Of a stretch of 64,000 bases of DNA, positions 1 to 64,000 are shown piece by piece. The stretch is taken from contig CAVORL010000006.1 in NCBI GenBank assembly GCA_963698595.1, positions 140,877 to 204,876 on the forward strand, read 5' to 3'. Position 1 is the stretch's first letter. Every line of letters starts with the position of its first letter. The position numbers were made by a program, and so were the translations under genes. Source of the DNA: an uncultured Chloroflexia bacterium (GTDB taxonomy: Bacteria; Chloroflexota; Limnocylindria; Limnocylindrales; CSP1-4). The notes below the pieces were generated by a model, which did no database searches, was not told where the DNA came from, and saw only the letters and a list, made by a program, of their open reading frames with translations.

Positions 1-712
1 CGGCACGTGCCGCGTCGCCGAGGACGGCGGCCACGGCCACGCGCTCCGGGTGCAGGTCCAGCCGGCCGCCCTCGGCCAGGCTGATCGTGCGCAGATCGTC
101 GACGATCCGGGACAGGAGGCGAGCCTGTTCGCGGATCGTGCGGAGGTGCTCGTCGTCGGCGTCGTAGACGCCGTCGAGCACCGCGCTCGTCGTCGCCTCG
201 ACCACGGCGAGCGGCGTGCGGAGCTCGTGCACGGCATCCTGCATGAACCGCCGCCGATCCTCCTCCGCCCGCTCCAGGGCCGCGGCCATGCCGTCGAACG
301 ACCGGCCCAGGTCGCCCAGCTCGTCGTCCCGGTCCGCCAGCCCGGAGCGCTGCGTCAGCTCGCCGCCCGCGACGGCCCTGGCCGCGTCCTCCAGGCGCCG
401 GATCGGCCTGGTGAGGCGGCCCGCCGCCCACACGCCGGAGAGCGACGCCACGACGGCGGCGACGCCGGCCACGAGGACGATCGTCAGGATCATCGACTCC
501 CGGATGTCGTCGATCCGCTGCCCCTGGCCGGCGGCCGGCCCCGGCCCCTGGCCGCCTCCCTGGCCCTGGCCGGGGCCGAGCGTCGGGTCGGTGATGAAGT
601 CGAGCGACGCGAACCCGCGGTCGACGACGAGCGGGGTGGCGAGCGCGATCGCGCCGGCCGTGCCGATCGCGACGACGGCGAGCGCTAGGGCGAGGCGCGA
701 CCGGAGGCTCAT
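1..712 (-). CDS. HAMP-domain sensor histidine kinase (BaeS-like), 3' end runs off the window
   Basis: Manual translation from ATG 712 gives MSLRSRLALALAVVAIG (TM1), a Gly/Gln-rich loop, TM2, a HAMP domain (LTRPIRRLEDAARAVAGG...DELGDLGRSFDGMA) and the H-box DAVHELRTPL. It lies downstream of an OmpR-type regulator. Confidence 0.9.
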   Translation of the reverse strand, partial: MSLRSRLALALAVVAIGTAGAIALATPLVVDRGFASLDFITDPTLGPGQGQGGGQGPGPAAGQGQRIDDIRESMILTIVLVAGVAAVVASLSGVWAAGRLTRPIRRLEDAARAVAGGELTQRSGLADRDDELGDLGRSFDGMAAALERAEEDRRRFMQDAVHELRTPLAVVEATTSAVLDGVYDADDEHLRTIREQARLLSRIVDDLRTISLAEGGRLDLHPERVAVAAVLGDAARA

Positions 713-779
713 CGGGCCCGGCCGGTCGGTGGCGTCCGGCTGGCGATCGCCGTCGCGGGGGCCCCGGCCGCGAAGCTGC

Positions 780-1505
780 TCATTGGCGCCCCGCCCGGTA
801 GCCGATCCCGCGCACCGTGTCCACGTACCACCCGCCGCCCTGCCGGGTGCCGAGCTTGGCCCGCAGGTTCTTGACGTGGCTGTCGATGGACCGGTCGAAG
901 GCGTCGAACTCCTCGCCGTGGACCCGCAGCCCGAGCTGCTCACGCGTCCATGCCCGGTCGGGTTGCTCGGCGAAGGCGAGGAGGAGGTCGAGCTCGGTGC
1001 GCGTGAGATCGATCGCCCGGCCGGCCCGCCTGACCTCTCGAGCCAGCGGGTCGACCTCGAGATCGGCCAGGCGCAGGAGGGGGGCCGCGTCCGACTCGGC
1101 ACCTCCGCCGGCCTCGCCCGGTCTCGGCCGACCCCCCGAGCCCACGCGGCGGAGAACGGCGCCGACCCGGGCGACGAGCTCCCGCGGCTCGAAGGGCTTC
1201 GTGACGTAGTCGTCGGCGCCGAGCTCCAGGCCGGCAACCCGGTCGATGACGTCGTCGCGGGCGGTGAGGAGGATGACCGCGGGCGCCGGGCCGCCGTCGG
1301 CCCGCAGGGAGCGCAGGACGTCGAAGCCGGTCCGGCCGGGAAGCATGACGTCCAGGACGACGAGGTCGGGCGGAGCTGCCCGGGCTGCGGCGAGCGCCGT
1401 CTCGCCGTCGTGGGCGACCTCCACGGCGTGCCCTTCGCGTTCCAGGTAGGCGCGCACGACGTCCACGATGCGGGGCTCGTCGTCGACGACCAGGATGCGG
1501 CTCAC
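780..1505 (-). CDS. OmpR/PhoB-family response regulator
   Basis: RILVVDDE, LVVLDVMLPG, ADDYVTKPF and a winged-helix end (IDSHVKNLRAKL, DTVRGIGYR). GTG start at 1505. Confidence 0.95.
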   Translation of the reverse strand: MSRILVVDDEPRIVDVVRAYLEREGHAVEVAHDGETALAAARAAPPDLVVLDVMLPGRTGFDVLRSLRADGGPAPAVILLTARDDVIDRVAGLELGADDYVTKPFEPRELVARVGAVLRRVGSGGRPRPGEAGGGAESDAAPLLRLADLEVDPLAREVRRAGRAIDLTRTELDLLLAFAEQPDRAWTREQLGLRVHGEEFDAFDRSIDSHVKNLRAKLGTRQGGGWYVDTVRGIGYRAGRQ

Positions 1506-1603
1506 GGGGTAAGGATGCGCGGAAGGCCCGGCCGTTGCAGGCCGGGCCTTCGCTGCGGGGAGAGCGGCGCGCCGGACGTGCCGGGCGCCGCTTGCGTGGG
1601 TGC

Positions 1604-2176
1604 CTACGAGCCGTTCCCCTGGGAGCCGTTCCCCTGAGGTCCGCTGCCGTCGCAGGCGCCGTTGCCCGCGCCACGTCCACGGCCCTCGCCGGTCCCGGAG
1701 CCGGGCTCGCCGTCTGCAGCCGCGCCGCCGCGGTTGCCGGAGGCGTTCGCCGGCCCTGCGCCCACCGCGGCGCCCTGCATCCCGCCGAGCGCTGTGCGGT
1801 TGACCATGTCCATCGCCCGCGTCTCGAGCTGCTCCCGCAGCGCGGTCGCCTCGTCCGGCGTCAGCGCGCCCGCGGTGACGCGGGCCTCGATCCGCTCGCT
1901 CCACTGCGCCTCGAGCGCGTCGACGAGCTTCTGCGCGTCGACCTTCTGCTGCTCGGCGATCTGGGCCAGGGAGAGGCCGTCGTGGCGCAGGTCTTCGATC
2001 GCGTCGTGGCTCAGGCCGAGCTGGTCGGCGATGACGTCGGACTGGCCCCCGGCCCGCTCGGTGGTGCCGTTGCCCGCGCCGAGGCCCCGGCCCATCGGCC
2101 CGGCCGCGGCCACGCTCGCCACGACCATGACGAGGAGCAGGGCCGCGGCCCCGGTGGCAAGGAAGAGTCGTCGCAT
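1604..2176 (-). CDS. Secreted helical protein with Gly-rich tail, probable accessory or target of the adjacent two-component system
   Basis: Signal peptide MRRLFLATGAAALLLVMVVASVAAA; GGAGG RBS upstream; helical core (GLSLAQIAEQQKVD); C-terminal QGNGS repeats. Confidence 0.75.
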   Translation of the reverse strand: MRRLFLATGAAALLLVMVVASVAAAGPMGRGLGAGNGTTERAGGQSDVIADQLGLSHDAIEDLRHDGLSLAQIAEQQKVDAQKLVDALEAQWSERIEARVTAGALTPDEATALREQLETRAMDMVNRTALGGMQGAAVGAGPANASGNRGGAAADGEPGSGTGEGRGRGAGNGACDGSGPQGNGSQGNGS

Positions 2177-2290
2177 GAGGTGCCTCCGTCGGCTGTTTCG
2201 CTTGTCGGGTCGGGACCGGTCGCGCGGCCGGCCTGCCGTCCCCGACGTCGACCCCATGCTGGGAACGCAACGTGGCGGTTCGATGCCGCC

Positions 2291-2312
2291 TGCGTGGAGG
2301 ACGTGTGGAGAT
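2291..2312 (-). promoter_or_regulatory. Putative OmpR-family direct-repeat binding site
   Basis: The minus strand reads ATCTCCACACG-TCCTCCACGCA, i.e. CTCCAC repeated with an 11-bp period, upstream of the 2176 gene and the two-component genes. Confidence 0.5.
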
Positions 2313-2368
2313 CGCCGCGGCCTCCGTGGTACCGTTTGCTGGCCGCGGCCCGCGCGCCGTGCGCCCGG

Positions 2369-2444
2369 GCGGGAGTAGCTCAGCTGGCAGAGCGGCAGCC
2401 TTCCAAGCTGCATGTCGCGGGTTCGAACCCCGTCTCCCGCTCCA
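2369..2444 (+). tRNA. tRNA-Gly (anticodon TCC)
   Basis: GCGGGAG/CTCCCGC acceptor stem, D arm GCTCAGCTGGCAGAGC, anticodon arm GCAGC-CTTCCAA-GCTGC, T loop GTTCGAA and an encoded CCA; 76 nt. Confidence 0.97.
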
Positions 2445-2536
2445 CGCCCTCTGGTGCCTGCGACGACCCGCCGGCCTCACCCGAGTTCAAGGGGCGCATG
2501 TTCTCGCCAAACAGGTTCAGCACGGGGAGGGCGCCG

Positions 2537-2983
2537 ATGAGCCAGCGCAGGCAACGGGTGCCGGTCGGCCTGTCGGTCGCGCTCGCGATCGCGCTGGTTG
2601 CGTGCGGCGGAGGCAGGACGGATCCGGCGTCGGAGCAGTTCGTCGCCGCCTCCGACGCGTTCGCCGCTGCCTACCAGGCGGCCGTGGAGAGCAACCCGAA
2701 CCAGGGGTATTCGGACATCGTCGCCTTGTTCTCCGCGCTGGGATCGTCCACGGCAACCTTCGCCGATAGCCTCCGCACGATCCCCTTCCCGGACAGCGCG
2801 AGTGCCGACGCTCAGGCCCTTATCGGGGCGGTCGTGATCGCGCAGACAGCCTGCGTGCAAGCCTCGCGGACGCCGGAAGCGAACATCCAGGTAGCGATCG
2901 ACGCCGCAGTGAGCGCCCTGACGGACGTGTCCTCCGCGTCGGCAGTCCTCCGGAGCAACCTTGGGATACCCACTTCACCCTGA
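2537..2983 (+). CDS. Hypothetical lipoprotein
   Basis: GGGAGG RBS; lipobox-like signal ...ALAIALVA-C; predicted alpha-helical mature region. Confidence 0.7.
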   Translation: MSQRRQRVPVGLSVALAIALVACGGGRTDPASEQFVAASDAFAAAYQAAVESNPNQGYSDIVALFSALGSSTATFADSLRTIPFPDSASADAQALIGAVVIAQTACVQASRTPEANIQVAIDAAVSALTDVSSASAVLRSNLGIPTSP

Positions 2984-3103
2984 TGTGTCCGGTGGCGTGG
3001 AGGTCCCCGATGGGCCTCGGGCGGCGGCAGCTGGCGCGCCGGAGCACCCCGGTCGGGTGGGCGCCCGGCCGCCTGCAGGTCCTCTCACGACCCGTCGGCC
3101 GGG

Positions 3104-4018
<915 letters not shown>

Positions 4019-4086
4019 CGATCATTCCTTTCAGTTGGTGGGTCCAGGTGGCCACCGCGTGCGGTCGCCCCCGCGAGCAGCCTCGG

Positions 4087-4941
4087 TCAGATGACGTACT
4101 CGGCGTCCTCGAACCCGTCGCGCGTGCGGCGGACCCGGAACTGGCTGGTCTGGTAGACGAGGGATCCGGGTGGGACGCTGCTCGTGAGGAACACGTTGCC
4201 ACCCACCACACTGTCCTCGCCGATGACCGTGTCGCCCCCCAGCACGGTGGCGTTGGCGTAGATGACGACCCGGTCGCCGATCGTCGGGTGGCGCTTCGTG
4301 CCCGCTGCGCTCTTGGCGACCGAGAGCGCCCCCAGGGTCACGCCCTGGTACAGCTTCACGTTGTTGCCGATGACGGCCGTCTCGCCCACGACCACGCCGG
4401 TCCCGTGGTCGATGCAGAAAGAGCGCCCGATCGTCGCCCCGGGATGCATGTCGATGCCGGTGCGCGTGTGGGCGATCTCAGCAAGGAGGCGGGGCAGGAT
4501 GGGGACGCCGAGGCCGCAGATCTCGTGCGCGATCCGGTGGATCGCGATCGCGAGGAAGCCGGGATAGGCGGCGACCACCTCGTCGATCGACTCGGCGGCT
4601 GGATCGCCAGCGCAGATGGCCTCCGCGTCCAGCACGAGCCGAGCGTGGATGTCGGGAAGGGCCTCGGCGAACGCATCGACGACCCGGCGGGCCTCCGCCT
4701 CCCCGGTCAGCGGCGCGATGAGCCGCCGCAGCTCGCGGCGGGCCAGGATCAGGCGCGCGGCGAGGTCTTCCGCGGTCGCCGTCGCATCATCGGAGAGCTG
4801 CGCGAACAGGATGCCCAGCAGCGCGTCGACGACGGACGCGACGTCGCGCTTGAGCGGGAAGAGCTGGCCGCGCTCCTGACGGCCGGCTGCGAGGGCCTCC
4901 GCGAAGGCGTGTTCGAGATCGTGATCGTCGCGGTTCGGCAT
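4087..4941 (-). CDS. cysE: Serine O-acetyltransferase (EpsC/CysE type)
   Basis: GDPAA, TGIDMHPGATIG, IDHGTGVVVGET, YQGVTLGA, KRHPTIG hexapeptide repeats. Confidence 0.93.
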   Translation of the reverse strand: MPNRDDHDLEHAFAEALAAGRQERGQLFPLKRDVASVVDALLGILFAQLSDDATATAEDLAARLILARRELRRLIAPLTGEAEARRVVDAFAEALPDIHARLVLDAEAICAGDPAAESIDEVVAAYPGFLAIAIHRIAHEICGLGVPILPRLLAEIAHTRTGIDMHPGATIGRSFCIDHGTGVVVGETAVIGNNVKLYQGVTLGALSVAKSAAGTKRHPTIGDRVVIYANATVLGGDTVIGEDSVVGGNVFLTSSVPPGSLVYQTSQFRVRRTRDGFEDAEYVI

Positions 4942-4957
4942 GCTGTTCCTTTCCGGG

Positions 4958-5470
4958 TCAGCGGTCCGTGTACCGGATGGATGCCGGCACCGTCACGCCG
5001 ACCAGTCGGTCGGCGCGCCGGAAGAGCCGGGCGAAGAGGGGTGGGATCCACCAGCGCACGACGTAGAGGCGGCACCCGACGCAGGTGCCCGTTGCCGCCA
5101 GGAGGACCTGCAGGGCGACGACCGCGCCGACCAGGAGCCACCCGACTGGCGAGGCTCCGACGCCGAACATGACGGCCGCGAGGCCGATCGCAATGGCCCC
5201 CAGGGCCTGTGCGAAGCGCGGCGGGTACTCATGCTCCGACTCTGCCGGCGGGCCGAGGCGCAGGCCCCGCCGGACGACCGGCCAGGCGCGGCCCGGCAGG
5301 AAGAAGCGGGTCCCGAACGCGGCCGAGACGGCAAGGTTCAGGCCGACGAGCAGGGCCAGCCACGGGAGCCCGAGGAGGTACGAGGAGGCCAGGATGGCGG
5401 CGGAAACGGCGGCACCGAAGCGCTGATGGCGCGGATCGACCTGGCGCGCGGGAGTGGCGACGATGGACAC
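4958..5470 (-). CDS. DUF4395-family membrane protein
   Basis: VDPRHQRF, PPRFAQALG and the TGTCVGC motif; several TM segments; GGAGG RBS before GTG. Confidence 0.85.
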   Translation of the reverse strand: MSIVATPARQVDPRHQRFGAAVSAAILASSYLLGLPWLALLVGLNLAVSAAFGTRFFLPGRAWPVVRRGLRLGPPAESEHEYPPRFAQALGAIAIGLAAVMFGVGASPVGWLLVGAVVALQVLLAATGTCVGCRLYVVRWWIPPLFARLFRRADRLVGVTVPASIRYTDR

Positions 5471-5590
5471 GGGAGGCCTCCGGGGACGCGGGACGGGGGC
5501 GCGGCGACGCGGGAAGGGGTCACCGGGGTGCGGCGCGCGAGGGCGCGACGCGAGTGGGAACCGCGAGGGCCCGCGCTGTGGGGCCGGAGG

Positions 5591-5683
5591 TCAGCGGGCG
5601 TCCGCGACCGTGCCCAGCGCCGGCACTCGCCGGGGACAGGAGCAACAGGCGCCGCTCGGGAGGCGGCGAGCGCGGGTCGACAT
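5591..5683 (-). CDS. Putative leaderless cysteine-sensing leader peptide (30 aa, MSTRARRLPSGACCSCPRRVPALGTVADAR)
   Basis: The ATG is 6 nt after TATGCT (5695-5690). Codons TGT TGC TCC TGT; stop at 5593-5591; directly upstream of DUF4395-cysE-cysK. Confidence 0.7.
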   Translation of the reverse strand: MSTRARRLPSGACCSCPRRVPALGTVADAR

Positions 5684-5740
5684 GACAGGAGCATAGCGCG
5701 GATGTCGAGAGGCCGCGTCCGGTGGACCGACCCCGGGCGC

Positions 5741-6220
5741 TCAGGCGCGAGGTGACGCCTCGATCGCCTCCCGAAGCCGCCGCAGCGTGTCGGGCACGGA
5801 CGCCCGGAGCTCCTGCTCGATGCGGCCGGCGGCGAGCGTCGCGAGGCCGCGCAGCTCCAACCCCGCCCGGACCGTGATCCGGCAGCGGCCGTCGTCGAGT
5901 GCCGTGACCTCGCACGAGGCGGTGAGGCCGAAGAAGCCCGACGACGCGGAGATGGAGATCGAGCGGGGCGGGTCGACGGCCTCGACACGGCCGGCGGACA
6001 CGATCTCGATGCCGCCGGGTCCCGCCGAGACAAGCCGGAACTCGTCGCCCGCCGTCGGTCCCTGCCCGGCGGAGGGGACCCCGCGTGAGGTCATGCTCGT
6101 CGTCGGTTCGGCGTGCAGGACTCCCGGCAGCCAGGCCGGGTAGTCCTCGACGCGGGTGACGACGGAGAATGCGTCCGCCGCCGGTGCGGTCACCTCGACC
6201 TCGTCCTCGATGCGGATCAC
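5741..6220 (-). CDS. SRPBCC/polyketide cyclase-family protein
   Basis: IEDEVEVTAPAADAFSVVTRVEDYPAWLPGV pattern and a C-terminal helix; TAGGCT 6 nt upstream of the GTG. Confidence 0.85.
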   Translation of the reverse strand: MIRIEDEVEVTAPAADAFSVVTRVEDYPAWLPGVLHAEPTTSMTSRGVPSAGQGPTAGDEFRLVSAGPGGIEIVSAGRVEAVDPPRSISISASSGFFGLTASCEVTALDDGRCRITVRAGLELRGLATLAAGRIEQELRASVPDTLRRLREAIEASPRA

Positions 6221-6499
6221 GTCCCCAGCCTAGCAGTGGCCGCGGACGACAGGCGGCCGGTGCGGCGCCGATCCGCGCGCCGGCCCGGTCCTCCAGCCCT
6301 CGGCCCTGTCGGCTACGGCCTGAACGACCGACTCCGGCGCCGGCCCGCGAGGAGTGCATGACGGGCCGCCGGGTGGGCCATGACCTTCGGTTGATGGCGC
6401 GCGGAGGCACCACCCGCCGATCCTGCCGAGGACGAGGCGACCCACGCCGGCCCGCCCCGTCGCCACCACGCCTGCTCGTGTCCCGACCTCGGAGACCCC

Positions 6500-7855
6500 A
6501 TGCCCCGCCTCACCGCGAAGGTGTTCACGGATCTCGCCATCTGGATGAGCGCCTTCGGGCTGCTCATCGGGTTGATCTTCCCGCCCTTCTGCCTCGCCCT
6601 CGGCCTGCCCTCCGAGAACGTGCTGACCCCGCTCTTCTTCGGGTCCACGCTTGTCGCAGGGCTGACCGTGGGCGCGGTGAACTTCGGCCTCGCGCGGCTC
6701 GTCGTCGGGCGGCGCCTGCGCCGACTCGCAGAGAGCATGCAGACGGTCGAGACCCAGCTGGCCGCGGCCACCGTGACCCACGATTGGGCGGGCTGCGACC
6801 CGGAACGCTGCGCCCTTCCGGTCGACTCCGCCGACGAGGTGGGTGCAAGCGCGGCGGCGTTCAATCGCCTGATCCGGACCCTTGCCCGCTCCCACCAGGT
6901 GGAGGCCGCGACCAGCGACTTCACGGCGGTCATCTCGAGCCATCTCGACCTGGACGAGCTCGCCGAGGCGTCGCTCGACGCCCTGCTGCGTCACACGGGC
7001 GCGTCGGCCGGCGCGATCCTCGCGGTTCGCGACGAGGAGCTGGCACCGGTGGCCGCCCATGGGTTGCGCGCCCTCGATCGCCTCGCCGCCAACGACCACG
7101 TGACCCGGGCGCTGCGCCGCGCGAAGACGGAGCGGATCGACGTTGATCCTGGCGACGCCCTGGTGGATTCGCTCCTCGTCGACCAGGTGGCGCGAGAGAT
7201 CCTCGTCGTGCCGATCGCGTTCAAGAGCGTCCCGCTTGGCGCAGTCATCCTTGCGGCGGTTGCCCCGTTCGGCCCCGACGTGCCCATGCTGCTCGAGCAG
7301 TTCCGCGCCGACCTCGGCCTGGCGCTCAACAACGCGCTGACCCATGACCGTCTGCAGCGCCTGGCCGCCCTCGATCCGCTCACCGATGCCTACAACCGCC
7401 GCTTTGGCCTCTCCCGGCTCCGCGAGGAGTTCGCCCGGACGGTCCGGACCGGGGCGCCGCTCGGGGTCCTGATGCTGGATCTCGACCACTTCAAGCAGGT
7501 CAACGACACCCATGGCCACCTGGTCGGCGACCGCATCCTGCGCGCGACGGCCGGCGCCTGCCGGCGCGTGATCCGGGAGGGCGACATCCTCGTCCGCTAC
7601 GGCGGCGAGGAGTTCCTCCTGGTTCTCCCCGGGGCGAGTCGGGCGGACCTCGCCGAGCTTGCCGAGCGCGTGCGCCGAGCGATCGGCACAGTCGTCATCG
7701 CCGAGGGCGACCAACGGATCTCGGTCACCGTGAGTGCCGGTGGCGCCTCGTATCCGGAGCACGACGTCGAGGCGTTCGAGGCTCTCATCGGAACGGCCGA
7801 CGCAGCCCTCTACGAGGCGAAGCGCGCCGGTCGCGACCGGGTCATGGTCGCCTGA
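6500..7855 (+). CDS. Membrane diguanylate cyclase (2TM-HAMP-GAF-GGDEF)
   Basis: DPLTDAYNRR, DLDHFKQVNDTHGHLVGD, RYGGEEF active site with an RxxD I-site (REGD). Confidence 0.93.
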   Translation: MPRLTAKVFTDLAIWMSAFGLLIGLIFPPFCLALGLPSENVLTPLFFGSTLVAGLTVGAVNFGLARLVVGRRLRRLAESMQTVETQLAAATVTHDWAGCDPERCALPVDSADEVGASAAAFNRLIRTLARSHQVEAATSDFTAVISSHLDLDELAEASLDALLRHTGASAGAILAVRDEELAPVAAHGLRALDRLAANDHVTRALRRAKTERIDVDPGDALVDSLLVDQVAREILVVPIAFKSVPLGAVILAAVAPFGPDVPMLLEQFRADLGLALNNALTHDRLQRLAALDPLTDAYNRRFGLSRLREEFARTVRTGAPLGVLMLDLDHFKQVNDTHGHLVGDRILRATAGACRRVIREGDILVRYGGEEFLLVLPGASRADLAELAERVRRAIGTVVIAEGDQRISVTVSAGGASYPEHDVEAFEALIGTADAALYEAKRAGRDRVMVA

Positions 7856-8020
7856 GCCGGTCGCCTCCCGGGTCACCGGCGCGCACGTGACGGGTCGCGC
7901 CGGACACCCCGCTCGGATCCGGAGCGCCCGCGACCGCACCACGACCGCCCCAAGGGTCCGGGTTCGGACACGGATCATCGAGCCATGGTCGCGCCGCCTG
8001 CCGGCGGAGAGGATCCGGAC

Positions 8021-8557
8021 ATGCGAAACCACCGCCCGCTCCTCCTCGCCCTCGCCCTCGTGGGCGCCGTCGCCGGCAGCCTCACGAGTGTCCCCGCCGG
8101 CCAGGCGGACGCCCTCTCGTCGGCCGGATCGCTCCGCTTCCCCGGCCTGGGTCGATCGGGTGCCGAGACGATGAGCGGCCCGATCTTCAGCTGGGGCTGT
8201 CGCGGTGGCGAGCTCGGTGCCCAGATCTACCGGTGGGGCTGCGCGGGCGATCGCAACCGCTACCTGATGGGGCACGCGTACGCCGGGTTCGAGGAGCTGC
8301 ACGACTTCGTCGCAGCCCGCGGCGTGGCTGCCGGGACGCGCGCCCTCGTCGGCATGCCGGTGTACCTCCGCACGGCGACCGGGAGGCCGGTGCTCCTCCG
8401 CGTCACCTGGGCCCGGGTTGCCTCGGTCACCTACTGGGGCCGCACCGGCGAGCGGTGGGCGTGGAACGAGACGGACGTCCCATCGATCACGTTCCAGACG
8501 TGCTATGGGGCGCGCTCCGAGGACCGCCTCATCGTCCGCGCCGAGCGCGTCGACTGA
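8021..8557 (+). CDS. Sortase-like secreted cysteine transpeptidase
   Basis: Signal peptide; His (YLMGHAY), Cys (ITFQTC) and Arg (DRLIVRA) in sortase order. Confidence 0.65.
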   Translation: MRNHRPLLLALALVGAVAGSLTSVPAGQADALSSAGSLRFPGLGRSGAETMSGPIFSWGCRGGELGAQIYRWGCAGDRNRYLMGHAYAGFEELHDFVAARGVAAGTRALVGMPVYLRTATGRPVLLRVTWARVASVTYWGRTGERWAWNETDVPSITFQTCYGARSEDRLIVRAERVD

Positions 8558-8632
8558 TCGGAGGCGCCCGGGCGCCAGCACGAGCGAGGGAGCCGGCGAG
8601 GCTGCATCCGACCCCCGTAGGATGAACCCCAC

Positions 8633-11600
8633 ATGCAGCTCCTCGACGGCGCCCCGGTCTACTCCGCCACGGACCTCGTCGGCTTCCTCGCCTGCGGTCA
8701 TCGCTTCGAGCTGGAGCGCGCCGCGCTGGCGGGCCTCGTCGCCAAGCCGTTCCGCAGCGATCCCACGATCGAGCTGATCCAGGAGCGGGGCTTCGAGCAC
8801 GAGGCCCGCTACCTCGCGGACCTCCGGGCGCTGGGTCGGAGCGTCGTCGAGATCGCGCGCGACGGCTCGAACGCCCACACCCGCGAGGGGCTGCGGGAGG
8901 CGACCGAGCAGACCGTGGCGGCCATGCGCGCGGGCGCGGACGTCGTCTACCAGGCCACCTTCTTCGACGAGCGGTGGCGGGGTCACGCCGACTTCCTGTT
9001 GCGGGTCGAGAACACGCCATGGGCGCCGCCGAGCGCCTTCGGAACGTGGCACTACGAGGTCGCCGACACGAAGCTCGCGCGGCACGTGAAGGCCGGTGCC
9101 GTCCTGCAGGTCTGCTCGTACGTCGACCAGCTCGTCCGGCTCCAGGGCGCGGAGCCGGCCGAGCTGCACATCGCGCTCGGCGGCAGCGCGCGCGAGACCG
9201 TGAGCCTGCGGGTCGCCGATTTCATGGCGTACTACCGCCGGGTGAAGGCCGACTTCCTTGCGGCCGCCGACGAGGCCATGGTGGGTCGGCCCGCCTACCC
9301 TCCGGCTGCCACGTACCCCGATCCCGTCGAGCACTGCGACATCTGCCGCTGGTGGGCGGTCTGCAGCGGCCGTCGGCGGGCCGACGACGACCTCAGCCTG
9401 GTGGCGGGGATCAGTGCGCGCCAGCGCCGCGGGCTCAAGCGGCGAGCCCCCGACCATGTGCCCGGGCCGATCGCGACGCGGAGGGGGCTTGCAGCGCTGC
9501 CGCTGCCGCTCCGTCCCCGCCTCGAGGGCAGCACCGACGCTGCGCTCGAGCGGGTCCGTGAGCAGGCCCGGATCCAGGTCGAAGGAGAGGATCGCGGCGA
9601 GACGCTCTGGGAGCTCCTCGAGCCCGAGTGGGCCGAGGACCGGCAGACCGGCGAGCGCGAACTCGTGCCCGACCGCGGTCTCCTCGTGCTGCCCGAGCCG
9701 TCCCCCGGCGATCTCTTTCTCGACCTGGAGGGCGATCCGTTCGCGTTCGATGACGGGATCGACTACCTGTTCGGCGTGCTCGACCCGGCCACCGATGAGG
9801 AGGAGCCTCGCTGGGCCGGGGAGGCGGTCCCGAAGTTCCACGCCTTCTGGAGCCTCGACGACGGGGGCTGCGTGACGCCGGCCGCCGAGAAGGCCGCCTT
9901 CGAGCGGACGATCGACTTCCTCATCGCCCGGCTCGCAGCGGACCCGACGCTTCACGTGTACCACTACGCGGCCTACGAGAAGACTGCGCTCGGGCGCCTC
10001 GCCCAGCGCCACGCCACCCGCGAGGAGGAGGTCGACCGGCTCCTGAGAGGCCGGGTCCTCGTCGACCTCTACCGCGTCGTGCGCCAGGGGGTCCGCGCCA
10101 GCGTAGAGAGCTACTCCATCAAACGCCTCGAGCCCCTGTACGGCCTCGTCCGGGAGGTGGAGCTGCGGGACGCAGGGAGCAGCATCGTCCAGTTCGAGAC
10201 GTGGCTCGGGCGCGGAGCCGATCCCCAGGGTCCCGGGACTGCCGCGGGGGACCCTGGCGACGACGCGATCCTGCGCGAGATCGAGGGCTACAACCGCGAT
10301 GACGTGGTGAGCACCTGGCGGCTCCGGGACTGGCTCGAGGCGCGCCGGCGGGACCTGGGCCTGCGCCTCGGCCTGGACCTGCCGCGGCCGCCGCTCCTCC
10401 CAGAGGCCGTCGAGCCGGAGGAGCCGGTCGGGCGCGCCGCGGAGGTCGCGGCCGTCGTCGAGGCTCTGGAGGCCGGCCGTGCCGGCGTTGCGCCGGAGGA
10501 GCTGCCGACCGCGCAGCACGCCGCCTGGCTGCTGGCCCAGCTTCTCGGCTGGCATCGTCGCGAGAACAAGGCGTTCTGGTGGCGCTACTACGATCTCTGC
10601 GGGAAGACCGACGCAGACCTCGTCGAGGAGCGCGAGCCGCTCGGCATGGTCGAGCTCGAAGCGGACCTCGGGCAGGCGAGCAGGAACGGCGCCCGCCTCC
10701 AGCGCTTCCGGTTCCCCGTCCAGGACCACGCGCTCAAGGTCGGGCGACAGGTCGACGACCCCTGCACGGAGAAGTCCGTCGGGAAGGTCGCCGAGATCGA
10801 CGAGGTGGGCCGCACCGTCACCGTCTACCGGACGGCAGCAGAGCTCGCCCGGGGCGTGCCCGCGTCGCTCCTCCCGAACGACTTCGTGCGGACCGGCGTC
10901 ATCGAAGACTCGCTCCTGCGGATCGGTCGCTGGATTGCCGGACAGGGGGATCCGGCCGCGGGAATCGAAAGCCCGGAGGCACCGTTCCTCGCCGCGCGCG
11001 AGCTGCTCATGCGGCGACCACCGCGGGTTGCCGGGAGGGAGCCCGGGTCAGCGCTCCGTGCGCCGGGCGAGACGGCCCTCGAGGCTGCGACGCGCCTGGC
11101 CCTCGCCCTCGACGGCGGCGTCCTCGCCATCCAGGGACCGCCCGGCACCGGCAAGACCTACACCGGGGCACGGATGATCCTGGCCCTCGTGGCGGCCGGC
11201 AGGACCGTTGGGGTCACGGCGAACAGCCACAAGGTGATCGGCCACGTGCTCGACGCCGTCCACGAGGCCGCCGTCGAGGTGGGCGGGCGGATCGCCATTG
11301 GCCAGAAGCCCGGAGAGGACGACGGCCCGACGTGCGAGCACGCCGAGGTGCTCCGCAACCCTGCCGACATCGCCGCCGCCCTCGCCATGGGCCGCATCCA
11401 GGTGTTCGGTGGCACGGCCTGGCTCTGGTCGGGAGCGGGGATGGAGGCGAGCGTCGACGTCCTCCTCGTCGACGAGGCCGGCCAGTTCAGTCTCGCCAAC
11501 ACGGTCGCAGCCTCCCCGGCCGGCCGCTCCCTCGTCCTGCTGGGCGATCCGCAGCAGCTGGACCAGCCCCTCAAGGGGAGCCACCCTCCCGGAGCGGAGC

Positions 11601-12307
11601 GGAGCGCGCTCGCTCATCTCCTCGCCGGCGCCCCGGGCGGTTCCCAGGCGACGATGCCCCCGGAGCTCGGCCTGTTCATCGAGCGGACGTGGCGGCTCCA
11701 CCCGGAGATCTGCGCCTTCACCGGGGAGGTCTTCTACGAAGGTCGCCTGCTGCCCGAGCCGGGTCTCGAGCGGCAGGTGCTGGCCGGCACTGGGCCGTTC
11801 CACGCGACGGGGATCCGCTGGCTCCCGGTCGTGCATGCCGGCAACGACGTCGACAGTCCCGAGGAGGCTCGCGAGATCGCCGGCCTGCTGAACGAGCTGT
11901 TCGAGCCCGGAGCGGAAGCCCGCTGGACGGACGCCGCTGGGGTCACCCGGCCCCTCCTCCAGGAGCATGTGGTGATCGTCGCGCCGTACAACGCCCACGT
12001 GGACCGGATCGCGGCGACGCTCAGCGCAGCCGGCCTCGGAGGCGTGCGGGTCGGCACCGTGGACAAGTTCCAGGGCCAGGAGGCGCCGCTTTCCATCTAC
12101 GCGATGGGCTCGTCCACGCCGGAGGACGCCCCTCGCGGCATGGAGTTCCTGTACTCCCGGAACCGCCTCAACGTGGCCACCTCGCGGGCACGCTGCGTCG
12201 CCGCCGTGGTGGCGTCGCCCGCTCTCGTGCGGGTCGCCTGTCGGACGCCGCGCCAGATGCGCCTCGCGAACGCCCTGTGCCGCCTCGTCGAGGTGGCGCG
12301 GGCCTAA
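8633..12307 (+). CDS. TM0106-family RecB-like nuclease / RNase H-like / SF1 (Dna2/Upf1-like) helicase
   Basis: PD-(D/E)xK core (HADFL...EVADTK), CDICRWWAVC Cys cluster, FLDLEG...YNRDD, Walker A QGPPGTGKT, DEAGQ, TVDKFQGQE, NRLNVATSRAR. Confidence 0.92.
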   Translation: MQLLDGAPVYSATDLVGFLACGHRFELERAALAGLVAKPFRSDPTIELIQERGFEHEARYLADLRALGRSVVEIARDGSNAHTREGLREATEQTVAAMRAGADVVYQATFFDERWRGHADFLLRVENTPWAPPSAFGTWHYEVADTKLARHVKAGAVLQVCSYVDQLVRLQGAEPAELHIALGGSARETVSLRVADFMAYYRRVKADFLAAADEAMVGRPAYPPAATYPDPVEHCDICRWWAVCSGRRRADDDLSLVAGISARQRRGLKRRAPDHVPGPIATRRGLAALPLPLRPRLEGSTDAALERVREQARIQVEGEDRGETLWELLEPEWAEDRQTGERELVPDRGLLVLPEPSPGDLFLDLEGDPFAFDDGIDYLFGVLDPATDEEEPRWAGEAVPKFHAFWSLDDGGCVTPAAEKAAFERTIDFLIARLAADPTLHVYHYAAYEKTALGRLAQRHATREEEVDRLLRGRVLVDLYRVVRQGVRASVESYSIKRLEPLYGLVREVELRDAGSSIVQFETWLGRGADPQGPGTAAGDPGDDAILREIEGYNRDDVVSTWRLRDWLEARRRDLGLRLGLDLPRPPLLPEAVEPEEPVGRAAEVAAVVEALEAGRAGVAPEELPTAQHAAWLLAQLLGWHRRENKAFWWRYYDLCGKTDADLVEEREPLGMVELEADLGQASRNGARLQRFRFPVQDHALKVGRQVDDPCTEKSVGKVAEIDEVGRTVTVYRTAAELARGVPASLLPNDFVRTGVIEDSLLRIGRWIAGQGDPAAGIESPEAPFLAARELLMRRPPRVAGREPGSALRAPGETALEAATRLALALDGGVLAIQGPPGTGKTYTGARMILALVAAGRTVGVTANSHKVIGHVLDAVHEAAVEVGGRIAIGQKPGEDDGPTCEHAEVLRNPADIAAALAMGRIQVFGGTAWLWSGAGMEASVDVLLVDEAGQFSLANTVAASPAGRSLVLLGDPQQLDQPLKGSHPPGAERSALAHLLAGAPGGSQATMPPELGLFIERTWRLHPEICAFTGEVFYEGRLLPEPGLERQVLAGTGPFHATGIRWLPVVHAGNDVDSPEEAREIAGLLNELFEPGAEARWTDAAGVTRPLLQEHVVIVAPYNAHVDRIAATLSAAGLGGVRVGTVDKFQGQEAPLSIYAMGSSTPEDAPRGMEFLYSRNRLNVATSRARCVAAVVASPALVRVACRTPRQMRLANALCRLVEVARA

Positions 12308-12313
12308 CCCGGG

Positions 12314-13006
12314 TCAGTCGTCGAGGCTGACGGGCGGGTACGGGCCCGTCATGAGGAGCAAGTAGCAGGTGATGCGGTTCTGCCAGCGGATCTGGCCGCC
12401 GACGATCCGGTAGGCCCAGTCCGCGTACCGGCCGTTCACGAGGACCGGGATCCAGGTGAAGAGGCTGAGGAACGCGACGGCGACGCCAAGGAACCACAGC
12501 AGGATGAAGTGGGGGATCAGCAGGATCAAGCGGATCCAGATGCCGAGGATCGGGATCCCCGCCCAGCGGGCGACCGGCTGGGAGTGGTCCCACTGGACGT
12601 CGACGTCGTGGTAGCCCCCGACGGAGAGGGGCGGGTACGCCGAGGCAGCGAGGACGACGTAGGCCTGGACCCGGGTGGTCCAGCGGACGAAGCCGCCCAC
12701 GAACGAGTACCCCCAGGCCGGGTACCGCCCGTTGACCAGCACTGGCATCCACATCACGAGTTGCAGAAGCCCGACGAGAATGGCATAGAAGAAGAGCACG
12801 ATGTAGTGGGGGATCACGACAAGGCTGCGCACGAGCACCCCGACGAGCGGGATGCCCCACAGGCGGCTCATCGTGACCGTCTGGTCGAAGGTCGTGATCA
12901 TCGGGTAGATCGGCGGGCGGGGTCCCGGGGGCGGGATCCCGGGCCCCGGAGGCGGCGCGGCGGCCGGAGGGGGCGTCGGGAGGGTTGGCTCGATCGGGTC
13001 GGTCAC
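12314..13006 (-). CDS. DUF4389 membrane protein
   Basis: Two repeats of IPH...GRYP/A...RW..R...Y....YPP; Pro-rich N-terminus; GGAGG before GTG 13006. Confidence 0.85.
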   Translation of the reverse strand: MTDPIEPTLPTPPPAAAPPPGPGIPPPGPRPPIYPMITTFDQTVTMSRLWGIPLVGVLVRSLVVIPHYIVLFFYAILVGLLQLVMWMPVLVNGRYPAWGYSFVGGFVRWTTRVQAYVVLAASAYPPLSVGGYHDVDVQWDHSQPVARWAGIPILGIWIRLILLIPHFILLWFLGVAVAFLSLFTWIPVLVNGRYADWAYRIVGGQIRWQNRITCYLLLMTGPYPPVSLDD

Positions 13007-13144
13007 CTGGTCCTCCATCGTGGGCGGGGCGCTCGACGATCGTACCGGCTGTGCCAACCCCGCGCCGCGACGCCTCGGCCATCGTCGCCGCGCCCGAGTC
13101 GGTGAGCCGGACGTCGTGGCCGGCCCGGCATTGCCGCTTCCGGC

Positions 13145-14044
13145 TCAGCCGGGGCGCCGCATGCAGCGGATCGACCAGCGCCCGTCGAGGTCCTGGTGGG
13201 CGCCCTCGACCCGGCCGGCCCGCAGCAGCTGGCCGAGGGCGGCGGGCGGTCGGGCGGGGTTCTCGCCGAGCAGCCGGCGGACGCTGCCCTCGGCATTCGC
13301 CTGGGCCGGCGAGATCTGCAGTCCGGGCTCGCCGCAGGCGAGGCGCTGGAGCAGGTCGTTGACGCGGGCGAGGTCGTCGTCCGAGTAGTCGGCCGGGCGC
13401 CGGCGCGTGCCGCCGGTGGGAGTTGTCCTCGGGGGGCTCGGAGCCTCTGCCCCGCCCGCACTCCGCTCGGCCGTCGAGCCCGTCACGCCGTCGGCACGGA
13501 CGGCGCCGCCTGGACGGCGCCGGTTGGCGAAGGGCAGGACGAGAGAGGCGTCGGGGAGAGCCGCCGTCGCGACGGCGGGGACCGCCGTGGCGAATGCCTC
13601 GAGAAGGGCGTCCTCGTACTCCTCTGCGGCGTCCGTCGCAGCCCACCAGGTCCGTGCGCCGCCGATTCCGAGGAGCGCCTTGAGCCACTGGCCACCTGGG
13701 TTCGGCCGGGCGTCGCCCAGCGGCGTGCGGGCCATCCCGTCGACACGCTTCGCGATCGACCTGGCTGATCCCACGTAGACGAGTGTCTCCCCGGGGAGCC
13801 ACCAGGCGGCCAGGCGCGCCGCGAGGCCTTTCCCGGTCGGCCGCTCGCCGTCGACGAGCAGGGTCGGAACCCTCGCCAGCCACGTCCCCACCGCCGAGAT
13901 GTCCACCGGGGCGCGGTCGAGCGTCGCGGGCCACTCCACGACGAAGACCCCGGGGCCTCCGACCCGGATCGGAGCGCCCCACCGACCCGGCCCGTCCGGG
14001 GTCAGCCCGACGGCGCGGAACAGGGCGCTCGGCTCGACCGGCAT
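13145..14044 (-). CDS. Hypothetical protein with GIY-YIG-like nuclease motifs
   Basis: PGVFVV ... LVYVGSARSIAKR ... EEYE ... LPFAN; starts 3 nt after the aspC stop. Confidence 0.6.
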   Translation of the reverse strand: MPVEPSALFRAVGLTPDGPGRWGAPIRVGGPGVFVVEWPATLDRAPVDISAVGTWLARVPTLLVDGERPTGKGLAARLAAWWLPGETLVYVGSARSIAKRVDGMARTPLGDARPNPGGQWLKALLGIGGARTWWAATDAAEEYEDALLEAFATAVPAVATAALPDASLVLPFANRRRPGGAVRADGVTGSTAERSAGGAEAPSPPRTTPTGGTRRRPADYSDDDLARVNDLLQRLACGEPGLQISPAQANAEGSVRRLLGENPARPPAALGQLLRAGRVEGAHQDLDGRWSIRCMRRPG

Positions 14045-14047
14045 CGC

Positions 14048-15253
14048 CTAGGCCGCCACGACGGCGCCGAGAGCGGCGGCGAACGAGTCGAACGTGGCGG
14101 AGGTGAAGCCGGCGACGTTGATGCGGCCCTTCCCGACCACGTAGACGGCGTGCTCTTCGCGGAGGCGGGCCACCTGGTCGACCGAGAGCCCGAGGAGGGC
14201 GAACATGCCGCGTTGCCGCGCGATCGGATCCCAGTCGCCGGGGATGCCGCGTGCCACGAGGGCCTCGACGAGGCGGGCCCGGTTGTCCTTGATCCGGGTC
14301 CGCATCCCCGCCAGCTCGGTCTCCCATCGCGCCCGGAGGTCAGCGTCGCCGAGGATCGTGGCGACGATGTCGGCCCCGTGGCTCGGAGGGTTCGAGTAGT
14401 TGGCCCGGATCGCGATCTTCACGTTGCTCTGGGCGGCCGCGGCGTCCTGCTCGGTGCGGGCCACCAGCAGGAGCGCGCCGACGCGCTCGCTGTAGAGGGC
14501 GAAGTTCTTGGAGAACGAGGTGGAGATGAGGAGCTCCGCCCCGGGTCGGATGAGCCCCTCCATCCAGTCGGCGTCCTCGCGGATCCCGTCCCCGAACCCC
14601 TGGTAGGCGAAGTCCACGAAGGGCAGGAGGCGGCGCTCTTCGACGAGGTCCCCGATGGCCCGCCACAGGGCGGGGGACGGGTCGACGCCGGTCGGGTTGT
14701 GGCACGAACCGTGGAGGAGAACGATGTCGCCGGGCGATGCCTGGCCGAGCGCACCCAGCAGCGCCTCCTCGTCGATCCGACGGCCCGAGGGGTCTGTGTA
14801 CGGGTACGTCCGGATCCGGAACCCGGCCAGCTGGAAGAGCTGAGGATGATTCGGCCATGTCGGCTCGCTCATCCAGATCGTGGCCGACGAGCCGGTCTGG
14901 CGGAGGAAGTCGGCCGCCACGCGCAGGCCACCCGTGCCGCCCGGCGTCTGGCTGACGGCGACCCTGGCGCTCCGTGCGAGCTCGTGGTCCTCGCCGAAGA
15001 CGTAGCCCCGGACCGCATCGCGGTAGTCGGCCGCGCCGTCGATGGGCCGGTAGCCCTTCGGCGCGCCCTTGGTCAGGATGCGTCGCTCCGCCTCGGTCAC
15101 GGACGGCAGCACGGGGGTGGTGCCGGTCTCATCCACGAAGACCCCCGACGACAGGTTGATCTTGCCGGGTCGCGGGTCATTGCGGAACGCCTCGGCGAGG
15201 CCAAGGATGGGGTCGGGCGGGGCGGGCACGCGGGCGAGGGAGGGGAGGGCCAC
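14048..15253 (-). CDS. aspC: Aspartate/aromatic amino acid aminotransferase (class I)
   Basis: PDPILGL, TPGGTGGLR, PTWPNH, CHNPTG, DFAYQGF, SFSKNFALYSER, GRINVAG. Confidence 0.92.
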   Translation of the reverse strand: MALPSLARVPAPPDPILGLAEAFRNDPRPGKINLSSGVFVDETGTTPVLPSVTEAERRILTKGAPKGYRPIDGAADYRDAVRGYVFGEDHELARSARVAVSQTPGGTGGLRVAADFLRQTGSSATIWMSEPTWPNHPQLFQLAGFRIRTYPYTDPSGRRIDEEALLGALGQASPGDIVLLHGSCHNPTGVDPSPALWRAIGDLVEERRLLPFVDFAYQGFGDGIREDADWMEGLIRPGAELLISTSFSKNFALYSERVGALLLVARTEQDAAAAQSNVKIAIRANYSNPPSHGADIVATILGDADLRARWETELAGMRTRIKDNRARLVEALVARGIPGDWDPIARQRGMFALLGLSVDQVARLREEHAVYVVGKGRINVAGFTSATFDSFAAALGAVVAA

Positions 15254-15357
15254 GAAGATCTCCTGAGATCGGGGGCTGGGCGAGCATGCGGGGATGTCGG
15301 CACACGATACCGCGGCTGCCCCGACCCGGATCGGGCGGTGCCGGGTACCCTGCGCGC

Positions 15358-16107
15358 ATGCGCCTGCTCGCCCTCACCTGCGAGGTCCTCGCCCGGTCGG
15401 TCTACCTGTGCGCCGCGCGCTCGCCGCACGTCGTCGACGTCCGCCTCAACCGGCGAGGCCTGCACGACAACCCGCCGAACCTGCGGACGATCCTGCAGGC
15501 CGAGATCGACGGGATCGGGCAGCCCTATGACGCCGTCGTCCTGGCGTACGGGCTGTGCGGCGGGGCGACCGCGGGCCTGCGAGCTGGCGGGATCCCCCTT
15601 GTCGTCCCCCGAGCCCACGATTGCATCACGGTCTTCCTGGGCTCGCGCGACCGCTACGCGCGGGAGTTCACGGACCACCCCGGCACCTACTGGTACGTGC
15701 AGGACTACGTCGAGCGGACCGACGACGGGAGCGCGTTCGGCGGCGTGGGGGCGGTCTCCGACGCCGACGCTCTCGCCACGTACCAGCAGTACGTCACCAA
15801 GTACGGCGAGGACAACGCCTCGTACCTCATGGAGGCCCTCGGCGCCTGGCGCTCCCACTACGACAGGGCGGCATTCGTGGACATGGCCGTCGCCGACCCC
15901 CACGGCGCCGCTGCCGTCGAGGCGCGCACCCGCGAGGACGCGGAACGGCGCGGCTGGACCTTCGAGAAGCTGGCCGGCGAGCTGGTCCTCGTGCGGCGCC
16001 TCATCGACGCCGACTGGAGGGACGAGGACTTCCTCGTCGTCAAGCCGGGCCAGCAGCTCGCCATGTCCTACGACGAAGCGGTGATCCGCGCCGAACCTGC
16101 CGGCTGA
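15358..16107 (+). CDS. DUF1638 protein (corrinoid-activation associated)
   Basis: LTCEVL, GLHDNP, LAYGLCGG, PRAHDCI motifs; TACCCT 6 nt upstream of the ATG. Confidence 0.85.
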   Translation: MRLLALTCEVLARSVYLCAARSPHVVDVRLNRRGLHDNPPNLRTILQAEIDGIGQPYDAVVLAYGLCGGATAGLRAGGIPLVVPRAHDCITVFLGSRDRYAREFTDHPGTYWYVQDYVERTDDGSAFGGVGAVSDADALATYQQYVTKYGEDNASYLMEALGAWRSHYDRAAFVDMAVADPHGAAAVEARTREDAERRGWTFEKLAGELVLVRRLIDADWRDEDFLVVKPGQQLAMSYDEAVIRAEPAG

Positions 16108-16165
16108 CTCCGGCCGCTGCCCCGTCGGCTGACGGGGATCCCGGGGCCCGCCGCCCGGACCGGGA

Positions 16166-17587
<1,422 letters not shown>

Positions 17588-17713
17588 GGCTGGCCTCCCG
17601 GCCTTCGCGGTCGCTGTCGCGGGTGCTTCCGCGGCCGGACCATGGGGCCGTGGGGCGCGCGGCGCCCGCCCCGCCGTCCCGGAGGCCGACTTCCTGGTGG
17701 TCATCTCGGCGCC

Positions 17714-18244
17714 CTACCCGAACCGCGGCTTGTTGCCGAGGTCCGGCGTGCGCCCTTCGAGCAGCTCGCTGAGCACCAGCAGGATCGCATTGGGCTTCGG
17801 CGGGCAGCCCGGGACGTGGACGTCGACCTTGATCGACTGGTGGAGCGGCTCCGCGTGCTTGAGCAGCGCGGGCACCCCCTCGGTCGGCACGCCCGGCTGA
17901 TCGGTGGCCCCCTCCACGTAGATGCGCTCGAGCAGCCTGCGCACCGGGATGCCGTTGCGCATCGAGGGGACGTTGCCGGTCACCGCACAGTCGCCGAGGG
18001 CGACCACGATCGCGCTCTTCGCGCGCGCCGTCCGGGCGAGCTTCAGGTCGTCCTGGCTGCTGACCGCGCCTTCGATGACGGCGACGTCGACGTCCTCGGG
18101 CCACTCCTGCGCGTCCACGAGGGGACCGAACACGATGTCGGCCTTCCGGAGCACCGCGACGATACCCTCGTCGATGTCGAGCAGCGACATGTGGCAGCCG
18201 GAGCAGCCGTCCAGCCAGCAGGTGCCGATCCTCGGCCGGCCCAT
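17714..18244 (-). CDS. hoxY: [NiFe]-hydrogenase small subunit
   Basis: WLDGCSGCHMS, GDCAVTG, VPGCPP. Confidence 0.93.
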   Translation of the reverse strand: MGRPRIGTCWLDGCSGCHMSLLDIDEGIVAVLRKADIVFGPLVDAQEWPEDVDVAVIEGAVSSQDDLKLARTARAKSAIVVALGDCAVTGNVPSMRNGIPVRRLLERIYVEGATDQPGVPTEGVPALLKHAEPLHQSIKVDVHVPGCPPKPNAILLVLSELLEGRTPDLGNKPRFG

Positions 18245-18951
18245 CAGATCCCCCTCCGGATGGAGGTGAGGTGGCTGACGACCGCGTTCTGCTTCGTCAT
18301 CTCCTCCACTCCCCAGCCCTTCTCGGCCAGCGCGCCGGTCGGGCAGGCCTGGACGCACTTGCCGCAGCTCGTGCAGGTGGTGGCCTCGCCCCACGGCCGA
18401 TTCAGCTCCGAGACGAGCATCGACAGGGTCCCGCGAGCCGCCACGTCCCACACGTGGGCGCCCTCGATCTCGGCGCAGGTGCGGACACAGCGCGAGCAGA
18501 GGACGCAGCGGTTGTGGTCGAGCACGTAGCGCGGGTGCGAGGTGTCGACGGCGAGCCGCGGGTAGCTGTAGGGGTAGCGGACGTGGGTGACCCCGTGGTC
18601 CTGGGCCAGGGTCTGCAGCTCGCAGTGCCCCGAGGAGACGCACACGGCGCAGACGTGGTTGCGCTCCGAGAAGAGCAGCTCGAGCGCGATCTTCCGGTAG
18701 GCGTGGAGCTGCGCCGAGCTCGTGACGACCGCCAGGCCCTCCTGCACGGGGGTGGTGCAGGCCGGCTGCAGCCGGCCGACCCCCGAGATCTCTACCACGC
18801 ACAGGCGGCAGGCGCCCGCCGCGCTCAGCCCCTCCATGTAGCAGAGGGCCGGGATGTACGCGTTGTTCGCCCGCGCGACCTCCAGGATCGTCTGGCCGGT
18901 GGCCGCAGCGATGACCTCGCCGTCGATGCGGACCTTCACCTTCTCGGTCAC
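18244..18951 (-). CDS. hoxU: Bidirectional hydrogenase diaphorase Fe-S subunit
   Basis: 2Fe-2S motif (IPALC, GACRLC, QPAC), HVCAVC..C and two CxxCxxC 4Fe-4S motifs. Confidence 0.93.
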   Translation of the reverse strand: MTEKVKVRIDGEVIAAATGQTILEVARANNAYIPALCYMEGLSAAGACRLCVVEISGVGRLQPACTTPVQEGLAVVTSSAQLHAYRKIALELLFSERNHVCAVCVSSGHCELQTLAQDHGVTHVRYPYSYPRLAVDTSHPRYVLDHNRCVLCSRCVRTCAEIEGAHVWDVAARGTLSMLVSELNRPWGEATTCTSCGKCVQACPTGALAEKGWGVEEMTKQNAVVSHLTSIRRGI

Positions 18952-18963
18952 AGCCGGTCCTTC

Positions 18964-21900
18964 CTATCTCTCGACGCTGTGGATGTCACAGCGCAGGCAG
19001 CGGGATGTCTCCATCACCGCGACCCCGGGCGTGAGGCCGAGGGAGACCTCCGCATGCGAGAGCACCCGCTCGGCGGCGGGCATCTCGAGGGGGGTGTTGC
19101 GACCGCCCTCGGCCGGGGTCTCGGGCGGTTCCATGCCGTACGCGAACTCGGGGCCCAGGCCGGCGATGCGCCTTCGGCCCGTGAGCCGCCAGTCGATGGT
19201 GCCGGCGGCCTTCTTGCCGTAGCCCATCGCGTTCGAGACGTTGGAGGCGCCGGTGATCAGGTCGCCGCCCGCGTAGAAGCGCTCGCGGCTCGTCTCGAGC
19301 GAGTACCGGTCGACCTCGATCGTGCCGCTGCCGCCCTCGTGGACCTTCAGGCCGGATGCCTTCAGGAAGTCGGGGTCGACCTTCTCGCCGACCGCGAGGA
19401 TCACGGTGTCGCATTCGAAGCGGATCACCTCGTCCGTCAGCACCGGCCGGCGCCGGCCCGAGGTGTCGAACTCGCCGAGCTTCGTCCTGACCGCCTCGAG
19501 GGCACGAACCTGGCCGTTGGTGTCGCCGACGATGCGGTGCGGCGCTGCGAGATAGGCGATCTTGACGCCCTCGAGCTCGGCGGCCTGGATCTCCTCCGGG
19601 ATCGCCGGCATGTCCTTCCGCTCACGGCGATAGACGACCGTCGCCTCCGCGCCCAGCCGGCGCGCCGTGCGCGCAGAGTCGATCGCGGCGTTGCCGCCGC
19701 CGATCACGACGACCTTCTTGCCGATCGAGACCTGCTCGTCCCGCGCCGCGGACTCCAGGAACGGGAGCGCTGGGATCACGCCCGTGAGCTCCGTCCCGGG
19801 CATGTAGACCCAGGCCTCCTTCCAGGTGCCGATGGCGAGGAAGACGGCGTCGTACTGGTGCGCCACTTCGTTGAGCGTGATGTCCTCGCCGACGTTGACG
19901 TTGAACCGGAACACCACGCCGAGGCGCTCGATCAGCTCGATCTCCCGGTCCAGGACGGACTTCGGGAGCCGGTACTCGGGCAGCGCGTAGCGGAGCATGC
20001 CGCCGGCCGCGGGACGCGAGTCGTAGACCGTCACGCTGTGGCCGAGGAGCGCAAGGTAGAACGCGCAGGTGAGCCCCGTCGGCCCGGCGCCGACGATGGC
20101 GATCTCCCGCCCGGTCGGCTCCAGCCTGCGCTCGACCACCCGCTCCACCATGGCGTTGAAGCGACCCGAGAGCAGCACCTCGTCGGCGATCAGGCGGTGC
20201 ACATCGCGCATGTTCACCGCCTCGTCCACCGCGGCACGGCGACAGCGGTCGTCGCAGGGATGCTGGCAGACACGCCCCGTGGAGGCGGGGAGCGGGTTGT
20301 CGAAGACCACCGAGAGGAAGGCGTCCTCGAGCCGCCCTTCGTTGTACAGCTGCAGGAAGCGCGGGATGTTCATGTGCAGCGGACAGGAGTTCTCGCACGG
20401 CGAGAGCGCCAGGTCCTCGCACACGCCGGCCCGACAGCGCTTCGCCACGATGTGGTCCTCGAACTCGTGGCGGAAGTGGCGCAGGGTGGTGAGCACGGGG
20501 TTGGGCGCGCTCTGGCCGAGCCCGCAGAGCGAGGTGTCACGGACCATGCGGCACAGCTCGTCGAGCGCCTCCAGGTCCGCGTGGGTGGCCGTGCCCAGCG
20601 TGCAGTTGTCGAGGATGCGCAGCGCCTGGTCGAGGCCGACGCGGCAGGGCACGCACTTCCCGCAGCTCTCCGACTGCGTGAACTCGATGAAGAAGCGGGC
20701 GACGTCAACCATGCAGTTGTCTTCGTCCATGACGACCATGCCGCCCGAGCCCATGATCGAGCCGAGCTGCGCGAGCGTCTCGTAGTCGACCGGCGTGTCG
20801 AACATGTCCACCGGAATGCAGCCGCCCGATGGACCTCCCGTCTGCACGGCCTTGATGTCGCGCCCGTGCGTGCCGCCCCCACCTACGTCGTAGATGAACG
20901 TTGCGAGCGGCGTGCCCAGCGGCATCTCGACCAGCCCCGTGCTCTTCACCTTGCCGACCAGCGAGAAGACCTTGGTGCCGGGGCTCTTGGCACTGCCGGT
21001 CTCGGTGAACCAGGCCGGCCCCTTCGAGACGATCGGCGCGACGTTGTACCAGGTCTCCACGTTGTTGATGTTGGTCGGCTTCCCGTACAGGCCCTTCTGG
21101 GCCGGGAAGGGCGGGCGCGTCCGGGATCTTCCGGCATGACCTTCCAGGGAGGCGATGAGCGCCGTCTCCTCGCCGCACACGAAGGCGCCAGCGCCCTCGA
21201 CCGTCTCGATGTCGAAGGCGAACCCGCGTCCGAGCACGTTCTCGCCGAGGAGCCCGTAGGCTCGCGCCTGCGCGATCGCGCGCTCGAGACGCAGCACGGC
21301 GAGCGGGTACTCGGCGCGCACGTAGATGATCCCCTTGCCGGCACCCGTGGCGTAGCCGGCGATCAGCATCCCCTCGAGGAGGGCGTGGGGATCGGATTCG
21401 ATCTCGTTCCGATTCATGTAGGCGCCCGGGTCACCCTCGTCCGCGTTGCAGATGAGGTACTTCTCCGGGTCGAGCGCCTTCTGCAGGAACTCCCACTTGT
21501 TGCCGGTGAGATACCCGGCGCCGCCGCGACCACGGAGCTTCGCGGCCTTGATCTGCTCGATCACGGCGACCGGGTTCTGGTCGATCAGGACCTTGTACAG
21601 GGCCTGGTAGCCGCCGACCGCGACGTACTCCTCGATGTCGTCGGGATTGATCAGCCCGCAGTTGCGGAGGACGGTCTTGACCTGCCCGCTGAAGAACGGC
21701 AGCTCGTGCCAGTGCGGCACCTCGGGGTACCCGTAGCCGTACTTCACGTGGCCGGTGATGTGATCCCACTCCTCGATCTTGCAAAGCACGAGCTCGGGAG
21801 GCGGCGGCTGGCCTTCGCCGAGGCCGTTCAGGATCTCGTCAACGTGGTTCGGCCGGACCTGGCGGAGGATGAGCAGCGGGTGGCCGGGCACCCACACGTT

Positions 21901-22125
21901 GACGAGCGGTTCCTCGGCGCAGTAGCCAAAGCATCCGACCGGCGCCAGGTGCACGGCGAGGCCTCGACCGTCGATCTCCGAGGAAAACGCGTGGAAGACG
22001 GATTCGGCGCCGTTGCCGGAGCCGCAGGTGCCCATGCCGACGGCGATCCGGGGCTTGCTCGGCAGCAGCTTCGCGAGGCCGTCCTCCCGCACGGCAGCGA
22101 AGGCGGCGATGTCGCCGATCATCAT
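18964..22125 (-). CDS. hoxF: HoxF/NuoF-like NAD(H)-FMN subunit fused to a C-terminal GltD/NfnB-like FAD-NADP(H) module
   Basis: LRGRGGAG, NADEGDPGAYM, GEETAL, ESCGKCVPCR; then PCENSCP, GRVCQHPCDDRCRR, GAGPTG, GGGNAAID, YRR and RCLRC. The start ATG overlaps the hoxE stop. Confidence 0.9.
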   Translation of the reverse strand: MMIGDIAAFAAVREDGLAKLLPSKPRIAVGMGTCGSGNGAESVFHAFSSEIDGRGLAVHLAPVGCFGYCAEEPLVNVWVPGHPLLILRQVRPNHVDEILNGLGEGQPPPPELVLCKIEEWDHITGHVKYGYGYPEVPHWHELPFFSGQVKTVLRNCGLINPDDIEEYVAVGGYQALYKVLIDQNPVAVIEQIKAAKLRGRGGAGYLTGNKWEFLQKALDPEKYLICNADEGDPGAYMNRNEIESDPHALLEGMLIAGYATGAGKGIIYVRAEYPLAVLRLERAIAQARAYGLLGENVLGRGFAFDIETVEGAGAFVCGEETALIASLEGHAGRSRTRPPFPAQKGLYGKPTNINNVETWYNVAPIVSKGPAWFTETGSAKSPGTKVFSLVGKVKSTGLVEMPLGTPLATFIYDVGGGGTHGRDIKAVQTGGPSGGCIPVDMFDTPVDYETLAQLGSIMGSGGMVVMDEDNCMVDVARFFIEFTQSESCGKCVPCRVGLDQALRILDNCTLGTATHADLEALDELCRMVRDTSLCGLGQSAPNPVLTTLRHFRHEFEDHIVAKRCRAGVCEDLALSPCENSCPLHMNIPRFLQLYNEGRLEDAFLSVVFDNPLPASTGRVCQHPCDDRCRRAAVDEAVNMRDVHRLIADEVLLSGRFNAMVERVVERRLEPTGREIAIVGAGPTGLTCAFYLALLGHSVTVYDSRPAAGGMLRYALPEYRLPKSVLDREIELIERLGVVFRFNVNVGEDITLNEVAHQYDAVFLAIGTWKEAWVYMPGTELTGVIPALPFLESAARDEQVSIGKKVVVIGGGNAAIDSARTARRLGAEATVVYRRERKDMPAIPEEIQAAELEGVKIAYLAAPHRIVGDTNGQVRALEAVRTKLGEFDTSGRRRPVLTDEVIRFECDTVILAVGEKVDPDFLKASGLKVHEGGSGTIEVDRYSLETSRERFYAGGDLITGASNVSNAMGYGKKAAGTIDWRLTGRRRIAGLGPEFAYGMEPPETPAEGGRNTPLEMPAAERVLSHAEVSLGLTPGVAVMETSRCLRCDIHSVER

Positions 22126-22655
22126 CGCGCGGCGTCCTTGCGCAGCATCTCGACCTCGCGGATCAGGGCCTGCTCCTTGACGTGGCCCCGGATCGCGTGG
22201 TTCACCTCGACGACGGGGGCGAGAGCGCACTGGCCGAAGCAGGCGACGGTGCGGATCGTGAACCGCCGGTCCCGCGTCGTCAGCTTCAGCTTGTCGGCCC
22301 CCTCGCCGATCTCCTGCAGGCCGAGCTGGAGCTTCACGCGCTCGAGCAAAGCCCGGGATCCACGGGTGTGGCAGGCGGTGCCGCGGCAGATCGCCACGGT
22401 GTGCGTCCCCTGAGGGTCGAGGTTGAACAGCGCGTAGAACGTCGCGACGCTGTAGATCTGCGACTGGGGCACGCCGGTCCGCGCGGCCACGTACTCCAAC
22501 GTCTCCATCGGCAGGTACGTGTGGCGGTTGTGCTCCTGCAGCTTCTCGAGGATGACGAGCAACGCGCCGGGGCGTCCGGCCTGGTCGCCGATGACGCGGT
22601 CGATCAGGTCCCGGTCTTCGTCGCGGGGCAGCGCCGTCACCACGCCGGTGGTCAT
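22122..22655 (-). CDS. hoxE: HoxE/NuoE-like 2Fe-2S subunit
   Basis: VATFY, CRGTACH, ACFGQCALAP; GGAGG RBS. Confidence 0.92.
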   Translation of the reverse strand: MTTGVVTALPRDEDRDLIDRVIGDQAGRPGALLVILEKLQEHNRHTYLPMETLEYVAARTGVPQSQIYSVATFYALFNLDPQGTHTVAICRGTACHTRGSRALLERVKLQLGLQEIGEGADKLKLTTRDRRFTIRTVACFGQCALAPVVEVNHAIRGHVKEQALIREVEMLRKDAAR

Positions 22656-22758
22656 CGAACCCTCCAAACGGAGGCCGCGTCCCGGAGGCCGGCCATGCGA
22701 CCAACCCGCAGAACACGGCGAGCGGCCGCATCCTAGCGGGAGGGCGGCCGGTCCAGAC

Positions 22759-22774
22759 AGGGCCATTCGGTAAC
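22759..22774 (-). promoter_or_regulatory. Putative DosR-like box at the hox promoter
   Basis: GTTACCGAATGGCCCT lies 23 nt upstream of TAGGAT (22735-22730) and shares 12 identical bp with the box at 57097. Confidence 0.6.
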
Positions 22775-22868
22775 GTCGCGAGGCCACTCGGCATGGGGTG
22801 CACGGGCCGGAGAGCGGGCCACCCGGAAGCCGCCGACCCGCAGCCGGGATCCGGCCGCTTCGTCCGGG

Positions 22869-23498
22869 TCAGGTCATCCCGACGGCGATCTTCGCCACCT
22901 CGACCGCCGAGGCGGCATCCGGCGCGAAGCCGTCGGCGCCGATCGTTGCGGCGTACTCGGCTGTGACGGGGGCACCGCCGACGATGACCTTGACGTCCGG
23001 GAGGCTCGCCCGCACGGCGGCCACCACGTCCCGCATGCCGACCATCGTCGTGGTGAGCAGCGCGGAGACCCCCACGAGCGAGGCGCCGTGCTCCTTCGCC
23101 GCGGCGACGAAGGCCTCGGCGGACACGTTCGTGCCGAGGTCGACGACCTCGATGTTGGCGCCCTTCCACATCATCCCCACCAGGTTCTTGCCGATGTCGT
23201 GGAGGTCGCCCTTGATCGTCCCGATCACGGCGGTGTGCTCGGGGTGGATGTCGGCCGCGACGAGGACGGGCTCCAGGACCGCTGTCGCCTCCCGCATCGC
23301 CCGCGCGCTGATGAGCATCTCGGGGACGTAGATCTCGTTGCACTGGAACTTGCGGCCGATGACCTCCATCGCGGCGGTCATCGCGTCGAGAACCGCCCGT
23401 GGGTCCAGCCCCTCGGCCACGGCCTCGGTCGTGATCGCCACTGCTGTGGCCCGGTCGCCCGCCTCGACCGCGGCGGTCAGGGCCTCGAGATCTGCCAC
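22869..23498 (-). CDS. Corrinoid (B12-binding) methyltransferase protein, MtbC/MttC-like
   Basis: Cap domain (EIYVPEMLISARAM), DLHDIGKNLV DxHxxG motif, SALLTTT, GGAPVT; AGGAG RBS. Confidence 0.93.
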   Translation of the reverse strand: MADLEALTAAVEAGDRATAVAITTEAVAEGLDPRAVLDAMTAAMEVIGRKFQCNEIYVPEMLISARAMREATAVLEPVLVAADIHPEHTAVIGTIKGDLHDIGKNLVGMMWKGANIEVVDLGTNVSAEAFVAAAKEHGASLVGVSALLTTTMVGMRDVVAAVRASLPDVKVIVGGAPVTAEYAATIGADGFAPDAASAVEVAKIAVGMT

Positions 23499-23553
23499 CC
23501 TGCTGCTCCTTCTGCGTTGGGAGGAGGGTCGCGCCTGCGTCGCGTGGCGCGGG

Positions 23554-24582
23554 TCAGGCGAGCTCACCGGCGCGGTAGGCCGCGAGGAACGCCACCCCGA
23601 ACGGGTCCCGCCCGGTAAGAAGATCGGCGGCGAGGGCGTAGGCGCGCGTCGTTCGGTCTGCGGCGAAGATGTGCGAGACGTCGGACGCCACTGGGTCGAT
23701 GATCCCCGAGTCGGCCCCGGCCTCTGCGGCGAGGTCGATGAAGACGTCGTTGAGCAGCTTCCGAAGCGGCAGCCCGAAGCTCACGTTCGAGAGGCCGCCC
23801 GTGAGGTGGACGTCGGGCCCCAGCGTCGCCCGCAGGGTCCGCACGGCCTCCAGGAACCAGGCCCCGACCTCCGGCTCCACGGCGACCGGCAGAACGAGGG
23901 GGTCGACGAACATCGCCCCGGGGGCGAGCCCGCGCTGGGTCGCTTCCTCGACGATCCGTTCTGCATTTGCGACGCGCTCGGCCGCCGAGGCGGGCATCCC
24001 GTGCTCGCCGATTGCCCCGAGGACGGCCGGGCAACCCTCGCCGGCGGCGAGGTCGAGGACGTCGAGCCGCTCGAGGGAGGCCGAGTTCAGGAGCGGCGCC
24101 CCAACGGTGCGGGCCGCCGCGGAGAGGCCCGCCCGCATCACCTCCGGTGACGACGAGTCCAGGGCGAGCCCGGCGGGCGTCGCGTCCTCGACGGCAGCCA
24201 CGAGCCAGCGCATGGCCGCGACGCGCACGTGGAGGTCGTTGCTCGCCTCGTCGACGTTCAGGTCCAGGTAGTCGGCGCCGGCGTCGGCCTGGCGTCGGGC
24301 GAGGAACCGGACGTAGCCCCGGCCGAGCTCCGCGCCCGGCCCGCCCGCGAGGCCTGCGAGGACGGCGGCCTTGACGTGCTTGACCTTCTGCTTCGCCCCG
24401 GCGCCGTCGAGGGCCGTGTCCGGGACCGGCAGGAGGAGCTCGGCGCCCGCGTCGTCGGTGAACGGCAGCGCCGGCCGGCCGTCGGGGAGCTCCGTGACCC
24501 GGGCCCCGCTGCGCAGGAGGACGCGGGTGGCGTGGACGTTCTCGCCGATGACGGTGAACGGGCCCCGGACGGTGTCGGTCAT
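23554..24582 (-). CDS. Pterin-binding methyl-THF:corrinoid methyltransferase (AcsE/MT2-like)
   Basis: IGENVH, YLDLNVD, LDSS, LLNS, VDPLVLPV, GGLSNVSFGLP. Confidence 0.85.
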   Translation of the reverse strand: MTDTVRGPFTVIGENVHATRVLLRSGARVTELPDGRPALPFTDDAGAELLLPVPDTALDGAGAKQKVKHVKAAVLAGLAGGPGAELGRGYVRFLARRQADAGADYLDLNVDEASNDLHVRVAAMRWLVAAVEDATPAGLALDSSSPEVMRAGLSAAARTVGAPLLNSASLERLDVLDLAAGEGCPAVLGAIGEHGMPASAAERVANAERIVEEATQRGLAPGAMFVDPLVLPVAVEPEVGAWFLEAVRTLRATLGPDVHLTGGLSNVSFGLPLRKLLNDVFIDLAAEAGADSGIIDPVASDVSHIFAADRTTRAYALAADLLTGRDPFGVAFLAAYRAGELA

Positions 24583-26192
24583 GCGCGGGTCTCCTTCGTG
24601 GGCGTCGTGCCGGCGGGCTCGCCGGTGCCCGGGGACGCCGCCGAAGCGGCGGCACGGCCACGGTGGTCGCGGCCCAGGTACGTGTTGGCCCAGGCGCTCG
24701 TGCGCCGCAGAGCATGGTCGACGAGGACGGGTGGCCGCTCGAGCATCGCGAGCTCCTCGCCGTACGGCTTGAGCCGGTCGTACGCGCGCACCCAGACGCA
24801 GGGTTCCGGGACGACCTCGCACGTCCCGTCGTGGCTGCCGCCGCACGGACCGTTGCGCTCGCCCTTCGGGCACTGGCTCTCCGGGCACAGGTAGGCGACG
24901 TCGGGCAGCGAGCAGTCGCCGCAGTCGCGGCAGTCGAAGAGCGGGATCTTGACCGCCTGCTCCAGCGCGTGCACCGGCCGCGACAGGCCGTACCGCTCGA
25001 CGGCCTCGTAGAAGCGGGTCGCGGCGCGGTAGCCCGGCGTGCCCGGCGTGAAGGCCCGGTCGTGGGTCACGCGGTTGAGGCGGTACGCGATCGACCCCCG
25101 GCGCCGGGCCCTGGCCCGCGCGGCCGGGGTGATGGAGCGGGCGTAGCGCAGGTCGAGCTCGTCGGTCCCGAGGCCGGTTGCGGCATCCCGCCGGTAGAGG
25201 AAGAAGGTGCCCCTCGGGCTGTGCTGGACCTCCCTCGCGAGCGCCGGCCAGTCCGGCGCGAACGACGCGGCCATCTCCAGAATCCGCTCCACGTCCGCCG
25301 CGGGCAGGCTGTGCCCGGCGAGGTAGGCGCCCCGGAAGCCCATCCCGCGCGCGATCGCGACCTGCTTCGCGGCGAGCTCGAGGAAGAACGTCTTGCCCTT
25401 GTCGGCCCCACCCGCCGCCTTCTCGATCGTCGCCAGCAGCTCGTCGGAGACGACGCAGCCGGGAATCTCGTTGGCGTTGAAGAGCCGGGCAACCGTCCGG
25501 GTCAGGACGTAGACGTTGGCCAGCACCGGGAGGCGCAGGTCGTGGAGGCGCATCCAGCGCAGGAGCTCGTCCCACTTGCGCGCGTCGTAGCCCAGCTGGG
25601 GGATCACGAAGTCGGCCCCGGCGCGGACCTTCATGGCCAGCTTGAGGTACTGCGGGATCACCTCGCTCTCGAGCCGCTTGAAGGGCGAGACGGCGGTCGC
25701 GAGGTAGAAGCCCGGGGCGCGCTCCGCGCCGTCGCGTCCGGGCTCGCTCGCGAGGTCACGGTAGAGGCTCAGCAGGCCCACCGAGTCCACGTCGAAGACC
25801 GGGCCGGAGAGGCCTCCCGCCCCCTCTACCGGGTAGTCGCCCGACACCACGAGGACGTTGCGGATCCCGCGCGCCTCGAGCTCCCAGCCGAGTGAGCGAA
25901 GAGCGTTGCGGCTGCGGTCGCGGCACGCGATGTGGACGATGACGTCCTGGCCCGCAGCAAGGAGCTCCTCGGCGAGGGGCACCGGGCTCGCCATCGCGTG
26001 GCCGCCGGCATTGTCGGTGATCGAGACGGCGGCGATCCGGGGGTCGCCGACCAGTGCCCGGGCCGCCTCCAGGCTGCGCCGTGCCGGCGGGTCGAGGGCC
26101 AGCCCGCGGGCCGGGACGATCTCGATGACGGTCACGAACTCGTCGGTCTCGACGAGACGAGCGCGGAGCGGGGCCTTGGCTGCAGAGCTCAT
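24579..26192 (-). CDS. metF: Methylene-THF reductase, MetF fused to a C-terminal MetV-like Cys-rich domain
   Basis: ITDNAGG, HIACRDR, SGDYP, QLGYD; C-terminal CRDCGDC...CP..CPK..RNGPCGG...C...C. Confidence 0.88.
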   Translation of the reverse strand: MSSAAKAPLRARLVETDEFVTVIEIVPARGLALDPPARRSLEAARALVGDPRIAAVSITDNAGGHAMASPVPLAEELLAAGQDVIVHIACRDRSRNALRSLGWELEARGIRNVLVVSGDYPVEGAGGLSGPVFDVDSVGLLSLYRDLASEPGRDGAERAPGFYLATAVSPFKRLESEVIPQYLKLAMKVRAGADFVIPQLGYDARKWDELLRWMRLHDLRLPVLANVYVLTRTVARLFNANEIPGCVVSDELLATIEKAAGGADKGKTFFLELAAKQVAIARGMGFRGAYLAGHSLPAADVERILEMAASFAPDWPALAREVQHSPRGTFFLYRRDAATGLGTDELDLRYARSITPAARARARRRGSIAYRLNRVTHDRAFTPGTPGYRAATRFYEAVERYGLSRPVHALEQAVKIPLFDCRDCGDCSLPDVAYLCPESQCPKGERNGPCGGSHDGTCEVVPEPCVWVRAYDRLKPYGEELAMLERPPVLVDHALRRTSAWANTYLGRDHRGRAAASAASPGTGEPAGTTPTKETRA

Positions 26193-27847
26193 GCGGGCGG
26201 TGCCTCCACGGTGGACGGCAGGGGCTCGAAGCGCAGGCCGTCGACGAACAGGTCGAAGAAGTCGGGCTCGGCTTCCAGCTCCACGTGCTCGATCGTCCCG
26301 ACGAACGCCTCCAGGCGGGCCCGCGCGTGACGGGAGAGCAGCAGCTCCGCCGCCCCGCGCACCGAGGCGTTGCCGTGCTGGACCACGCGCTCCGTGGGCA
26401 CCGGCGGCAGGAACCCGATCCGCTGGGCGTTGGCCACGTCCAGGTGCGAGGCGAAGCCGCCGGCGAGGTGGAGGGCGGTGAGGTCGCCCGGGCCCAGGCC
26501 GAGGGCTCGCAGCAGGACGCGCATGCCGACCGCGTTGGCCGCCTTGGCCTGGGCCAGCTGGGCCGCGTCACCACGCGAGAAGCTGATCCCGTGGTCCGGG
26601 TCGATCGTGACCGCCTGCGTCCCGCCCGCGAAGGCTCCCGTCGGGCTCATGGCGCCGGTCCGGCGGAGCTCGGCGAGGACGTCGACGAGGCCCGAGCCGC
26701 AGATCCCCTCCGGCTCCACGTCGCCGATGACCCGGACCTCCCAGGCGTCGCCATGAAGGCGGGCCGCCTCGATGGCTCCCTCGGAGCCCGGCATCCCGTA
26801 GCGCACGAGGCCGCCCTCGAACGCCGGCCCGGCCGGGCACGAGGCGGCGAGCACGCGGCGCCCGTCCGTGACGACGACCTCGGTGTTCGTTCCCACGTCC
26901 ACCAGCATGGCAGGTCCGGATGAGGTGGCGACCGCGGCCGCCTCGAGCATTCCCGCCGGCAGCAGGTCGGCGGCCGCGTCGGCGCCGACGTGGCACGCCA
27001 CGAGGGGGGCGCCCCAGACCCGGGCGTGCGGGTTGACCAGGACTCCGAGCTCGTGGGCCAGGCGGGTGACGCTGCTGGCCGGCGCCTCGCCGGCTCGCCA
27101 GGCCGTCTCGGTCACGCTCCTGAAGGGTGAGCGGCCGATGGGCGCCACGTCGAGGTCGAAGAAGAGGTCGCGCATCGTCGCGTTGCCGACGACGACGACC
27201 TCCAGCACATCGTGGCGGTCCAGGCCGTGCTCGGCGTAGATGCGCGACAGCTCGTGGTTCAGCGCCCGCCGCAGCGACCGCCGGAGCTCGCCGGGCCGCT
27301 CCGCCTCGTACGAGATGCGCCCGATCACGTCGCTCCCTCCGAACCGCTGGGGGTTCTCGAAAGCGCCCACCGCGACGGGCTCGCCGGTCCCCAGGTCGAG
27401 CACCTGGAGCACGACGGTCGTGGTGCCGACGTCGAGCGCCACGCCCAGGAGCCGCTCGCGGGCTGCGACGAGGTCCTCCTCGTACCAGCGGACGCGGCCG
27501 CCGGCGACCGTGATCGCGGGGTCAACGTCGAGCGGGGGCCCGTCCGGCGGCATGAGGATCTTCAGGTGTCGCCGGAGGACCACGAACTCCAGGTCGGAGT
27601 CGGCCGGCTCGCGCTCCACCACCGCCCGGCAGGCGAGACGGTAGCCCGGCCGGAGGAACGTCTCCTGGGCGTCCGGGGGCGCCAGGGCGTCGCCTCCGCG
27701 GAGGATCTCGACGACGCACTCGTGACAGCGCCCCGAGCGGCGACAGCTGGCGGGGACGACCATCGCCAGCTCGTCGGCAGCGTCGAACAGCGTCCCGCCC
27801 GGCAGGAGCGGGGCGCGACGCCCAGCGTGGACGAGGTCGCGGGTCAC
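26189..27847 (-). CDS. ATP-dependent corrinoid reductive activator (RACo/RamA, ASKHA + 2Fe-2S)
   Basis: SCRRSGRCHEC...RLAC; DVGTTT, DVGTNTE, AGPAFEG, GICGSG, LAGGF; TATCCT 6 nt upstream of the GTG. Confidence 0.9.
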   Translation of the reverse strand: MTRDLVHAGRRAPLLPGGTLFDAADELAMVVPASCRRSGRCHECVVEILRGGDALAPPDAQETFLRPGYRLACRAVVEREPADSDLEFVVLRRHLKILMPPDGPPLDVDPAITVAGGRVRWYEEDLVAARERLLGVALDVGTTTVVLQVLDLGTGEPVAVGAFENPQRFGGSDVIGRISYEAERPGELRRSLRRALNHELSRIYAEHGLDRHDVLEVVVVGNATMRDLFFDLDVAPIGRSPFRSVTETAWRAGEAPASSVTRLAHELGVLVNPHARVWGAPLVACHVGADAAADLLPAGMLEAAAVATSSGPAMLVDVGTNTEVVVTDGRRVLAASCPAGPAFEGGLVRYGMPGSEGAIEAARLHGDAWEVRVIGDVEPEGICGSGLVDVLAELRRTGAMSPTGAFAGGTQAVTIDPDHGISFSRGDAAQLAQAKAANAVGMRVLLRALGLGPGDLTALHLAGGFASHLDVANAQRIGFLPPVPTERVVQHGNASVRGAAELLLSRHARARLEAFVGTIEHVELEAEPDFFDLFVDGLRFEPLPSTVEAPPA

Positions 27848-27968
27848 GTGTGCAGGATAGGTCCCCGCGAATCACTCGTCCCGGGGCACCCCGACGTGGA
27901 CCGTGCCCGACGGCCTTGCCCGCCAGCGCACAGGGCTGGCTGGCCGTTCACAAGGGAGGCCGCGGGGC

Positions 27969-27997
27969 TTGACACGATGTGCGCCAAGACGCAGACT
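27969..27997 (+). promoter_or_regulatory. Sigma70-type promoter of the ArsR gene
   Basis: TTGACA-17 nt-CAGACT, 7 nt before GTG 28005. Confidence 0.6.
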
Positions 27998-28004
27998 ACC
28001 GTGC

Positions 28005-28424
28005 GTGAACGCTTACCAACAATCGACGAACCCGCTGGCCGCGCTCGGCGACGCGACCCGTCGCGCGATCGTCGAGGCCCTGCGGGAGGGCGAGCGCACC
28101 GTCGGCGAGCTGGCCGCCGGCCTGCCGGTCAGCCGGCCCGCGGTGTCGCAACACCTGGCCGTGCTCAAGGCCGCCGGGCTGGTCGTCGAGCGGACCCAGG
28201 GCACGCGCCACTACTACCGGCTCGACCCGATCGGGCTCGTGCACCTTCACGATCGCATCGATGCGATGTGGGGGCTCGAGGCCGGTGAGGTGCCGACACC
28301 GGCCTCCACGCTACCGGTCGCGGCCTCGTCCCCGGCGGCCGCGGAGGAACCCGCGCGGGATGAAGGCGGCAAGGGCGGACGCAAGAAGCGCAAGAAGAAG
28401 GGCGGGCACAAGGGCCGCTCCTGA
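28005..28424 (+). CDS. ArsR/SmtB-family transcriptional regulator
   Basis: ALGDATRRAIV, TVGELA, SRPAVSQHLAVL, GTRHYYRL; Lys-rich tail. Confidence 0.9.
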   Translation: MNAYQQSTNPLAALGDATRRAIVEALREGERTVGELAAGLPVSRPAVSQHLAVLKAAGLVVERTQGTRHYYRLDPIGLVHLHDRIDAMWGLEAGEVPTPASTLPVAASSPAAAEEPARDEGGKGGRKKRKKKGGHKGRS

Positions 28425-28525
28425 CCGACCGATCTTCGGCACCGGGCCCCTTCATCCCCGGCGTCATCGCCACGGCCAAGCGTGGCAGCCCCGCGACCGC
28501 CAGCGGCGGGCGGGCGGCCGCGATG

Positions 28526-28927
28526 CTAGTGGGTGACGACCTTCGGCAGCGTCTTCGCCTGCTCGATCCACTCGACGATGGTCGCCTCGGTCGGAAGGCG
28601 CCGAACGTGAGCGCGCGCGGCGTTCGCCTCCGCCATCGTCGTTGCGAGGTTGGCCGGGTTACGCTGCGCCAGCTCCGAGCAGGAGTCGACGCCGCTCGCC
28701 TCGAGCAGGTCGGCGTACTCGGAGCCGATCCCGGAGATCCGGTAGAGGTCGACATGGTTCGTCCAGCGCAGGATCTGCTGGGCGCTGATCCCAGTCGCCT
28801 CCGCGAGCGCCCGTCGGCCCGCGGCCGGCCCGGCCGCCGCGAGCAGGTCGTCCGTCGTCTCGACCTTCGCCTCGCGGAGCTTCGCGCCGAAGACCGGTCC
28901 GACGCCCTCGAGATCCTCGATCTTCAC
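28526..28927 (-). CDS. DUF4332 (HhH) protein
   Basis: KIEDLEGVGP, DLYRISGIGSEYADLLEASGVD, WIEQAK; GGAGG RBS. Confidence 0.88.
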   Translation of the reverse strand: MKIEDLEGVGPVFGAKLREAKVETTDDLLAAAGPAAGRRALAEATGISAQQILRWTNHVDLYRISGIGSEYADLLEASGVDSCSELAQRNPANLATTMAEANAARAHVRRLPTEATIVEWIEQAKTLPKVVTH

Positions 28928-29025
28928 TGCCTGACCCTCCTGTCGTCTCGTCCCGGGACGCGCTGCCCCCATGATGCCACCCGCCGACGAAGGAGGTCGC
29001 CGACGCCGTTGAGGAGCGCCTTCGA

Positions 29026-30330
29026 TCAGCCCGGCACGAGGCTTCGGACGACCCACGCCGCGAGGACCCGGGCACAGGCGACGGCCTCCTCGAGCTCGAC
29101 GTGCTCATCGGCGGCGTGGGCGACGCGCACGTCGCCCGGGCCGAACATGACCGTCGGCGTCCCGCCCTGGTGGATGAGCAGCCGCATGTCGGACCCGTAG
29201 GGCACGCCGACGGTGGGCGGCCGGCGCCCCAGGACTCGCGCGGCCGTCTCGGCCAGGCCGACCGGAAGCGGGTGGTCCGGCGGGAGCTCGGCGGAGGAGA
29301 AGCGTCCGCCCGAGATCTCCAGCGTCGCCGGGTGTTCGCGCAGCCACGGGTCGGCGGCGCAGGCAGCCTCGACCACCGCGCGGAGCTCCGCCGCTGCCTC
29401 GTCGGCCAGCTGGCCGGCCCGGACGCCGTAGCGGCCCTCGGCGACGACGCGGTCCGGCACCGTGCTCGCCCAGTCCCCCCCGTGGATCGTCCCGATGAGG
29501 GTGGGGTAGGGGAGGCCCAGCGCGAGCATCTCCGGGCGGGCCTCGGCCGCGTTGCGCGCGGCCTCGTCGGCCCGCAGCGCGGCGTGGAGCACCTCGAGCT
29601 TCTCCAGCGCGGAGACGCCCTCGCGGCGCATGGAGGCGTGCGCTGCGCGGCCCGGGACGGTGAGGCGGAACGTGATGGCGCCGGCCTGGACCGTGACGAT
29701 CTCGAGGCTGGTGGGCTCCGTGATGACCGCCGCGTCGCCGACGCAGCCGGCACGGATCGCCGCCAGCATCCCGGCGCCGCCGTCCTCTTCCGCGGGGACC
29801 GCAACGAGGACCGCCTCGCCGGCAAGCGACGCGGACGACGCCGTCGCCCGGACCGCGGCGAGCGCCGCGACCATCGCGGCGAGCCCGGCCTTCATGTCGC
29901 AGGCTCCGCGGCCGTACACCCGGCCGTCTCGCACCTCGGGCCGGAAGGGATCCAGCGACCAGGCGCCGGGATCGCCGGGCGGGACGACGTCGGTGTGGCC
30001 GACGAGGAGCAGGCGCGGCCCCGGCAGCGCGCCGCGGAGCGTGCCGGTGGCGAGCGGCAGCGTGGTGCGCGGCATCTCCGAGCCCGGGAAGTCGGGATCG
30101 GCCGCGATGGTCTCCGGGTCCTCGTCCCACGCCCGGACGTCCAGCCCCTCGGCCGCCATGAGGCGCGCCAGCCCGTCGCGGGCGGCCGCCTCGTCCCCCG
30201 TCACGGAGGGGATCGCCAGGAGGTCCAGGAGCACGTCGCGGAGGAGGCCCGGGTCGACCGCCTCGGCGGCCGCCAGGGCAGCCTTCGCGGCCACGCTGGC
30301 CGGGTCGGTGGGCATGCTGTCGTGGGTCAT
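29026..30330 (-). CDS. M20-family (ArgE/DapE-like) deacylase
   Basis: [33 protein letters not shown]. Confidence 0.9.
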
Positions 30331-31238
30331 GATCGCCTCAGGAGCGGGCGCGTCAGGCAGGTGGGGCCGCCCGCGCCGTTGATCCCGATCTCGAACGCGG
30401 GATACGCGTGGACCTCGCAGCCGGCCGCCTCCAGGGCCCGGCGGATCGCGGGGCTTCCCTCGGCGACGACGCAGACCCCGGGCCGGACGGCCAGCACGTT
30501 GCAGCCGAGCGTCGCGAACTCCTCCGCGGGGACCGGCAGGAGCCGGACCCCGAGGTCGCCGAGGAGCTCCCACAGCCCGACCGGGAGGAGGGGGAGGTAG
30601 ACGACGGCCAGGTCGTCGGCGACCGGCGAGATGACCGAGAGCAGGTGGAGCAGCTCTGCGTCGCCCCGCCAGTACGGCACGTCGAAGACCCGGACGTCAC
30701 TGCCGACGAGCCCCGTCAGCTGGCGGATGCCCTCGGTGTTCGTCCGGAGCGTCCGCCCGGCGCAGAGCAGGTCGGACCGCAGCCAGAACGTGTCGCCGCC
30801 GTCCACCGTCCCCGGCGCCTCGATCCGGCCCAGCGCCGGGACGCCGCGGGCCGCCAGCCAGGCTTCGACCACCGCCTCCTCCCCGCGCCGCGTCGGCTTG
30901 CCGGAGCGCAGCGGGATCGCCCCCCGGTCCGTGACCAGGAGGGGGTCGAAGGGGTAGACGAGATCCGGATAGGGCGTCTCCACGGCGCCGAGTTCGTGGA
31001 CGCGGACGCCGAGCCGGACGAGGAGATCGACGAACGCGTCGTGCTCCCGCTGCGCGAGCTGGAGGTCCACCGCGTGCATGTACCCGTGCGCCGGGTCGCC
31101 GAAGGCTGCTCCGAATGCCCGTCCCGGCCGCTGGACGAGGACGTCGCGGAGGGGGGCCGTCATCGATTGGGCGCCATAGGCGTCGAGCAGCGACGGGTTC
31201 GGCGATGGGTCCGGCGACGCGAATAGCCCGCGAGTCAT
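30327..31238 (-). CDS. Amidinotransferase/dimethylarginine dimethylaminohydrolase (pentein) family protein
   Basis: [31 protein letters not shown] (catalytic Cys); TATGCT 7 nt upstream of the ATG. Confidence 0.88.
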
Positions 31239-31272
31239 GGCCAGCAGCATACCGGCCCGTCAGGGCCAGCGG

Positions 31273-34200
31273 TCAGCCGGTGGTCCGCTCCACGATCCGG
31301 CCAACCTCGTAGCCGGCGGCCTCGGCCCCTGCGGCGAGCCGCATCGCGAGCTCGTGTGCAACGGCTGCGGTGGGAGCGGGTTCCAGCGCGCCGACCTGGT
31401 CGGCAGCCCCGGATACGGCGGCAAGGACCACCAGCCAGCGCAACGCTGCCTCGAACGACTCCCGGTTGACGTAGGCGATGCCGTCGTGCCGGTTGACGCC
31501 GAGCCAGCGCGCCAGGTCGTCGTCCGCGAACCAGGCGCGGACGAGGCGGCCGGCCCGCTCGCGTTCCGGGGCGGCAAGCGCCTCGGAGCCGGGGCGGGCG
31601 ACGAGATGTCGCACCGTCTCCACGGTCCACCATGCGGCCCCCTCGTCGAGGCCCCGCCAGCGGTAGGCGTCGGCGAAGACGCGACCCAGCCGAGACCGGT
31701 CGAACCAGCCCCGGGCGCGCCTGGCGTCGGGGTCGGGCTCCACCACGCCCGCGATCGCCTCCGCGGCGAGCCAGCCGAGGAGCGCGCCCCACGTGGCCGC
31801 GTTCGGCGGGAGCGCCGCCGCCACGAAGGCCTGCGGCACGTCGGCGGCACGATCGGTGGCCGGCGGCGCGAGTGCCGCGTCCAGCGCCGCCCGGAGACCG
31901 CGCCCGAAGCGAGCCGCGAGTTCGTCGATCTCCGCGTCCGGGACCGTCGGGCGCACCACGGCGCGAATCGAGCGCAACGCGTCCGCGGCGCGGGCGGTCC
32001 ACGCGGTCGCCAGCGAATCGAGGTCCGCCGGTGCGGCAGGCGCGGCGGGTGCGACCGGTGCCTCTGCCTGGCCTGCCGGGGTCGGCTCGACGGCGAGCCC
32101 GGCCTGCGCCTCTGGCTTGGCCGGGCGGCCCCGCGGCGGGGTCGCAGCGGCGCGCACGGCCGCGGCGAGGTGGGCGGCCACGGCGTCCGTGACCTCGCGG
32201 ACCAGGCCGTCGTTGACGAGGATTGCGACCGCGTCGTGGAGCGGTCGCAGGCGCCGTTCGGCGAGGGCGGCCTGCACGCTGGGCACACCGGCTCCGCCCA
32301 GGTCGGCGGCCAGGGCACGGTACTCGGCCGCGGCCTCCCCGGCGATCTCGCGCCAGTCGAGCAGGACGCGCAGGGCGTACGCCTCCAGCTCGACCCGAAG
32401 GCCACGGTCGCGGAGGTCACCGACCTCGCGGAGGTACTCCAGGCCGTCGAGCGCGTCACGGAAGGCGACCACCGCACCGGGCTCGCTGCCGAGGGCGAGC
32501 CCGTCGGCAATGGGGGTCCGCACGAGGCGCTTTCCTCCGCGCTCGTCCTTGACCGCGAAGGCCACCGAGTCGCGGACGCGGCCGCGCATCGACCCGAAGC
32601 GGTTGTGGTAGATCACGAGCGACCGCTCGCCACCGGCCACGTTCGAGTAGGCGAACACATCCTCGTTGACATGGCCGGCGTCGTCGATCACGTCATAGAA
32701 CCGGAAGTCGCGCACCTCGGCGAAAAGGCTCCGGCGGTGCAGGAGTGGGAAGAGCTGCCACTCGTGGCGGGCGACGAGGCCCTCATTGGGGAGCTCGTCC
32801 CAGTAGGCGCGCGGGAACTCCATCCCGTACTTCTCGGCGAACCCCTCGACCTGGCCGTGGCCGAACATCGGGAGCCCGGGCATCGTCGCCATGACCGTGG
32901 CGATCCCGAAGTACTTGTCTCCCGTGCCGAACTGCTGGATCGCGGTCTTCTCGTCGGGGTTATTCATGAAGTTGACGTAGCGCTTCAGGATCTCCGGGTC
33001 GAACTCGAGGGTGTTCTTCACGAGAAGCCGGTACTCGGCGTTCTTCTCGTCGCGGAGCATGTGCATGAACGCGCTGTTGTAGACCCGGTGCATCCCCAGG
33101 GTCCGGACGAAGTAGCCCTCCATGAGCCAGAAGGCCTCGGCGAGGAGCAGCGTGTCGGGGACCTCGGCGGCCACCCGGTCCACGACTTCGCGCCAGAACT
33201 CCTCCGGGATCGCCGCGTCGAAGTCTTCCTTGCTCATCGCGTGCTCGGCGCGCGACGGAATCCCACCACCCTGGCCGGGCTCCGGGTACCACAGGCGCTC
33301 GACGTGCTTCTTGGCGAGCGTCATCGCGGCGTCGAATCGGATGATCGGGAAGCGCCGTGCCACGTCCAGGATCGTCTGGATGACGGCCTCCCGGACATCC
33401 GGCTTGAGGTAGTCGAGCTGAGCCGTGTCGTTCCAGGGCATGCTGGTGCCGTCGTTGCCGTGGTAGACGTAGCGCACGTCGCCGGTCCGGCGATCCTCGC
33501 GCCGGAAGACGACGGCCGCGTCGGTCGAGTCCCAGTAGTGGTCCTCGATCTGGATCGCCACCTGCGGGTCGTCCGACAGGTCGGTCCCACCGAACGAGTA
33601 GCTCGGGTAGGGGCTGTCGGGCCGGGCCAGGAACCAGTCGGGCTGGTCGATCACCCAGCGCGAGTCGATCCCCATGTGGTTCGGGACCATGTCCGAGGCC
33701 AGGCGGATCCCGCGGGCCCACGCGCGGTCGCGCAGGTTCGCCCAGGCTGCCTCCCCGCCGAGGTCCTCGGCGATCGCGTAGTCGAGCAGGGAGTACGCAG
33801 AGGCGACCGCGTCCGGGTTGCCGCGCAGCTGCTTGATCCGCTGCGACGCCCGGCTGCGCTCCCACAGGCCGATGAGCCACAGGCTGGTGAAGCCCCAGCG
33901 TGCCAAGCGGTCGAGCTCTTCGTCGGGGACCTGGTCGAGCCGCCGGATCTCTCGTCCGTACCACCGGCTCAGCTGGTCGAGCCACACGTACGTGCTCTTC
34001 GCCATGAGCACGACCCGGGGCATCCAATCCCTGTCCTCGGAGAAGCGATCCGCTTCCGCGTCCATGCCCACGAACGACGGCGCATGCCCGGGCCCGTCGC
34101 CCTGTGCCGGATGGAAGCGCATCCCGAGCGCGCGCTCCTCCTCCGACGCGACGTCGAGGCCGATCACGATCCGGTCGAGAAGCGCGCCGAACCGGTCGCC

Positions 34201-34917
34201 GAGGTGGGCGGCGAGGAACGCTCCCCAATGGGCGCGGATCCAGCGGAGTTGCCCGGAGAGAGACGAGGGCTCCGCGAGAGCGGGTGCCCGCAGCATCGTG
34301 ACGAGGTCCTGGCGATCGGGGCCGAACGGCGGGCGCCCGGCCAGATGGCGGGCGAGCTCGTCGACCACGGCGCGGTAGGCGGTGGTCGCTACCAGGTCGC
34401 GATCGTCGAAGAGCTCGCCGAACGGCGCGAAGGCGGGGTTCACGTTCTCCAGCCAGCACGCCAGCAGCTCCTCCAGGGCCACCTCGCGGTTCGGGGTCCC
34501 GGCCGTCTCGCCGGCCAGGTACGCCTCCGGCGTGAGCTCGCCGCGATGGACGGCACGTGGCGGGAAGTCCGTCGTGAAGCGGAGGAGGACGTCGTCGACG
34601 GCCGGCGCGCCGAGTGCCTCATCGAGGTGGTCGAGCGCGTCGTCGATTGCCTCGGGGTCCTCCTGCTCGCGGTAGATCGCGACCACGGCGTGCAGGACCT
34701 CGTCGATGAGGCCCATTGCGTTGAGGGAGCCCGGCGCGAGGACCGGCTCGGGGTGTCCCGCGGCTCGCCGCTTCGCGGTCATCGCGGCCGCCAGCCCGCG
34801 GACCGCCCGGAGGTTGGGCAGGATGACGTTGCCGGTGAGCTCGAAGAGGGTTGCGTCCAGCTCGTAGCGCTCGCGAGCGTCGCGGCGAACGTGCAGCTCG
34901 CGGAGTTGGTGGATCAC
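31273..34917 (-). CDS. Large GH13 alpha-amylase-family protein
   Basis: DMVPNH, RFDAA (nucleophile), AEAFW (acid/base), NNPDE; long N- and C-terminal extensions; GGAGGAG RBS. Confidence 0.88.
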   Translation of the reverse strand: MIHQLRELHVRRDARERYELDATLFELTGNVILPNLRAVRGLAAAMTAKRRAAGHPEPVLAPGSLNAMGLIDEVLHAVVAIYREQEDPEAIDDALDHLDEALGAPAVDDVLLRFTTDFPPRAVHRGELTPEAYLAGETAGTPNREVALEELLACWLENVNPAFAPFGELFDDRDLVATTAYRAVVDELARHLAGRPPFGPDRQDLVTMLRAPALAEPSSLSGQLRWIRAHWGAFLAAHLGDRFGALLDRIVIGLDVASEEERALGMRFHPAQGDGPGHAPSFVGMDAEADRFSEDRDWMPRVVLMAKSTYVWLDQLSRWYGREIRRLDQVPDEELDRLARWGFTSLWLIGLWERSRASQRIKQLRGNPDAVASAYSLLDYAIAEDLGGEAAWANLRDRAWARGIRLASDMVPNHMGIDSRWVIDQPDWFLARPDSPYPSYSFGGTDLSDDPQVAIQIEDHYWDSTDAAVVFRREDRRTGDVRYVYHGNDGTSMPWNDTAQLDYLKPDVREAVIQTILDVARRFPIIRFDAAMTLAKKHVERLWYPEPGQGGGIPSRAEHAMSKEDFDAAIPEEFWREVVDRVAAEVPDTLLLAEAFWLMEGYFVRTLGMHRVYNSAFMHMLRDEKNAEYRLLVKNTLEFDPEILKRYVNFMNNPDEKTAIQQFGTGDKYFGIATVMATMPGLPMFGHGQVEGFAEKYGMEFPRAYWDELPNEGLVARHEWQLFPLLHRRSLFAEVRDFRFYDVIDDAGHVNEDVFAYSNVAGGERSLVIYHNRFGSMRGRVRDSVAFAVKDERGGKRLVRTPIADGLALGSEPGAVVAFRDALDGLEYLREVGDLRDRGLRVELEAYALRVLLDWREIAGEAAAEYRALAADLGGAGVPSVQAALAERRLRPLHDAVAILVNDGLVREVTDAVAAHLAAAVRAAATPPRGRPAKPEAQAGLAVEPTPAGQAEAPVAPAAPAAPADLDSLATAWTARAADALRSIRAVVRPTVPDAEIDELAARFGRGLRAALDAALAPPATDRAADVPQAFVAAALPPNAATWGALLGWLAAEAIAGVVEPDPDARRARGWFDRSRLGRVFADAYRWRGLDEGAAWWTVETVRHLVARPGSEALAAPERERAGRLVRAWFADDDLARWLGVNRHDGIAYVNRESFEAALRWLVVLAAVSGAADQVGALEPAPTAAVAHELAMRLAAGAEAAGYEVGRIVERTTG

Positions 34918-35215
34918 GTCCTCTCCTCCCCCCGCCCCTCGACGGCTTCCGTGGCCTGGATCATGGTGTCACCGGCACGCCGAAGACCCGGATCTCGCTG
35001 ATCGCGACCCCTCCATAGCCCGGGCTGAGGCCTGCCCGGCAGGCTGACATTCTGGCCCTCGGGGCATCATCGGTCCAGCCCTGTGCCCGCGAGCGACGAC
35101 CGAGCCTGCCCATCCGCCGGTGCGGTCGCGCTGTGGCCGCTCGACGGCGGTTCGGATGGGTTCGTCGCGCCACAGGTCACCGGAACTCGCCTCGACGCGG
35201 TACCGTCAGGTGAGC

Positions 35216-35980
35216 ATGAACGTCCCAACCCGCGCTGCTGCCGCGCGCCGGCTCCGCTGGTCGCCCGTCCTCGCGCTCGCGCTCCTCGTGGCCGCGTGCG
35301 CCGGTCCGGGGGCCGCGTCGCCGACGGCACCCCCTCCCGTCCCGACCGCGATCACGCAGGGCGAGGCCGTTGCCCGCGTGCTGGCCCAGGATCCGCGCTT
35401 CGCCGGCATCGGCCCCGCCGATCCTGACCTGATCGGTCAGGCGGCCTGGTACGAGGTCACGCCCGCCGCGGCCGGGTGGCGGGTCGTCGTGACGATCGGC
35501 TGGGGCGACTGCCCGGCCGGCTGCATCAACCGGCACACGTGGGTGTACGAGGTCGACGGAACCGGTGCGGCGTCCCTTGTCGAGGAGACCGGCGACCCGC
35601 TCGAGGGCACGAGCCACGCTCCCGGCACCGTCGCATCACCGCCGGTCCCCATCCCGTCGGACGGCGGGGCGTGGATCGTCGGTCGCGCCCTCGCGGGACC
35701 GGTCTGTCCTGTCGCGCAGGACCCTCCCGATCCCGCCTGCGATGATCGACCGGTGGCCGGGGCGACCGTCGTGATCCGCGACGCGGACGGCGCGCGCGTC
35801 GCGGAGGTTGTGACGAGCGACGACGGCACCTTCCTCGTGGCTCTCCCGGCCCCCGGCTTCTACATCGTGGAGGGACAGCCTGTCGAGGGGCTGCTCGGGA
35901 CGCCGGCCCCGGTCGAGGCCCTCGTCGGGGAGGGCTCGTGGTCGGTCGCCGACCTGGGATACGACACCGGGATCCGCTGA
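35216..35980 (+). CDS. Lipoprotein with a C-terminal carboxypeptidase-regulatory-like beta domain
   Basis: Lipobox LVAA-C; GWGDCPAGCI motif; GPVCPV...C...V.GATVVI...SDDGTF. Confidence 0.75.
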   Translation: MNVPTRAAAARRLRWSPVLALALLVAACAGPGAASPTAPPPVPTAITQGEAVARVLAQDPRFAGIGPADPDLIGQAAWYEVTPAAAGWRVVVTIGWGDCPAGCINRHTWVYEVDGTGAASLVEETGDPLEGTSHAPGTVASPPVPIPSDGGAWIVGRALAGPVCPVAQDPPDPACDDRPVAGATVVIRDADGARVAEVVTSDDGTFLVALPAPGFYIVEGQPVEGLLGTPAPVEALVGEGSWSVADLGYDTGIR

Positions 35981-36116
35981 TCGTGAGCAGCGCCCGGGTT
36001 CGCGAGCCGGGTGGGCGGAGGCGGTCCGAAACTCCCACCACCTGTCAGGCGAGCGTCGCGCCGGCGCCTGTCTCCTGATCGCGGCTGTCCGGCGCGGCCG
36101 CTAGACTTCCCCCTGG

Positions 36117-37058
36117 ATGGCACTCGTCGCGACGCGCGCACTCACGTTCCGGTACCCCGGCGGCGGGGGAGGCGTCCTCGCGCTCGATGACCTCAGCGTC
36201 TCGATCGAGCCGGGGATCGTGGGGCTCGTGGGGGCGAACGGCGCCGGCAAGAGCACCCTGCTGCGGATCCTGCTGGGCCTCCTGGCCCCGACCGCAGGCT
36301 CCGCCACCGTCTTCGGGCTCGATGTCGCGCGCGACGGCTCGCGGATCCGCGAGAGGGTGGGGTACATGCCCGAGCACGACGTACTCCCGCCGGATGTCTC
36401 TGCCACGGACCTCGTCACCCACCTCGCGGAGATGTCCGGCCTGCCCCGCACTGCCGCCCGCGAGCGGACGGCCGAGGTGCTCCGCCACGTTGGGCTCTTC
36501 GAGGAGCGCTACCGACCGATCGGCGGCTACTCCACGGGGATGCGCCAGCGCGTCAAGCTCGCCCAGGCGCTCGTCCACGACCCGCGCCTGCTCCTCCTCG
36601 ACGAGCCGACGAACGGGCTCGACCCGGCCGGCCGCGACGAGATGCTGGAGCTCGTCCGCCGGACAGGCACGGAGTTCAGCATGGCCGTGATCGTCAGCTC
36701 GCACCTCCTCGGCGAGATCGAGCGCGTGTGCGATCACGTCGTCGCGATCGACGCCGGCCGGCTGCTGCGGGACGCGCCGCTGGCCAGCTTCACCTCGCGC
36801 ACCGGCACCCTGGTCGTGGAGGTCGACGAGGGCGCGTCCGAGATCGCGGCGGACCTCGTCGTGGCCGGCGTGGTGGCCCGGGCCGACGGGCCGCGCCGGG
36901 TCCTCGTCGAGGTGGCCGCCACGCCCCCGTTCGACCTGGTCCGGGACGTCGTTGCGACGCGCGGCCGCGCGCTGACCCGCATCGAGCCGGCCCGTCACCG
37001 CGTGGAGGACCTCTTCCGCGACGCCGACGAGGGAGGCGCCCGTGACGACGCCGCCTGA
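36117..37058 (+). CDS. ABC transporter ATP-binding protein
   Basis: GANGAGKS, YSTGMRQR, LLDEPT, SSH. Confidence 0.93.
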   Translation: MALVATRALTFRYPGGGGGVLALDDLSVSIEPGIVGLVGANGAGKSTLLRILLGLLAPTAGSATVFGLDVARDGSRIRERVGYMPEHDVLPPDVSATDLVTHLAEMSGLPRTAARERTAEVLRHVGLFEERYRPIGGYSTGMRQRVKLAQALVHDPRLLLLDEPTNGLDPAGRDEMLELVRRTGTEFSMAVIVSSHLLGEIERVCDHVVAIDAGRLLRDAPLASFTSRTGTLVVEVDEGASEIAADLVVAGVVARADGPRRVLVEVAATPPFDLVRDVVATRGRALTRIEPARHRVEDLFRDADEGGARDDAA

Positions 37059-37956
37059 CGTGCTCGCCGGCTCCGCCACTGGCAGCATCTACGACCTCGG
37101 CTACCGCCGCTACGACGGCCCCCGGCTCGGGCGCCGCCACGCGGTCGCGGCACTGTTCATCCACGGCCTGCGGGCCGTCTTCGGGCTCGGCCGGAGCGGT
37201 CGCGCCAAGGTGGCGCCTCTCGTGCTGGGCGGGCTGATCGCGCTGCCGGCCGTGGTGAGCGTCGGGTTCGGTGCCCTCGCCCGCGGGGCGGGAGGCGAGC
37301 TCAACCCGATCACGCTGGAGGGGTATCTCCCGTTCGCCCAGACGCTGCTCGTCTTCTTCGTGGCTGCTCAGGCCCCCGAGCTCCTTGTCCGCGACCAGCG
37401 CTACCAGGTCCTCACCCTCTACTTCAGTCGCGCCCTGCAGCGCACCGACTACGTCCTGGCGAAATACCTGGCCCTGCTGGTCGCGGTCGGGCTCGTCCTG
37501 TTGCTGCCCCAGGTCATCCTGCTGGCGGGAACCCTCTTCGCCACGCCCGACGTGGGCAGCGGGCTCGCCGAGGCCGCCCCGCTCCTCTGGCCCGTGGTCG
37601 GGCGGACGGTCATCGTGGCGGCGCTGCTGGCGGGGATCGGGTTGCTCGCGTGCGCCTTCACGGTCCGCCGCGCGTTCGCGGCGGGGACGATCATCGCGGT
37701 CTTCCTGGTCCTCAACGGCGTCGTGACCGTGCTCGTGGCGCGCGTGGGGCTGAGCGGCCCGATCAGCCTGGTCGCTCTGCTCGACCCCTTCGCGCTCACC
37801 GGCGGCGTCTCCGCGTTCCTCTTCGGGGTCGAGCCCAGCGACGCCTCCATCCTGCTATCCAACCTGCCGGTGTGGCTCTTCGCCGCCACGGCGGTCGTCG
37901 TCGCGGTCGGCGCGCTGGGGGTCCTGGTCGTGCGCTACCGACGGATTGCAGCGTGA
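37042..37956 (+). CDS. ABC-2 type permease
   Basis: IYDLGYRRYDG N-terminus, LYFSR...YVLAK, about 6 TM. Confidence 0.85.
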   Translation: MTTPPDVLAGSATGSIYDLGYRRYDGPRLGRRHAVAALFIHGLRAVFGLGRSGRAKVAPLVLGGLIALPAVVSVGFGALARGAGGELNPITLEGYLPFAQTLLVFFVAAQAPELLVRDQRYQVLTLYFSRALQRTDYVLAKYLALLVAVGLVLLLPQVILLAGTLFATPDVGSGLAEAAPLLWPVVGRTVIVAALLAGIGLLACAFTVRRAFAAGTIIAVFLVLNGVVTVLVARVGLSGPISLVALLDPFALTGGVSAFLFGVEPSDASILLSNLPVWLFAATAVVVAVGALGVLVVRYRRIAA

Positions 37957-38879
37957 CGGAGTCGGCCGCCGTGGCAGTCGACCTCGCGGAGGTCTCCCGC
38001 TGGTACGGCAATGTCGTGGCCGTCAACGGCGTGAGCTTCTCCGTGGGACCCGGCGTGACGGGCCTGCTGGGACCCAACGGGGCCGGCAAGTCGACGCTCC
38101 TCCACATGATCGCTGGCCTCCTCCGGCCGTCGGCGGGATCGGTCACCGTCGAGGGTCGGGCGACGTACGGGGATCCTGCGGTGTTCCGGCGCGTGGGCCT
38201 GGTGCCGGAGCGCGAAACCGTCTTCGGCTTCCTCACCGGGCGCGAGTTCGTGCGTCTCAATGCCGACCTGCAGGGCCTTGCAGCCGCCGGCGAGGCCGCC
38301 GCGCGTGCGCTGGGGATCGTCGAGCTCACCGACGCCGCGGACCGGCCGCTGGCCACCTACTCGAAAGGGATGCGCCAGCGGGCAAAGGTTGCCGCGGCCC
38401 TCGTCCACGACCCCGGCGTGCTCGTGCTCGACGAGCCGTTCAACGGCATGGATCCGCGGCAGCGCCTCCACATGATGGGGCTCCTCCGGTCGCTCGCCGG
38501 GCAGGGCCGGACGATCCTCGTCTCCTCGCACATCCTGGAGGAGGTGGAGCGCGTCGCGGAGCGGGTCCTCGTGATCGTCGCCGGTCGCCTGGCCGCGTCG
38601 GGCGACTTCCGCGAGATCCGTCGGCTCATGACCGACCGGCCCCACGAGTTCCGCCTGCGGACGTCGGACGACCGGGCGCTGGCGGCGGCGATCGTGGCCC
38701 GGCCGACGGTGGCCGGCGTGGCCCTCGAGGACGGCCGTCTCGTCGTCCACGCGGCCGACTACGCAGCCTTCACCGGCGAGCTGGCCGGGATCGCCCGGGC
38801 GACCGGCATCTCGATCTTCGAGCTGATCCCAGCCGACGAGTCGCTCGAGTCGGTCTTCGCGTACCTGGTGCGCGGATGA
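37953..38879 (+). CDS. ABC transporter ATP-binding protein
   Basis: GPNGAGKS, YSKGMRQR, LDEPF, SSH; GTGA overlap with the upstream gene. Confidence 0.93.
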   Translation: MTESAAVAVDLAEVSRWYGNVVAVNGVSFSVGPGVTGLLGPNGAGKSTLLHMIAGLLRPSAGSVTVEGRATYGDPAVFRRVGLVPERETVFGFLTGREFVRLNADLQGLAAAGEAAARALGIVELTDAADRPLATYSKGMRQRAKVAAALVHDPGVLVLDEPFNGMDPRQRLHMMGLLRSLAGQGRTILVSSHILEEVERVAERVLVIVAGRLAASGDFREIRRLMTDRPHEFRLRTSDDRALAAAIVARPTVAGVALEDGRLVVHAADYAAFTGELAGIARATGISIFELIPADESLESVFAYLVRG

Positions 38880-39700
38880 GCGACACGACCATGTCGCCGC
38901 CGCCCGCAGCCCCTCCGAGCCGCGCGGTGCCGACGCCCGGAGGACTCGCGCCTGCCCGACGACCCGCCGCGTTTCGCCCGCTCGTGCGCCTCATGGCGCG
39001 CGGGCTGCTCGGCCGGCGACGCACGGTGGGCGTGGTGGTCCTGGCGGCGGCCCCGGTCCTGGCGGCCGTGGTGCTCGCGTTCGGGGGCGGCATCGGGGAC
39101 GCGAACACGCTGGCCCGCGAGGTGTACGAGTCAATCACGCTCGGGCTCGTCATCCCGCTCGCGGCCCTGCTCCTCGGGACCGGCGCCCTGGGGACCGCCT
39201 TCGACGATGGCACGATCGTCTACCTGCTCCTGAAACCAGTGCGCCGCCGGACCGTGCTCCTGGCCGCGGTGGTGGTCGCGGGCGTCGCCACGGCCCTGCT
39301 CACCCTGGCGACCACGCTCGTCGCCGGCCTCCTGCTGCTCGGCCTGTCCGATGCGGCGCTGCTCGCCGGGATGCTCGCGGCGACGCTCCTCGCGGCGGTC
39401 CTCTATGCCGCCGTCTTCGTGGCCCTCTCCGTCTTCACGGGTCGGGCGCTGCTCCTGGGCCTCGGGTACGTGCTGGTGTGGGAGGGCCTCGTCACGTCGC
39501 TGCTGGAGGGGACGCGAATCCTCTCGATCCGCGAATACGCCGCGTCGCTCGTCGGGGCCATGTCCGGGACTGCCTCGAGCGGCTCGGGGGGCGGGGTTGA
39601 CCCGCTCGTCGCGCTGGTCCTCTCCGCTGCAGCGCTCGTCCTCGCGATCGCTCTGGGTGCGTGGCGCCTTGGCCGCTTCGAGGTCACCGAGGCCGGCTGA
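38876..39700 (+). CDS. ABC-2 type permease
   Basis: DDGTIVYLLLKPV motif, about 6 TM; ATGA overlap. Confidence 0.85.
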   Translation: MSDTTMSPPPAAPPSRAVPTPGGLAPARRPAAFRPLVRLMARGLLGRRRTVGVVVLAAAPVLAAVVLAFGGGIGDANTLAREVYESITLGLVIPLAALLLGTGALGTAFDDGTIVYLLLKPVRRRTVLLAAVVVAGVATALLTLATTLVAGLLLLGLSDAALLAGMLAATLLAAVLYAAVFVALSVFTGRALLLGLGYVLVWEGLVTSLLEGTRILSIREYAASLVGAMSGTASSGSGGGVDPLVALVLSAAALVLAIALGAWRLGRFEVTEAG

Positions 39701-39783
39701 GGACCTGGTCCTCGGAGAAGGCGCATCGCCGGTGGAGCGTCACGGCGTGTCGCGCACGGCCCGGGCCTCGTACAATCCGGTCG

Positions 39784-40743
39784 ATGCCAGATCCGCGGAT
39801 CCGACGCCCGCGACCGTCCGCTCCTCGCAAGAAGCGGCCGCCCGACGCTGCCGGGCCCGCCGAGACGGCCCCGGTCGAGGGGCTCCCCGATGGCGCCGCC
39901 GCGACGACGCCGCCCGCGAGCGATGAGCTCCGGCCAACGGAGCGCCTGGAGGCCGTCGATGCGGCATCCGCGGAGGCCGCCGCCGCCGCCCTCGCCGCGG
40001 AGGACGTCGCGCAGGACGCGCTCCCTGCGGGTGAGCCGAGCTCGGACGCCGAGGCCCCGGAGCCCGCCGCCGACTCCGCCGACGTGCCTGCCGGGGATGG
40101 GCCTGCCGAGGAGCCCCGCGGCGATGAGTCCACCGAAGCAGGCGAGGAACCGGCCGGCTGGTTCCGGGACGACCCGCTCGAGGGGGTCGCCGCCGCCGCC
40201 TCCTCCCCGACGGGGGTCCCTGCCGACGGTGCCCCGCCCATCCCTGAGATGGAGGAGGAGGCGGGGGATCGCGACCTCCCCGTCGCAGCGCCGCTGGCCT
40301 CGGGGGAACCTCCCCGGGGCCGGCGCCGGATGCGCGGCCTGCTGATCGGCATCCTGACGATCATCGCCGTCGCCGCCTTCGGCTTCGTGATCGGGCTCAT
40401 GCTCCCCACGGTCCTCCCCGGTCCCGGGATCGACACCGGCGGGGCCACGCCGAGCGTTGCCCCGAGCGCCACCCTCGCCCCGACCCTCGCCCCGAGCGCC
40501 ACCCCCGTCCCGACCGCCACGCCGACGCCGAGCGCGACGCGCGAACCCACCCCCGAGCCGACCCCGGCCTCGTCCCCGGTCACCTACATCGTCAAGGTCG
40601 GCGACCAGCTCCAGCGCATCGCGGATCGCTTCGGGGTGACCATGAAGGCCATTCGGGAGCTCAACTCCATCGACGACCCGAACCTGATCCGGGTCGGCCA
40701 GAAGCTCCTCATCCCGCCCCCGACGAAGTCACCGGCACCGTAG
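39784..40743 (+). CDS. Membrane-anchored LysM protein
   Basis: Acidic disordered N-terminus, one TM, a PT-rich linker and a LysM domain (YIVKVGDQL..IA..FGV...N.I.DPNLIRVGQKL); TACAAT 7 nt upstream. Confidence 0.88.
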   Translation: MPDPRIRRPRPSAPRKKRPPDAAGPAETAPVEGLPDGAAATTPPASDELRPTERLEAVDAASAEAAAAALAAEDVAQDALPAGEPSSDAEAPEPAADSADVPAGDGPAEEPRGDESTEAGEEPAGWFRDDPLEGVAAAASSPTGVPADGAPPIPEMEEEAGDRDLPVAAPLASGEPPRGRRRMRGLLIGILTIIAVAAFGFVIGLMLPTVLPGPGIDTGGATPSVAPSATLAPTLAPSATPVPTATPTPSATREPTPEPTPASSPVTYIVKVGDQLQRIADRFGVTMKAIRELNSIDDPNLIRVGQKLLIPPPTKSPAP

Positions 40744-40878
40744 GCCGTCGACCGGGGCCGGCCGACGGCAGGTCCGCCACGGTGGGGCCGCCCGGGGTGC
40801 TGGGGGCCGCCCGGCGAGCGCCACTTCGTCCGGCGACGCATGCCCCACGGGTCCCGCGGGCCGGCCGACCGGACCGCC

Positions 40879-41754
40879 TTACGGTCGCTCCAGGCCGTGG
40901 GCCTTGAGGAAGGCGTCGTCCGCCAGCAGCGTGGCCGTCGCGTCGTCGCCCACGATCTCACCGTCGTCCATCACGACGGTCCGCGGGAACACCTCGTCCA
41001 CGAGGCGCATGTCGTGGGTCGAGACGAGGAGCGTCTGGTCGAGCGAGCGCAGGAGGACGATCAGCTCGCGGCGGCCCCTCGGGTCGAGCCCCGCAGACGG
41101 CTCGTCGAAGACGAGCACGCTGGGATCCATCGAGAGGACGGTGGCCAGCGCCACCCGCTTGCGCTGGCCGAGAGAGAGCCGGTGGGGGAGGCGTCGCTCG
41201 GAGCCGGCCATGCCGACGGCCGCCAGCGCCCGCTCCACGCGCTCGTGGATCTCGGACTCCGGGACGCCCATGTGGAGGGGTCCGAAGGCGACGTCTTCGA
41301 AGACCGTCGGGCTGAACAGCTGGTCGTCGGGGTCCTGGAAGACGAGGCCGACCTCGGCCCGGATCCGCTTGACGCTGGTGCGATCGATGAGTGTCCCGCC
41401 GATCCGCACCGAGCCGTGGGTGGGGGTGTTGATGCCGTTGAGGTGGAGCATGAGGGTGCTCTTGCCTGCACCGTTCGGCCCCACGAGGGCAACCTTCTCG
41501 CCGCGGGGTATCCGGAGATGGATCCCCCGCAGCGCCTCGAACCCGTCCGGGTACACGAAGTGGAGGTGCTCGACCTCGATCCAGCGGGCGACCAGCTCCG
41601 CGGACGGCGCGGGCCCCGCAACGGGATGGCCATGCAGTGCCCCGGGCACATGGGCGTGCTCGTGGACGCCGGGACTCTCGGACTCGGGTCCATGCTCGTG
41701 GGGGTGGACGTGGCCGGCGGCCATGGGGGAGGCCGGGGGCCGCACGCTGCTCAT
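40879..41754 (-). CDS. cbiO: ECF Co/Ni transporter ATPase with His-rich N-terminus
   Basis: GPNGAGKS, FQDPDDQLF, LSLGQRKR, FDEP, STHD. Confidence 0.9.
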   Translation of the reverse strand: MSSVRPPASPMAAGHVHPHEHGPESESPGVHEHAHVPGALHGHPVAGPAPSAELVARWIEVEHLHFVYPDGFEALRGIHLRIPRGEKVALVGPNGAGKSTLMLHLNGINTPTHGSVRIGGTLIDRTSVKRIRAEVGLVFQDPDDQLFSPTVFEDVAFGPLHMGVPESEIHERVERALAAVGMAGSERRLPHRLSLGQRKRVALATVLSMDPSVLVFDEPSAGLDPRGRRELIVLLRSLDQTLLVSTHDMRLVDEVFPRTVVMDDGEIVGDDATATLLADDAFLKAHGLERP

Positions 41755-42545
41755 GGCCGTGGGAGCACGAGCTGGCCCGCGACGGCCAGGGCCAGGATGG
41801 CGGCGGCGACAACCACGAAGGCGGTCCAGTCGGTTGCCGTCAGGGCCCGGCCCCCCATCGAACGGAACTCGCCGTCGAAGCCGCGCGCCAGCATCGCGGC
41901 ATAGACGCGCTCGCTGCGCTCGTACGAACGGAGGAACAGCGAGCCGACCATCCCGCCCACCACCTTCGCGCGCCAGCGGATGCTCCCGCCGCCGCGTCCC
42001 TCCACGACCGCGGAACGGCTCTGGCGGGCCCGGTTGAGGCGGCCGGCCTCGCCGGTGAGGACGGCGAGGTAGCGATACATGAAGCCGATGATCGCCACCA
42101 GGAGGCGCGGCAGGTGCAGCCGGCGGAGCGCCTCCACGAGGTCTGGAAAGGGGGTGGTGAACGAAAGCAGCAGCGCCGCCTGCACGCTGACCCAGCTCTT
42201 GAATGCGATCGTTGCGAATTCGCGGAGACCCTGGCCGCTGATCGTGAGGGACAGCGGTCCCAGCACGACCGTGGCCAGCGGATCCCCCGGCCGGGAGAAC
42301 ACGAGGGGCAGGGCGGCGAGGATGAACGGCAGCGCGAAGAAGGCAGACCGGGTCAGCCGGAATGGGCCGAGGCGGGCGACGGCGGACAGGCCCACCAGCG
42401 CCAGCCACGCGATGCCGAGCGCGACGAAGGATCCGACCGGCAGCAGGCTGATCGACAGGATGAAGCCGACCGTCAGGACGAACTTGAGCCGCGGGTCGAC
42501 GCGGTGGACGACGCTGTCGCGGGCGAGATAGCGGTCGAGATTCAG
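41751..42545 (-). CDS. cbiQ: ECF Co/Ni transporter T component (start codon uncertain, possibly CTG)
   Basis: HRVDPRLK, FMYRYL, ARQSR, RSERVYAAMLARGF. Confidence 0.88.
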   Translation of the reverse strand: MNLDRYLARDSVVHRVDPRLKFVLTVGFILSISLLPVGSFVALGIAWLALVGLSAVARLGPFRLTRSAFFALPFILAALPLVFSRPGDPLATVVLGPLSLTISGQGLREFATIAFKSWVSVQAALLLSFTTPFPDLVEALRRLHLPRLLVAIIGFMYRYLAVLTGEAGRLNRARQSRSAVVEGRGGGSIRWRAKVVGGMVGSLFLRSYERSERVYAAMLARGFDGEFRSMGGRALTATDWTAFVVVAAAILALAVAGQLVLPRP

Positions 42546-42546
42546 G

Positions 42547-42999
42547 TCAGGCCGCCGGGTCCTTCCGCCTGCGGGCGAGCAGGCGCCCCAGGAGGAGCAC
42601 GAGAACGAAGACGACTGCGATCCCGACGATCCCCGCGACGATCGTGGAGATGGTCCCGTCGAGGCCCGGGATCGTGTAGTCGGGCAGGATGAGGAAGCCC
42701 GGCTCCTTCGCGGCTGCCTCGAACCCCTGCTCGATCGCGACCGCGTCGAGGCCGTCCGGGTCACCGGAGGCGAAGTTGGCCGCCAGGATGGCGACGCCGG
42801 CCGCGATCGCGAGCCCGGCGACCCACCAGTAGCGGTACAGCAGGCCCTTCGGGGTCTCGTCCGGCACGTCCCCGTCCGTCCCGGCCCCGCGAGCGGCGCC
42901 CGGAGGTCCGGCCGGACCAGGGCCCGGGGCGGCGGGGCCGCCCGTGGCGGGCGTTGCGGCGGAGTCTGGGGTGGGGGACCGCAGCGTCACCTCCGCCAC
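42547..42999 (-). CDS. PDGLE-domain (NikN-like) membrane component
   Basis: ASGDPDGLDAVA, PDYTIPG, two TM segments. Confidence 0.85.
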   Translation of the reverse strand: MAEVTLRSPTPDSAATPATGGPAAPGPGPAGPPGAARGAGTDGDVPDETPKGLLYRYWWVAGLAIAAGVAILAANFASGDPDGLDAVAIEQGFEAAAKEPGFLILPDYTIPGLDGTISTIVAGIVGIAVVFVLVLLLGRLLARRRKDPAA

Positions 43000-43000
43000 C

Positions 43001-43714
43001 TCAGGCGCGTGCCGCGACCGGCGCCCCGCGCAGGTGGAGCAGGTCGGGCCGCGTCACCCGGATGAACCCGAGGGCGGCAATCGTGATGAGCGCCTCGCCG
43101 ATCCCGATGAGGGCGTGAGTCGAGAGCATCGCGGTCAGCGCCACCACGAGGTTGGTCGTCCCCGAGAGTCCCAGCTCGATCGCCATCGCGCCGGCGGCGC
43201 CGAAGACCGAGAGCCACGCCGCAACGCCGGCCGCAGGGATCCGTGCCCGCTCCTCGCCGCCCAGGATCCGGCACAGGGACCGGTAGACCGCATAGCCCCC
43301 GAGGGTGCCAATGATCCCCATGTTGAAGATGTTCGCGCCCATCACCACGAGGCCGCCGTCCTGGAAGACGAGGCCCTGGACCGCCACCACGGCGACCATG
43401 ACGAGGGTCCCAGCCCAGGGGCCCAGGAGGACCGCGGCAAGCACGCCCCCCAACAGGTGCCCCGAGGTTCCGCCCACGACCTGGAAGTTGAACATCTGGG
43501 CCGCGAAGACGAACGCTGCGGTCACGCCCATGAGCGGGATGGCCCGCTCGTCGAACGTCGCATTCGTCTTCCTGACGGCGTACGCCGTCACGGCAAGCGT
43601 CACGAGCCACATGAGGCCGGCGATCGGCACGCTGAGGAACCCGTCGGGGGCGTGAAGCTGGCCGGGCCCGAAGCCGCCGGTCGCTGCGGCAGCGCCCGTG
43701 ATGGATGCGAACAC
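43001..43714 (-). CDS. cbiM: ECF Co/Ni substrate-binding S component (CbiM/NikM)
   Basis: LHAPDGFLS, FAAQMFNF, GTSGHLLGG, QDGG...GAN, HALIGIGE; AGGGGAG RBS before GTG 43714. Confidence 0.9.
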   Translation of the reverse strand: MFASITGAAAATGGFGPGQLHAPDGFLSVPIAGLMWLVTLAVTAYAVRKTNATFDERAIPLMGVTAAFVFAAQMFNFQVVGGTSGHLLGGVLAAVLLGPWAGTLVMVAVVAVQGLVFQDGGLVVMGANIFNMGIIGTLGGYAVYRSLCRILGGEERARIPAAGVAAWLSVFGAAGAMAIELGLSGTTNLVVALTAMLSTHALIGIGEALITIAALGFIRVTRPDLLHLRGAPVAARA

Positions 43715-43783
43715 CCTGGTCTCCCCTCGGCTCGGGTGACTGCCCAAGCTCTTTCGTGGGATTGTAGCGCACGTTATCGCAGA

Positions 43784-43797
43784 TGCAACGGGTTGCA
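43784..43797. promoter_or_regulatory. Palindromic operator TGCAAC-GG-GTTGCA (Fur/Nur-type) between cbiM and the fur-like gene
   Basis: Perfect inverted repeat overlapping the predicted -35 (TTGCAT) of the cbiM promoter, whose -10 is TACAAT at 43766-43761. Confidence 0.65.
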
Positions 43798-43839
43798 ACA
43801 ATGCCCCGCTGCCACCTTGGCCTGCCTATACTCCGTGGC

Positions 43840-44304
43840 ATGAACCCTGCCGGATCGTCCGCCCCGCCGCGCAGCCACGACCCGCACGTCTGGGAGACGC
43901 TTCGCCAGCGCCTCCACGAGCGGGGCCTCCGCTGGACCCCCCAGCGCCGGACGCTCGTCAGCGTGCTCGCGGAGACGCACGGCCACGTCACGGGCGCCGA
44001 GCTGGTGGAGCGCTGTCGACGGCGCGACCCGTCGACGATCCCGTCGACGGTCTACCGGACGCTCGATGTCCTCGAGGACATGGGGGTCGTGCGCCACGGC
44101 CATGGGCCGGACGGGCGCGAGGAGTATCACGTCCTTCCCGACGCGGTCCATGGTCACCTCCACTGCAACGGCTGCGGTGCGACCTGGGAGATTGGAATCG
44201 GCGAGGCCGCGGCGATCGTCCGGGCGCTGGACGCCGACCGCGGCTTCGAGGTCGACCTCTCCCACGTCACGATCGTGGGCCGCTGCCGGGCCTGCCGAGG
44301 TTGA
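43840..44304 (+). CDS. Fur-family metalloregulator, Nur-like
   Basis: RWTPQR, STVYRTL, RHGHG, HGHLHCNGC, SHVTIVGRCRAC; TATACT 7 nt upstream of the ATG. Confidence 0.9.
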   Translation: MNPAGSSAPPRSHDPHVWETLRQRLHERGLRWTPQRRTLVSVLAETHGHVTGAELVERCRRRDPSTIPSTVYRTLDVLEDMGVVRHGHGPDGREEYHVLPDAVHGHLHCNGCGATWEIGIGEAAAIVRALDADRGFEVDLSHVTIVGRCRACRG

Positions 44305-44499
44305 GGGCCGCCCCGGCCGCGTGCCGCGGGCGGCGCCGATCCCTTCATGGCGGGCAGCCGTCGCCCCGCGACTGCAGCCGCCTGCCCGAGGTGCGAGGAC
44401 CTCACCGCGGCCTCTGAGGCGCGCTCCTCGGCACGTCCGACCCGGACTCCACATCCGCGGCGGCCCCCCGAACGATCTCGGTGTGGAGGTGATCCAGTC

Positions 44500-45006
44500 A
44501 TGCGCCAACGAAGCGTCGTCCCCGTCGCGCCCGGTCCCGGCCAGGAGTCGGTGTGGGACTACCCGCGCCCGCCCCGCGTCGAGGCCGTCCCGGACCGGGT
44601 CCGCGTCGTCGTCGGGGGCGTCGTCGTGGCCGACACGACCAGCGCGCTGCGCGTGCTCGAGACCAGCCACCCGCCGACCTACTACGTACCCCCGGAGGAC
44701 ATCCGTCTGGACCTCCTTCACCCCTCGCCGCGCACGTCGTACTGCGAGTTCAAGGGGCGAGCGACATACCGCACGCTGCTCCTGCCGGCGGTCCGTTCCG
44801 TCGCCGACGTCGCGTGGCTGTATCCGGACCCGACGCCTGGCTATGAGGCGCTCGCGGGCCACCTGTCGTTCTACGCGAGCAGGGTCGACGAGGCATGGGT
44901 CGGCGACGAGCTCGTGACGCCTCAGGCCGGCGACTTCTACGGCGGCTGGATCACGTCGCAGGTCATCGGTCCCTTCAAGGGCGCGCCGGGCACTTGGGGG
45001 TGGTGA
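44500..45006 (+). CDS. DUF427 protein
   Basis: QESVWDYPRPP, ETSHPPTYY, CEFKG, FYGGWIT, GPFKG; GGAGG RBS. Confidence 0.9.
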   Translation: MRQRSVVPVAPGPGQESVWDYPRPPRVEAVPDRVRVVVGGVVVADTTSALRVLETSHPPTYYVPPEDIRLDLLHPSPRTSYCEFKGRATYRTLLLPAVRSVADVAWLYPDPTPGYEALAGHLSFYASRVDEAWVGDELVTPQAGDFYGGWITSQVIGPFKGAPGTWGW

Positions 45007-45057
45007 GAGTCCGACCGCGACGCGCAAGCGGCCGGCGAACCTCCAGCGACCTGCCGG

Positions 45058-45840
45058 TCAGCTCTCCGGCGTGGGGACCCCCAGGATGTTGAAGCCCCCG
45101 TCGACATAGATGACCTCGCCCGTTACCTGTCGTGAGAGATCGCTGGCCAGCCAGACCGCAGTCCCCGCCACGTCCTCGATCGTGATGTTCGAGCGCAGCG
45201 GCGCCACGTCGCGGAAGGCGCCGTACATCGACTTGAAGCCGGCGATCCCCTGCGCCGCCAGCGTCCGGATCGGCCCTGCCGAGATCGCGTTGACCCGGAC
45301 GCCCTCGGGTCCCAGGTCGGCGGCGAGGTAGCGGACGCACGCCTCGAGCGCCGCCTTCGCGACGCCCATCACGTTGTAGTGGGCGACGACCTTCTCGGCT
45401 CCGTAGTAGGACAGGGTCAGGATGCTCGCGCCCGGGCGCAGGTGCGGCCGCGCCTCGCGGGCGAGCGCGACGAGCGAGTAGGCGGACACATCCATGGCGA
45501 GCGCGAAGCCTTCGCGCGAGGTGTCGACGAAGGTGCCTTCGAGGTCCTCCCGGTTGGCGAAGGCGAGGGCGTGGACCAGGATGTCGAGGCCGCCGACCTC
45601 CGCCCCCCAGCGGTCGAAGACGGCCTTGACCTGGCCGTCGTCGCGGACGTCGCACGGTTCCACGAACGTGCTGCCGATGCTGGCGGCGAGCGGTGCCACG
45701 CGCTTCGCGATGAGGCTCTCGACCGAGCTGAAGCCGACGGTCGCCCCGTGCTCGTGGAGCGCCCTTGCGATCCCCCACGCGATCGAGTGGTCGTTCGCCA
45801 CGCCGAAGACCAGCGCGGTCCTCCCGTCGAGCAACCCCAT
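45058..45840 (-). CDS. fabI: Enoyl-ACP reductase
   Basis: GVANDHSIAWGIA, YNVMGVAKAALE, NAISAGPIRTLA, YVDGG. Confidence 0.95.
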   Translation of the reverse strand: MGLLDGRTALVFGVANDHSIAWGIARALHEHGATVGFSSVESLIAKRVAPLAASIGSTFVEPCDVRDDGQVKAVFDRWGAEVGGLDILVHALAFANREDLEGTFVDTSREGFALAMDVSAYSLVALAREARPHLRPGASILTLSYYGAEKVVAHYNVMGVAKAALEACVRYLAADLGPEGVRVNAISAGPIRTLAAQGIAGFKSMYGAFRDVAPLRSNITIEDVAGTAVWLASDLSRQVTGEVIYVDGGFNILGVPTPES

Positions 45841-45966
45841 CCAGCAGCCTCCTGTCGACGATCACCACCGAGGGTGGCCATCCTACGCGCTGGAGGTGGG
45901 CCCGGCGGCGGCGCGTCCAACCCGGCTCGGCGGGCGACGAGGGGGACGAAGCGGTACGCTCTGGGC

Positions 45967-46425
45967 GTGAACCCGACTTCCTTGAGCCTGGACCGCTTTC
46001 GCCCCCGAGCCTGGCCGGTGCGCGCCGCCTTCATCGTGCTCGGCACATTCTTCCTGGCTTTGGGTGCCGTCGGCCTGGTGGTCCCGGTCCTGCCGACCAC
46101 GCCGTTCGTGCTCCTTGCCGCCGCCTGCTACGCACGGGCGTCGAGCCGTCTCCACGCCTGGCTCCTGCACAGCCGGACGTTCGGTTCGACGATCCAGGCA
46201 TGGCAGGATCACGGCGCAATCCCCCGCCGGGCAAAGGCGATCGCGCTCGCGATGGTGATCCTCACGTTCGGCGTCTCGATCGCGTTCGTTGCGGAGGCGC
46301 CGCTCACGCGCGCGGCTCTCGCGGCGCTGGGGATCGTCCTCGTCGCCTGGATCGCTCTCCGCCCATTGCCGCCGACGGGCCTTCTGCCTGCGCAGCGCCT
46401 CGTCGAACGCGCGGACGGGCGATGA
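45967..46425 (+). CDS. YbaN/DUF454 membrane protein
   Basis: PVLPTTPFVLLAAACY, WLL...FG..I..W, AK; TACGCT 6 nt upstream of the GTG. Confidence 0.88.
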   Translation: MNPTSLSLDRFRPRAWPVRAAFIVLGTFFLALGAVGLVVPVLPTTPFVLLAAACYARASSRLHAWLLHSRTFGSTIQAWQDHGAIPRRAKAIALAMVILTFGVSIAFVAEAPLTRAALAALGIVLVAWIALRPLPPTGLLPAQRLVERADGR

Positions 46426-47273
46426 TGGATCTTCGCACCGCACTCCGCGGAGTGCGCGCCCTCGTGCTCGATGTCGACGGCGTGCTCGTGCTGCGGGGGG
46501 CCGTCCTGCCGGGGGCGGCCGAGGCCATCGCGCGACTCCACGAGCGCGACATTGCCTACCGCGTCGCCACGAACATCTCCGCCTCGCACCGGGAGACACT
46601 CGCGGCCCGCTTCGCCGGCATGGGCCTGCCGATCCCTGCCGAGCGGATCGTCACCTCCCTCTCGGCCACCGTGGACCACGTCCGCCGCGCCTACCCCGGC
46701 CGCCCGGTCTTCGTCCTGACCGATCCCGACGGCCTGCGCGAGTTCGGTGATCTCCCCCGGCTGACCCCCGAGGACGCCGATGCCGACGGCGCGACCGCCG
46801 CCGCCGTGATCTTCGGCGATGCCGCCCACGACCTGAGCTACGAGAACCTCGACCGCGCCTTCCGCCTGGTCCGGGGAGGGGCGGAGCTCGTCGCGATGCA
46901 CCGCAACGGCTGGTGGCATACGCCCCGCGGCGAGACGATCGATACGGGTGCCTTCGTCGCCGCGGTCGAGTACGCGGCCGGCGTCCGTGCACTCGTCACC
47001 GGCAAGCCGAGCCTCCCGATGTTCCGCACGGCGGTGCGGGGCCTGGCCGCGGACATCGCCGCCGCCGGCGGCTCACGCCTGCGGCGCGACGAGGTGGCGA
47101 TGGTGGGGGATCACGCCCCGCAGGACGTCCGAGGCGCGCGGCGCGCCGGCCTTCGCGCGGTCCTGGTCCTGTCGGGCCGGACGGGCCCGGACGACGTTGC
47201 CGGGCTCCGCGGCAACGAGGTCCCGGACGCGGTCACGGCGACCGTGGAGGACGTCGTCGCCGCGCTAGACTGA
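46422..47273 (+). CDS. HAD-IIA (NagD/LHPP-like) hydrolase
   Basis: LDVDGVL, ATN, GKPS, MVGDHAPQDVRGA. Confidence 0.9.
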   Translation: MMDLRTALRGVRALVLDVDGVLVLRGAVLPGAAEAIARLHERDIAYRVATNISASHRETLAARFAGMGLPIPAERIVTSLSATVDHVRRAYPGRPVFVLTDPDGLREFGDLPRLTPEDADADGATAAAVIFGDAAHDLSYENLDRAFRLVRGGAELVAMHRNGWWHTPRGETIDTGAFVAAVEYAAGVRALVTGKPSLPMFRTAVRGLAADIAAAGGSRLRRDEVAMVGDHAPQDVRGARRAGLRAVLVLSGRTGPDDVAGLRGNEVPDAVTATVEDVVAALD

Positions 47274-47368
47274 CGACCGGACACCGAACCGCCACCGAGC
47301 CGGCCGCCCCCACCTCGGCCGAGCACGTCCCAGCTGCGTCGAGCCTGCGACACGAGGAGCATCCACCC

Positions 47369-48937
47369 ATGGCCGAGCGGATCAAGATCACGTACTCCAC
47401 CCTGCGCAACGACAACGAGGAGCTCCACGCGCAGTACGACGCCGGGATCGTCAAGGCGCGGGCCCGCCTGGGTGCGTATCACCAGAACTGGATCGGGGGC
47501 TCCGGCCACGACGGCGACGGCACCTTCGAGCTGCGCTCGCCGATCGACCGCGACCTCCTGGTCGGGACGTTCGCGCGCGGCACCCGCCAGGACGTGCGCG
47601 ACGCGATCGCCGCCGCCCGCGCCGCCCAGCCCGCCTGGCGGCGGGTCCCCTGGGCCGACCGCCTTGCCATCCTGCGCCGCGCCGCCGACCTCATCTCGGA
47701 GCGCCAGATGGAGTACGGGGCGCTCATGGCGACCGAGGTCGGGAAGAGCCGGCTGGAGGCGCTCGGCGAGGTCGAGGAGTCGGCCGACCTCATCCGCTAC
47801 TACGCCGACGTCTACGAGGGCCACGACGGCTATGTCCGGGTGATGGACAACCTCGGCGACGCGACCGTTCACACCAGCTCCGTCCTGCGTCCGTTCGGCG
47901 TCTTCGCCGTCATCAGTCCCTTCAACTTCCCCATGGCCCTCGCCGCCGGACCCAGCGCGGGTGCCCTGATGGCCGGCAACACGGTCATCTTCAAGCCGGC
48001 AACGGCGAGTGCGATGAGCGGCGTCCTCCTTGCGGAGGCCTACCGGGACGCCGGCATCCCCGACGGTGTGTTCAACCTCGTCATGGGGCCCGGCCAGACG
48101 GTTGGCCAGGAGATCCAGGAGAACCCGGGGATCGACGGGATCGTCTTCACCGGCTCGTACGAGGTCGGGATGGACCTCTTCCGCACCTTCTCGAAGGGCT
48201 GGCCGAAGCCGTGCATCGTCGAGATGGGCGGCAAGAACCCGGCCATCGTCACCGCCCGGGCCGACCTCGAGGAGGCGGCCGAGGGGATCATGCGCAGCGC
48301 CTTCGGCTTCGGTGGCCAGAAGTGCTCCGCGAACAGCCGGGTCTACGTGGAGCGCCCGGTCCACGACGAGCTCGTCCGCCTGCTCGTCCAGAAGACCGAG
48401 GGGATCACGATCGGTGACCCGCTCGTCCGGACGAACTGGCTCGGCCCGATCATCGACGGCGACGCCGTCCAGCGCTACGAGACGGCCGTGACCGAGGCGC
48501 GCCGCGACGGGCGCGTCCTCATCGGTGGCGAGCGCCTCTCCGATGGTGACCTCGGCCGTGGCTTCTTCGTGGAGCCGACCATCGTCGGCCACCTGCCGCC
48601 GAACCACCGGCTCTTCCGCGACGAGCTCTTCGTGCCGTTCACGGCGGTCCACGCGGTCGACTCGCTCGACGAGGCGATCCGGCTCGCAAACGACAGCGAG
48701 TACGGCCTGACCGCGGGCGTCTACAGCGAGGACCCGTCCGAGGTGGAACGGTTCCTCGACGAGGTCGAGTCGGGCGTCCTCTACGTCAACCGGCGTGCCG
48801 GCGCCACGACCGGCGCCTGGCCCGGCGTCCAGCCGTTCGGTGGCTGGAAGGGCTCCGGCTCGACTGGCAAGGCCGGCCTGAGCCTCTACTACCCGGCCCA
48901 GTTCCTGCGCGAGCAGGGCCACACGATCGTCGACTGA
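47369..48937 (+). CDS. Aldehyde dehydrogenase, P5C/semialdehyde dehydrogenase-like
   Basis: SPFNFP, FTGS, EMGGKN, GQKCSA, ELF, YGLT, QPFGG; GAGGAG RBS. Confidence 0.9.
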   Translation: MAERIKITYSTLRNDNEELHAQYDAGIVKARARLGAYHQNWIGGSGHDGDGTFELRSPIDRDLLVGTFARGTRQDVRDAIAAARAAQPAWRRVPWADRLAILRRAADLISERQMEYGALMATEVGKSRLEALGEVEESADLIRYYADVYEGHDGYVRVMDNLGDATVHTSSVLRPFGVFAVISPFNFPMALAAGPSAGALMAGNTVIFKPATASAMSGVLLAEAYRDAGIPDGVFNLVMGPGQTVGQEIQENPGIDGIVFTGSYEVGMDLFRTFSKGWPKPCIVEMGGKNPAIVTARADLEEAAEGIMRSAFGFGGQKCSANSRVYVERPVHDELVRLLVQKTEGITIGDPLVRTNWLGPIIDGDAVQRYETAVTEARRDGRVLIGGERLSDGDLGRGFFVEPTIVGHLPPNHRLFRDELFVPFTAVHAVDSLDEAIRLANDSEYGLTAGVYSEDPSEVERFLDEVESGVLYVNRRAGATTGAWPGVQPFGGWKGSGSTGKAGLSLYYPAQFLREQGHTIVD

Positions 48938-48938
48938 A

Positions 48939-48982
48939 CAGTCAGCCAGGACTGACTGGCAGCGGTCAGCAACGACTGACCG
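48939..48982. repeat. Tandem pair of related inverted repeats
   Basis: CAGTCAG-CCAGGA-CTGACTG and CGGTCAG-CAACGA-CTGACCG, immediately after the ALDH stop. Confidence 0.7.
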
Positions 48983-49083
48983 ACAAGCTCGGCCGCTGTC
49001 GGCGAGCGACGCGTCGGCGCCCTGGTGAACGGCCGAATCTGCGGAGACGTTCCGCTATACTCGGCGGAATCCACTCTGCATGA

Positions 49084-49095
49084 GTTGCATGCAAC
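49084..49095. promoter_or_regulatory. Perfect palindrome GTTGCATGCAAC, putative repressor operator
   Basis: Lies between the -10-like TATACT (49056-49061) and the GGAGG RBS of the aminotransferase gene. Confidence 0.5.
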
Positions 49096-49137
49096 GAACA
49101 ACCGCGCCTGCCGACGCGGACCAGCTGGAGGTTTCGC

Positions 49138-50496
49138 GTGAGCTCGCCGTCCATGGTGCGTCGTCTTCCGAACATCGTGACCGAGCTGCCGGGCCCGAAA
49201 GCCCGCGCTCACATCGAGTTTGACCACACCTGGACGAGCCCCAGCCTCCCGCGGGCCTACCCGATCGTTCCCGTCCGCGGCGAGGGATGTGCGGTGGAGG
49301 ACATCGACGGCAACCTCTTCCTCGACTTCGCCGCCGGGATCGCCGTCAACTCGACCGGCCACGCCCACCCACGCATCAGCGCCGCGATCGCCCGCCAGGC
49401 GGAGCTGCTCATCCACTTCAGCGCCTCGGACTTCTACCTGCCGGGCTACGCGCACGCTGCGGAGCGGCTCGCCCGGCTGGCCCCCATGAGGGGCCCCACC
49501 CGGGTCTTCATCGCCAACTCAGGCGCGGAGGCTGTCGAGGCGGGCATCAAGCTGGCCCGCTACCACACCGGCCGTCCCAACCTCGTCGCCTTCCTGGGCG
49601 CCTTCCACGGCCGGACGATGGGCGCGCTGAGCCTCACCGCGTCGAAGGCGAAGTACCACGCCCGTTTCGGGCCGCTCCTCCCGGGCGTCTACCACGTGCC
49701 CTTCGGGAGCGAGGGTCTCGACGAGCTGGAGCAGCGCGTGTTCAAGCGCCTCATGCCGGCCGACGAGTTCGCCGCCGTGATCGTGGAGCCGATCCAGGGC
49801 GAGGGCGGATACGTGGTCCCCGATGCCGCCTTCCTCCCGCGGCTACGCGACATCTGTGATCGCCACGGCATCCTGCTCATCGCCGACGAGGTCCAGTCCG
49901 GCGCGGGCCGCTCGGGAAAGATGTGGGCGATCGAGCACTTCGGGGTCGAGCCGGACATGGTTCTCACGGCGAAGGGGATCGCCTCGGGGATGCCGATCGG
50001 CGCAGTGATCGCGAAGGCCGACGTGATGAGCTGGTCGACCGGCTCCCACGGCTCGACCTACGGCGGCAACCCGGTGGCGCTGGCGGCGATGATGGAGACG
50101 ATCTCGCTCCTCGAGGACGGCCTGATCGACAACGCGGCGGAGCGCGGGGAGCAGGGCCTGCGGGAGCTCCAGCCGCTCGTCGAGCTGTACCCGAACCTCG
50201 TCCGCGACGTGCGCGGCAAGGGCCTGATGATCGGCATCCAGTTCGACTCCGGCGACACGGCCGAGGCGGTCCAGATGCAGGCGTTCCACCGGGGGCTTCT
50301 CGTCCTGGAGGCGGGCGACGACTGCGTGAGAATGTCGCCGCCACTCGTCGTGACTGCCGAGGAGATGACGACCGCGGTCCGGATCTTCACGCAGGCCATC
50401 GCCCACGTGGCGGGTCATCGCGCCGAGGACATCGAGGAGGTCGAGGCCGCCGGGCGATCTGGCCTCATCCGGGAGGATTTCGGCACCTCGATGTAG
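49138..50496 (+). CDS. Class III aminotransferase (4-aminobutyrate/ornithine type)
   Basis: DFAAGIAV, NSGAEA, FHGRT, EPIQGEGGY, DEVQSG, AKGIASG, STYGGN. Confidence 0.92.
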   Translation: MSSPSMVRRLPNIVTELPGPKARAHIEFDHTWTSPSLPRAYPIVPVRGEGCAVEDIDGNLFLDFAAGIAVNSTGHAHPRISAAIARQAELLIHFSASDFYLPGYAHAAERLARLAPMRGPTRVFIANSGAEAVEAGIKLARYHTGRPNLVAFLGAFHGRTMGALSLTASKAKYHARFGPLLPGVYHVPFGSEGLDELEQRVFKRLMPADEFAAVIVEPIQGEGGYVVPDAAFLPRLRDICDRHGILLIADEVQSGAGRSGKMWAIEHFGVEPDMVLTAKGIASGMPIGAVIAKADVMSWSTGSHGSTYGGNPVALAAMMETISLLEDGLIDNAAERGEQGLRELQPLVELYPNLVRDVRGKGLMIGIQFDSGDTAEAVQMQAFHRGLLVLEAGDDCVRMSPPLVVTAEEMTTAVRIFTQAIAHVAGHRAEDIEEVEAAGRSGLIREDFGTSM

Positions 50497-50564
50497 CTGG
50501 GCGGCCGCAGACGCGGCCGCCAGTCGACCGGGCCACGCTCCCCGGGTCGAAGGAGGAGGCGATC

Positions 50565-51482
50565 GTGAGCTCGAAGGTCGCCACGATGCGCGACGCCGTC
50601 GCTGCGCTCGTGCGCGACGGGGACACGGTCGCGATCGAAGGCTTCACGCACCTCATCTCCTTCGCGGCGGGCCACGAGATCATTCGCCAGGGTCGCCGGA
50701 ACCTCGTCCTCGCGCGCATGACCCCCGATCTCATCTACGACCAGATGATCGCCGCCGGCGTCGCGCGCAAGCTGATCTTCAGCTGGCTCGGCAATCCGGG
50801 GGTCGGCGGGCTCCATGCGATCCGGCGTGTGACCGAGGGCGCGAACGCCACCCTCGAGCTCGAGGAGTACAGCCATTTCGGGATGGTCGCTCGATACGCC
50901 GCGGGCGCGGCCAAGCTCCCCTTCATGCCGCTGCGGTCGTACTTCGAGACCGATCTGCCCGTGGCCAACCCGCTGATCCGGCCGATCGAGAGTCCCTATG
51001 GGGACGGAACCGTCTACGCGGTGCCGGCCCTCCGCCCTGACGTCACCGTGGTCCACGCCCAGCGCGCCGATGCCGCCGGGAACACCCAGGTCTGGGGCCT
51101 CCCGGGCTGCCAGAAGGAGGCCGCCTTCGCCGCAGAACGGGTCATCGTCGTCGTGGAGGAGCTGGTAGACGAGGCAGTCGTCCGGGCAGACCCGAACCGG
51201 ACCATCCTCCCGGGGATCGTCGTCGACGCCGTGGTCGTGGAGCCGTGGGGCGCCCACCCGAGCTATGTCCAGGGCTGCTACGACCGCGACAACCGCTTCT
51301 ACCGGGACTGGGACCCGATCAGCCGCGACGCGGCGGCGACCGACGCCTGGCTTCGCGAGTGGGTCCATGACGTCGACGGCCGGGCGGCCTACGTCGAGAA
51401 GCTGGGGGCGGACCGCCTGGCGTCGCTGCGCCCGTCCGGCCCGGCGCTCTCGGGCGTCGTGGACTACGGGGAGTACCGCTGA
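50565..51482 (+). CDS. Family I CoA-transferase alpha subunit (GctA/CatI-like)
   Basis: EGFTHLI, RMTPDL, SWLGNPG, HAQRAD, GAHPS; AGGAGG RBS before the GTG. Confidence 0.9.
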   Translation: MSSKVATMRDAVAALVRDGDTVAIEGFTHLISFAAGHEIIRQGRRNLVLARMTPDLIYDQMIAAGVARKLIFSWLGNPGVGGLHAIRRVTEGANATLELEEYSHFGMVARYAAGAAKLPFMPLRSYFETDLPVANPLIRPIESPYGDGTVYAVPALRPDVTVVHAQRADAAGNTQVWGLPGCQKEAAFAAERVIVVVEELVDEAVVRADPNRTILPGIVVDAVVVEPWGAHPSYVQGCYDRDNRFYRDWDPISRDAAATDAWLREWVHDVDGRAAYVEKLGADRLASLRPSGPALSGVVDYGEYR

Positions 51483-52285
51483 TGACCGAGCCGCGGCAGG
51501 GCGCAGCGGCCCCCCCGGAGTTCTCGAAGTCCGAGATGATGATCGTGGCCGCTGCCCGGGAGCTCGCCGGGCAGCACGTCTGCTTCGTCGGCGTCGGGCT
51601 CCCGAACATCGCCGTCAACCTGGCCAAGCGCACCGTCGCCCCCGAGATGGAGCTGGTCTACGAGGCAGGCGTGTTCGGGGCGGAGCCGGCGCGCCTGCCG
51701 CTCTCGATCGGGGACCCCACGATCGTGACCGGGGCGACGGCGATCGTCTCGATGTGGGATCTCTTCGCCTACTACCTGCAGGGCGGGCTCGTCGACGTCG
51801 GTTTCCTCGGAGCGGCGCAGATCGATCGCTTCGGGAACATCAACACCACGGTGATCGGTGACTACGCCGAGCCGAAGACGCGCCTCCCGGGCTCGGGCGG
51901 CGCCTGCGAGATCGCGATCAACGCCCGCCAGATCTTCGTCATCATGCGCCAGTCGTCACGCTCGTTTGTCGAGGAGATCGACTTCCGAACATCGCCTGGC
52001 AATCTCGGCGGCGCCGAGAAGGCCGAGCGGATCCGTCGCGAGCAAGGCTGGCTCGGGCGCGGGCCATCGGTCGTCGTTACGGACCTCGGGATCTGGCACT
52101 TCGACGAGGAGGGCGAGATGCGGCTCGACTTCCTGCATCCGGGCGCGACGCTCGACGAGGTCCGAGCGACGATCGGCTGGGAGCCGAAGGTGTCGTCCAC
52201 GCTGGCGGTGACGTCGGCGCCAACCGCCGACGAGCTTCGCCTGATCCGGGACGAGCTCGACCCCGAGGGCATGTACACGGACTAG
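51482..52285 (+). CDS. Family I CoA-transferase beta subunit (GctB/CatJ-like)
   Basis: FVGVGLP, LVYEAG (catalytic Glu), AQIDRFGNINTT, RLPGSGGA. Confidence 0.9.
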   Translation: MTEPRQGAAAPPEFSKSEMMIVAAARELAGQHVCFVGVGLPNIAVNLAKRTVAPEMELVYEAGVFGAEPARLPLSIGDPTIVTGATAIVSMWDLFAYYLQGGLVDVGFLGAAQIDRFGNINTTVIGDYAEPKTRLPGSGGACEIAINARQIFVIMRQSSRSFVEEIDFRTSPGNLGGAEKAERIRREQGWLGRGPSVVVTDLGIWHFDEEGEMRLDFLHPGATLDEVRATIGWEPKVSSTLAVTSAPTADELRLIRDELDPEGMYTD

Positions 52286-52300
52286 GGTGGGCGTGGAGGA

Positions 52301-52732
52301 TCAGGCGCCCCGCCGCGGCGAGCCGGAAGGGCTCGCGACCCGCGTCGGCCGAACCACCATCACGGGGCAGCGCGCGTGGCGGACGACGTAGTCCGAGACA
52401 CTGCCCAGGAACAGCCGACCGACGGCTCCCCGCTCATGGGTGCCCACCACGATGAGGTCGGCCGACTCGGCCTCCGCGGCCTCGACGATGCCCTCGCCGG
52501 CGTCACCGCCCCAGGTGAGCCCGGTCGCGTCGGCGCCGCCCGCCCGGGCGCGCTGCACGACGCTCTCGACGGCGAGCTGGCGCGCCTCGCGGACACTCGG
52601 CGTCCCACTCACGACGGACAGGACCAGCAGGCGCGCGCCTAGGCGGGCCGCGAGCTCCACTGCCTGCTTCTCGGCGGCCCCCGAGGCGGTGGACGCGTCG
52701 GTAGCCAGGAGGACGGTCTCGATGCGGGCCAT
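52301..52732 (-). CDS. Universal stress protein
   Basis: LLATDAS, DLIVVG...G..R.FLGSVS..VVRHARCPVMVV; the start could be 52852. Confidence 0.9.
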   Translation of the reverse strand: MARIETVLLATDASTASGAAEKQAVELAARLGARLLVLSVVSGTPSVREARQLAVESVVQRARAGGADATGLTWGGDAGEGIVEAAEAESADLIVVGTHERGAVGRLFLGSVSDYVVRHARCPVMVVRPTRVASPSGSPRRGA

Positions 52733-53003
52733 GATGGTGGCACCGGGCGGGGACGCCTCCCGGGCGATGCTCCTTCCCTGTGCGACACGGTGCAGCTTGT
52801 CGTTGGCGTCGCTGTGGGTCTTCTCGAGAACGACGATGAGTGGCGTGACCATCCTGGCCGCCCGTCCGAATCCTCGACGTCGGGCGGGAGGGCCGAGGGA
52901 CGCCCGGGTGCCGGGGTGGTCGGCTGATGGTCGCGGCGGTGCGCTCGCCCGGGTTGACCCGGAGCGTGTCGCCCGATAGTAGAGCGAATGACCGTCCGCC
53001 CGC

Positions 53004-53019
53004 CGTGACATTCGGCCCA
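53004..53019 (-). promoter_or_regulatory. Putative DosR-like box at the usp promoter
   Basis: TGGGCCGAATGTCACG lies 22 nt upstream of TACTAT (52981-52976). Confidence 0.6.
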
Positions 53020-53124
53020 TTCCCGGCGTGCCAACCGTCCCAGATGTTCGCACGTGCGCATGTTTCGTCGGGTCTGCGCGTCCAGGGGTGCGGGGAGGTC
53101 GGCGCTCCTGCTACGCTCGCGCCG

Positions 53125-54705
53125 ATGACCGTCGCGTCCCCTCCGCCGACCCCGTCCGACCTGCTCCTCGAGGCGTTCCTCGCGCTCGATGCCTGGGCAG
53201 CAACCCCGGCCCGGCCGCGGTCGCTCCTCGTGCGCGGCCTCAAGGCGCTCGCTGTGTCCTGCGGTGCCGCGGGCGCCCACCTCGAGGTTGGCATGCACCA
53301 CGCGTCGGCGACGGGCGGCGGGTGGGGGACACTCGCGCGGCGGCCCGGGCGAGCACATCGCGCGGGCGTGGTGGCGAGCCAGCTGAGCTCGACGCCGCGA
53401 GGGCCGGACGCCGCCGGGCCGCTGGGCGAGCCCGTGGGGACGCTGTGGCTTGACGAGCCTGCAGGGAGCGCGGTCACGGCAGCACGAACGGTGGAGCTTG
53501 CCCTCGCCGGCGCCCGTGCCCGGGCGGAGGTGGCCTGGGCGGGCCGGCGCCTGGAGGCGCTCGACGATGCCATCCGGGCCATGGCCGGCGTCCTCTCCGT
53601 AGACCGGGTCCTGCAGGTGATCGTGGAGAGAGTCCGTGACCTGGTGGGCGCACGCTACGCCGCGCTGGGGATCCACGACCAGGCCGGGGTCATCGAGCAG
53701 TTCGTCACGAGCGGGATCAGCCGCCCGGATCGCGCGCGAATCGGGGCTCCGCCACGGGGCCACGGCCTGCTGGGCGTCATCATCCGCGAGAACCGCACGA
53801 TCCGCCTCGACGACCTGATGGCCGATCCCCGCCGGGTGGGCTTCCCGCCGAACCACCCGGAGATGCACCCGTTCCTCGGCGTCCCAATCGTCGTCCGGGG
53901 CCGCACGATTGGCAACCTGTACCTCACCGAGAAGGAGGGAGCCTTCGACGACGAGGACCAGCGCCTCGTCGAGACCTTCGCACGCCACGCCGCGATCGCC
54001 ATGGAGAACGCCCGGCTCCACGAGCAGGTGCAGCGCCTTGCCATCGTCGAGGAGCGCGAGCGGATCGGGAAGGATCTCCACGACAGCGTGATCCAGGCGA
54101 TCTACGCCGTCGGTCTCTCGCTCGACGATGTGCCGGAGATGATGGACGACGAGCCCGACGAAGCCAGGCGACGGGTTGAGCGGGCCATCGAAAGCCTGGA
54201 CCAGACGATCCGCGACATCCGGAACTTCATCTTCGGCCTCCGGCCTGCCCTCCTCGACGGGGTCAACATCGTGGAGGGCCTGGCAGCGCTCGCCGACGAG
54301 TTCCGGGTCAACACGATGATCGACGTGGAGCTGCGTGCCGGTCCCACCGTCTCCGCGCCGGTCATCGGAGCCGACCGCATCGCCGAGGTCCTCTCGATCG
54401 CACGGGAGGCGTTCAGCAACATCGCCCGTCACGCGCGAGCCACCCGGGCCGAGCTGACGGTGGAGCCGGCTCCCGAGATCGCGGGCCTCGAGATCATCAT
54501 CGCCGACAACGGGACCGGCTTCGATCCAAAAGCCACGCGAGGCCTGGGGCACCAGGGTCTGCGCAACATCCGGACGCGAGCGATCTCTATCGGCGCAACG
54601 CTCGTCGTGGACAGCCGGCCGGGAGATGGGACGCGTATCATCGTCCACGTGCCGGGCGCCCGGACGGAGGATGATCAGCCGTCCGAGGATCTGTCCGACG
54701 CGTGA
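53125..54705 (+). CDS. DosS/DevS-like GAF sensor histidine kinase
   Basis: ARYAALG, GLLG, GFPPNHPEM..FLGVP, GNLYL, HisKA_3 ERERIGKDLHD, N..RHA, DNG.GF. Confidence 0.9.
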   Translation: MTVASPPPTPSDLLLEAFLALDAWAATPARPRSLLVRGLKALAVSCGAAGAHLEVGMHHASATGGGWGTLARRPGRAHRAGVVASQLSSTPRGPDAAGPLGEPVGTLWLDEPAGSAVTAARTVELALAGARARAEVAWAGRRLEALDDAIRAMAGVLSVDRVLQVIVERVRDLVGARYAALGIHDQAGVIEQFVTSGISRPDRARIGAPPRGHGLLGVIIRENRTIRLDDLMADPRRVGFPPNHPEMHPFLGVPIVVRGRTIGNLYLTEKEGAFDDEDQRLVETFARHAAIAMENARLHEQVQRLAIVEERERIGKDLHDSVIQAIYAVGLSLDDVPEMMDDEPDEARRRVERAIESLDQTIRDIRNFIFGLRPALLDGVNIVEGLAALADEFRVNTMIDVELRAGPTVSAPVIGADRIAEVLSIAREAFSNIARHARATRAELTVEPAPEIAGLEIIIADNGTGFDPKATRGLGHQGLRNIRTRAISIGATLVVDSRPGDGTRIIVHVPGARTEDDQPSEDLSDA

Positions 54706-54762
54706 GCGATGCGCGCCGGCGTCCCCGACCGCGATCGCCGGCACAGAGGTGGTGAGCACGAG

Positions 54763-55437
54763 ATGAGCGAGCAGACAGAGCCGCGTCCCCTCCGCCTGCT
54801 CGTCGTGGACGATCACGAGGTCGTTCGCCAGGGCCTGGTCTCCCTGCTCGAGCGTCGCGAGCGGTTCCAGGTGGTGGCCGAGGCCGGGACGGTCGAAGAG
54901 GCGCTGGACGGCGCCCGCCGCTATCAGCCCGACCTCGTCGTGATGGACGTCCGGCTCCCGGACGGCTCCGGCATCGAGGCCTGCCGCGAGATCCGCTCCG
55001 AGTTTCCCGGCACGCGCGTCGTCATGCTGACGAGCTACCCGGACGAGGAGGCGGTCCTGTCCGCGATCATCGCCGGGGCGTCGGGGTACCTCCTGAAGCA
55101 GATCCGCTCACGCGACCTCATCTCCGCGCTCGAGGCGGTGGGGCGCGGCGAATCGCTCCTCGACCCGGCCGTGACGGAGAAGGTCCTGGAGCGCGTGCGG
55201 CGCATCGCGTCGGGGACCTACACGGACGAGCTGGCCCAGCTGACCGCCCAGGAGCAGAAGATCCTGCAGCTCGTCGCCGAGGGGAAGACCAACAAGGAGA
55301 TCGCGCAGGAGGTCTTCCTCTCCGACAAGACCGTGAAGAACTACGTCAGCTCGATCCTTTCGAAGCTGAACCTCCAGCGTCGGGCCCAGGCCGCGGCGTT
55401 CGTCGCCAAGCACCGCCTGCCCGGTTCCGGCACGTAG
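54763..55437 (+). CDS. DosR/DevR-like NarL-family response regulator
   Basis: VDDHEVVRQG, DVRLPDGSG, GASGYLLK, TNKEIA..FLSDKTVKNYVSSIL.KL..RRAQAA. Confidence 0.93.
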   Translation: MSEQTEPRPLRLLVVDDHEVVRQGLVSLLERRERFQVVAEAGTVEEALDGARRYQPDLVVMDVRLPDGSGIEACREIRSEFPGTRVVMLTSYPDEEAVLSAIIAGASGYLLKQIRSRDLISALEAVGRGESLLDPAVTEKVLERVRRIASGTYTDELAQLTAQEQKILQLVAEGKTNKEIAQEVFLSDKTVKNYVSSILSKLNLQRRAQAAAFVAKHRLPGSGT

Positions 55438-55596
55438 GCCCGCGGCCGCCCGTGCGGCCGGGAGGCTCCGTGCGCGCCGCCGATCCGAGCCCGCCGGGCC
55501 GTGACTCCGCAGCCGGCCCGAGCGAACGGCGCTCCAGGGGCCGGACGCGATGCCTGCCAATCGGCGCCCGGGTTCGTGCCCGATGGGGGCGCCGAT

Positions 55597-55612
55597 CGGT
55601 CCGGTCGGCACG
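55597..55612 (+). promoter_or_regulatory. Putative DosR-like box at the CoA-transferase promoter
   Basis: CGGTCCGGTCGGCACG lies 22 nt upstream of TAGACT (55635-55640). Confidence 0.45.
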
Positions 55613-55646
55613 CAGGAACACGGGGAGGTGTTCCTAGACTGCCGCC

Positions 55647-56918
55647 ATGATGATCGTCAGCGCCGAGGAGGCGGTCGCCGACATCCGGTCCGGCGACCAG
55701 GTCTACGTGCAGTGTGCGGCTGCGGCGCCGTCGGTACTGCTCGACGCGCTCGTGGCGCGGGCTCCGGAGCTCCACGACGTCAGCATGATCCACCTCCACA
55801 CGGAAGGGCCCGGACCCCATCTCGCCCCGGAGATGGCGGGGCACTTCCGTCACCGTGCTCTCTTCATCGGGCCCAATGCGCGGGCGGCCGTCAACGAGGG
55901 GCGGGCCGACTTCGTGCCTGTCTTCCTTTCTGACGTCCCGGGCCTCTTCTCCCGCGGGCTCATGCCACTCGACGTCGTCCTCTGCAACGTCTCGCCGCCG
56001 GACGCCCACGGCTTCTGCTCGCTGGGCACGTCCGTGGAGGGCATGCAGGCCGCGCTCCTGGCGGCCGGGATCGTCATCGCCCAGATCAATGCCGCGATGC
56101 CGCGCACCCTCGGGGAGAGCTTCGTCCACGTTGACGACATCGACTACGGCGTGGAGGTCGAGATCCCGCCCTACGCGTACGGACCCCCGGAGATCGGCGA
56201 CGTCGAGCGTCGCGCCGCCGAGTTCGTGGCGGACCTCGTGCCAGACGAGGCCACGGTCCAGATGGGGATCGGGGCGATCCCCAGCGCGGTCGCGTCCTTC
56301 CTTCTCGACAAGCGGGACCTGGGAATCCACACCGAGATGATGACCGACAGCGTCGTCGACCTTGTCGAGGCGGGCGTGGTCACCGGGTCGGCCAAGGAGC
56401 AGAACCGGGGCAAGGTCATGTGCACGTTCATGATGGGAACCCCGAGGCTGTACCGCTTCGCCAACGACAACCCGATGGTCGAGATGCGCGCCTGCGACTT
56501 CACGAACGACACGCACGTGATTCGCGGCTTCCGCCGGATGACGGCGATCAACTCCGCGATCTCCATCGACCTCACCGGCCAGGTGTGCTCCGATTCGATC
56601 GGCTGGCACCTCTACAGCGGCGTGGGCGGTCAGATGGACTTCATCCGGGGCGCTGCGCTCGCGCCCGAGGGCCGGGCCATCATCGCGCTGCCGTCGACCG
56701 CGGCGAACGGACGCGTCTCCCGGATCACCCCACTCCTCGTGGAGGGCTCGGGCGTCGTCACGACGCGGGCCCACGTGCGCACCGTCGTGACCGAGTGGGG
56801 TGTCGCGGAGCTGCACGGGAAGTCGATCCAGGAGCGGGCCCGCGCGCTCATCGCCATCGCCCACCCGGACTTCCGCGACGAGCTGACCACGCAGGCGCGG
56901 AGGACGCACTACCTGTAG
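55647..56918 (+). CDS. Acetyl-CoA hydrolase / 4-hydroxybutyrate CoA-transferase family protein
   Basis: QMGIGAIP, GIHTEM, INS...DLTGQV, SGVGGQMDF, VTEWG, IAHPDFR. Confidence 0.92.
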   Translation: MMIVSAEEAVADIRSGDQVYVQCAAAAPSVLLDALVARAPELHDVSMIHLHTEGPGPHLAPEMAGHFRHRALFIGPNARAAVNEGRADFVPVFLSDVPGLFSRGLMPLDVVLCNVSPPDAHGFCSLGTSVEGMQAALLAAGIVIAQINAAMPRTLGESFVHVDDIDYGVEVEIPPYAYGPPEIGDVERRAAEFVADLVPDEATVQMGIGAIPSAVASFLLDKRDLGIHTEMMTDSVVDLVEAGVVTGSAKEQNRGKVMCTFMMGTPRLYRFANDNPMVEMRACDFTNDTHVIRGFRRMTAINSAISIDLTGQVCSDSIGWHLYSGVGGQMDFIRGAALAPEGRAIIALPSTAANGRVSRITPLLVEGSGVVTTRAHVRTVVTEWGVAELHGKSIQERARALIAIAHPDFRDELTTQARRTHYL

Positions 56919-57096
56919 GACGGCAAGGTCACAGAGCGGCGGGAAGGGCCTGCGAAACGGGAGGGTCGGCAGGCCCCACGCGACCCCTGCCGGAGTGCCC
57001 GAATCGCCCGCCGGAAGGCATGTCGTGGTGGACGCCGCGCGTCCCCTGCGACGTCCACCACGGGCCGAAGTGTCGCCCGGCTTCACGACGGGTGGC

Positions 57097-57112
57097 AGGG
57101 CCGAATGGCCCT
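57097..57112 (+). promoter_or_regulatory. Putative DosR-like box upstream of the REC-PFOR operon
   Basis: Palindrome AGGGCC-GAAT-GGCCCT. Confidence 0.6.
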
Positions 57113-57168
57113 AGGTTTCGGGACGGAGCGGGGGTCCGATGAGGAGGCGCCGGGGCGACCCTTGCGAC

Positions 57169-57555
57169 ATGTTCCGTTCGCGTCCCGACACGGTTCGCCG
57201 CCTGCTCATCGTGAGCGACCATCTGGCCGCCAGCGATGCCCTTGCGGCGCACCTTGGCCGGCACGGCTTCGTGGTCGTCGGCGAGGTACGCTCTGCACGT
57301 TCAGCGGCCCTCGCGGCCCGGACGTGCGACCCGGACCTCGTCCTCGTCGACGGCGCCCTCCGTGGCGGCTGGCGCGCCGTGGCCGAGGCTCTCGACGGCG
57401 TCGTGCCCCGCAGCCGGATCGTCGTGCTCGAGGCTTATCTCGGGGCGGAGGAGGCTCGCCAGGCCCGCGACGCCGGAATCGGCGCCACCATCCTGAAACA
57501 CGTCGAGGGCGGCACGCTCGCCAGCCGCCTTCGGGCGATCGGAGGACCCGCATGA
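57169..57555 (+). CDS. Stand-alone, degenerate receiver-domain protein
   Basis: RLLIVSDH, PDLVLVD, AGIGATILK; no output domain; its stop overlaps the PFOR ATG. Confidence 0.7.
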   Translation: MFRSRPDTVRRLLIVSDHLAASDALAAHLGRHGFVVVGEVRSARSAALAARTCDPDLVLVDGALRGGWRAVAEALDGVVPRSRIVVLEAYLGAEEARQARDAGIGATILKHVEGGTLASRLRAIGGPA

Positions 57556-60500
57556 CCCTGGATCAGCCCCCGGAGCGGCCCACTGCCGCGCCGGACCCGG
57601 CAGCCACCGATGCGCCCGAGTGGAACCATCGCTACGAGTGCCTCGATGGCAACGAGGCAGCGTCCCGCGTCGCCTACTCGGTCAGCGAGGTCATCTCGAT
57701 CTACCCGATCACCCCCGCCTCCACGATGGCCGAGAACGCGGATGACTGGGCCGCCGCCGGCCGGCCCAACCTGTGGGGCGCCATCCCGGACGTGATCGAG
57801 ATGCAGTCCGAGGCCGGGGCAGCCGGGGCGCTGCACGGCGCGCTCCAGAAAGGCGCCCTGGGAACGACGTTCACGGCGTCTCAGGGCCTGCTGCTCATGG
57901 TCCCCAACATGTTCAAGATCGCGGGCGAGCTGACGCCCACCGTCATCCACGTGGCGGCCCGCACGGTCGCGACCCACGCGCTGTCGATCTTCGGCGACCA
58001 CAGCGACGTGATGCTCGCCCGCTCGACGGGCTGGGCCATGCTCGCGGCCGGCTCGGTCCAGGAGGCGCACGACCTCTCGCTCGTCGCCCACGCGGCCACG
58101 CTTCGGGCGCGCGTGCCGTTCCTTCACTTCTTCGATGGTTTCCGCACGTCGAGCGAGGTCAACAAGATCGCCGTCCTCGAGGACGACGACCTGCGGGCCC
58201 TCGTGCGCGACGAGGACGTCCTCGCCTTCCGCGCCCGCGGCATGACGCCCGAGGCGCCGGTCGTGCGCGGCACGGCCCAGAACCCGGACGCCTTCTTCCA
58301 GGCCCGCGAGGCATGCAATCCGTACTACCTTGCCGTTCCCGGGATCGTCCGCGACGTCATGGAGGAGCTGGCCGCCCGCACGGGCCGGCGCTACGGCCTC
58401 GTGGACTACCACGGCGCTCCCGACGCCGAGCGCGTCGTCGTCATCATGGGATCCGGCGTGGGCGCCGTCGAGGAGACCGTCGACACGCTGAACGCCGCGG
58501 GCGAGCGGGTCGGGGTGCTGACGATCCGCCTCTTCCAGCCGTTCCCGGTCGACGACCTGATCGCCGCGTTGCCTCGGACCGTGCGCTCCATCGCGGTGCT
58601 GGACCGGACCAAGGAGCCGGGCGCCGTCGGCGAGCCGCTGTACCTCGACGTGGTGGCGGCGATCGCCGAGCGGATGGACGCCGAGGAGCCGCCGTTCCCC
58701 GTCCAGCCGCGGATCATCGGCGGGCGCTACGGCCTCTCGTCGAAGGAGTTCACGCCGGCGATGGTGAAGCCCGTCTTCGACGAGCTGGCCCGGGCACGGC
58801 CAAAGCGCCACTTCACCGTCGGCATCTACGACGACGTCACGAAGCTGAGCCTCCCCATCGACGCCGAGTTTGAGCGGCCCCGCCCCAAGGGTGAGGTGCA
58901 GGCGCTCTTCTACGGCCTCGGTGCGGATGGCACGGTGGGGGCCAACAAGGCCTCGGTCAAGATCATCGGCGAGGGCACGGACCTCTTCGCCCAGGGCTAC
59001 TTCGTCTACGACTCGAAGAAGTCCGGCTCGATGACGGTTTCGCACCTGCGCTTCGGCCCCCAGGAGATCCGGTCCGCCTATCTCGTCGACCGGGCCGACT
59101 TCGTCGCCTGCCATCAGTTCGGCCTCCTCGAGCGCACGAAGGTGCTCGAGCACGCCAAGCCCGGGGCGACCTTCCTCCTCAACTCGCCGTACGGCGCCGA
59201 CGAGGTCTGGGACCACCTCCCCCGCGAGGTCCAGGAGCAGCTGGTCGCGAGGAAGATCGACTTCTGGGTGATCGACGCCTTCGCGGTCGCTGCCGAGGTC
59301 GGGATGGGCAACCGCATCAACACGGTGATGCAGCCCTGCTTCTTCCACCTCTCCGGCGTCCTGCCCGCCGAGGACGCCATCGCGCGCATCAAGGACTCCG
59401 TCGAGAAGACGTACGCGAAGCGCGGCCAGGCTGTCGTGGAGCGGAACTTCGCGGCGATCGACCTCAGCCTGGAGCGCCTGGCCCATGTGCCGCTCGGGGC
59501 CGTGACGAGTGACCGCCCCGTCGGCTCCATCGTCCCCGACGACGCGCCCGACTTCGTGAAGCAGGTCACCGCCGTCCTGATGGCCGGCGAGGGGGACCTG
59601 CTGCCGGTCAGCGCGTTCCCGGTCGACGGGACCTTCCCCACGGGCACGACGCGCTACGAGAAGCGGGCGATCGCCCAGGAGATCCCGATCTGGGACAGCT
59701 CGATCTGCATCGACTGCGGCAAGTGCGCGATCGTCTGCCCGCACGCAGCGATCCGCATGAAGGTCTACCCGGCAGCCGCGCTCGACGGCGCGCCCGCGGG
59801 CTTCCCGAGCAAGGAGTTCAAGTCCCGCGAGCTCGTCGACCACCACCTGACGATCCAGGTGGCGCCCGACGACTGCACCGGCTGTGGCGTCTGCGTCGAC
59901 GTGTGTCCCGCCAAGAGCAAGACCGAGATCCGCCACAAGTCGATCAACATGGAGCCCGTCCTCGAGCACCGGGACACCGAGCGCGAGCGCTGGGACTTCT
60001 TCCAGACAATCCCGCCGCTCGATCGCAGCCTCCTGCCGCACGACACGGTGAAGGGCTCGCAGGTCCTGGAGCCGCTCTTCGAGTTCTCCGGCGCCTGCGG
60101 CGGCTGCGGCGAGACGCCGTACCTGAAGCTCGTCTCGCAGCTCTTCGGCGACCGGATGATCGTGGCGAACGCCACCGGGTGCTCGTCGATCTACGGGGCC
60201 AACCTGCCGACCACGCCATGGACGGTGAACGCCGAGGGCCGCGGACCCGCCTGGTCGAACTCGCTCTTCGAGGACAACGCCGAGTTCGGGCTGGGTATGC
60301 GCCTCGCGCTCGACTCTCAGACCAGCCAGGCGCGGCGGCTCCTGGCCCGCCTCGCGCCGGCCGTCGGCGATGACCTCGTTCGCGAGCTGCTCGAGAACCC
60401 CCAGGACGGCGAGGCCGCGATCGCCGCTCAGCGCAACGGCATCGCCCGGCTGCGCGAGGCGCTTGCCCGCGTCGACGGCGACGGGCGCGGCGACGCCCGG

Positions 60501-61271
60501 CACCTGCTGGCCCTCGCGAACGACCTCGTGCGCCAGGGAATCTGGATCGTCGGCGGCGACGGCTGGGCCTACGACATCGGCTACGGCGGCCTCGACCAGG
60601 TCCTGAGCTCCGGGCGCAACGTCAACATCCTCGTCCTCGACACGGAGGTCTACTCCAACACGGGCGGCCAGGCCTCCAAGGCCACGCCGCGCGCGGCGGT
60701 CGCCAAGTTCGCAGCGGCAGGCAAGTCGACCCGCAAGAAGGATCTCGGGGCGGTCGCCCGGGCCTACGGCGACGTCTACGTTGCCCAGATCGCGATGGGC
60801 GCGAGCGACGTCCAGACCACCCGGGCGTTGCTGGAGGCAGACGCGTGGCCGGGCCCCTCGCTCGTGATCGCCTACAGCACCTGCATCGCCCACGGCATCG
60901 ACATGACGAAGTCCATGGCCCACCAGAAGGACGCCGTGAAGAGCGGCTACTGGCCGCTCTACCGGTATCAGCCCAGCGACGTCGAGGACGGCCAGCCGTT
61001 CAAGCTCGACTCGCAGAAGCCATCGATCCCGGTCAGCGAGTTCGTGGCGTCCGAGACGCGGTTCGCGATCTTGGCGCGAACGCATCCGGAGCGAGCGGCC
61101 GAGCTGGCCGAGCTCTCGCAGGCAGATGTCGACGAGCGCTGGCGCTACTACGAGCAGCTCGCGTCGATCCACCGCAGCGTCCCCCGTGTGCATCACGATG
61201 ACGCGGGGGCGCCACCCGACGAAGAGGGCGCCGGCGAAGCGGGCCCCGGACACGAGGGGGACGAGGCGTGA
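57552..61271 (+). CDS. nifJ: Pyruvate:ferredoxin (flavodoxin) oxidoreductase, homodimeric
   Basis: YPITPAS, EMQSEAGAAG, two CxxCxxC motifs, FSGACGGCGE, GGDGWAYDIG, EVYSNTGGQ, CIAHG; GGAGG RBS. Confidence 0.96.
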   Translation: MTLDQPPERPTAAPDPAATDAPEWNHRYECLDGNEAASRVAYSVSEVISIYPITPASTMAENADDWAAAGRPNLWGAIPDVIEMQSEAGAAGALHGALQKGALGTTFTASQGLLLMVPNMFKIAGELTPTVIHVAARTVATHALSIFGDHSDVMLARSTGWAMLAAGSVQEAHDLSLVAHAATLRARVPFLHFFDGFRTSSEVNKIAVLEDDDLRALVRDEDVLAFRARGMTPEAPVVRGTAQNPDAFFQAREACNPYYLAVPGIVRDVMEELAARTGRRYGLVDYHGAPDAERVVVIMGSGVGAVEETVDTLNAAGERVGVLTIRLFQPFPVDDLIAALPRTVRSIAVLDRTKEPGAVGEPLYLDVVAAIAERMDAEEPPFPVQPRIIGGRYGLSSKEFTPAMVKPVFDELARARPKRHFTVGIYDDVTKLSLPIDAEFERPRPKGEVQALFYGLGADGTVGANKASVKIIGEGTDLFAQGYFVYDSKKSGSMTVSHLRFGPQEIRSAYLVDRADFVACHQFGLLERTKVLEHAKPGATFLLNSPYGADEVWDHLPREVQEQLVARKIDFWVIDAFAVAAEVGMGNRINTVMQPCFFHLSGVLPAEDAIARIKDSVEKTYAKRGQAVVERNFAAIDLSLERLAHVPLGAVTSDRPVGSIVPDDAPDFVKQVTAVLMAGEGDLLPVSAFPVDGTFPTGTTRYEKRAIAQEIPIWDSSICIDCGKCAIVCPHAAIRMKVYPAAALDGAPAGFPSKEFKSRELVDHHLTIQVAPDDCTGCGVCVDVCPAKSKTEIRHKSINMEPVLEHRDTERERWDFFQTIPPLDRSLLPHDTVKGSQVLEPLFEFSGACGGCGETPYLKLVSQLFGDRMIVANATGCSSIYGANLPTTPWTVNAEGRGPAWSNSLFEDNAEFGLGMRLALDSQTSQARRLLARLAPAVGDDLVRELLENPQDGEAAIAAQRNGIARLREALARVDGDGRGDARHLLALANDLVRQGIWIVGGDGWAYDIGYGGLDQVLSSGRNVNILVLDTEVYSNTGGQASKATPRAAVAKFAAAGKSTRKKDLGAVARAYGDVYVAQIAMGASDVQTTRALLEADAWPGPSLVIAYSTCIAHGIDMTKSMAHQKDAVKSGYWPLYRYQPSDVEDGQPFKLDSQKPSIPVSEFVASETRFAILARTHPERAAELAELSQADVDERWRYYEQLASIHRSVPRVHHDDAGAPPDEEGAGEAGPGHEGDEA

Positions 61272-62293
61272 GCGTCGATCTTGGCACCCGCTACCTGGGC
61301 CTCGAGCTGCGCTCGCCGCTCGTCGCCTCGCCGTCGCCCCTCACAAGCCAGCTCGACACGGCGCTGGAGCTCGTCGACGCCGGAGCGGCCGCGCTCGTGC
61401 TGCCCTCCCTCTTCGAGGAGGAGATCCTCAACGAGGAGATCAGCCTCAACCAGTCGCTCGAGGCGGGGTCCGAGCAGTTCGCCGAGGCCCTCAGCTACTT
61501 CCCCAACATCGACGCCTTCGCGCACGCGGGGGACCGCTACCTGACCTCGCTCGAGAAGATCAAGTCCCGGGCCGGCGTCCCCGTGATCGGCAGCCTCAAC
61601 GCGACGACACCGGGTGGCTGGATCCGCTACGCACGGCTCATCCAGGATGCCGGCGCCGACGCGCTCGAGCTCAACCTCTACCACTTCGCCGCGGATCCGA
61701 TGCGGACGGCCAGCGACATGGAGGGGACGGACCTCGAGCTGATCGCCGCCGTCCGGGCCGCCGTCACGATCCCCCTCGCGGTCAAGCTCAGCCCCTACTA
61801 CTCGTCATTCGCATGCTTCGCCCGCGCGGCAGTCGAGCGGGGCGCCGACGGCCTCGTGCTCTTCAACCGCTTCTATCAGCCTGACCTCGACCTCGACACG
61901 TTCGACGTCGTCGCCCGGCTGGACCTGAGCCGACCGACCGACCTGCGCCAGCCGCTCCGCTGGACCGCGATCCTGCGGCCGCAGCTTGGCCCCGACGTGT
62001 CGCTCGCGACGAGCTCCGGGGTCCACGCGGGAACGGACGCCCTCAAGGCGCTCATGGTGGGCGCCGACGTCGCGATGATCACCTCGGCGCTCCTGCAGCA
62101 CGGACCCGCTCACCTCCGCGCCATCGAGGCGGAGCTGGTGGCGTGGATGGAGGAGCACGAGTACGTGTCCGTCGACCAGCTGCGCGGGAGCGCCAGCCAG
62201 GACGCCGTCGACGATCCATCCACCTTCGAGCGGGTCAACTACATGAAGATCCTCCGGTCCTGGAGCACGCCCAGGGAGACGACCCGGACGTAG
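61268..62293 (+). CDS. Dihydroorotate dehydrogenase-like FMN protein (PFOR-associated)
   Basis: YLGLELRSP, PSLFEE, ALELN, VKLSPY, FNRFYQPD, FERVNY. Confidence 0.88.
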   Translation: MSVDLGTRYLGLELRSPLVASPSPLTSQLDTALELVDAGAAALVLPSLFEEEILNEEISLNQSLEAGSEQFAEALSYFPNIDAFAHAGDRYLTSLEKIKSRAGVPVIGSLNATTPGGWIRYARLIQDAGADALELNLYHFAADPMRTASDMEGTDLELIAAVRAAVTIPLAVKLSPYYSSFACFARAAVERGADGLVLFNRFYQPDLDLDTFDVVARLDLSRPTDLRQPLRWTAILRPQLGPDVSLATSSGVHAGTDALKALMVGADVAMITSALLQHGPAHLRAIEAELVAWMEEHEYVSVDQLRGSASQDAVDDPSTFERVNYMKILRSWSTPRETTRT

Positions 62294-62403
62294 CGCATCG
62301 CGGCTGCCGGCCGGGCGTTTCGCTGCCGGTGCTTCCGCCATACTCCGGGAGACCCCGCCGCAGCGAGAGGAGCGTTCGACCGCCCATGCGTGCCGCCGCC
62401 GAG

Positions 62404-62982
62404 ATGAGTCGAAGCATCTGGTGGGCCTTCGCCGCCGGGGGCGTGCTGGCGCTCGCCGCCGCCACCGCCACCGGGCTTGGCGTCGTCGCCGCGACCGTCG
62501 CCACAGGCGCATGGCAGCTGCCGACCGGCATCCTGATCCTCGTCGCCATCCGCCGGGCCCCGGGAGCCGTCACCGACGCGATCCCCTTCCTGGGGGCGGG
62601 GGCCGGCGGCGCGGTCCTGGGGCTCGTCGGCGTTGCGCTCCCGTCGGTCGACCAGCGGATCGCGCTCATCGCGATCGGCATCTGGGCCGTCGTGGCCGGC
62701 GCCGGCTTTCTCACGGTAGCCCGCGTCGCCCAGGCGAACAAGGTGGCTGACGGCGGGCTGACGACCGTGGCGTGGGCCTCGATCGGAGCAGGAGCCGGGA
62801 TCTCCACACTCCCTGCGTTCGGGCTCGGCTCGGCGACGTACGCCCCCGCCGCCGCGCTCGCCATCACCGGCGTGGTCACGCTCCTCGCCGCACTCCGGCT
62901 GCGAGTCCTGCCCGACGCGGGGCCTGGCGCGATCTCGCACCGCGAGCAGCGCCGCCGCGAACGGACCGGCGGGACGGGATAG
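62404..62982 (+). CDS. Hypothetical membrane protein (DUF308/HdeD-like)
   Basis: About six hydrophobic segments, IAIGIWAVVAG; family assignment is tentative. Confidence 0.6.
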   Translation: MSRSIWWAFAAGGVLALAAATATGLGVVAATVATGAWQLPTGILILVAIRRAPGAVTDAIPFLGAGAGGAVLGLVGVALPSVDQRIALIAIGIWAVVAGAGFLTVARVAQANKVADGGLTTVAWASIGAGAGISTLPAFGLGSATYAPAAALAITGVVTLLAALRLRVLPDAGPGAISHREQRRRERTGGTG

Positions 62983-63006
62983 CGGCCCGCCTTCTGCCGC
63001 GGGCGG

Positions 63007-63585
63007 TCAGACGGGGACGTTCACCGGCTCCAGGTGGACGCGCCGGCTGCGGGCCCCGACACGGTGCCCGACGTCGAACGCGGCCAGGTCGGCCGCCAGC
63101 ACCGCCGGCCGTCGTGGCCCGACCGTGTCCCGGATCGCCGTCCGCGCCGACGCGGGCCGGACCAGGCGGAGCCGGCCGATGAGCGCTCCGAGCGCGACGA
63201 CGCTCACGAGCGAATCGTCGCCCGCGTCCTTGGCGAGGCGTGTGCAGGGGATGCGCAGCTCGATGATGTCCTCCCGGTCGGACGAGTCGCCGACGAGCGT
63301 CTCGTTGACCACGAGCAGGCCCCCAGCGGCGACGCGCGCGGCGAACCTGGCGTGGGACGGAGGGTTGAGCACGACCACCGCGTCCGCCTGGTCGATGATG
63401 GGCGACCCGATCGGCTCGTCCCCGACGATCACGGTGCAGGACGCCGTTCCACCGCGCATCTCCGGCCCGTAGGAGGGGATCCAGAGGACTTCGCGCCCCT
63501 CGTGCATCGCGGCCCGGGCGAGGACCTTGCCGGCGAAGAGGATCCCCTGGCCCCCGAAGCCGGCAAAGATGATCGAGCGCTCCAC
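63007..63585 (-). CDS. 2-oxoacid:ferredoxin oxidoreductase gamma subunit
   Basis: AGFGGQG, PSYGPEMRGGTA. Confidence 0.92.
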   Translation of the reverse strand: MERSIIFAGFGGQGILFAGKVLARAAMHEGREVLWIPSYGPEMRGGTASCTVIVGDEPIGSPIIDQADAVVVLNPPSHARFAARVAAGGLLVVNETLVGDSSDREDIIELRIPCTRLAKDAGDDSLVSVVALGALIGRLRLVRPASARTAIRDTVGPRRPAVLAADLAAFDVGHRVGARSRRVHLEPVNVPV

Positions 63586-63587
63586 CG

Positions 63588-64000
63588 TCAGCGCTCCGCC
63601 GGCGTGGCGGCCCCCCGCCCGGGCGCCGTGGGCTGCGCCTCGGCGGCGGATCGCGCGATGGAGCCCCCCGGGCCCTGCGTCCGGTCCACGATCACGCCCG
63701 GCTTGTACTCGAGGGCGACGACCTCCCTCAGCCGCTCGATCGACTCCGTCGGCGTCATGCCCCAGCCGACGGGACAGTTGCTGATGACCTCCACGATCGT
63801 GAACCCGCGGCCCTCCATCTGGATCTCGCAGGCCCGACGGAGGTAGCGCTTCGTGCGCCCGATCGTCGCCGAGTCGGCGACGGACCCACGCGCCGCATAC
63901 GCGACCCCGGGAAGGACCGCGAGCATCTCGGTCATCGGGACGGGATAGCCGTGGAAGGCGGCCTCGCGGCCCAGCGGCGAAGACGTCGTTCGCTGGCCGA
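63588..64000 (-). CDS. 2-oxoacid:ferredoxin oxidoreductase beta subunit (5' part outside the window)
   Basis: GQRTTSSPLGR..GYP, YAARGS, VEVISNCPVGW. Confidence 0.88.
   Translation of the reverse strand, partial: GQRTTSSPLGREAAFHGYPVPMTEMLAVLPGVAYAARGSVADSATIGRTKRYLRRACEIQMEGRGFTIVEVISNCPVGWGMTPTESIERLREVVALEYKPGVIVDRTQGPGGSIARSAAEAQPTAPGRGAATPAER

Follow-up and report, generated by a model that had tools for sequence, protein, structure and literature searches.

A conserved, predicted leaderless sORF with Cys codons as a candidate ribosome-read cysteine sensor upstream of DUF4395-cysE-cysK in Chloroflexota

A tiny gene located directly in front of the cysteine synthesis genes of an uncultured soil Chloroflexia bacterium most likely acts as a ribosome-read cysteine gauge, as judged from comparative sequence analysis. 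We estimate a probability of about three in four that this element is a leader-peptide attenuator of the DUF4395-cysE-cysK operon. The window analyzed here comprises 64,000 nucleotides (GCA_963698595.1, contig CAVORL010000006.1, positions 140,877 to 204,876 of the forward strand), and all coordinates refer to this window. The small open reading frame (sORF) and its Cys codons recur in 71 distinct homologous leaders, every one of which lies upstream of DUF4395 and/or cysE-cysK, and three alternative pairings of the leader RNA are conserved as well. The element seems to represent a new sequence family, namely a relay-wired variant of the cysteine-responsive leader sORFs.

The leader sORF and its operon

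The sORF encodes the candidate leader peptide MSTRARRLPSGACCSCPRRVPALGTVADAR; it is unannotated and was recovered by an ORF listing with a minimum of 25 amino acids. The 30-codon frame and the promoter-like TATGCT six nucleotides ahead of its ATG, both described in the first-pass annotation, are present on the minus strand at exactly the positions given there (Table 1), and the spacer between the hexamer and the ATG at 5683 reads CCTGTC. That many genes share this leaderless geometry had also been claimed, and genome-wide counts of the pattern TANNNT-Nk-(A/G)TG bear this out with a peak at k = 6 (211) and k = 7 (124) versus 43-117 at the other 19 spacings. An open frame of 30 codons is frequent in DNA of such high GC content, and the genome contains 109 leaderless-looking sORFs of 8-60 codons, 13 of which carry a C-x(0-2)-C motif. 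Taken alone, the single window sORF could be due to chance and is without significance by itself. It stands out from chance because it is conserved among homologous leaders, and a chance ORF was ruled out by the conservation in 71 distinct leaders.

The sORF is the first cistron upstream of cysteine-metabolism genes on the same strand. The domains of the three following genes agree with the order DUF4395-cysE-cysK proposed before; cysK exceeds its cut-off (TIGR01139, 387.5 versus 350.95 bits) and the cysE call is based on a TIGR01172 match of 156.9 bits, which is under the cut-off of 210.65. A search of the window peptide against NCBIfam gave no match even at E-values up to 10, and the Rfam 15 covariance models returned two chance-level matches for positions 4500-6500 (E 1.4 and 1.5 at a limit of 10), both outside the leader and far under the gathering scores. 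A covariance model of the leader family found the window copy only in the same genome, plus one match at E 0.8. Moreover, six of the 12 other leaderless-looking C..C sORFs of the genome were checked, and they precede genes for dihydroorotate dehydrogenase, a glycosyltransferase, a solute-binding protein, thymidylate kinase, a class II aldolase and DnaX. As none of these is a sulfur gene, there is no sign of a multi-locus Cys regulon in this genome.

Table 1. Features of the leader and the downstream operon (window coordinates).
Feature	Position	Strand	Remarks
-10-like promoter hexamer TATGCT	5690..5695	-	6 nt upstream of the sORF ATG; leaderless geometry
30-codon sORF, predicted leaderless; candidate leader peptide	5591..5683	-	stop TGA 5593-5591 included
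Predicted sensor codons TGT TGC TCC TGT (Cys-Cys-Ser-Cys)	5636..5647	-	conserved core C-x-C at 5644-5636
Hairpin P2 (segments 1:2)	5611..5644	-	RNAalifold consensus; Cys codons in 5' arm
Segment 2, GCGAG-UG-CCGG	5620..5630	-	within P2 or paired with segment 3
Predicted hairpin P3 (GGUC-GCGG-ACGC-CCGC-U-GACC)	5589..5609	-	MFE folds; holds the sORF stop codon
Anti-SD CCTCCGG	5584..5590	-	directly behind the stop; pairs with the SD in the window MFE fold
Segment 3, GCGGGCC-CUCGC	5563..5574	-	CUCGC 5567-5563 complementary to GCGAG of segment 2
C-rich, G-poor untranslated spacer, possible Rho loading region	5484..5590	-	sORF stop to SD
Shine-Dalgarno (SD) region CCGGAGG of the DUF4395 gene (segment 4)	5477..5483	-	
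DUF4395 membrane protein gene, first gene after the leader	4958..5470	-	PF14340, E 2.8e-23; GTG start at 5470
Serine O-acetyltransferase-like gene (cysE-like)	4087..4941	-	Hexapep domain; best NCBIfam match TIGR01172 cysE
Cysteine synthase A gene (cysK)	3104..4018	-	PALP domain, E 1.5e-72

Homologous leaders

Fifty-four of the 71 leaders originate from a pattern scan with 19 nt of the core fixed, and 16 distinct leaders were recovered by the covariance model. DUF4395 and/or cysE-cysK were found behind 53 of 117 exact-pattern loci and 29 of 32 model-found loci. DUF4395 is the commonest gene immediately after the leader, and some genomes contain two leader copies, one per operon (L078 and L093; L036 and L057). 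In addition, all 15 same-genus DUF4395 loci identified by protein search possess a sORF with a C(C)SC core. The expectation that the element occurs outside Actinobacteria proved correct: all 39 passing pattern-scan loci for which labels were listed are assigned to Chloroflexia, Chloroflexi, Chloroflexota or Candidatus Limnocylindrales, i.e. to Limnocylindria-type Chloroflexota, and 13 of the 15 same-genus loci match Chloroflexota-labelled records over 300 nt without a single difference.

Each of the 71 leaders has an in-frame start (39 ATG, 32 GTG) and an in-frame stop (47 TGA, 21 TAG, 3 TAA), and the ORFs span 27-36 codons with length differences of whole codons. The distance from the end of a TANNNT hexamer to the start codon is 5-10 nt in 69 of the 71 leaders and 6-7 nt in 62. 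The start and -10 geometry and the in-frame stops, together with the conserved Cys codons described below, support the cysteine-attenuator interpretation of the first-pass annotation, with a function that we infer.

A sense C-x(0-1)-C sORF was present upstream of 10 of 30 DUF4395 loci from the wider Chloroflexota versus 7 in the antisense control, and the association of Cys sORFs with DUF4395 is not general outside the class. Across Limnocylindria, DUF4395 is preceded by several unrelated designs of Cys-codon leader ORFs, namely the relay type of the window, a short CSC-stop type and a CC-T-C-R-stop type. A related design with an intrinsic terminator occurs in one relative (genome G044, L190), in which a leaderless MNSRAFACSCPRRPRRRR sORF is located before cysE and folding reveals a bulged 16-bp terminator hairpin with U6 behind it.

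Cys codons as candidate sensor

A lack of conserved Cys codons in orthologous leaders had been named beforehand as a refutation of the attenuator reading, and the outcome was the opposite, with a C-x-C codon pair in every one of the 71 leaders. TGT serves as the second Cys codon throughout, and the first is TGC in 65 and TGT in 5 of the 70 aligned leaders. Among the 16 model-found leaders, the first codon is TGC in 10 and TGT in 5 (15 of 15 aligned) and the second is TGT in all 16. The codon in between varies (TCC, GCC, ACG, ACA, ACC, ATC or CTC, encoding S, A, T, I or L). In divergent leaders the Cys codons are altered synonymously only, and positions 1 and 2 of the first Cys codon are constant while their pairing partners vary. 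Based on these patterns, the Cys codons appear to be under selection as codons.

The cluster of three Cys codons, which had been emphasized initially, is indeed present in the window (TGT 5647-5645, TGC 5644-5642, TGT 5638-5636), but it does not hold as the sensor of the family, in which C-x-C and not a run of Cys is conserved; CCSC occurs in only 26 of 71 leaders. Likewise, two or more consecutive Cys codons, the criterion of Canestrari et al. (10.1101/834739), occur in the window sORF but are no family-wide feature. The remark that TGT is uncommon is in line with a share of 12% among the Cys codons of the genome (1773 TGC versus 240 TGT in long high-GC3 ORFs), and the assembly encodes a single tRNA-Cys(GCA).

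Alternative pairings of the leader RNA

Hairpin P2 is composed of an outer stem (5644-5640 : 5615-5611) and an inner stem (5633-5629 : 5624-5620) closed by the loop GAGU. Over the 71 distinct leaders 88.9% of the cells are paired, versus 30-55% with the partners slid. Three pairs are changed on both sides (5 cells); the cell count was matched in 0 of 500 shuffles and the pair count in 20 of 500, which overstates the significance, as does the permutation count given below, because related leaders are not independent. P2 contains many G-U pairs and therefore the strand folds as RNA. A DNA operator palindrome (CCGGCGAGTGCCGG) was considered as the main reading and rejected, since the conserved pairings with their many G-U pairs fit the sense RNA only.

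Segment 2 can alternatively pair with segment 3. This long-range helix (GCGAG..CCGG : CCGG..CUCGC) is 93.4% paired versus 16-53% with slid partners and is mutually exclusive with P2, so that two incompatible pairings both reach about 90% versus 16-55% in the slid controls. The GCGAG of segment 2 is invariant save for one A-to-G change that keeps a G-U pair, its CCGG is nearly invariant, and CTCGC of segment 3 is the same in all 54 aligned leaders despite lying outside the search pattern. Compensatory changes (CUGG:CCAG/CUAG) occur in two leaders and a two-sided change of the 5-bp GCGAG:CUCGC helix in none; the near-invariance of the core leaves little covariation. The pattern-derived alignment alone contained no covariation because the search pattern had fixed the core, and RNAalifold on the 163-column alignment was uninformative, as it yielded only a 7-pair hairpin of invariant columns.

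The third pairing involves the SD region. The complementarity of CCTCCGG (5590-5584) to CCGGAGG (5483-5477), which was noted in the first-pass annotation, stands with respect to positions and pairing but does not extend to the whole family, as no more than 8 of the 16 same-genus leaders have an exact CCTCCGG. It is a genus-level detail outside the conserved core, and the family-wide logic seems to run via the invariant CUCGC block instead, which that annotation did not mention. Homologous leaders share a conserved CCCGGAGG ahead of the start of the first gene, and the 5' half of segment 3 with its flank is predicted to take part in SD sequestration. The region from the stop to segment 3 pairs with its own SD window at -14.85 kcal/mol versus -12.88 with the windows of other leaders, and the own-pair mean was reached in 0 of 5000 permutations. 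The flanks of anti-SD and SD co-vary among subfamilies (CUCCGGG:CCCGGAG, CUCCAGC:GCUGGAG and CCUCGC:GCGAGG). P2, the long-range helix and the anti-SD:SD pairing share strands and each of them is conserved, so they can be read as the alternatives 1:2, 2:3 and 3:4. In addition, the stop codon is located inside a predicted hairpin (P3 in the window) in 47 of 47 leaders; P3 is a weakly supported prediction because the mean z is only -1.14 versus shuffles.

Proposed mechanism and output step

From the arrangement of these elements we infer the transcription start, the stalling of the ribosome, the assignment of the ON and OFF structures and the choice between translational and transcriptional output. 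Transcription would start at or next to the ATG at 5683 and produce a leaderless mRNA, on which a 70S ribosome would translate the 30 codons of the sORF. The conserved C-x-C codons, CC-S-C in the window, would then reside in the 5' arm of P2 (1:2 pairing). With plentiful Cys-tRNA the ribosome would reach the stop and leave, P2 would re-form, and segment 3 together with the adjacent anti-SD would be free to pair with the SD of the first gene, which would keep the operon low. With scarce Cys-tRNA the ribosome would stall on the Cys codons and cover segment 1, and the released segment 2 (GCGAG..CCGG) would pair with segment 3, withdraw the anti-SD and allow translation of DUF4395-cysE-cysK. Restored translation might also protect the operon from polarity caused by Rho or RNase.

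Folding with the ribosome footprint masked, as recommended in the initial description, showed the expected opening of the SD upon a stall at the Cys codons, but this opening is only small at equilibrium. When a footprint covers the Cys codons, 26 of 47 leaders are calculated to form the long-range helix at a cost of less than 1 kcal/mol. The mean probability of an unpaired SD rises from 0.14 in the free RNA to 0.24 with the ribosome mask and 0.26 with mask and enforced long-range helix. In a footprint scan of the 47 leaders, SD accessibility was highest with the A site on the first conserved Cys codon (0.30 versus 0.20 free), but it also increased, to 0.27, with the ribosome placed on the stop codon, a rise not foreseen by the simple model. 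The SD is thus predicted to be mostly paired (0.14-0.20 unpaired), with the Cys codons themselves unpaired with the SD, and the whole window leader folds no better than shuffles (z -1.48). Equilibrium folding lends modest support to an output step that might consist of SD release, Rho action or, as in one relative, a terminator.

The same sensor could possibly act on transcription, with Rho-dependent termination (or RNase) in the C-rich spacer instead of or besides SD sequestration, and with the long-range helix and P3 hiding or exposing a Rho loading site; we consider this tentatively, as the less probable form of the output. All 47 leaders have a post-stop region rich in C and poor in G (mean C 0.52 and G 0.27; median C/G 1.93, range 1.25-2.47; C 0.38 and G 0.37 in the sORF itself), the genome encodes Rho (RNA-binding domain PF07497, 105 bits), and the predicted opening of the SD is weak. 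A terminator-like site was not detected at positions 4900-6300, the window leader contains no run of at least three T, and a run of at least four T is absent from the 10 divergent leaders examined. The consensus promoter and terminator scan of 4900-6300 found nothing at all; its blanks are weak evidence because the same scan also missed the bulged terminator hairpin of L190 that is evident from folding. This intrinsic terminator after a similar sORF speaks for a transcriptional output in general, and Rho-dependent termination was also suggested for actinobacterial Cys leaders (Seliverstov et al. 2005, PMC1262725). However, stalling of the ribosome some 45 nt ahead of the stop would expose the C-rich spacer even further, and therefore a Rho-based output needs extra structural logic. 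SD sequestration accounts more simply for the conservation of CCCGG next to the SD and for the partner that co-varies with it, and in Ms5788A termination was tested and excluded, according to the available text of Canestrari et al. (10.1101/834739).

It is very unlikely that the conserved core serves as an RNA bound by a ligand or a protein, similar to a riboswitch or a regulator site, in which the ORF is only incidental. The core (TGCTCCTGTC..CGGCGAG..CCGG and CTCGC) is conserved as strongly at the third codon position as at the other two, UGU, a rare codon without a pairing partner in the P2 model, is nonetheless invariant, and two alternative helices are also found in riboswitch expression platforms. 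A pure RNA element, however, matches no Rfam family and leaves unexplained the in-frame start next to a -10 box (69 of 71), the use of three stop codons, the whole-codon length differences and the synonymous-only changes of the Cys codons next to a freely varying middle codon; moreover, the stretch before the Cys codons keeps its length but not its sequence. We give hardly any credence to a functional Cys-rich peptide, e.g. one that joins the DUF4395 membrane protein as a metal- or redox-active partner. The C-x-C-[PR]-R-R-[VAE]-P motif is recurrent and the neighboring membrane protein has an invariant CxxC itself, but both the N-terminal and the C-terminal half of the peptide are unrelated among subfamilies, radical swaps of neighboring residues (Pro/Arg; Val/Ala/Glu/Gly) are tolerated exactly where the RNA is unpaired and the fixed residues correspond to helix-forming codons, 17 of 53 exact-pattern loci have the element directly before cysE-cysK without DUF4395, and short leader variants stop 1-4 codons past the Cys codons.

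Comparison with known attenuators

The leader-peptide attenuator proposed here resembles trpL and hisL in its four-segment logic (1:2, 2:3, 3:4), in which the position of the ribosome selects the hairpin. In the trp and his systems the leader peptide is SD-led and the 3:4 hairpin is a terminator that ends in a U run, whereas the window leader peptide is predicted to be leaderless, its segment 4 is the SD region, and a terminator with a U run was not found. Rho-dependent leader attenuators of the tna and mgtA type possess a C-rich, G-poor unstructured loading region behind the leader ORF; the C-rich, G-poor post-stop spacer of the 47 leaders and the Rho gene in the genome are similar in this respect. 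In comparison to ermCL the output would likewise be the release of an SD, as predicted here, but the erm and cat translational attenuators (cited in 10.1101/834739) sense a drug and the window element would sense an amino acid.

The closest parallel is the "Cys ribulon" of mycobacteria with its polycysteine leaderless sORF attenuators Ms5788A/Rv0815A and Rv2334A, the latter located before cysK1-cysE (10.1101/834739), and the first-pass annotation was right in taking these attenuators as established (Canestrari et al., 10.1101/834739). As far as the available text describes them, the mycobacterial operons of cysteine or sulfur metabolism begin with a leaderless sORF, and the window sORF, predicted to be leaderless from its promoter geometry, likewise comes first in its operon. 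Ms5788A is leaderless and consists of 30 codons followed by a 97-nt spacer (10.1101/834739), which is comparable to the about 30 codons and about 100 nt here, with Cys codons as the sensor, a role that is predicted for the window. In both cases a stalled ribosome is proposed to rearrange the mRNA pairing by which the SD of the following gene is hidden, and like Rv2334A the window sORF precedes a cysE-like gene and cysK. In contrast, the window element belongs to Chloroflexota and has no detectable sequence relationship to the mycobacterial elements, as judged from the NCBIfam search of the window peptide, which is a weak test. Furthermore, the sensor of the family is C-x-C with 2-5 Cys in total, as opposed to mycobacterial runs of up to 8, and it is positioned in the middle of the ORF and not C-terminally. 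The Cys tract of the window is about 160 nt away from the SD without direct pairing, and the signal would be relayed via the long-range helix. The Cys ribulon was shown experimentally; the window element is a candidate from comparative sequence analysis.

In Rhodobacterales, the uORFC-8-2 motif ahead of cysS (Brewer et al. 2021, PMC8632094) is also a conserved uORF with two highly conserved Cys codons in the first stem of a structured leader, and it was likewise interpreted as ribosome-mediated attenuation. It differs by tandem Cys codons, by an intrinsic terminator with a U run, which the window element lacks, and by the control of a cysteinyl-tRNA synthetase in Alphaproteobacteria, in contrast to the biosynthesis genes here; a description as leaderless was not found in the available part of this source (PMC8632094). 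The candidate Cys leaders of Actinobacteria (Seliverstov et al. 2005, PMC1262725) share short ORFs with Cys codons upstream of cys/cbs operons and the lack of recognizable terminators, but their Cys runs are near the stop, and conserved alternative helices are not reported in the text available (PMC1262725). We found no published report of such a Cys leader for Chloroflexota.

Implications for cysteine regulation and DUF4395

Experimental proof of a leaderless cysteine-sensing sORF switch comes so far only from mycobacteria, as far as the available literature goes. If the attenuator reading holds, ribosome-mediated cysteine sensing by leaderless sORFs extends from Actinomycetota to a second Terrabacteria phylum with a different wiring, in which a conserved long-range relay would take the place of direct pairing between Cys tract and SD. 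The covariance model and the 71 distinct members define a leader family missed by annotation pipelines and Rfam, and they provide a predicted regulatory logic for cysteine synthesis in uncultured soil Limnocylindria. The designs within one class, comprising SD sequestration, an intrinsic terminator and short C-terminal Cys tracts, form a series in which the rewiring of attenuators can be followed.

The gene most consistently located behind the candidate gauge is DUF4395, with a CxxC motif in 41 of 41 aligned homologues, which is a testable lead on this protein. It is conceivable, though we would not regard it as probable, that DUF4395 and not cysE-cysK is the primary and ancestral target. In this case DUF4395 would be a core component of cysteine or sulfur acquisition that came repeatedly and independently under ribosome-mediated cysteine sensing, and the invariant rare UGU, wobble-read by the only tRNA-Cys(GCA) of the assembly, would have been tuned to serve as a hungry-codon sensor. 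Ten same-strand ORFs were found behind stand-alone DUF4395 genes; these are probably for the most part spurious frames, nine of them being without a Pfam match and one matching an EamA transporter.

Conserved leader upstream of DUF4395-cysE-cysK

The comparison across genomes identifies the short open reading frame (sORF) preceding DUF4395-cysE-cysK as part of a real, conserved leader-peptide element, which is very probably a cysteine-sensing attenuator. This role, proposed in the first-pass annotation, is supported by conserved Cys codons, start and stop codons, RNA pairings and linkage to cys genes; comparison gives good support to the mechanism by which it would sense cysteine, and the output step is inferred. 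Judged by its sequence, the leader forms a new family; in its wiring it is a new variant of a known attenuator type, and we found no published description for Chloroflexota.

Features of the leader and of neighbouring genes in the window
Feature	Position	Strand	Detail
TATGCT hexamer	5695-5690	-	followed by CCTGTC, then ATG at 5683
sORF	5683-5591	-	30 codons from ATG 5683; TGA at 5593-5591; peptide MSTRARRLPSGACCSCPRRVPALGTVADAR
sORF Cys codons	5647-5645, 5644-5642, 5638-5636	-	TGT, TGC, TGT
P2, Cys codons	5644-5640 with 5615-5611	-	predicted pairing
P2, inner stem	5633-5629 with 5624-5620	-	CCGGC/GCCGG, predicted pairing
Long-range helix	5630-5620 with 5574-5563	-	GCGAG-NN-CCGG with CCGG-N-CUCGC, predicted pairing
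CCTCCGG	5590-5584	-	directly 3' of sORF stop
CCGGAGG	5483-5477	-	5' of GTG start at 5470
DUF4395 gene	4958-5470	-	PF14340, E 2.8e-23
Hexapeptide acetyltransferase gene		-	after DUF4395; best NCBIfam match cysE, 156.9 bits, below cut-off 210.65
cysK		-	after acetyltransferase gene; TIGR01139, 387.5 bits, above its cut-off
SRPBCC/polyketide-cyclase-type gene	5741-6220	-	directly upstream of leader
tRNA-Gly(TCC)	2369-2444	+	
GGDEF diguanylate cyclase gene	6500-7855	+	

The sORF is listed among the ORFs only with the length floor reduced to 25 aa; its position 6 nt behind TATGCT and the motifs CCTCCGG and CCGGAGG were all recovered on the minus strand where they had been claimed. The assignment of the downstream genes as DUF4395-cysE-cysK held as well, with cysE being the best match of the second gene but staying below the cut-off. 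TGT, described as uncommon, accounts for 12% of the Cys codons (240/2013) in long high-GC3 ORFs of the window's genome. One tRNA-Cys(GCA) is present among the 53 tRNAs of the assembly and UGU must therefore be wobble-read; one may speculate that wobble reading of the rare invariant UGU tunes the sensitivity of the sensor. The place of the SRPBCC gene upstream of the leader is syntenic across many homologous loci.

The spacing of 6-7 nt between hexamer and start, which fits a leaderless geometry, is a strong genome-wide signal: TANNNT-N6/N7-(A/G)TG occurs 211 and 124 times in the window's genome versus 43-117 times at other spacings, and 136 and 77 versus 11-63 times ahead of ORFs of at least 150 codons. 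This excess suggests that leaderless mRNAs are common in this Chloroflexota lineage. The same genome has 109 leaderless-looking sORFs of 8-60 codons, 13 of them with C-x(0-2)-C, and judged singly, without conservation, the sORF of the window could have arisen by chance.

Translation signals and Cys codons

All of the 71 distinct leaders, drawn from 84 matches, have an in-frame start (ATG 39, GTG 32), and in 69 of them TANNNT ends 5-10 nt before the start (6-7 nt in 62). The sORFs comprise 27-36 codons (exactly 30 in 41/71), end with TGA (47), TAG (21) or TAA (3) and encode 2-5 Cys. Neither the N-terminal nor the C-terminal half of the peptide is related across subfamilies, and the sensor is preceded by an almost constant number of codons.

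For codon comparison, 16 distinct leaders derived from the covariance model instead of the fixed pattern were used. At the first conserved Cys position 10 of them use TGC and 5 use TGT, the sixteenth being gapped here in the alignment though its sequence reads C-A-C-L-C; at the second, TGT is used in 16/16. The anticipated conservation of Cys codons in orthologous leaders was thus found: changes at Cys are exclusively synonymous, and the codon in between (TCC, GCC, ACG, ACA, ACC, ATC or CTC) changes the residue. Furthermore, Pro/Arg and Val/Ala/Glu/Gly swaps fall on nucleotides left unpaired by the RNA model. Taken together, these substitutions form the pattern expected where a structured RNA contains sensor codons, and this pattern matches neither a functional peptide nor an untranslated RNA motif.

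RNA pairings

Three conserved pairings, namely P2, the long-range helix and the pairing of the Shine-Dalgarno region, have strands in common. In P2, the predicted hairpin holding the Cys codons, 88.9% of the alignment cells are paired compared with 30-55% for slid partners, and three pairs are altered on both sides (5 cells), with double changes like UGUAC:GUACG or UACC:GGUG replacing CUCC:GGGG. In the long-range helix 93.4% of the cells are paired (16-53% slid). One of its pairs varies in a compensatory way, with CUGG:CCAG and CUGG:CUAG in two leaders, and one further change turns A-U into G-U. Its CUCGC part is invariant in 54/54 aligned leaders and absent from the search pattern. This helix and the inner stem of P2 are mutually incompatible. 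P3, a hairpin round the sORF stop codon, is predicted in 47/47 leaders and is statistically weak (mean z -1.14).

The partner of the Shine-Dalgarno region (SD) begins between the stop codon and the CUCGC block in 37/47 leaders, and this anti-SD co-varies with the SD flank (CUCCGGG:CCCGGAG, CUCCAGC:GCUGGAG, GCUUCAGC:GCUGGAGC, CCUCGC:GCGAGG). A leader's own anti-SD:SD pair has a mean of -14.85 kcal/mol versus -12.88 kcal/mol for non-own pairs. Permutations reached the own mean in 0/5000 cases and shuffles reached the cell count of P2 in 0/500 and its pair count in 20/500, figures which all overstate independence because the leaders are close relatives. CCTCCGG, whose complementarity to the SD had been noted, is the anti-SD in the window's genus; elsewhere the anti-SD overlaps the 5' half of the CUCGC block.

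Proposed switching and its output

The modelled arrangement fits the classical four-segment logic, in which segment 1 would be the Cys codons, segment 2 GCGAG..CCGG together with the P2 3' arm, segment 3 the CUCGC block with the anti-SD and segment 4 the SD. Ample Cys-tRNA would let the ribosome complete the sORF and depart, so that P2 (1:2) could form and the 3:4 pairing would conceal the SD (operon OFF). With scarce Cys-tRNA the ribosome would be stalled on segment 1, and pairing of segments 2 and 3 would free the SD (operon ON).

When a footprint of 30 nt was moved codon by codon along 47 leaders, SD accessibility was maximal with the first conserved Cys codon in the A site (0.30 versus 0.20 in the free leader), with a second rise at the stop codon (0.27). 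Under the Cys-codon footprint, enforcing the long-range helix costs less than 1 kcal/mol in 26/47 leaders, which indicates that it is already in the ensemble. The unpaired fraction of the SD changes from 0.14 to 0.24 with the footprint and 0.26 with the helix enforced in addition, and the SD is mostly paired throughout. The ribosome-masked folding envisaged in the first-pass annotation therefore yields the accessibility peak at the Cys codon, but not a mostly open SD, which makes the output step the weakest link; modelling gives the four-segment switch partial support.

A transcriptional output, in place of SD release or alongside it, is a possible alternative. Every leader has a spacer behind the sORF that is rich in C (0.52) and poor in G (0.27), and the window's genome has a Rho gene. 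In addition, locus L190 (1097-1300, genome G044 of the same family, another genus) has a CSC-containing sORF, MNSRAFACSCPRRPRRRR, upstream of a cysE orthologue, which is leaderless (TTGACG-18-CATGAT, 6 nt, ATG) and has a 16-bp hairpin and a U6 run behind it, the design of an intrinsic terminator. By its sequence, this is a Cys leader in an intrinsic-terminator version, one that escaped the covariance model. The leader in the window has no U run. Shorter Cys sORFs of other build are MTRPSGYTGRCSCLRRA-stop upstream of DUF4395 in another genus (L189, 1277-1340) and, from a different family of the class (L219, L220), ...TTTCCTCR-stop, which is apparently SD-led, and MTSLRTHAACSCACR-stop. The latter two lie about 170-190 nt ahead of DUF4395 paralogues, in a stretch about 170-260 nt upstream of the gene.

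Distribution of the leader

A DUF4395 protein search covering 41 genomes detected the protein in 15/24 genomes of the same genus, and at all 15 loci an sORF of 28-30 codons, which contains the core C(C)SC-[PR]-RR-V-P, lies about 100-200 nt upstream; in the sister family, whose genomes measure about 1.1 Mb, 0/10 examined loci had such an sORF. An exact-pattern scan with the 19-nt core and one genome per species matched at least 117 loci. Among the matches listed, at least 53 have the motif in frame, a stop 48-57 nt on and a DUF4395 or cysE start 100-330 nt away; one more (L108) ends at the locus edge and is outside the 53. The remaining ones were rejected as scattered chance matches in other phyla without such gene context. 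All 39 labelled loci of the 53 are assigned to Chloroflexia, Chloroflexi, Chloroflexota or Candidatus Limnocylindrales, which NCBI taxonomy places in Chloroflexota, in line with the expectation of a mechanism outside Actinobacteria. Over 300 nt, 13 of the 15 loci from the window's genus are identical to records labelled in this way, so that the host is a Chloroflexota MAG of Limnocylindria type and no actinobacterium.

The covariance model R1, made from 53 leaders, found one copy in the window's genome and matches in 34/151 genomes of the order (window's genome counted). Its family has 33/108, its genus 10/10, a second genus 10/12 and the small-genome sister family 0/42. A phylum-wide draw gave 6/151 genomes, again counting that of the window: three others belong to the same family, G272 from another family of the class has a full-length match (E 3e-6), and the match in G207 is marginal, without helix and gene context. 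DUF4395 and/or cysE-cysK lie behind 29/32 loci found with R1, in the orders leader-DUF4395-cysE-cysK, leader-cysE-cysK or leader-DUF4395 alone, and some MAGs have two copies, one for each operon. In R1-negative genomes of the window's family the target genes are often absent, and both of those with a target carry a related short sORF (MTRPSGYTGRCSCLRRA for DUF4395, MNSRAFACSCPRRPRRRR for cysE).

Some loci deviate in detail. In L162 (G141) the order is cysE, leader, DUF4395, cysK, with the leader inside the gene cluster. L065 has a perfect 20-nt tandem repeat (5925-5995, 3.5 copies of GCACGTCCCCGCGATCCTTC) just 5' of the SD, which adds about 50 nt to the spacer. A run of about 36 T immediately 5' of the promoter region in L012 (G008), next to the -10 hexamer, would be an UP-like tract if it is not an assembly artefact.

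Comparison with known Cys leaders

The experimentally proven cases of this kind are the polycysteine sORFs of mycobacteria (10.1101/834739), first noted by Shell et al. 2015 (PMC4633059). The leaderless Ms5788A (90 nt, 97-nt spacer) pairs directly through its Cys tract with the SD of Ms5788, as established by start-codon, frameshift and compensatory mutants, and Rv2334A sits upstream of cysK1-cysE (10.1101/834739). Four Cys attenuators of Mtb are listed in a 2026 paper (PMC13096801). Cys leader peptides were also predicted in Actinobacteria, with Rho suggested (Seliverstov et al. 2005; PMC1262725), and a Cys-codon uORF with a terminator precedes cysS in Rhodobacterales (Brewer et al. 2021; PMC8632094).

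The leader of the window would work in a like manner, but it is not a sequence member of these groups: it occurs in another phylum, its C-x-C sensor lies mid-ORF, and the signal would be relayed by a long-range helix. The peptide has no match in NCBIfam and Rfam holds no model for the leader. In full-text literature no link of Cys leader peptides or attenuation to Chloroflexi or Limnocylindr- was found, and supplementary tables might add taxa. Some leaders that stand directly before cysE (L147, L095, L119 and L125) show complementarity between their SD region (AGGAGCAG or CCGGGGAGCC) and the Cys-codon tract itself (UGCUCCU or CUCCUGUCCCCGG), which resembles the direct pairing in Ms5788A.

DUF4395

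DUF4395 is the commonest gene directly behind the leader, including L185, the one R1 match from a different family of the class, to which L219 and L220 also belong. In literature full text DUF4395 is named in only two papers, both unrelated judging by titles and abstracts. Beyond the class it is common (82/201 Chloroflexota genomes, counting one flagged unpublished, G335, which enters this tally and no other claim), and Cys sORFs upstream of it show no excess there (10/30 loci versus 7/30 in the antisense control). Close to the last hydrophobic stretch, 41/41 aligned homologues (loci L002-L027, L193-L222 and the window) keep the motif G-x-C-x-[GA]-C (CxxC), GTCVGC in the window's protein, which suggests a membrane protein that handles thiols or sulfur. 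In L145 the next same-strand ORF after a stand-alone DUF4395 encodes an EamA-family transporter (4119-5009; PF00892, E 3.9e-29), a family that includes the cysteine/O-acetylserine exporter of E. coli.

Follow-up and report, generated by a model that had tools for sequence, protein, structure and literature searches.

Two independent units probably lie side by side in the window, the 64,000-nucleotide stretch of DNA analysed here, which comes from an uncultured soil Chloroflexota (GCA_963698595.1; assembly 83% complete; 72% G+C). The first is a methyl hub that would serve both the demethylation of methylated amines and the synthesis of methionine. The second is a hox hydrogenase cassette that was inserted into it. 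The hub is a conserved unit. The presence of the hydrogenase is a strain-specific insertion, and the neighbourhood seems to have arisen by chance through that insertion rather than to form a pathway from methyl groups to hydrogen. The position of the cassette is uninformative on function.

Proteins of the methyl hub

All the hub and hox genes named by the first-pass annotation were found in place with Pfam and NCBIfam models; among them only the DUF1638 gene is on the + strand, the others being on the − strand. The hub begins with a RACo/RamA-like corrinoid reductive activator of 552 aa (26189..27847, −), which carries the Fer2, Raco_middle and RACo_C_ter domains. Its top NCBIfam match is AcsV (240 bits, below the cut-off), and it holds the one RACo_C_ter match of the whole genome. 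Next comes the methylene-THF reductase (24579..26192, −). The first-pass annotation had listed its parts as MetF-MetV; the domains are indeed there, not in two genes but within a single 537-aa open reading frame (MTHFR at residues 55-275, 52 bits; DUF5981/MetV at 406-481, 86 bits). Eight cysteines at residues 421-465 are invariant across 72 aligned sequences, and this MetF::MetV fusion gives the only MTHFR-family match of the genome. The third protein is a pterin-binding methyl-corrinoid:THF methyltransferase of the MtgD- or MtgA-like kind (MT2; 342 aa, 23554..24582, −; Pterin_bind), with PRK07535 as top NCBIfam match (184 bits, below the cut-off). It is the only Pterin_bind match of the genome that is not FolP-like, and its solved relatives rank 4o0q first (115 bits), then MeTr (96 bits) and MetH (about 80 bits). 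The fourth is an MtgC-like corrinoid protein of 232 aa (22869..23567, −; B12-binding_2 and B12-binding) with a DxHxxG motif at residue 121; MtgC is its top NCBIfam match (165 bits, below the cut-off) and 1y80 its best solved relative (160 bits). For both MT2 and the corrinoid protein, catabolic homologues outscore MetH. The earlier proposal of methyl transfer between a corrinoid and THF is supported.

The ATGA overlaps between RACo and MetFV and between MetFV and MT2 were confirmed, and hoxE and hoxF overlap in the same way. An ArsR/SmtB-type regulator (27903..28424, +; HTH_5/HTH_20 in Pfam) diverges from the RACo operon, as it also does in the loci that are more closely related. On the far side, the DUF1638 gene (15286..16107, +; 273 aa; PF07796, 116 bits), present in single copy in the genome, converges with the operon. 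Beyond it lies an aromatic-type aminotransferase gene (14048..15253, −; PRK09257 in NCBIfam, 501 bits, above the cut-off), which keeps this place in the closer relatives, as judged by synteny.

Conservation of the hub

The arrangement ArsR / RACo - MetF::MetV - MT2 - corrinoid protein / DUF1638 is kept in Limnocylindria-like Chloroflexota, Latescibacterota and Acidobacteriota. We found 331 relatives of MetF::MetV in genome_contigs and counted the neighbourhoods of the best 80. Of these 80 loci, 73 hold RACo, 74 MT2, 67 the corrinoid protein and 57 DUF1638, which usually comes immediately behind the corrinoid-protein or MT2 gene. The distribution of the hub within the order is patchy, MetFV being present in 31 of 151 genomes, and 28 of these 31 also hold MttB. 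In 24 of the 80 loci, an MttB-corrinoid protein-MttB cluster, the orthologue of the C3 cluster of the present genome, stands back to back with RACo-MetFV-MT2, and in four Latescibacterota loci the gene after MT2 encodes a homocysteine methyltransferase.

The hydrogenase cassette

The cassette, hoxE-hoxF::gltD-hoxU-hoxY-hoxH with short flanks (16112..22874, −; 6.76 kb), is absent from close relatives. HoxE, a NuoE-like [2Fe-2S] subunit (22122..22655, −; 177 aa from the chosen ATG; 2Fe-2S_thioredx), has HoxE as top NCBIfam match (123 bits, below the cut-off). HoxF (18964..22125, −; 1053 aa) had been described as a plain HoxF; its NuoF/HydB-like part stands, and this part is fused to a GltD/NfnA-like NADPH flavoprotein. 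Its Pfam domains are Complex1_51K and NADH_4Fe-4S followed by Fer4_20 and Pyr_redox_2; residues 27-572 match 7t2r_B best (608 bits), and residues 575-1047 match 9bov_A, 9n5u_A (NfnA) and 8oh5_C. HoxF::GltD-type proteins form at least 120 clusters (1049-1056 aa, at least 81% identity), and this predicted fused hydrogenase is common in metagenomes. The Fe-S subunit HoxU (18244..18951, −; 235 aa) matches the NCBIfam HoxU equivalog with 347 bits (cut-off 333). The [NiFe] small subunit HoxY (17714..18244, −; 176 aa) carries Oxidored_q6, and the large subunit HoxH (16166..17704, −; 512 aa by the longest open reading frame; NiFeSe_Hases) has the CGIC and CLSC metal-binding motifs and a C-terminal tail; 7t2r_D (532 bits) is its best solved relative, ahead of 5xf9_D (421 bits).

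In the 31 loci that share the layout, 21-2049 bp separate the corrinoid-protein match from the DUF1638 match, against 6.76 kb in the present genome. Nucleotide collinearity with close relatives stops at 22875 and restarts at 16111, exact breakpoints that were displayed for five of 15 close loci in the comparison, and the interior of the segment (22666-22729 down to 16156-16181) is 79-83% identical to the hox cassettes of nine other genomes. With presence scored as at least 79% identity to HoxH, 10 of 151 genomes of the order carry the cassette, that is nine of the 150 others, each time at a site other than this one. The flanks elsewhere all differ: ClpX/trigger factor, transaldolase/TPP enzyme, 6PGD/ABC transporter, LDH/ThyX and HsdM/DEAD helicase. 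Five of these nine genomes also hold MetFV at another place (in G123 and G095 on the same contig, more than 1 Mb away), and in the other four MetFV was not found. Here the cassette interrupts the short stretch that separates the corrinoid-protein gene from DUF1638; in other genomes it sits at other sites.

The first-pass annotation had suggested that electrons from methyl-THF oxidation pass to H2, an idea that it tied to conserved synteny of metFV, MT2 and the corrinoid protein with hox. No such synteny was found: a hox operon accompanies none of the best 80 of 331 MetFV loci, and methyl-module genes are near none of the nine orthologous hox operons of the order and beside none of 80 metagenome HoxF::GltD loci, 39 of which extend at least 6.5 kb upstream of hoxF. 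The occurrence of the cassette elsewhere in nine of 150 genomes, together with the lack of methyl-module neighbours in the 80 metagenome loci, is the reason why we regard the adjacency as a strain-specific insertion. A functional link private to this strain, in which hox is co-transcribed with the hub and the NAD(P)-linked hydrogenase drains or supplies the electrons of methyl-THF oxidation or reduction, nevertheless deserves consideration. The hub and hoxE share a strand and are separated by 213 bp. The cassette copies have only 20-75 bp of sequence in common ahead of hoxE, so this one may have come without a promoter of its own. Consensus scans, which carry little weight in a Chloroflexota genome of 72% G+C, returned no promoter-like or terminator-like site in 15900-23100 and no terminator-like site after the corrinoid-protein gene. 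Transcription could therefore read through from the hub into hox, which, if true, would constitute a regulatory link in this strain. Moreover, MetV-type reductases carry Fe-S clusters, for which the eight invariant cysteines speak, and require a redox partner, and none is conserved beside MetFV in the best 80 of 331 loci. However, the adjacency is unique, some genomes with the cassette yielded no MetFV, and most genomes with MetFV do not carry the cassette; we thus consider such coupling quite improbable.

The opposite flow, an acetogen-type methyl branch in which H2 drives reductive methyl-THF synthesis, could draw on Fhs, FolD, a MetV-type MTHFR and the adjacent hydrogenase. Yet CdhC/acetyl-CoA synthase was not found genome-wide in the 83% complete assembly, and none of the 42 window open reading frames scanned with Pfam is a CODH/ACS or an MT1, as the first-pass annotation had already reported. 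Since the hox adjacency is not conserved either, this flow seems extremely unlikely.

Methyl donors and methionine synthesis

The methyl-module part of the earlier reading fared better than its hydrogen part. The genome encodes, outside the window, five to seven MttB-family matches as candidate MT1s (every score below the TIGR02369 cut-off), FolD, Fhs and a stand-alone Bhmt/MtgE-like homocysteine methyltransferase (C6:327987-328880). We propose that MttB-family proteins would load methyl groups, possibly from methylated amines, onto the corrinoid protein, from which the pterin methyltransferase would pass them to THF. MetF::MetV would oxidise methyl-THF to methylene-THF, and FolD and Fhs would lead on to formate. 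In the reverse direction, MetF::MetV and the pterin methyltransferase would charge the corrinoid with methyl, and the Bhmt/MtgE-like protein could use it to make methionine. Corrinoid in the inactive Co(II) state would be re-reduced by RACo, perhaps together with DUF1638.

The alternative of a split methionine synthase, also raised earlier, gained support from the inventory. MetE, MetH (neither a MetH-type Pterin_bind nor an activation domain), a second MTHFR and any other methyl-THF methyltransferase were not found in the 83% complete assembly, and a remote homocysteine methyltransferase is available to complete the hub. The absent metH, metE and second MTHFR genes may simply be unassembled, although the closest relative, G090 (two contigs, 91% complete), also lacks the MetH activation domain and the second MTHFR. 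The four Latescibacterota loci point the same way, as does the split MetH of Phaeobacter inhibens, which requires RamA-like and DUF1638 proteins (PMC5764234). A purely biosynthetic hub with its own MTHFR is nonetheless unlikely. A MetH activation-domain match coexists with the hub in nine of ten congeners, most of which have a second MTHFR-family match beside it, and the four congeners checked carry a full-length metH next to a yitJ-like HcyMT/MTHFR gene. Furthermore, the hub is patchy, in 24 of 80 loci an MttB cluster adjoins it back to back, and its MT2 and corrinoid protein are closer to catabolic systems than to MetH. We therefore favour the dual role in demethylation and methionine synthesis.

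Comparison with known systems

The cassette shares five genes in the order E-F-U-Y-H with group 3 [NiFe] hydrogenases that have NuoEF-type modules. For HoxH and the N-terminal half of HoxF the nearest solved structure is 7t2r (NiFe HydABCSL), an electron-bifurcating enzyme; 5xf9 is an NAD-reducing soluble hydrogenase. The C-terminal half of HoxF most resembles the GltD-like portion of Stn/NfnABC transhydrogenases (9bov_A, 9n5u_A, and 8oh5_C, the last from Stn). Unlike in these systems, the GltD-like NADPH module lies at the C-terminus of the NuoF-like subunit.

Acetogen MetFV-type methylene-THF reductases occur as MetFV alone, with RnfC2, or with HdrABC-MvhD. They share with the hub reductase an MTHFR domain and a MetV domain with conserved cysteines, but here both form one chain, MetF preceding MetV, and the 42 window open reading frames scanned include no RnfC2, Hdr or Mvh partner. 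The MtgB/MtgC/MtgA glycine-betaine system of Desulfitobacterium hafniense provides the top NCBIfam names for the corrinoid protein (MtgC models, all scores below the cut-off). Among solved structures, MT2 is closest to 4o0q and the corrinoid protein to 1y80, 7xcn and 4jgi; 4o0q and 4jgi are components of a D. hafniense corrinoid O-demethylase. In contrast to those systems, no ACS was found here to consume methyl-THF.

The three-part split methionine synthase of P. inhibens has separate pterin, B12 and homocysteine modules, as in the present genome, and depends on Fer2+DUF4445 (RamA-like) and DUF1638 proteins, both kinds of which the hub encodes; methionine rescues mutants of either protein (PMC5764234). 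Most congeners of the present lineage differ in also carrying full-length MetH, and the hub is often joined to MttB clusters.

In Ruegeria pomeroyi DSS-3, MtgC and MtgD are each required both for growth on glycine betaine and for methionine synthesis, and RamA, DUF1638 and a MetF2 encoded beside mtgD are induced (PMC12478193). The families in common are MttB, with several paralogues in each genome, a small corrinoid protein, a pterin-binding methyltransferase (bidirectional in R. pomeroyi) with a dedicated MTHFR adjoining it, a Bhmt-like homocysteine module, a RamA-like activase and DUF1638. The likeness is one of protein families. Here, unlike in R. pomeroyi, a single operon of overlapping genes encodes the activase, MTHFR, MT2 and corrinoid protein, MetF is fused to MetV, which brings an Fe-S domain, and the host belongs to a soil lineage of Chloroflexota. 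By this analogy, the hub appears to match best the MtgBCDE/RamA/DUF1638/MetF2 logic of R. pomeroyi.

Gene content of the locus

The assembly that holds the window comprises 2.52 Mb in 6 contigs and is 83% complete. Because the G+C content of the window is 72%, genes were picked by third-position G+C and then checked against Pfam and NCBIfam. The whole gene set named by the first-pass annotation proved to be present and correctly read, and the ATGA overlaps that it claimed are there in the sequence, the one between MetF::MetV and MT2, the pterin-binding methyl-corrinoid:THF methyltransferase, being 4 nt long. On the minus strand, the methyl unit runs from a RACo/AcsV-like activase (26189-27847) through MetF::MetV (24579-26192) and MT2 (23554-24582) to a corrinoid protein with cap and B12-binding domains and a DxHxxG motif (22869-23567). 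MetF and MetV had been read as two genes; both domains are indeed found, the MTHFR domain followed by MetV (DUF5981), but in a single fused ORF of 537 aa. Beyond a 213-bp spacer (22656-22868), the same strand carries hoxE (22122-22655), hoxF (18964-22125), hoxU (18244-18951), hoxY (17714-18244) and hoxH (16166-17704). The identification of hoxF stands with one correction, since its 1053-aa product carries a C-terminal GltD/NfnA-like NADPH-flavoprotein module, recognized by Pfam, NCBIfam and solved relatives. The DUF1638 gene (15286-16107) lies convergent on the plus strand, and an ArsR-type regulator gene (27903-28424) is divergent from RACo. Elsewhere in the window we observed CbiM/CbiQ metal-transporter genes accompanied by a divergent regulator of the Fur family (41751-44304) and a pyruvate:ferredoxin oxidoreductase of 1388 aa (57105-61271), and hypD is located about 5.6 kb past the window end (G000:C6:210458-211489, on contig 6 of the genome under study, G000).

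The hydrogenase operon interrupts the methyl unit

We then asked whether the methyl unit and the hydrogenase genes stay together in other genomes. On the methyl side, a tblastn search with the window proteins (coverage ≥0.4, E ≤1e-8) covered the best 80 of the 331 genomic loci in which a MetF::MetV relative is encoded; in 62 of them, the sequence extends 8 kb or more beyond MetFV on its downstream side. Of the 80 loci, 73 contain RACo, 74 MT2, 67 the corrinoid protein and 57 DUF1638. Hox-like genes occurred in one only (L087), and there the hydrogenase is a different one, with 33-41% identity and about 7 kb away. In the 31 loci of this sample that have the layout of the window, the corrinoid-protein and DUF1638 matches are 21-2049 bp apart. 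The spacer between these two genes is variable and may hold a HAD hydrolase, an HTH protein or a URO-D-family protein (loci L017, L022 and L024; 13.3-15.4 kb). Nucleotide collinearity with close relatives, displayed for 5 of 15 such loci that were compared, extends from 28412 down to 22875 and starts again at 16111, the gap between the two collinear blocks measuring 78 bp in one relative (L018) versus 6763 bp in the window.

The same picture emerges from the hydrogenase side. Of 150 further genomes sampled within the order, 9 encode a HoxH orthologue (79-82% identity), and all nine keep the order hoxE-hoxF::gltD-hoxU-hoxY-hoxH. No methyl-module gene was found near the cassette in any of the nine (8-20 kb fetched in each, two contigs being short), and the flanks differ from each other in all five loci examined. 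MetF::MetV is encoded elsewhere in five of these genomes, in two of them (G123 and G095) on the same contig but more than 1 Mb away, and was not found in the other four. Nor did any methyl-module gene turn up in 80 metagenome loci with a fused HoxF; upstream sequence of at least 6.5 kb was available in 39 of them. The insert and the nine genomic cassettes share 79-83% identity over a region that begins 20-75 bp upstream of hoxE and ends at the hoxH stop. Taken together, the non-conserved adjacency and the variable spacer argue that the hox operon is a strain-specific, one-off insertion between the corrinoid protein and DUF1638 genes. As for a trace of the event, the sole candidate for a target-site duplication is a 24-nt direct pair, 75% identical, at both edges of the inserted segment (16095-16118 and 22836-22859), which may be due to chance or be a leftover of the original spacer. 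The synteny is thus not conserved from the methyl, genomic hydrogenase or metagenomic hydrogenase side, and the new route to H2 by way of methyl-THF oxidation, which the first-pass annotation had envisaged, does not hold up. More generally, the adjacency of genes in one genome may be an artefact of insertion and calls for caution.

Could the two blocks nevertheless be functionally coupled in this particular strain? Upstream of hoxE, only 20-75 bp move with the cassette. A consensus scan of 15900-23100 returned no promoter and no terminator, a result that is uninformative at such a high G+C content, and the spacer between the corrinoid protein gene and hoxE folds with z = -2.2 into a hairpin without a U-run. 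No RNA run was listed for 21500-24500, and the 5 runs listed matched at most 0.06 of its sequence words. Given the short shared upstream stretch and the lack of a terminator or promoter found in the spacer, read-through transcription from the methyl operon into hox is possible. However, set against an adjacency found in this genome alone, functional coupling seems to us quite improbable.

Catabolism, methionine synthesis or both

The first-pass annotation had noticed that no substrate-specific methyltransferase (MT1) is encoded in the window, and such genes do exist elsewhere in the genome: five to seven MttB-family (PF06253) matches lie over the cut-off, none of them within the window and all below the TIGR02369 cut-off. 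At least three cluster on contig 3 beside a second corrinoid protein. This cluster (G000:C3:148228-154637, L010) reads MmuM-type homocysteine S-methyltransferase, MttB, corrinoid protein, MttB, MttB; one of the MttB matches includes a TGA in frame, and the last MttB is split in two or three pieces and followed by a SAM-methyltransferase-fold gene. Another MttB-family protein, of 770 aa (G000:C6:35028-37340, L012), is extended at its N-terminus by about 300 aa that match no Pfam family. Homocysteine methyltransferase, folD and fhs genes, also proposed as worth searching for, were all found outside the window, FolD and Fhs being encoded next to each other. The two homocysteine methyltransferases stand alone: the MmuM-type enzyme of contig 3 passes its NCBIfam cut-off, and a Bhmt-like protein (C6:327987-328880) has betaine-homocysteine S-methyltransferase as its best NCBIfam match (200 bits; cut-off 338). 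RACo and DUF1638 are present in one copy each, both within the methyl locus, the second Pterin_bind match is FolP-like only, and the URO-D family gave two weak matches.

Is the methyl unit, then, a catabolic or a biosynthetic device? Its distribution within the order is uneven (it was found in 31 of 151 genomes and in 7 of 27 genera), but 10 of 10 genomes of its own genus have it. A MetH activation-domain match was obtained in 9 of the 10 congeners carrying it, and in the four congeners checked a full-length metH lies beside a yitJ-like HcyMT/MTHFR gene; the unit is therefore not needed for methionine in these four. Moreover, in 24 of the best 80 of 331 loci, RACo-MetFV-MT2(-DUF1638) is in a back-to-back arrangement with a cluster of MttB, corrinoid protein and MttB that is 62-72% identical to that of contig 3, and of the 31 genomes in the order that encode MetF::MetV, 28 also possess MttB. 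The dispensability for methionine together with this linkage points to a catabolic role. As a separate observation, weak MTHFR-family matches (open frames of about 290-300 aa) are immediate neighbours of a high-scoring MttB (about 740-770 bits) and lie a few kb from metH, and this pairing recurs in genera without MetF::MetV (G140, G092, G104, G086, G030, G054, G084, G148 and G134).

The situation differs in G000 and its closest sampled relative, G090. The metH-yitJ locus is absent from G000 (83% complete) and from G090 (2 contigs, 91% complete). Neither MetE nor full-length MetH was found in either genome, and the 83%-complete G000 yielded no MetH activation domain and no second MTHFR; in both genomes, the two stand-alone homocysteine methyltransferases are all that is kept. 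We also observed that a HemE-type URO-D (about 410 bits), found in 8 of the 11 genus genomes sampled, is absent from G000 and G090. The missing metH-yitJ and HemE-type URO-D point to common losses or to a common unassembled region. The methyl unit may be the sole route on which this sublineage relies for methionine. The alternative proposed earlier, a split methionine synthase whose homocysteine-binding subunit is encoded elsewhere, gains from the Bhmt-like protein and from the lack of any MetE or MetH match in this 83%-complete assembly, but the MttB linkage speaks against methionine synthesis as the only role. Weighing metH in the congeners and the MttB linkage against the missing metH-yitJ locus, we favour a dual function, in which the unit would serve both catabolism and methionine synthesis. 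A homocysteine methyltransferase follows MT2 in four Latescibacterota loci among the best 80 of 331.

A HoxF::GltD hydrogenase

The inserted cassette is of interest in its own right. HoxU scores above the NCBIfam equivalog cut-off. The best solved relative of HoxH is 7t2r_D (532 bits), the NAD-reducing soluble hydrogenases being less close by bit score (5xf9_D, 421 bits), and HoxF residues 27-572 are closest to 7t2r_B (608 bits); we take 7t2r to be the electron-bifurcating NiFe HydABCSL enzyme. HoxF residues 575-1047 match the GltD-like part of 9bov_A, of 9n5u_A (NfnA) and of 8oh5_C, the last presumably Stn. The fusion is common to at least 120 protein clusters (1049-1056 aa, at least 81% identity), which sources name only generically, and no description of it was found in the papers retrieved by a limited literature search. 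HoxU and then HoxH follow in 30 of the 80 metagenome loci encoding the fusion, and another 17 of the 80 lack HoxH although their sequence continues for 3 kb or more beyond HoxU. The five of these 17 that were examined (L163, L184, L207, L211 and L222; 58-61% G+C) encode HoxE-HoxF::GltD-HoxU without HoxY or HoxH amid unrelated scanned neighbours, AccA and a CAAX protease in L163 and L222; these three proteins could act by themselves as an Nfn/Stn-like enzyme. The genome also encodes a third NiFe large subunit and, on contig 4 (G000:C4:175001-195000, L139), a second, unfused hoxEFUYH that is 37-55% identical, just upstream of which a stand-alone GltD-like gene (Fer4_20 and Pyr_redox_2) is divergently oriented.

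We raise, tentatively and with some doubt, the idea that HoxE-HoxF::GltD-HoxU-HoxYH would be an undescribed kind of [NiFe] hydrogenase, in which a Stn/NfnABC-type NADH/NADPH core is joined to a group-3 NiFe module. Such an enzyme would link H2, NAD(H) and NADP(H), possibly via electron bifurcation or confurcation. That this enzyme should, in addition, have been captured promoterless behind the methyl operon in this strain is a long shot; were both true, methyl-group oxidation and H2 turnover would be co-expressed and share one pyridine-nucleotide pool. Whatever its neighbourhood, this widespread and uncharacterised hydrogenase is the most interesting loose end of the analysis, and its cofactor logic merits biochemistry.

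Comparison with known systems

With group 3d HoxEFUYH, the cassette shares all five subunits E, F, U, Y and H and intact NiFe-binding motifs, both Cys pairs of HoxH being present; it differs in that HoxF bears a 490-aa GltD-like extension and is no ordinary diaphorase. From the Wood-Ljungdahl pathway, the acetyl-CoA synthase marker (CdhC/AcsB, PF03598) gave no match in this 83%-complete genome. The reductase resembles MetFV-type MTHFRs in combining an MTHFR domain with a MetV domain that has conserved Cys, whereas MetV and MetF are separate subunits there and one fused ORF here. Eight Cys (residues 421-465) are invariant in 72 aligned MetF::MetV sequences, which fits Fe-S clusters. The MTHFR part has diverged, scoring 52 bits with Pfam and no more than 32 bits with solved MTHFRs. 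No conserved redox partner stands beside MetF::MetV in the best 80 of 331 loci, and neither RnfC2 nor HdrABC-MvhD was seen among the window ORFs scanned.

The closest likeness of the methyl unit is to a recently described corrinoid system. The Ruegeria pomeroyi report (PMC12478193) describes MtgB (MttB family), MtgC, the bidirectional MtgD and the Bhmt-like MtgE acting with RamA, DUF1638 and MetF2, metF2 adjoining mtgD, and MtgC and MtgD being required for both growth on glycine betaine and methionine synthesis. Similarly, the split methionine synthase of Phaeobacter inhibens relies on RamA-like and DUF1638 proteins (PMC5764234). The cast of the methyl unit, judged by its domains, matches both. 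The genome shares with MtgBCD(E) an MttB, a small corrinoid protein with DxHxxG, a stand-alone pterin methyltransferase, a RamA-like activase (Fer2 and DUF4445/RACo_C), DUF1638 and a dedicated MTHFR beside the pterin methyltransferase. Among solved structures, MT2 is nearest to 4o0q (115 bits), ahead of MeTr (96) and MetH (about 80), and the corrinoid protein is nearest to 1y80 (160 bits, with 91 for MetH). Corrinoid methyltransferase genes had been noted earlier in Limnocylindria MAGs (PMC11264602). The closest MetF::MetV relatives come from Chloroflexia, Chloroflexota and Candidatus Limnocylindrales MAGs, and the remoter ones from Latescibacterota and Acidobacteria/Bryobacteraceae. What appears to be new is that this system occurs in additional phyla, organized as a compact operon and equipped with a MetF::MetV reductase. 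A system with a dual part in the demethylation of methylated amines and in methionine synthesis would thereby be placed in abundant soil Chloroflexota, Latescibacterota and Acidobacteriota, differing from that of R. pomeroyi in its MTHFR, which is of another subtype than the plain MetF2.
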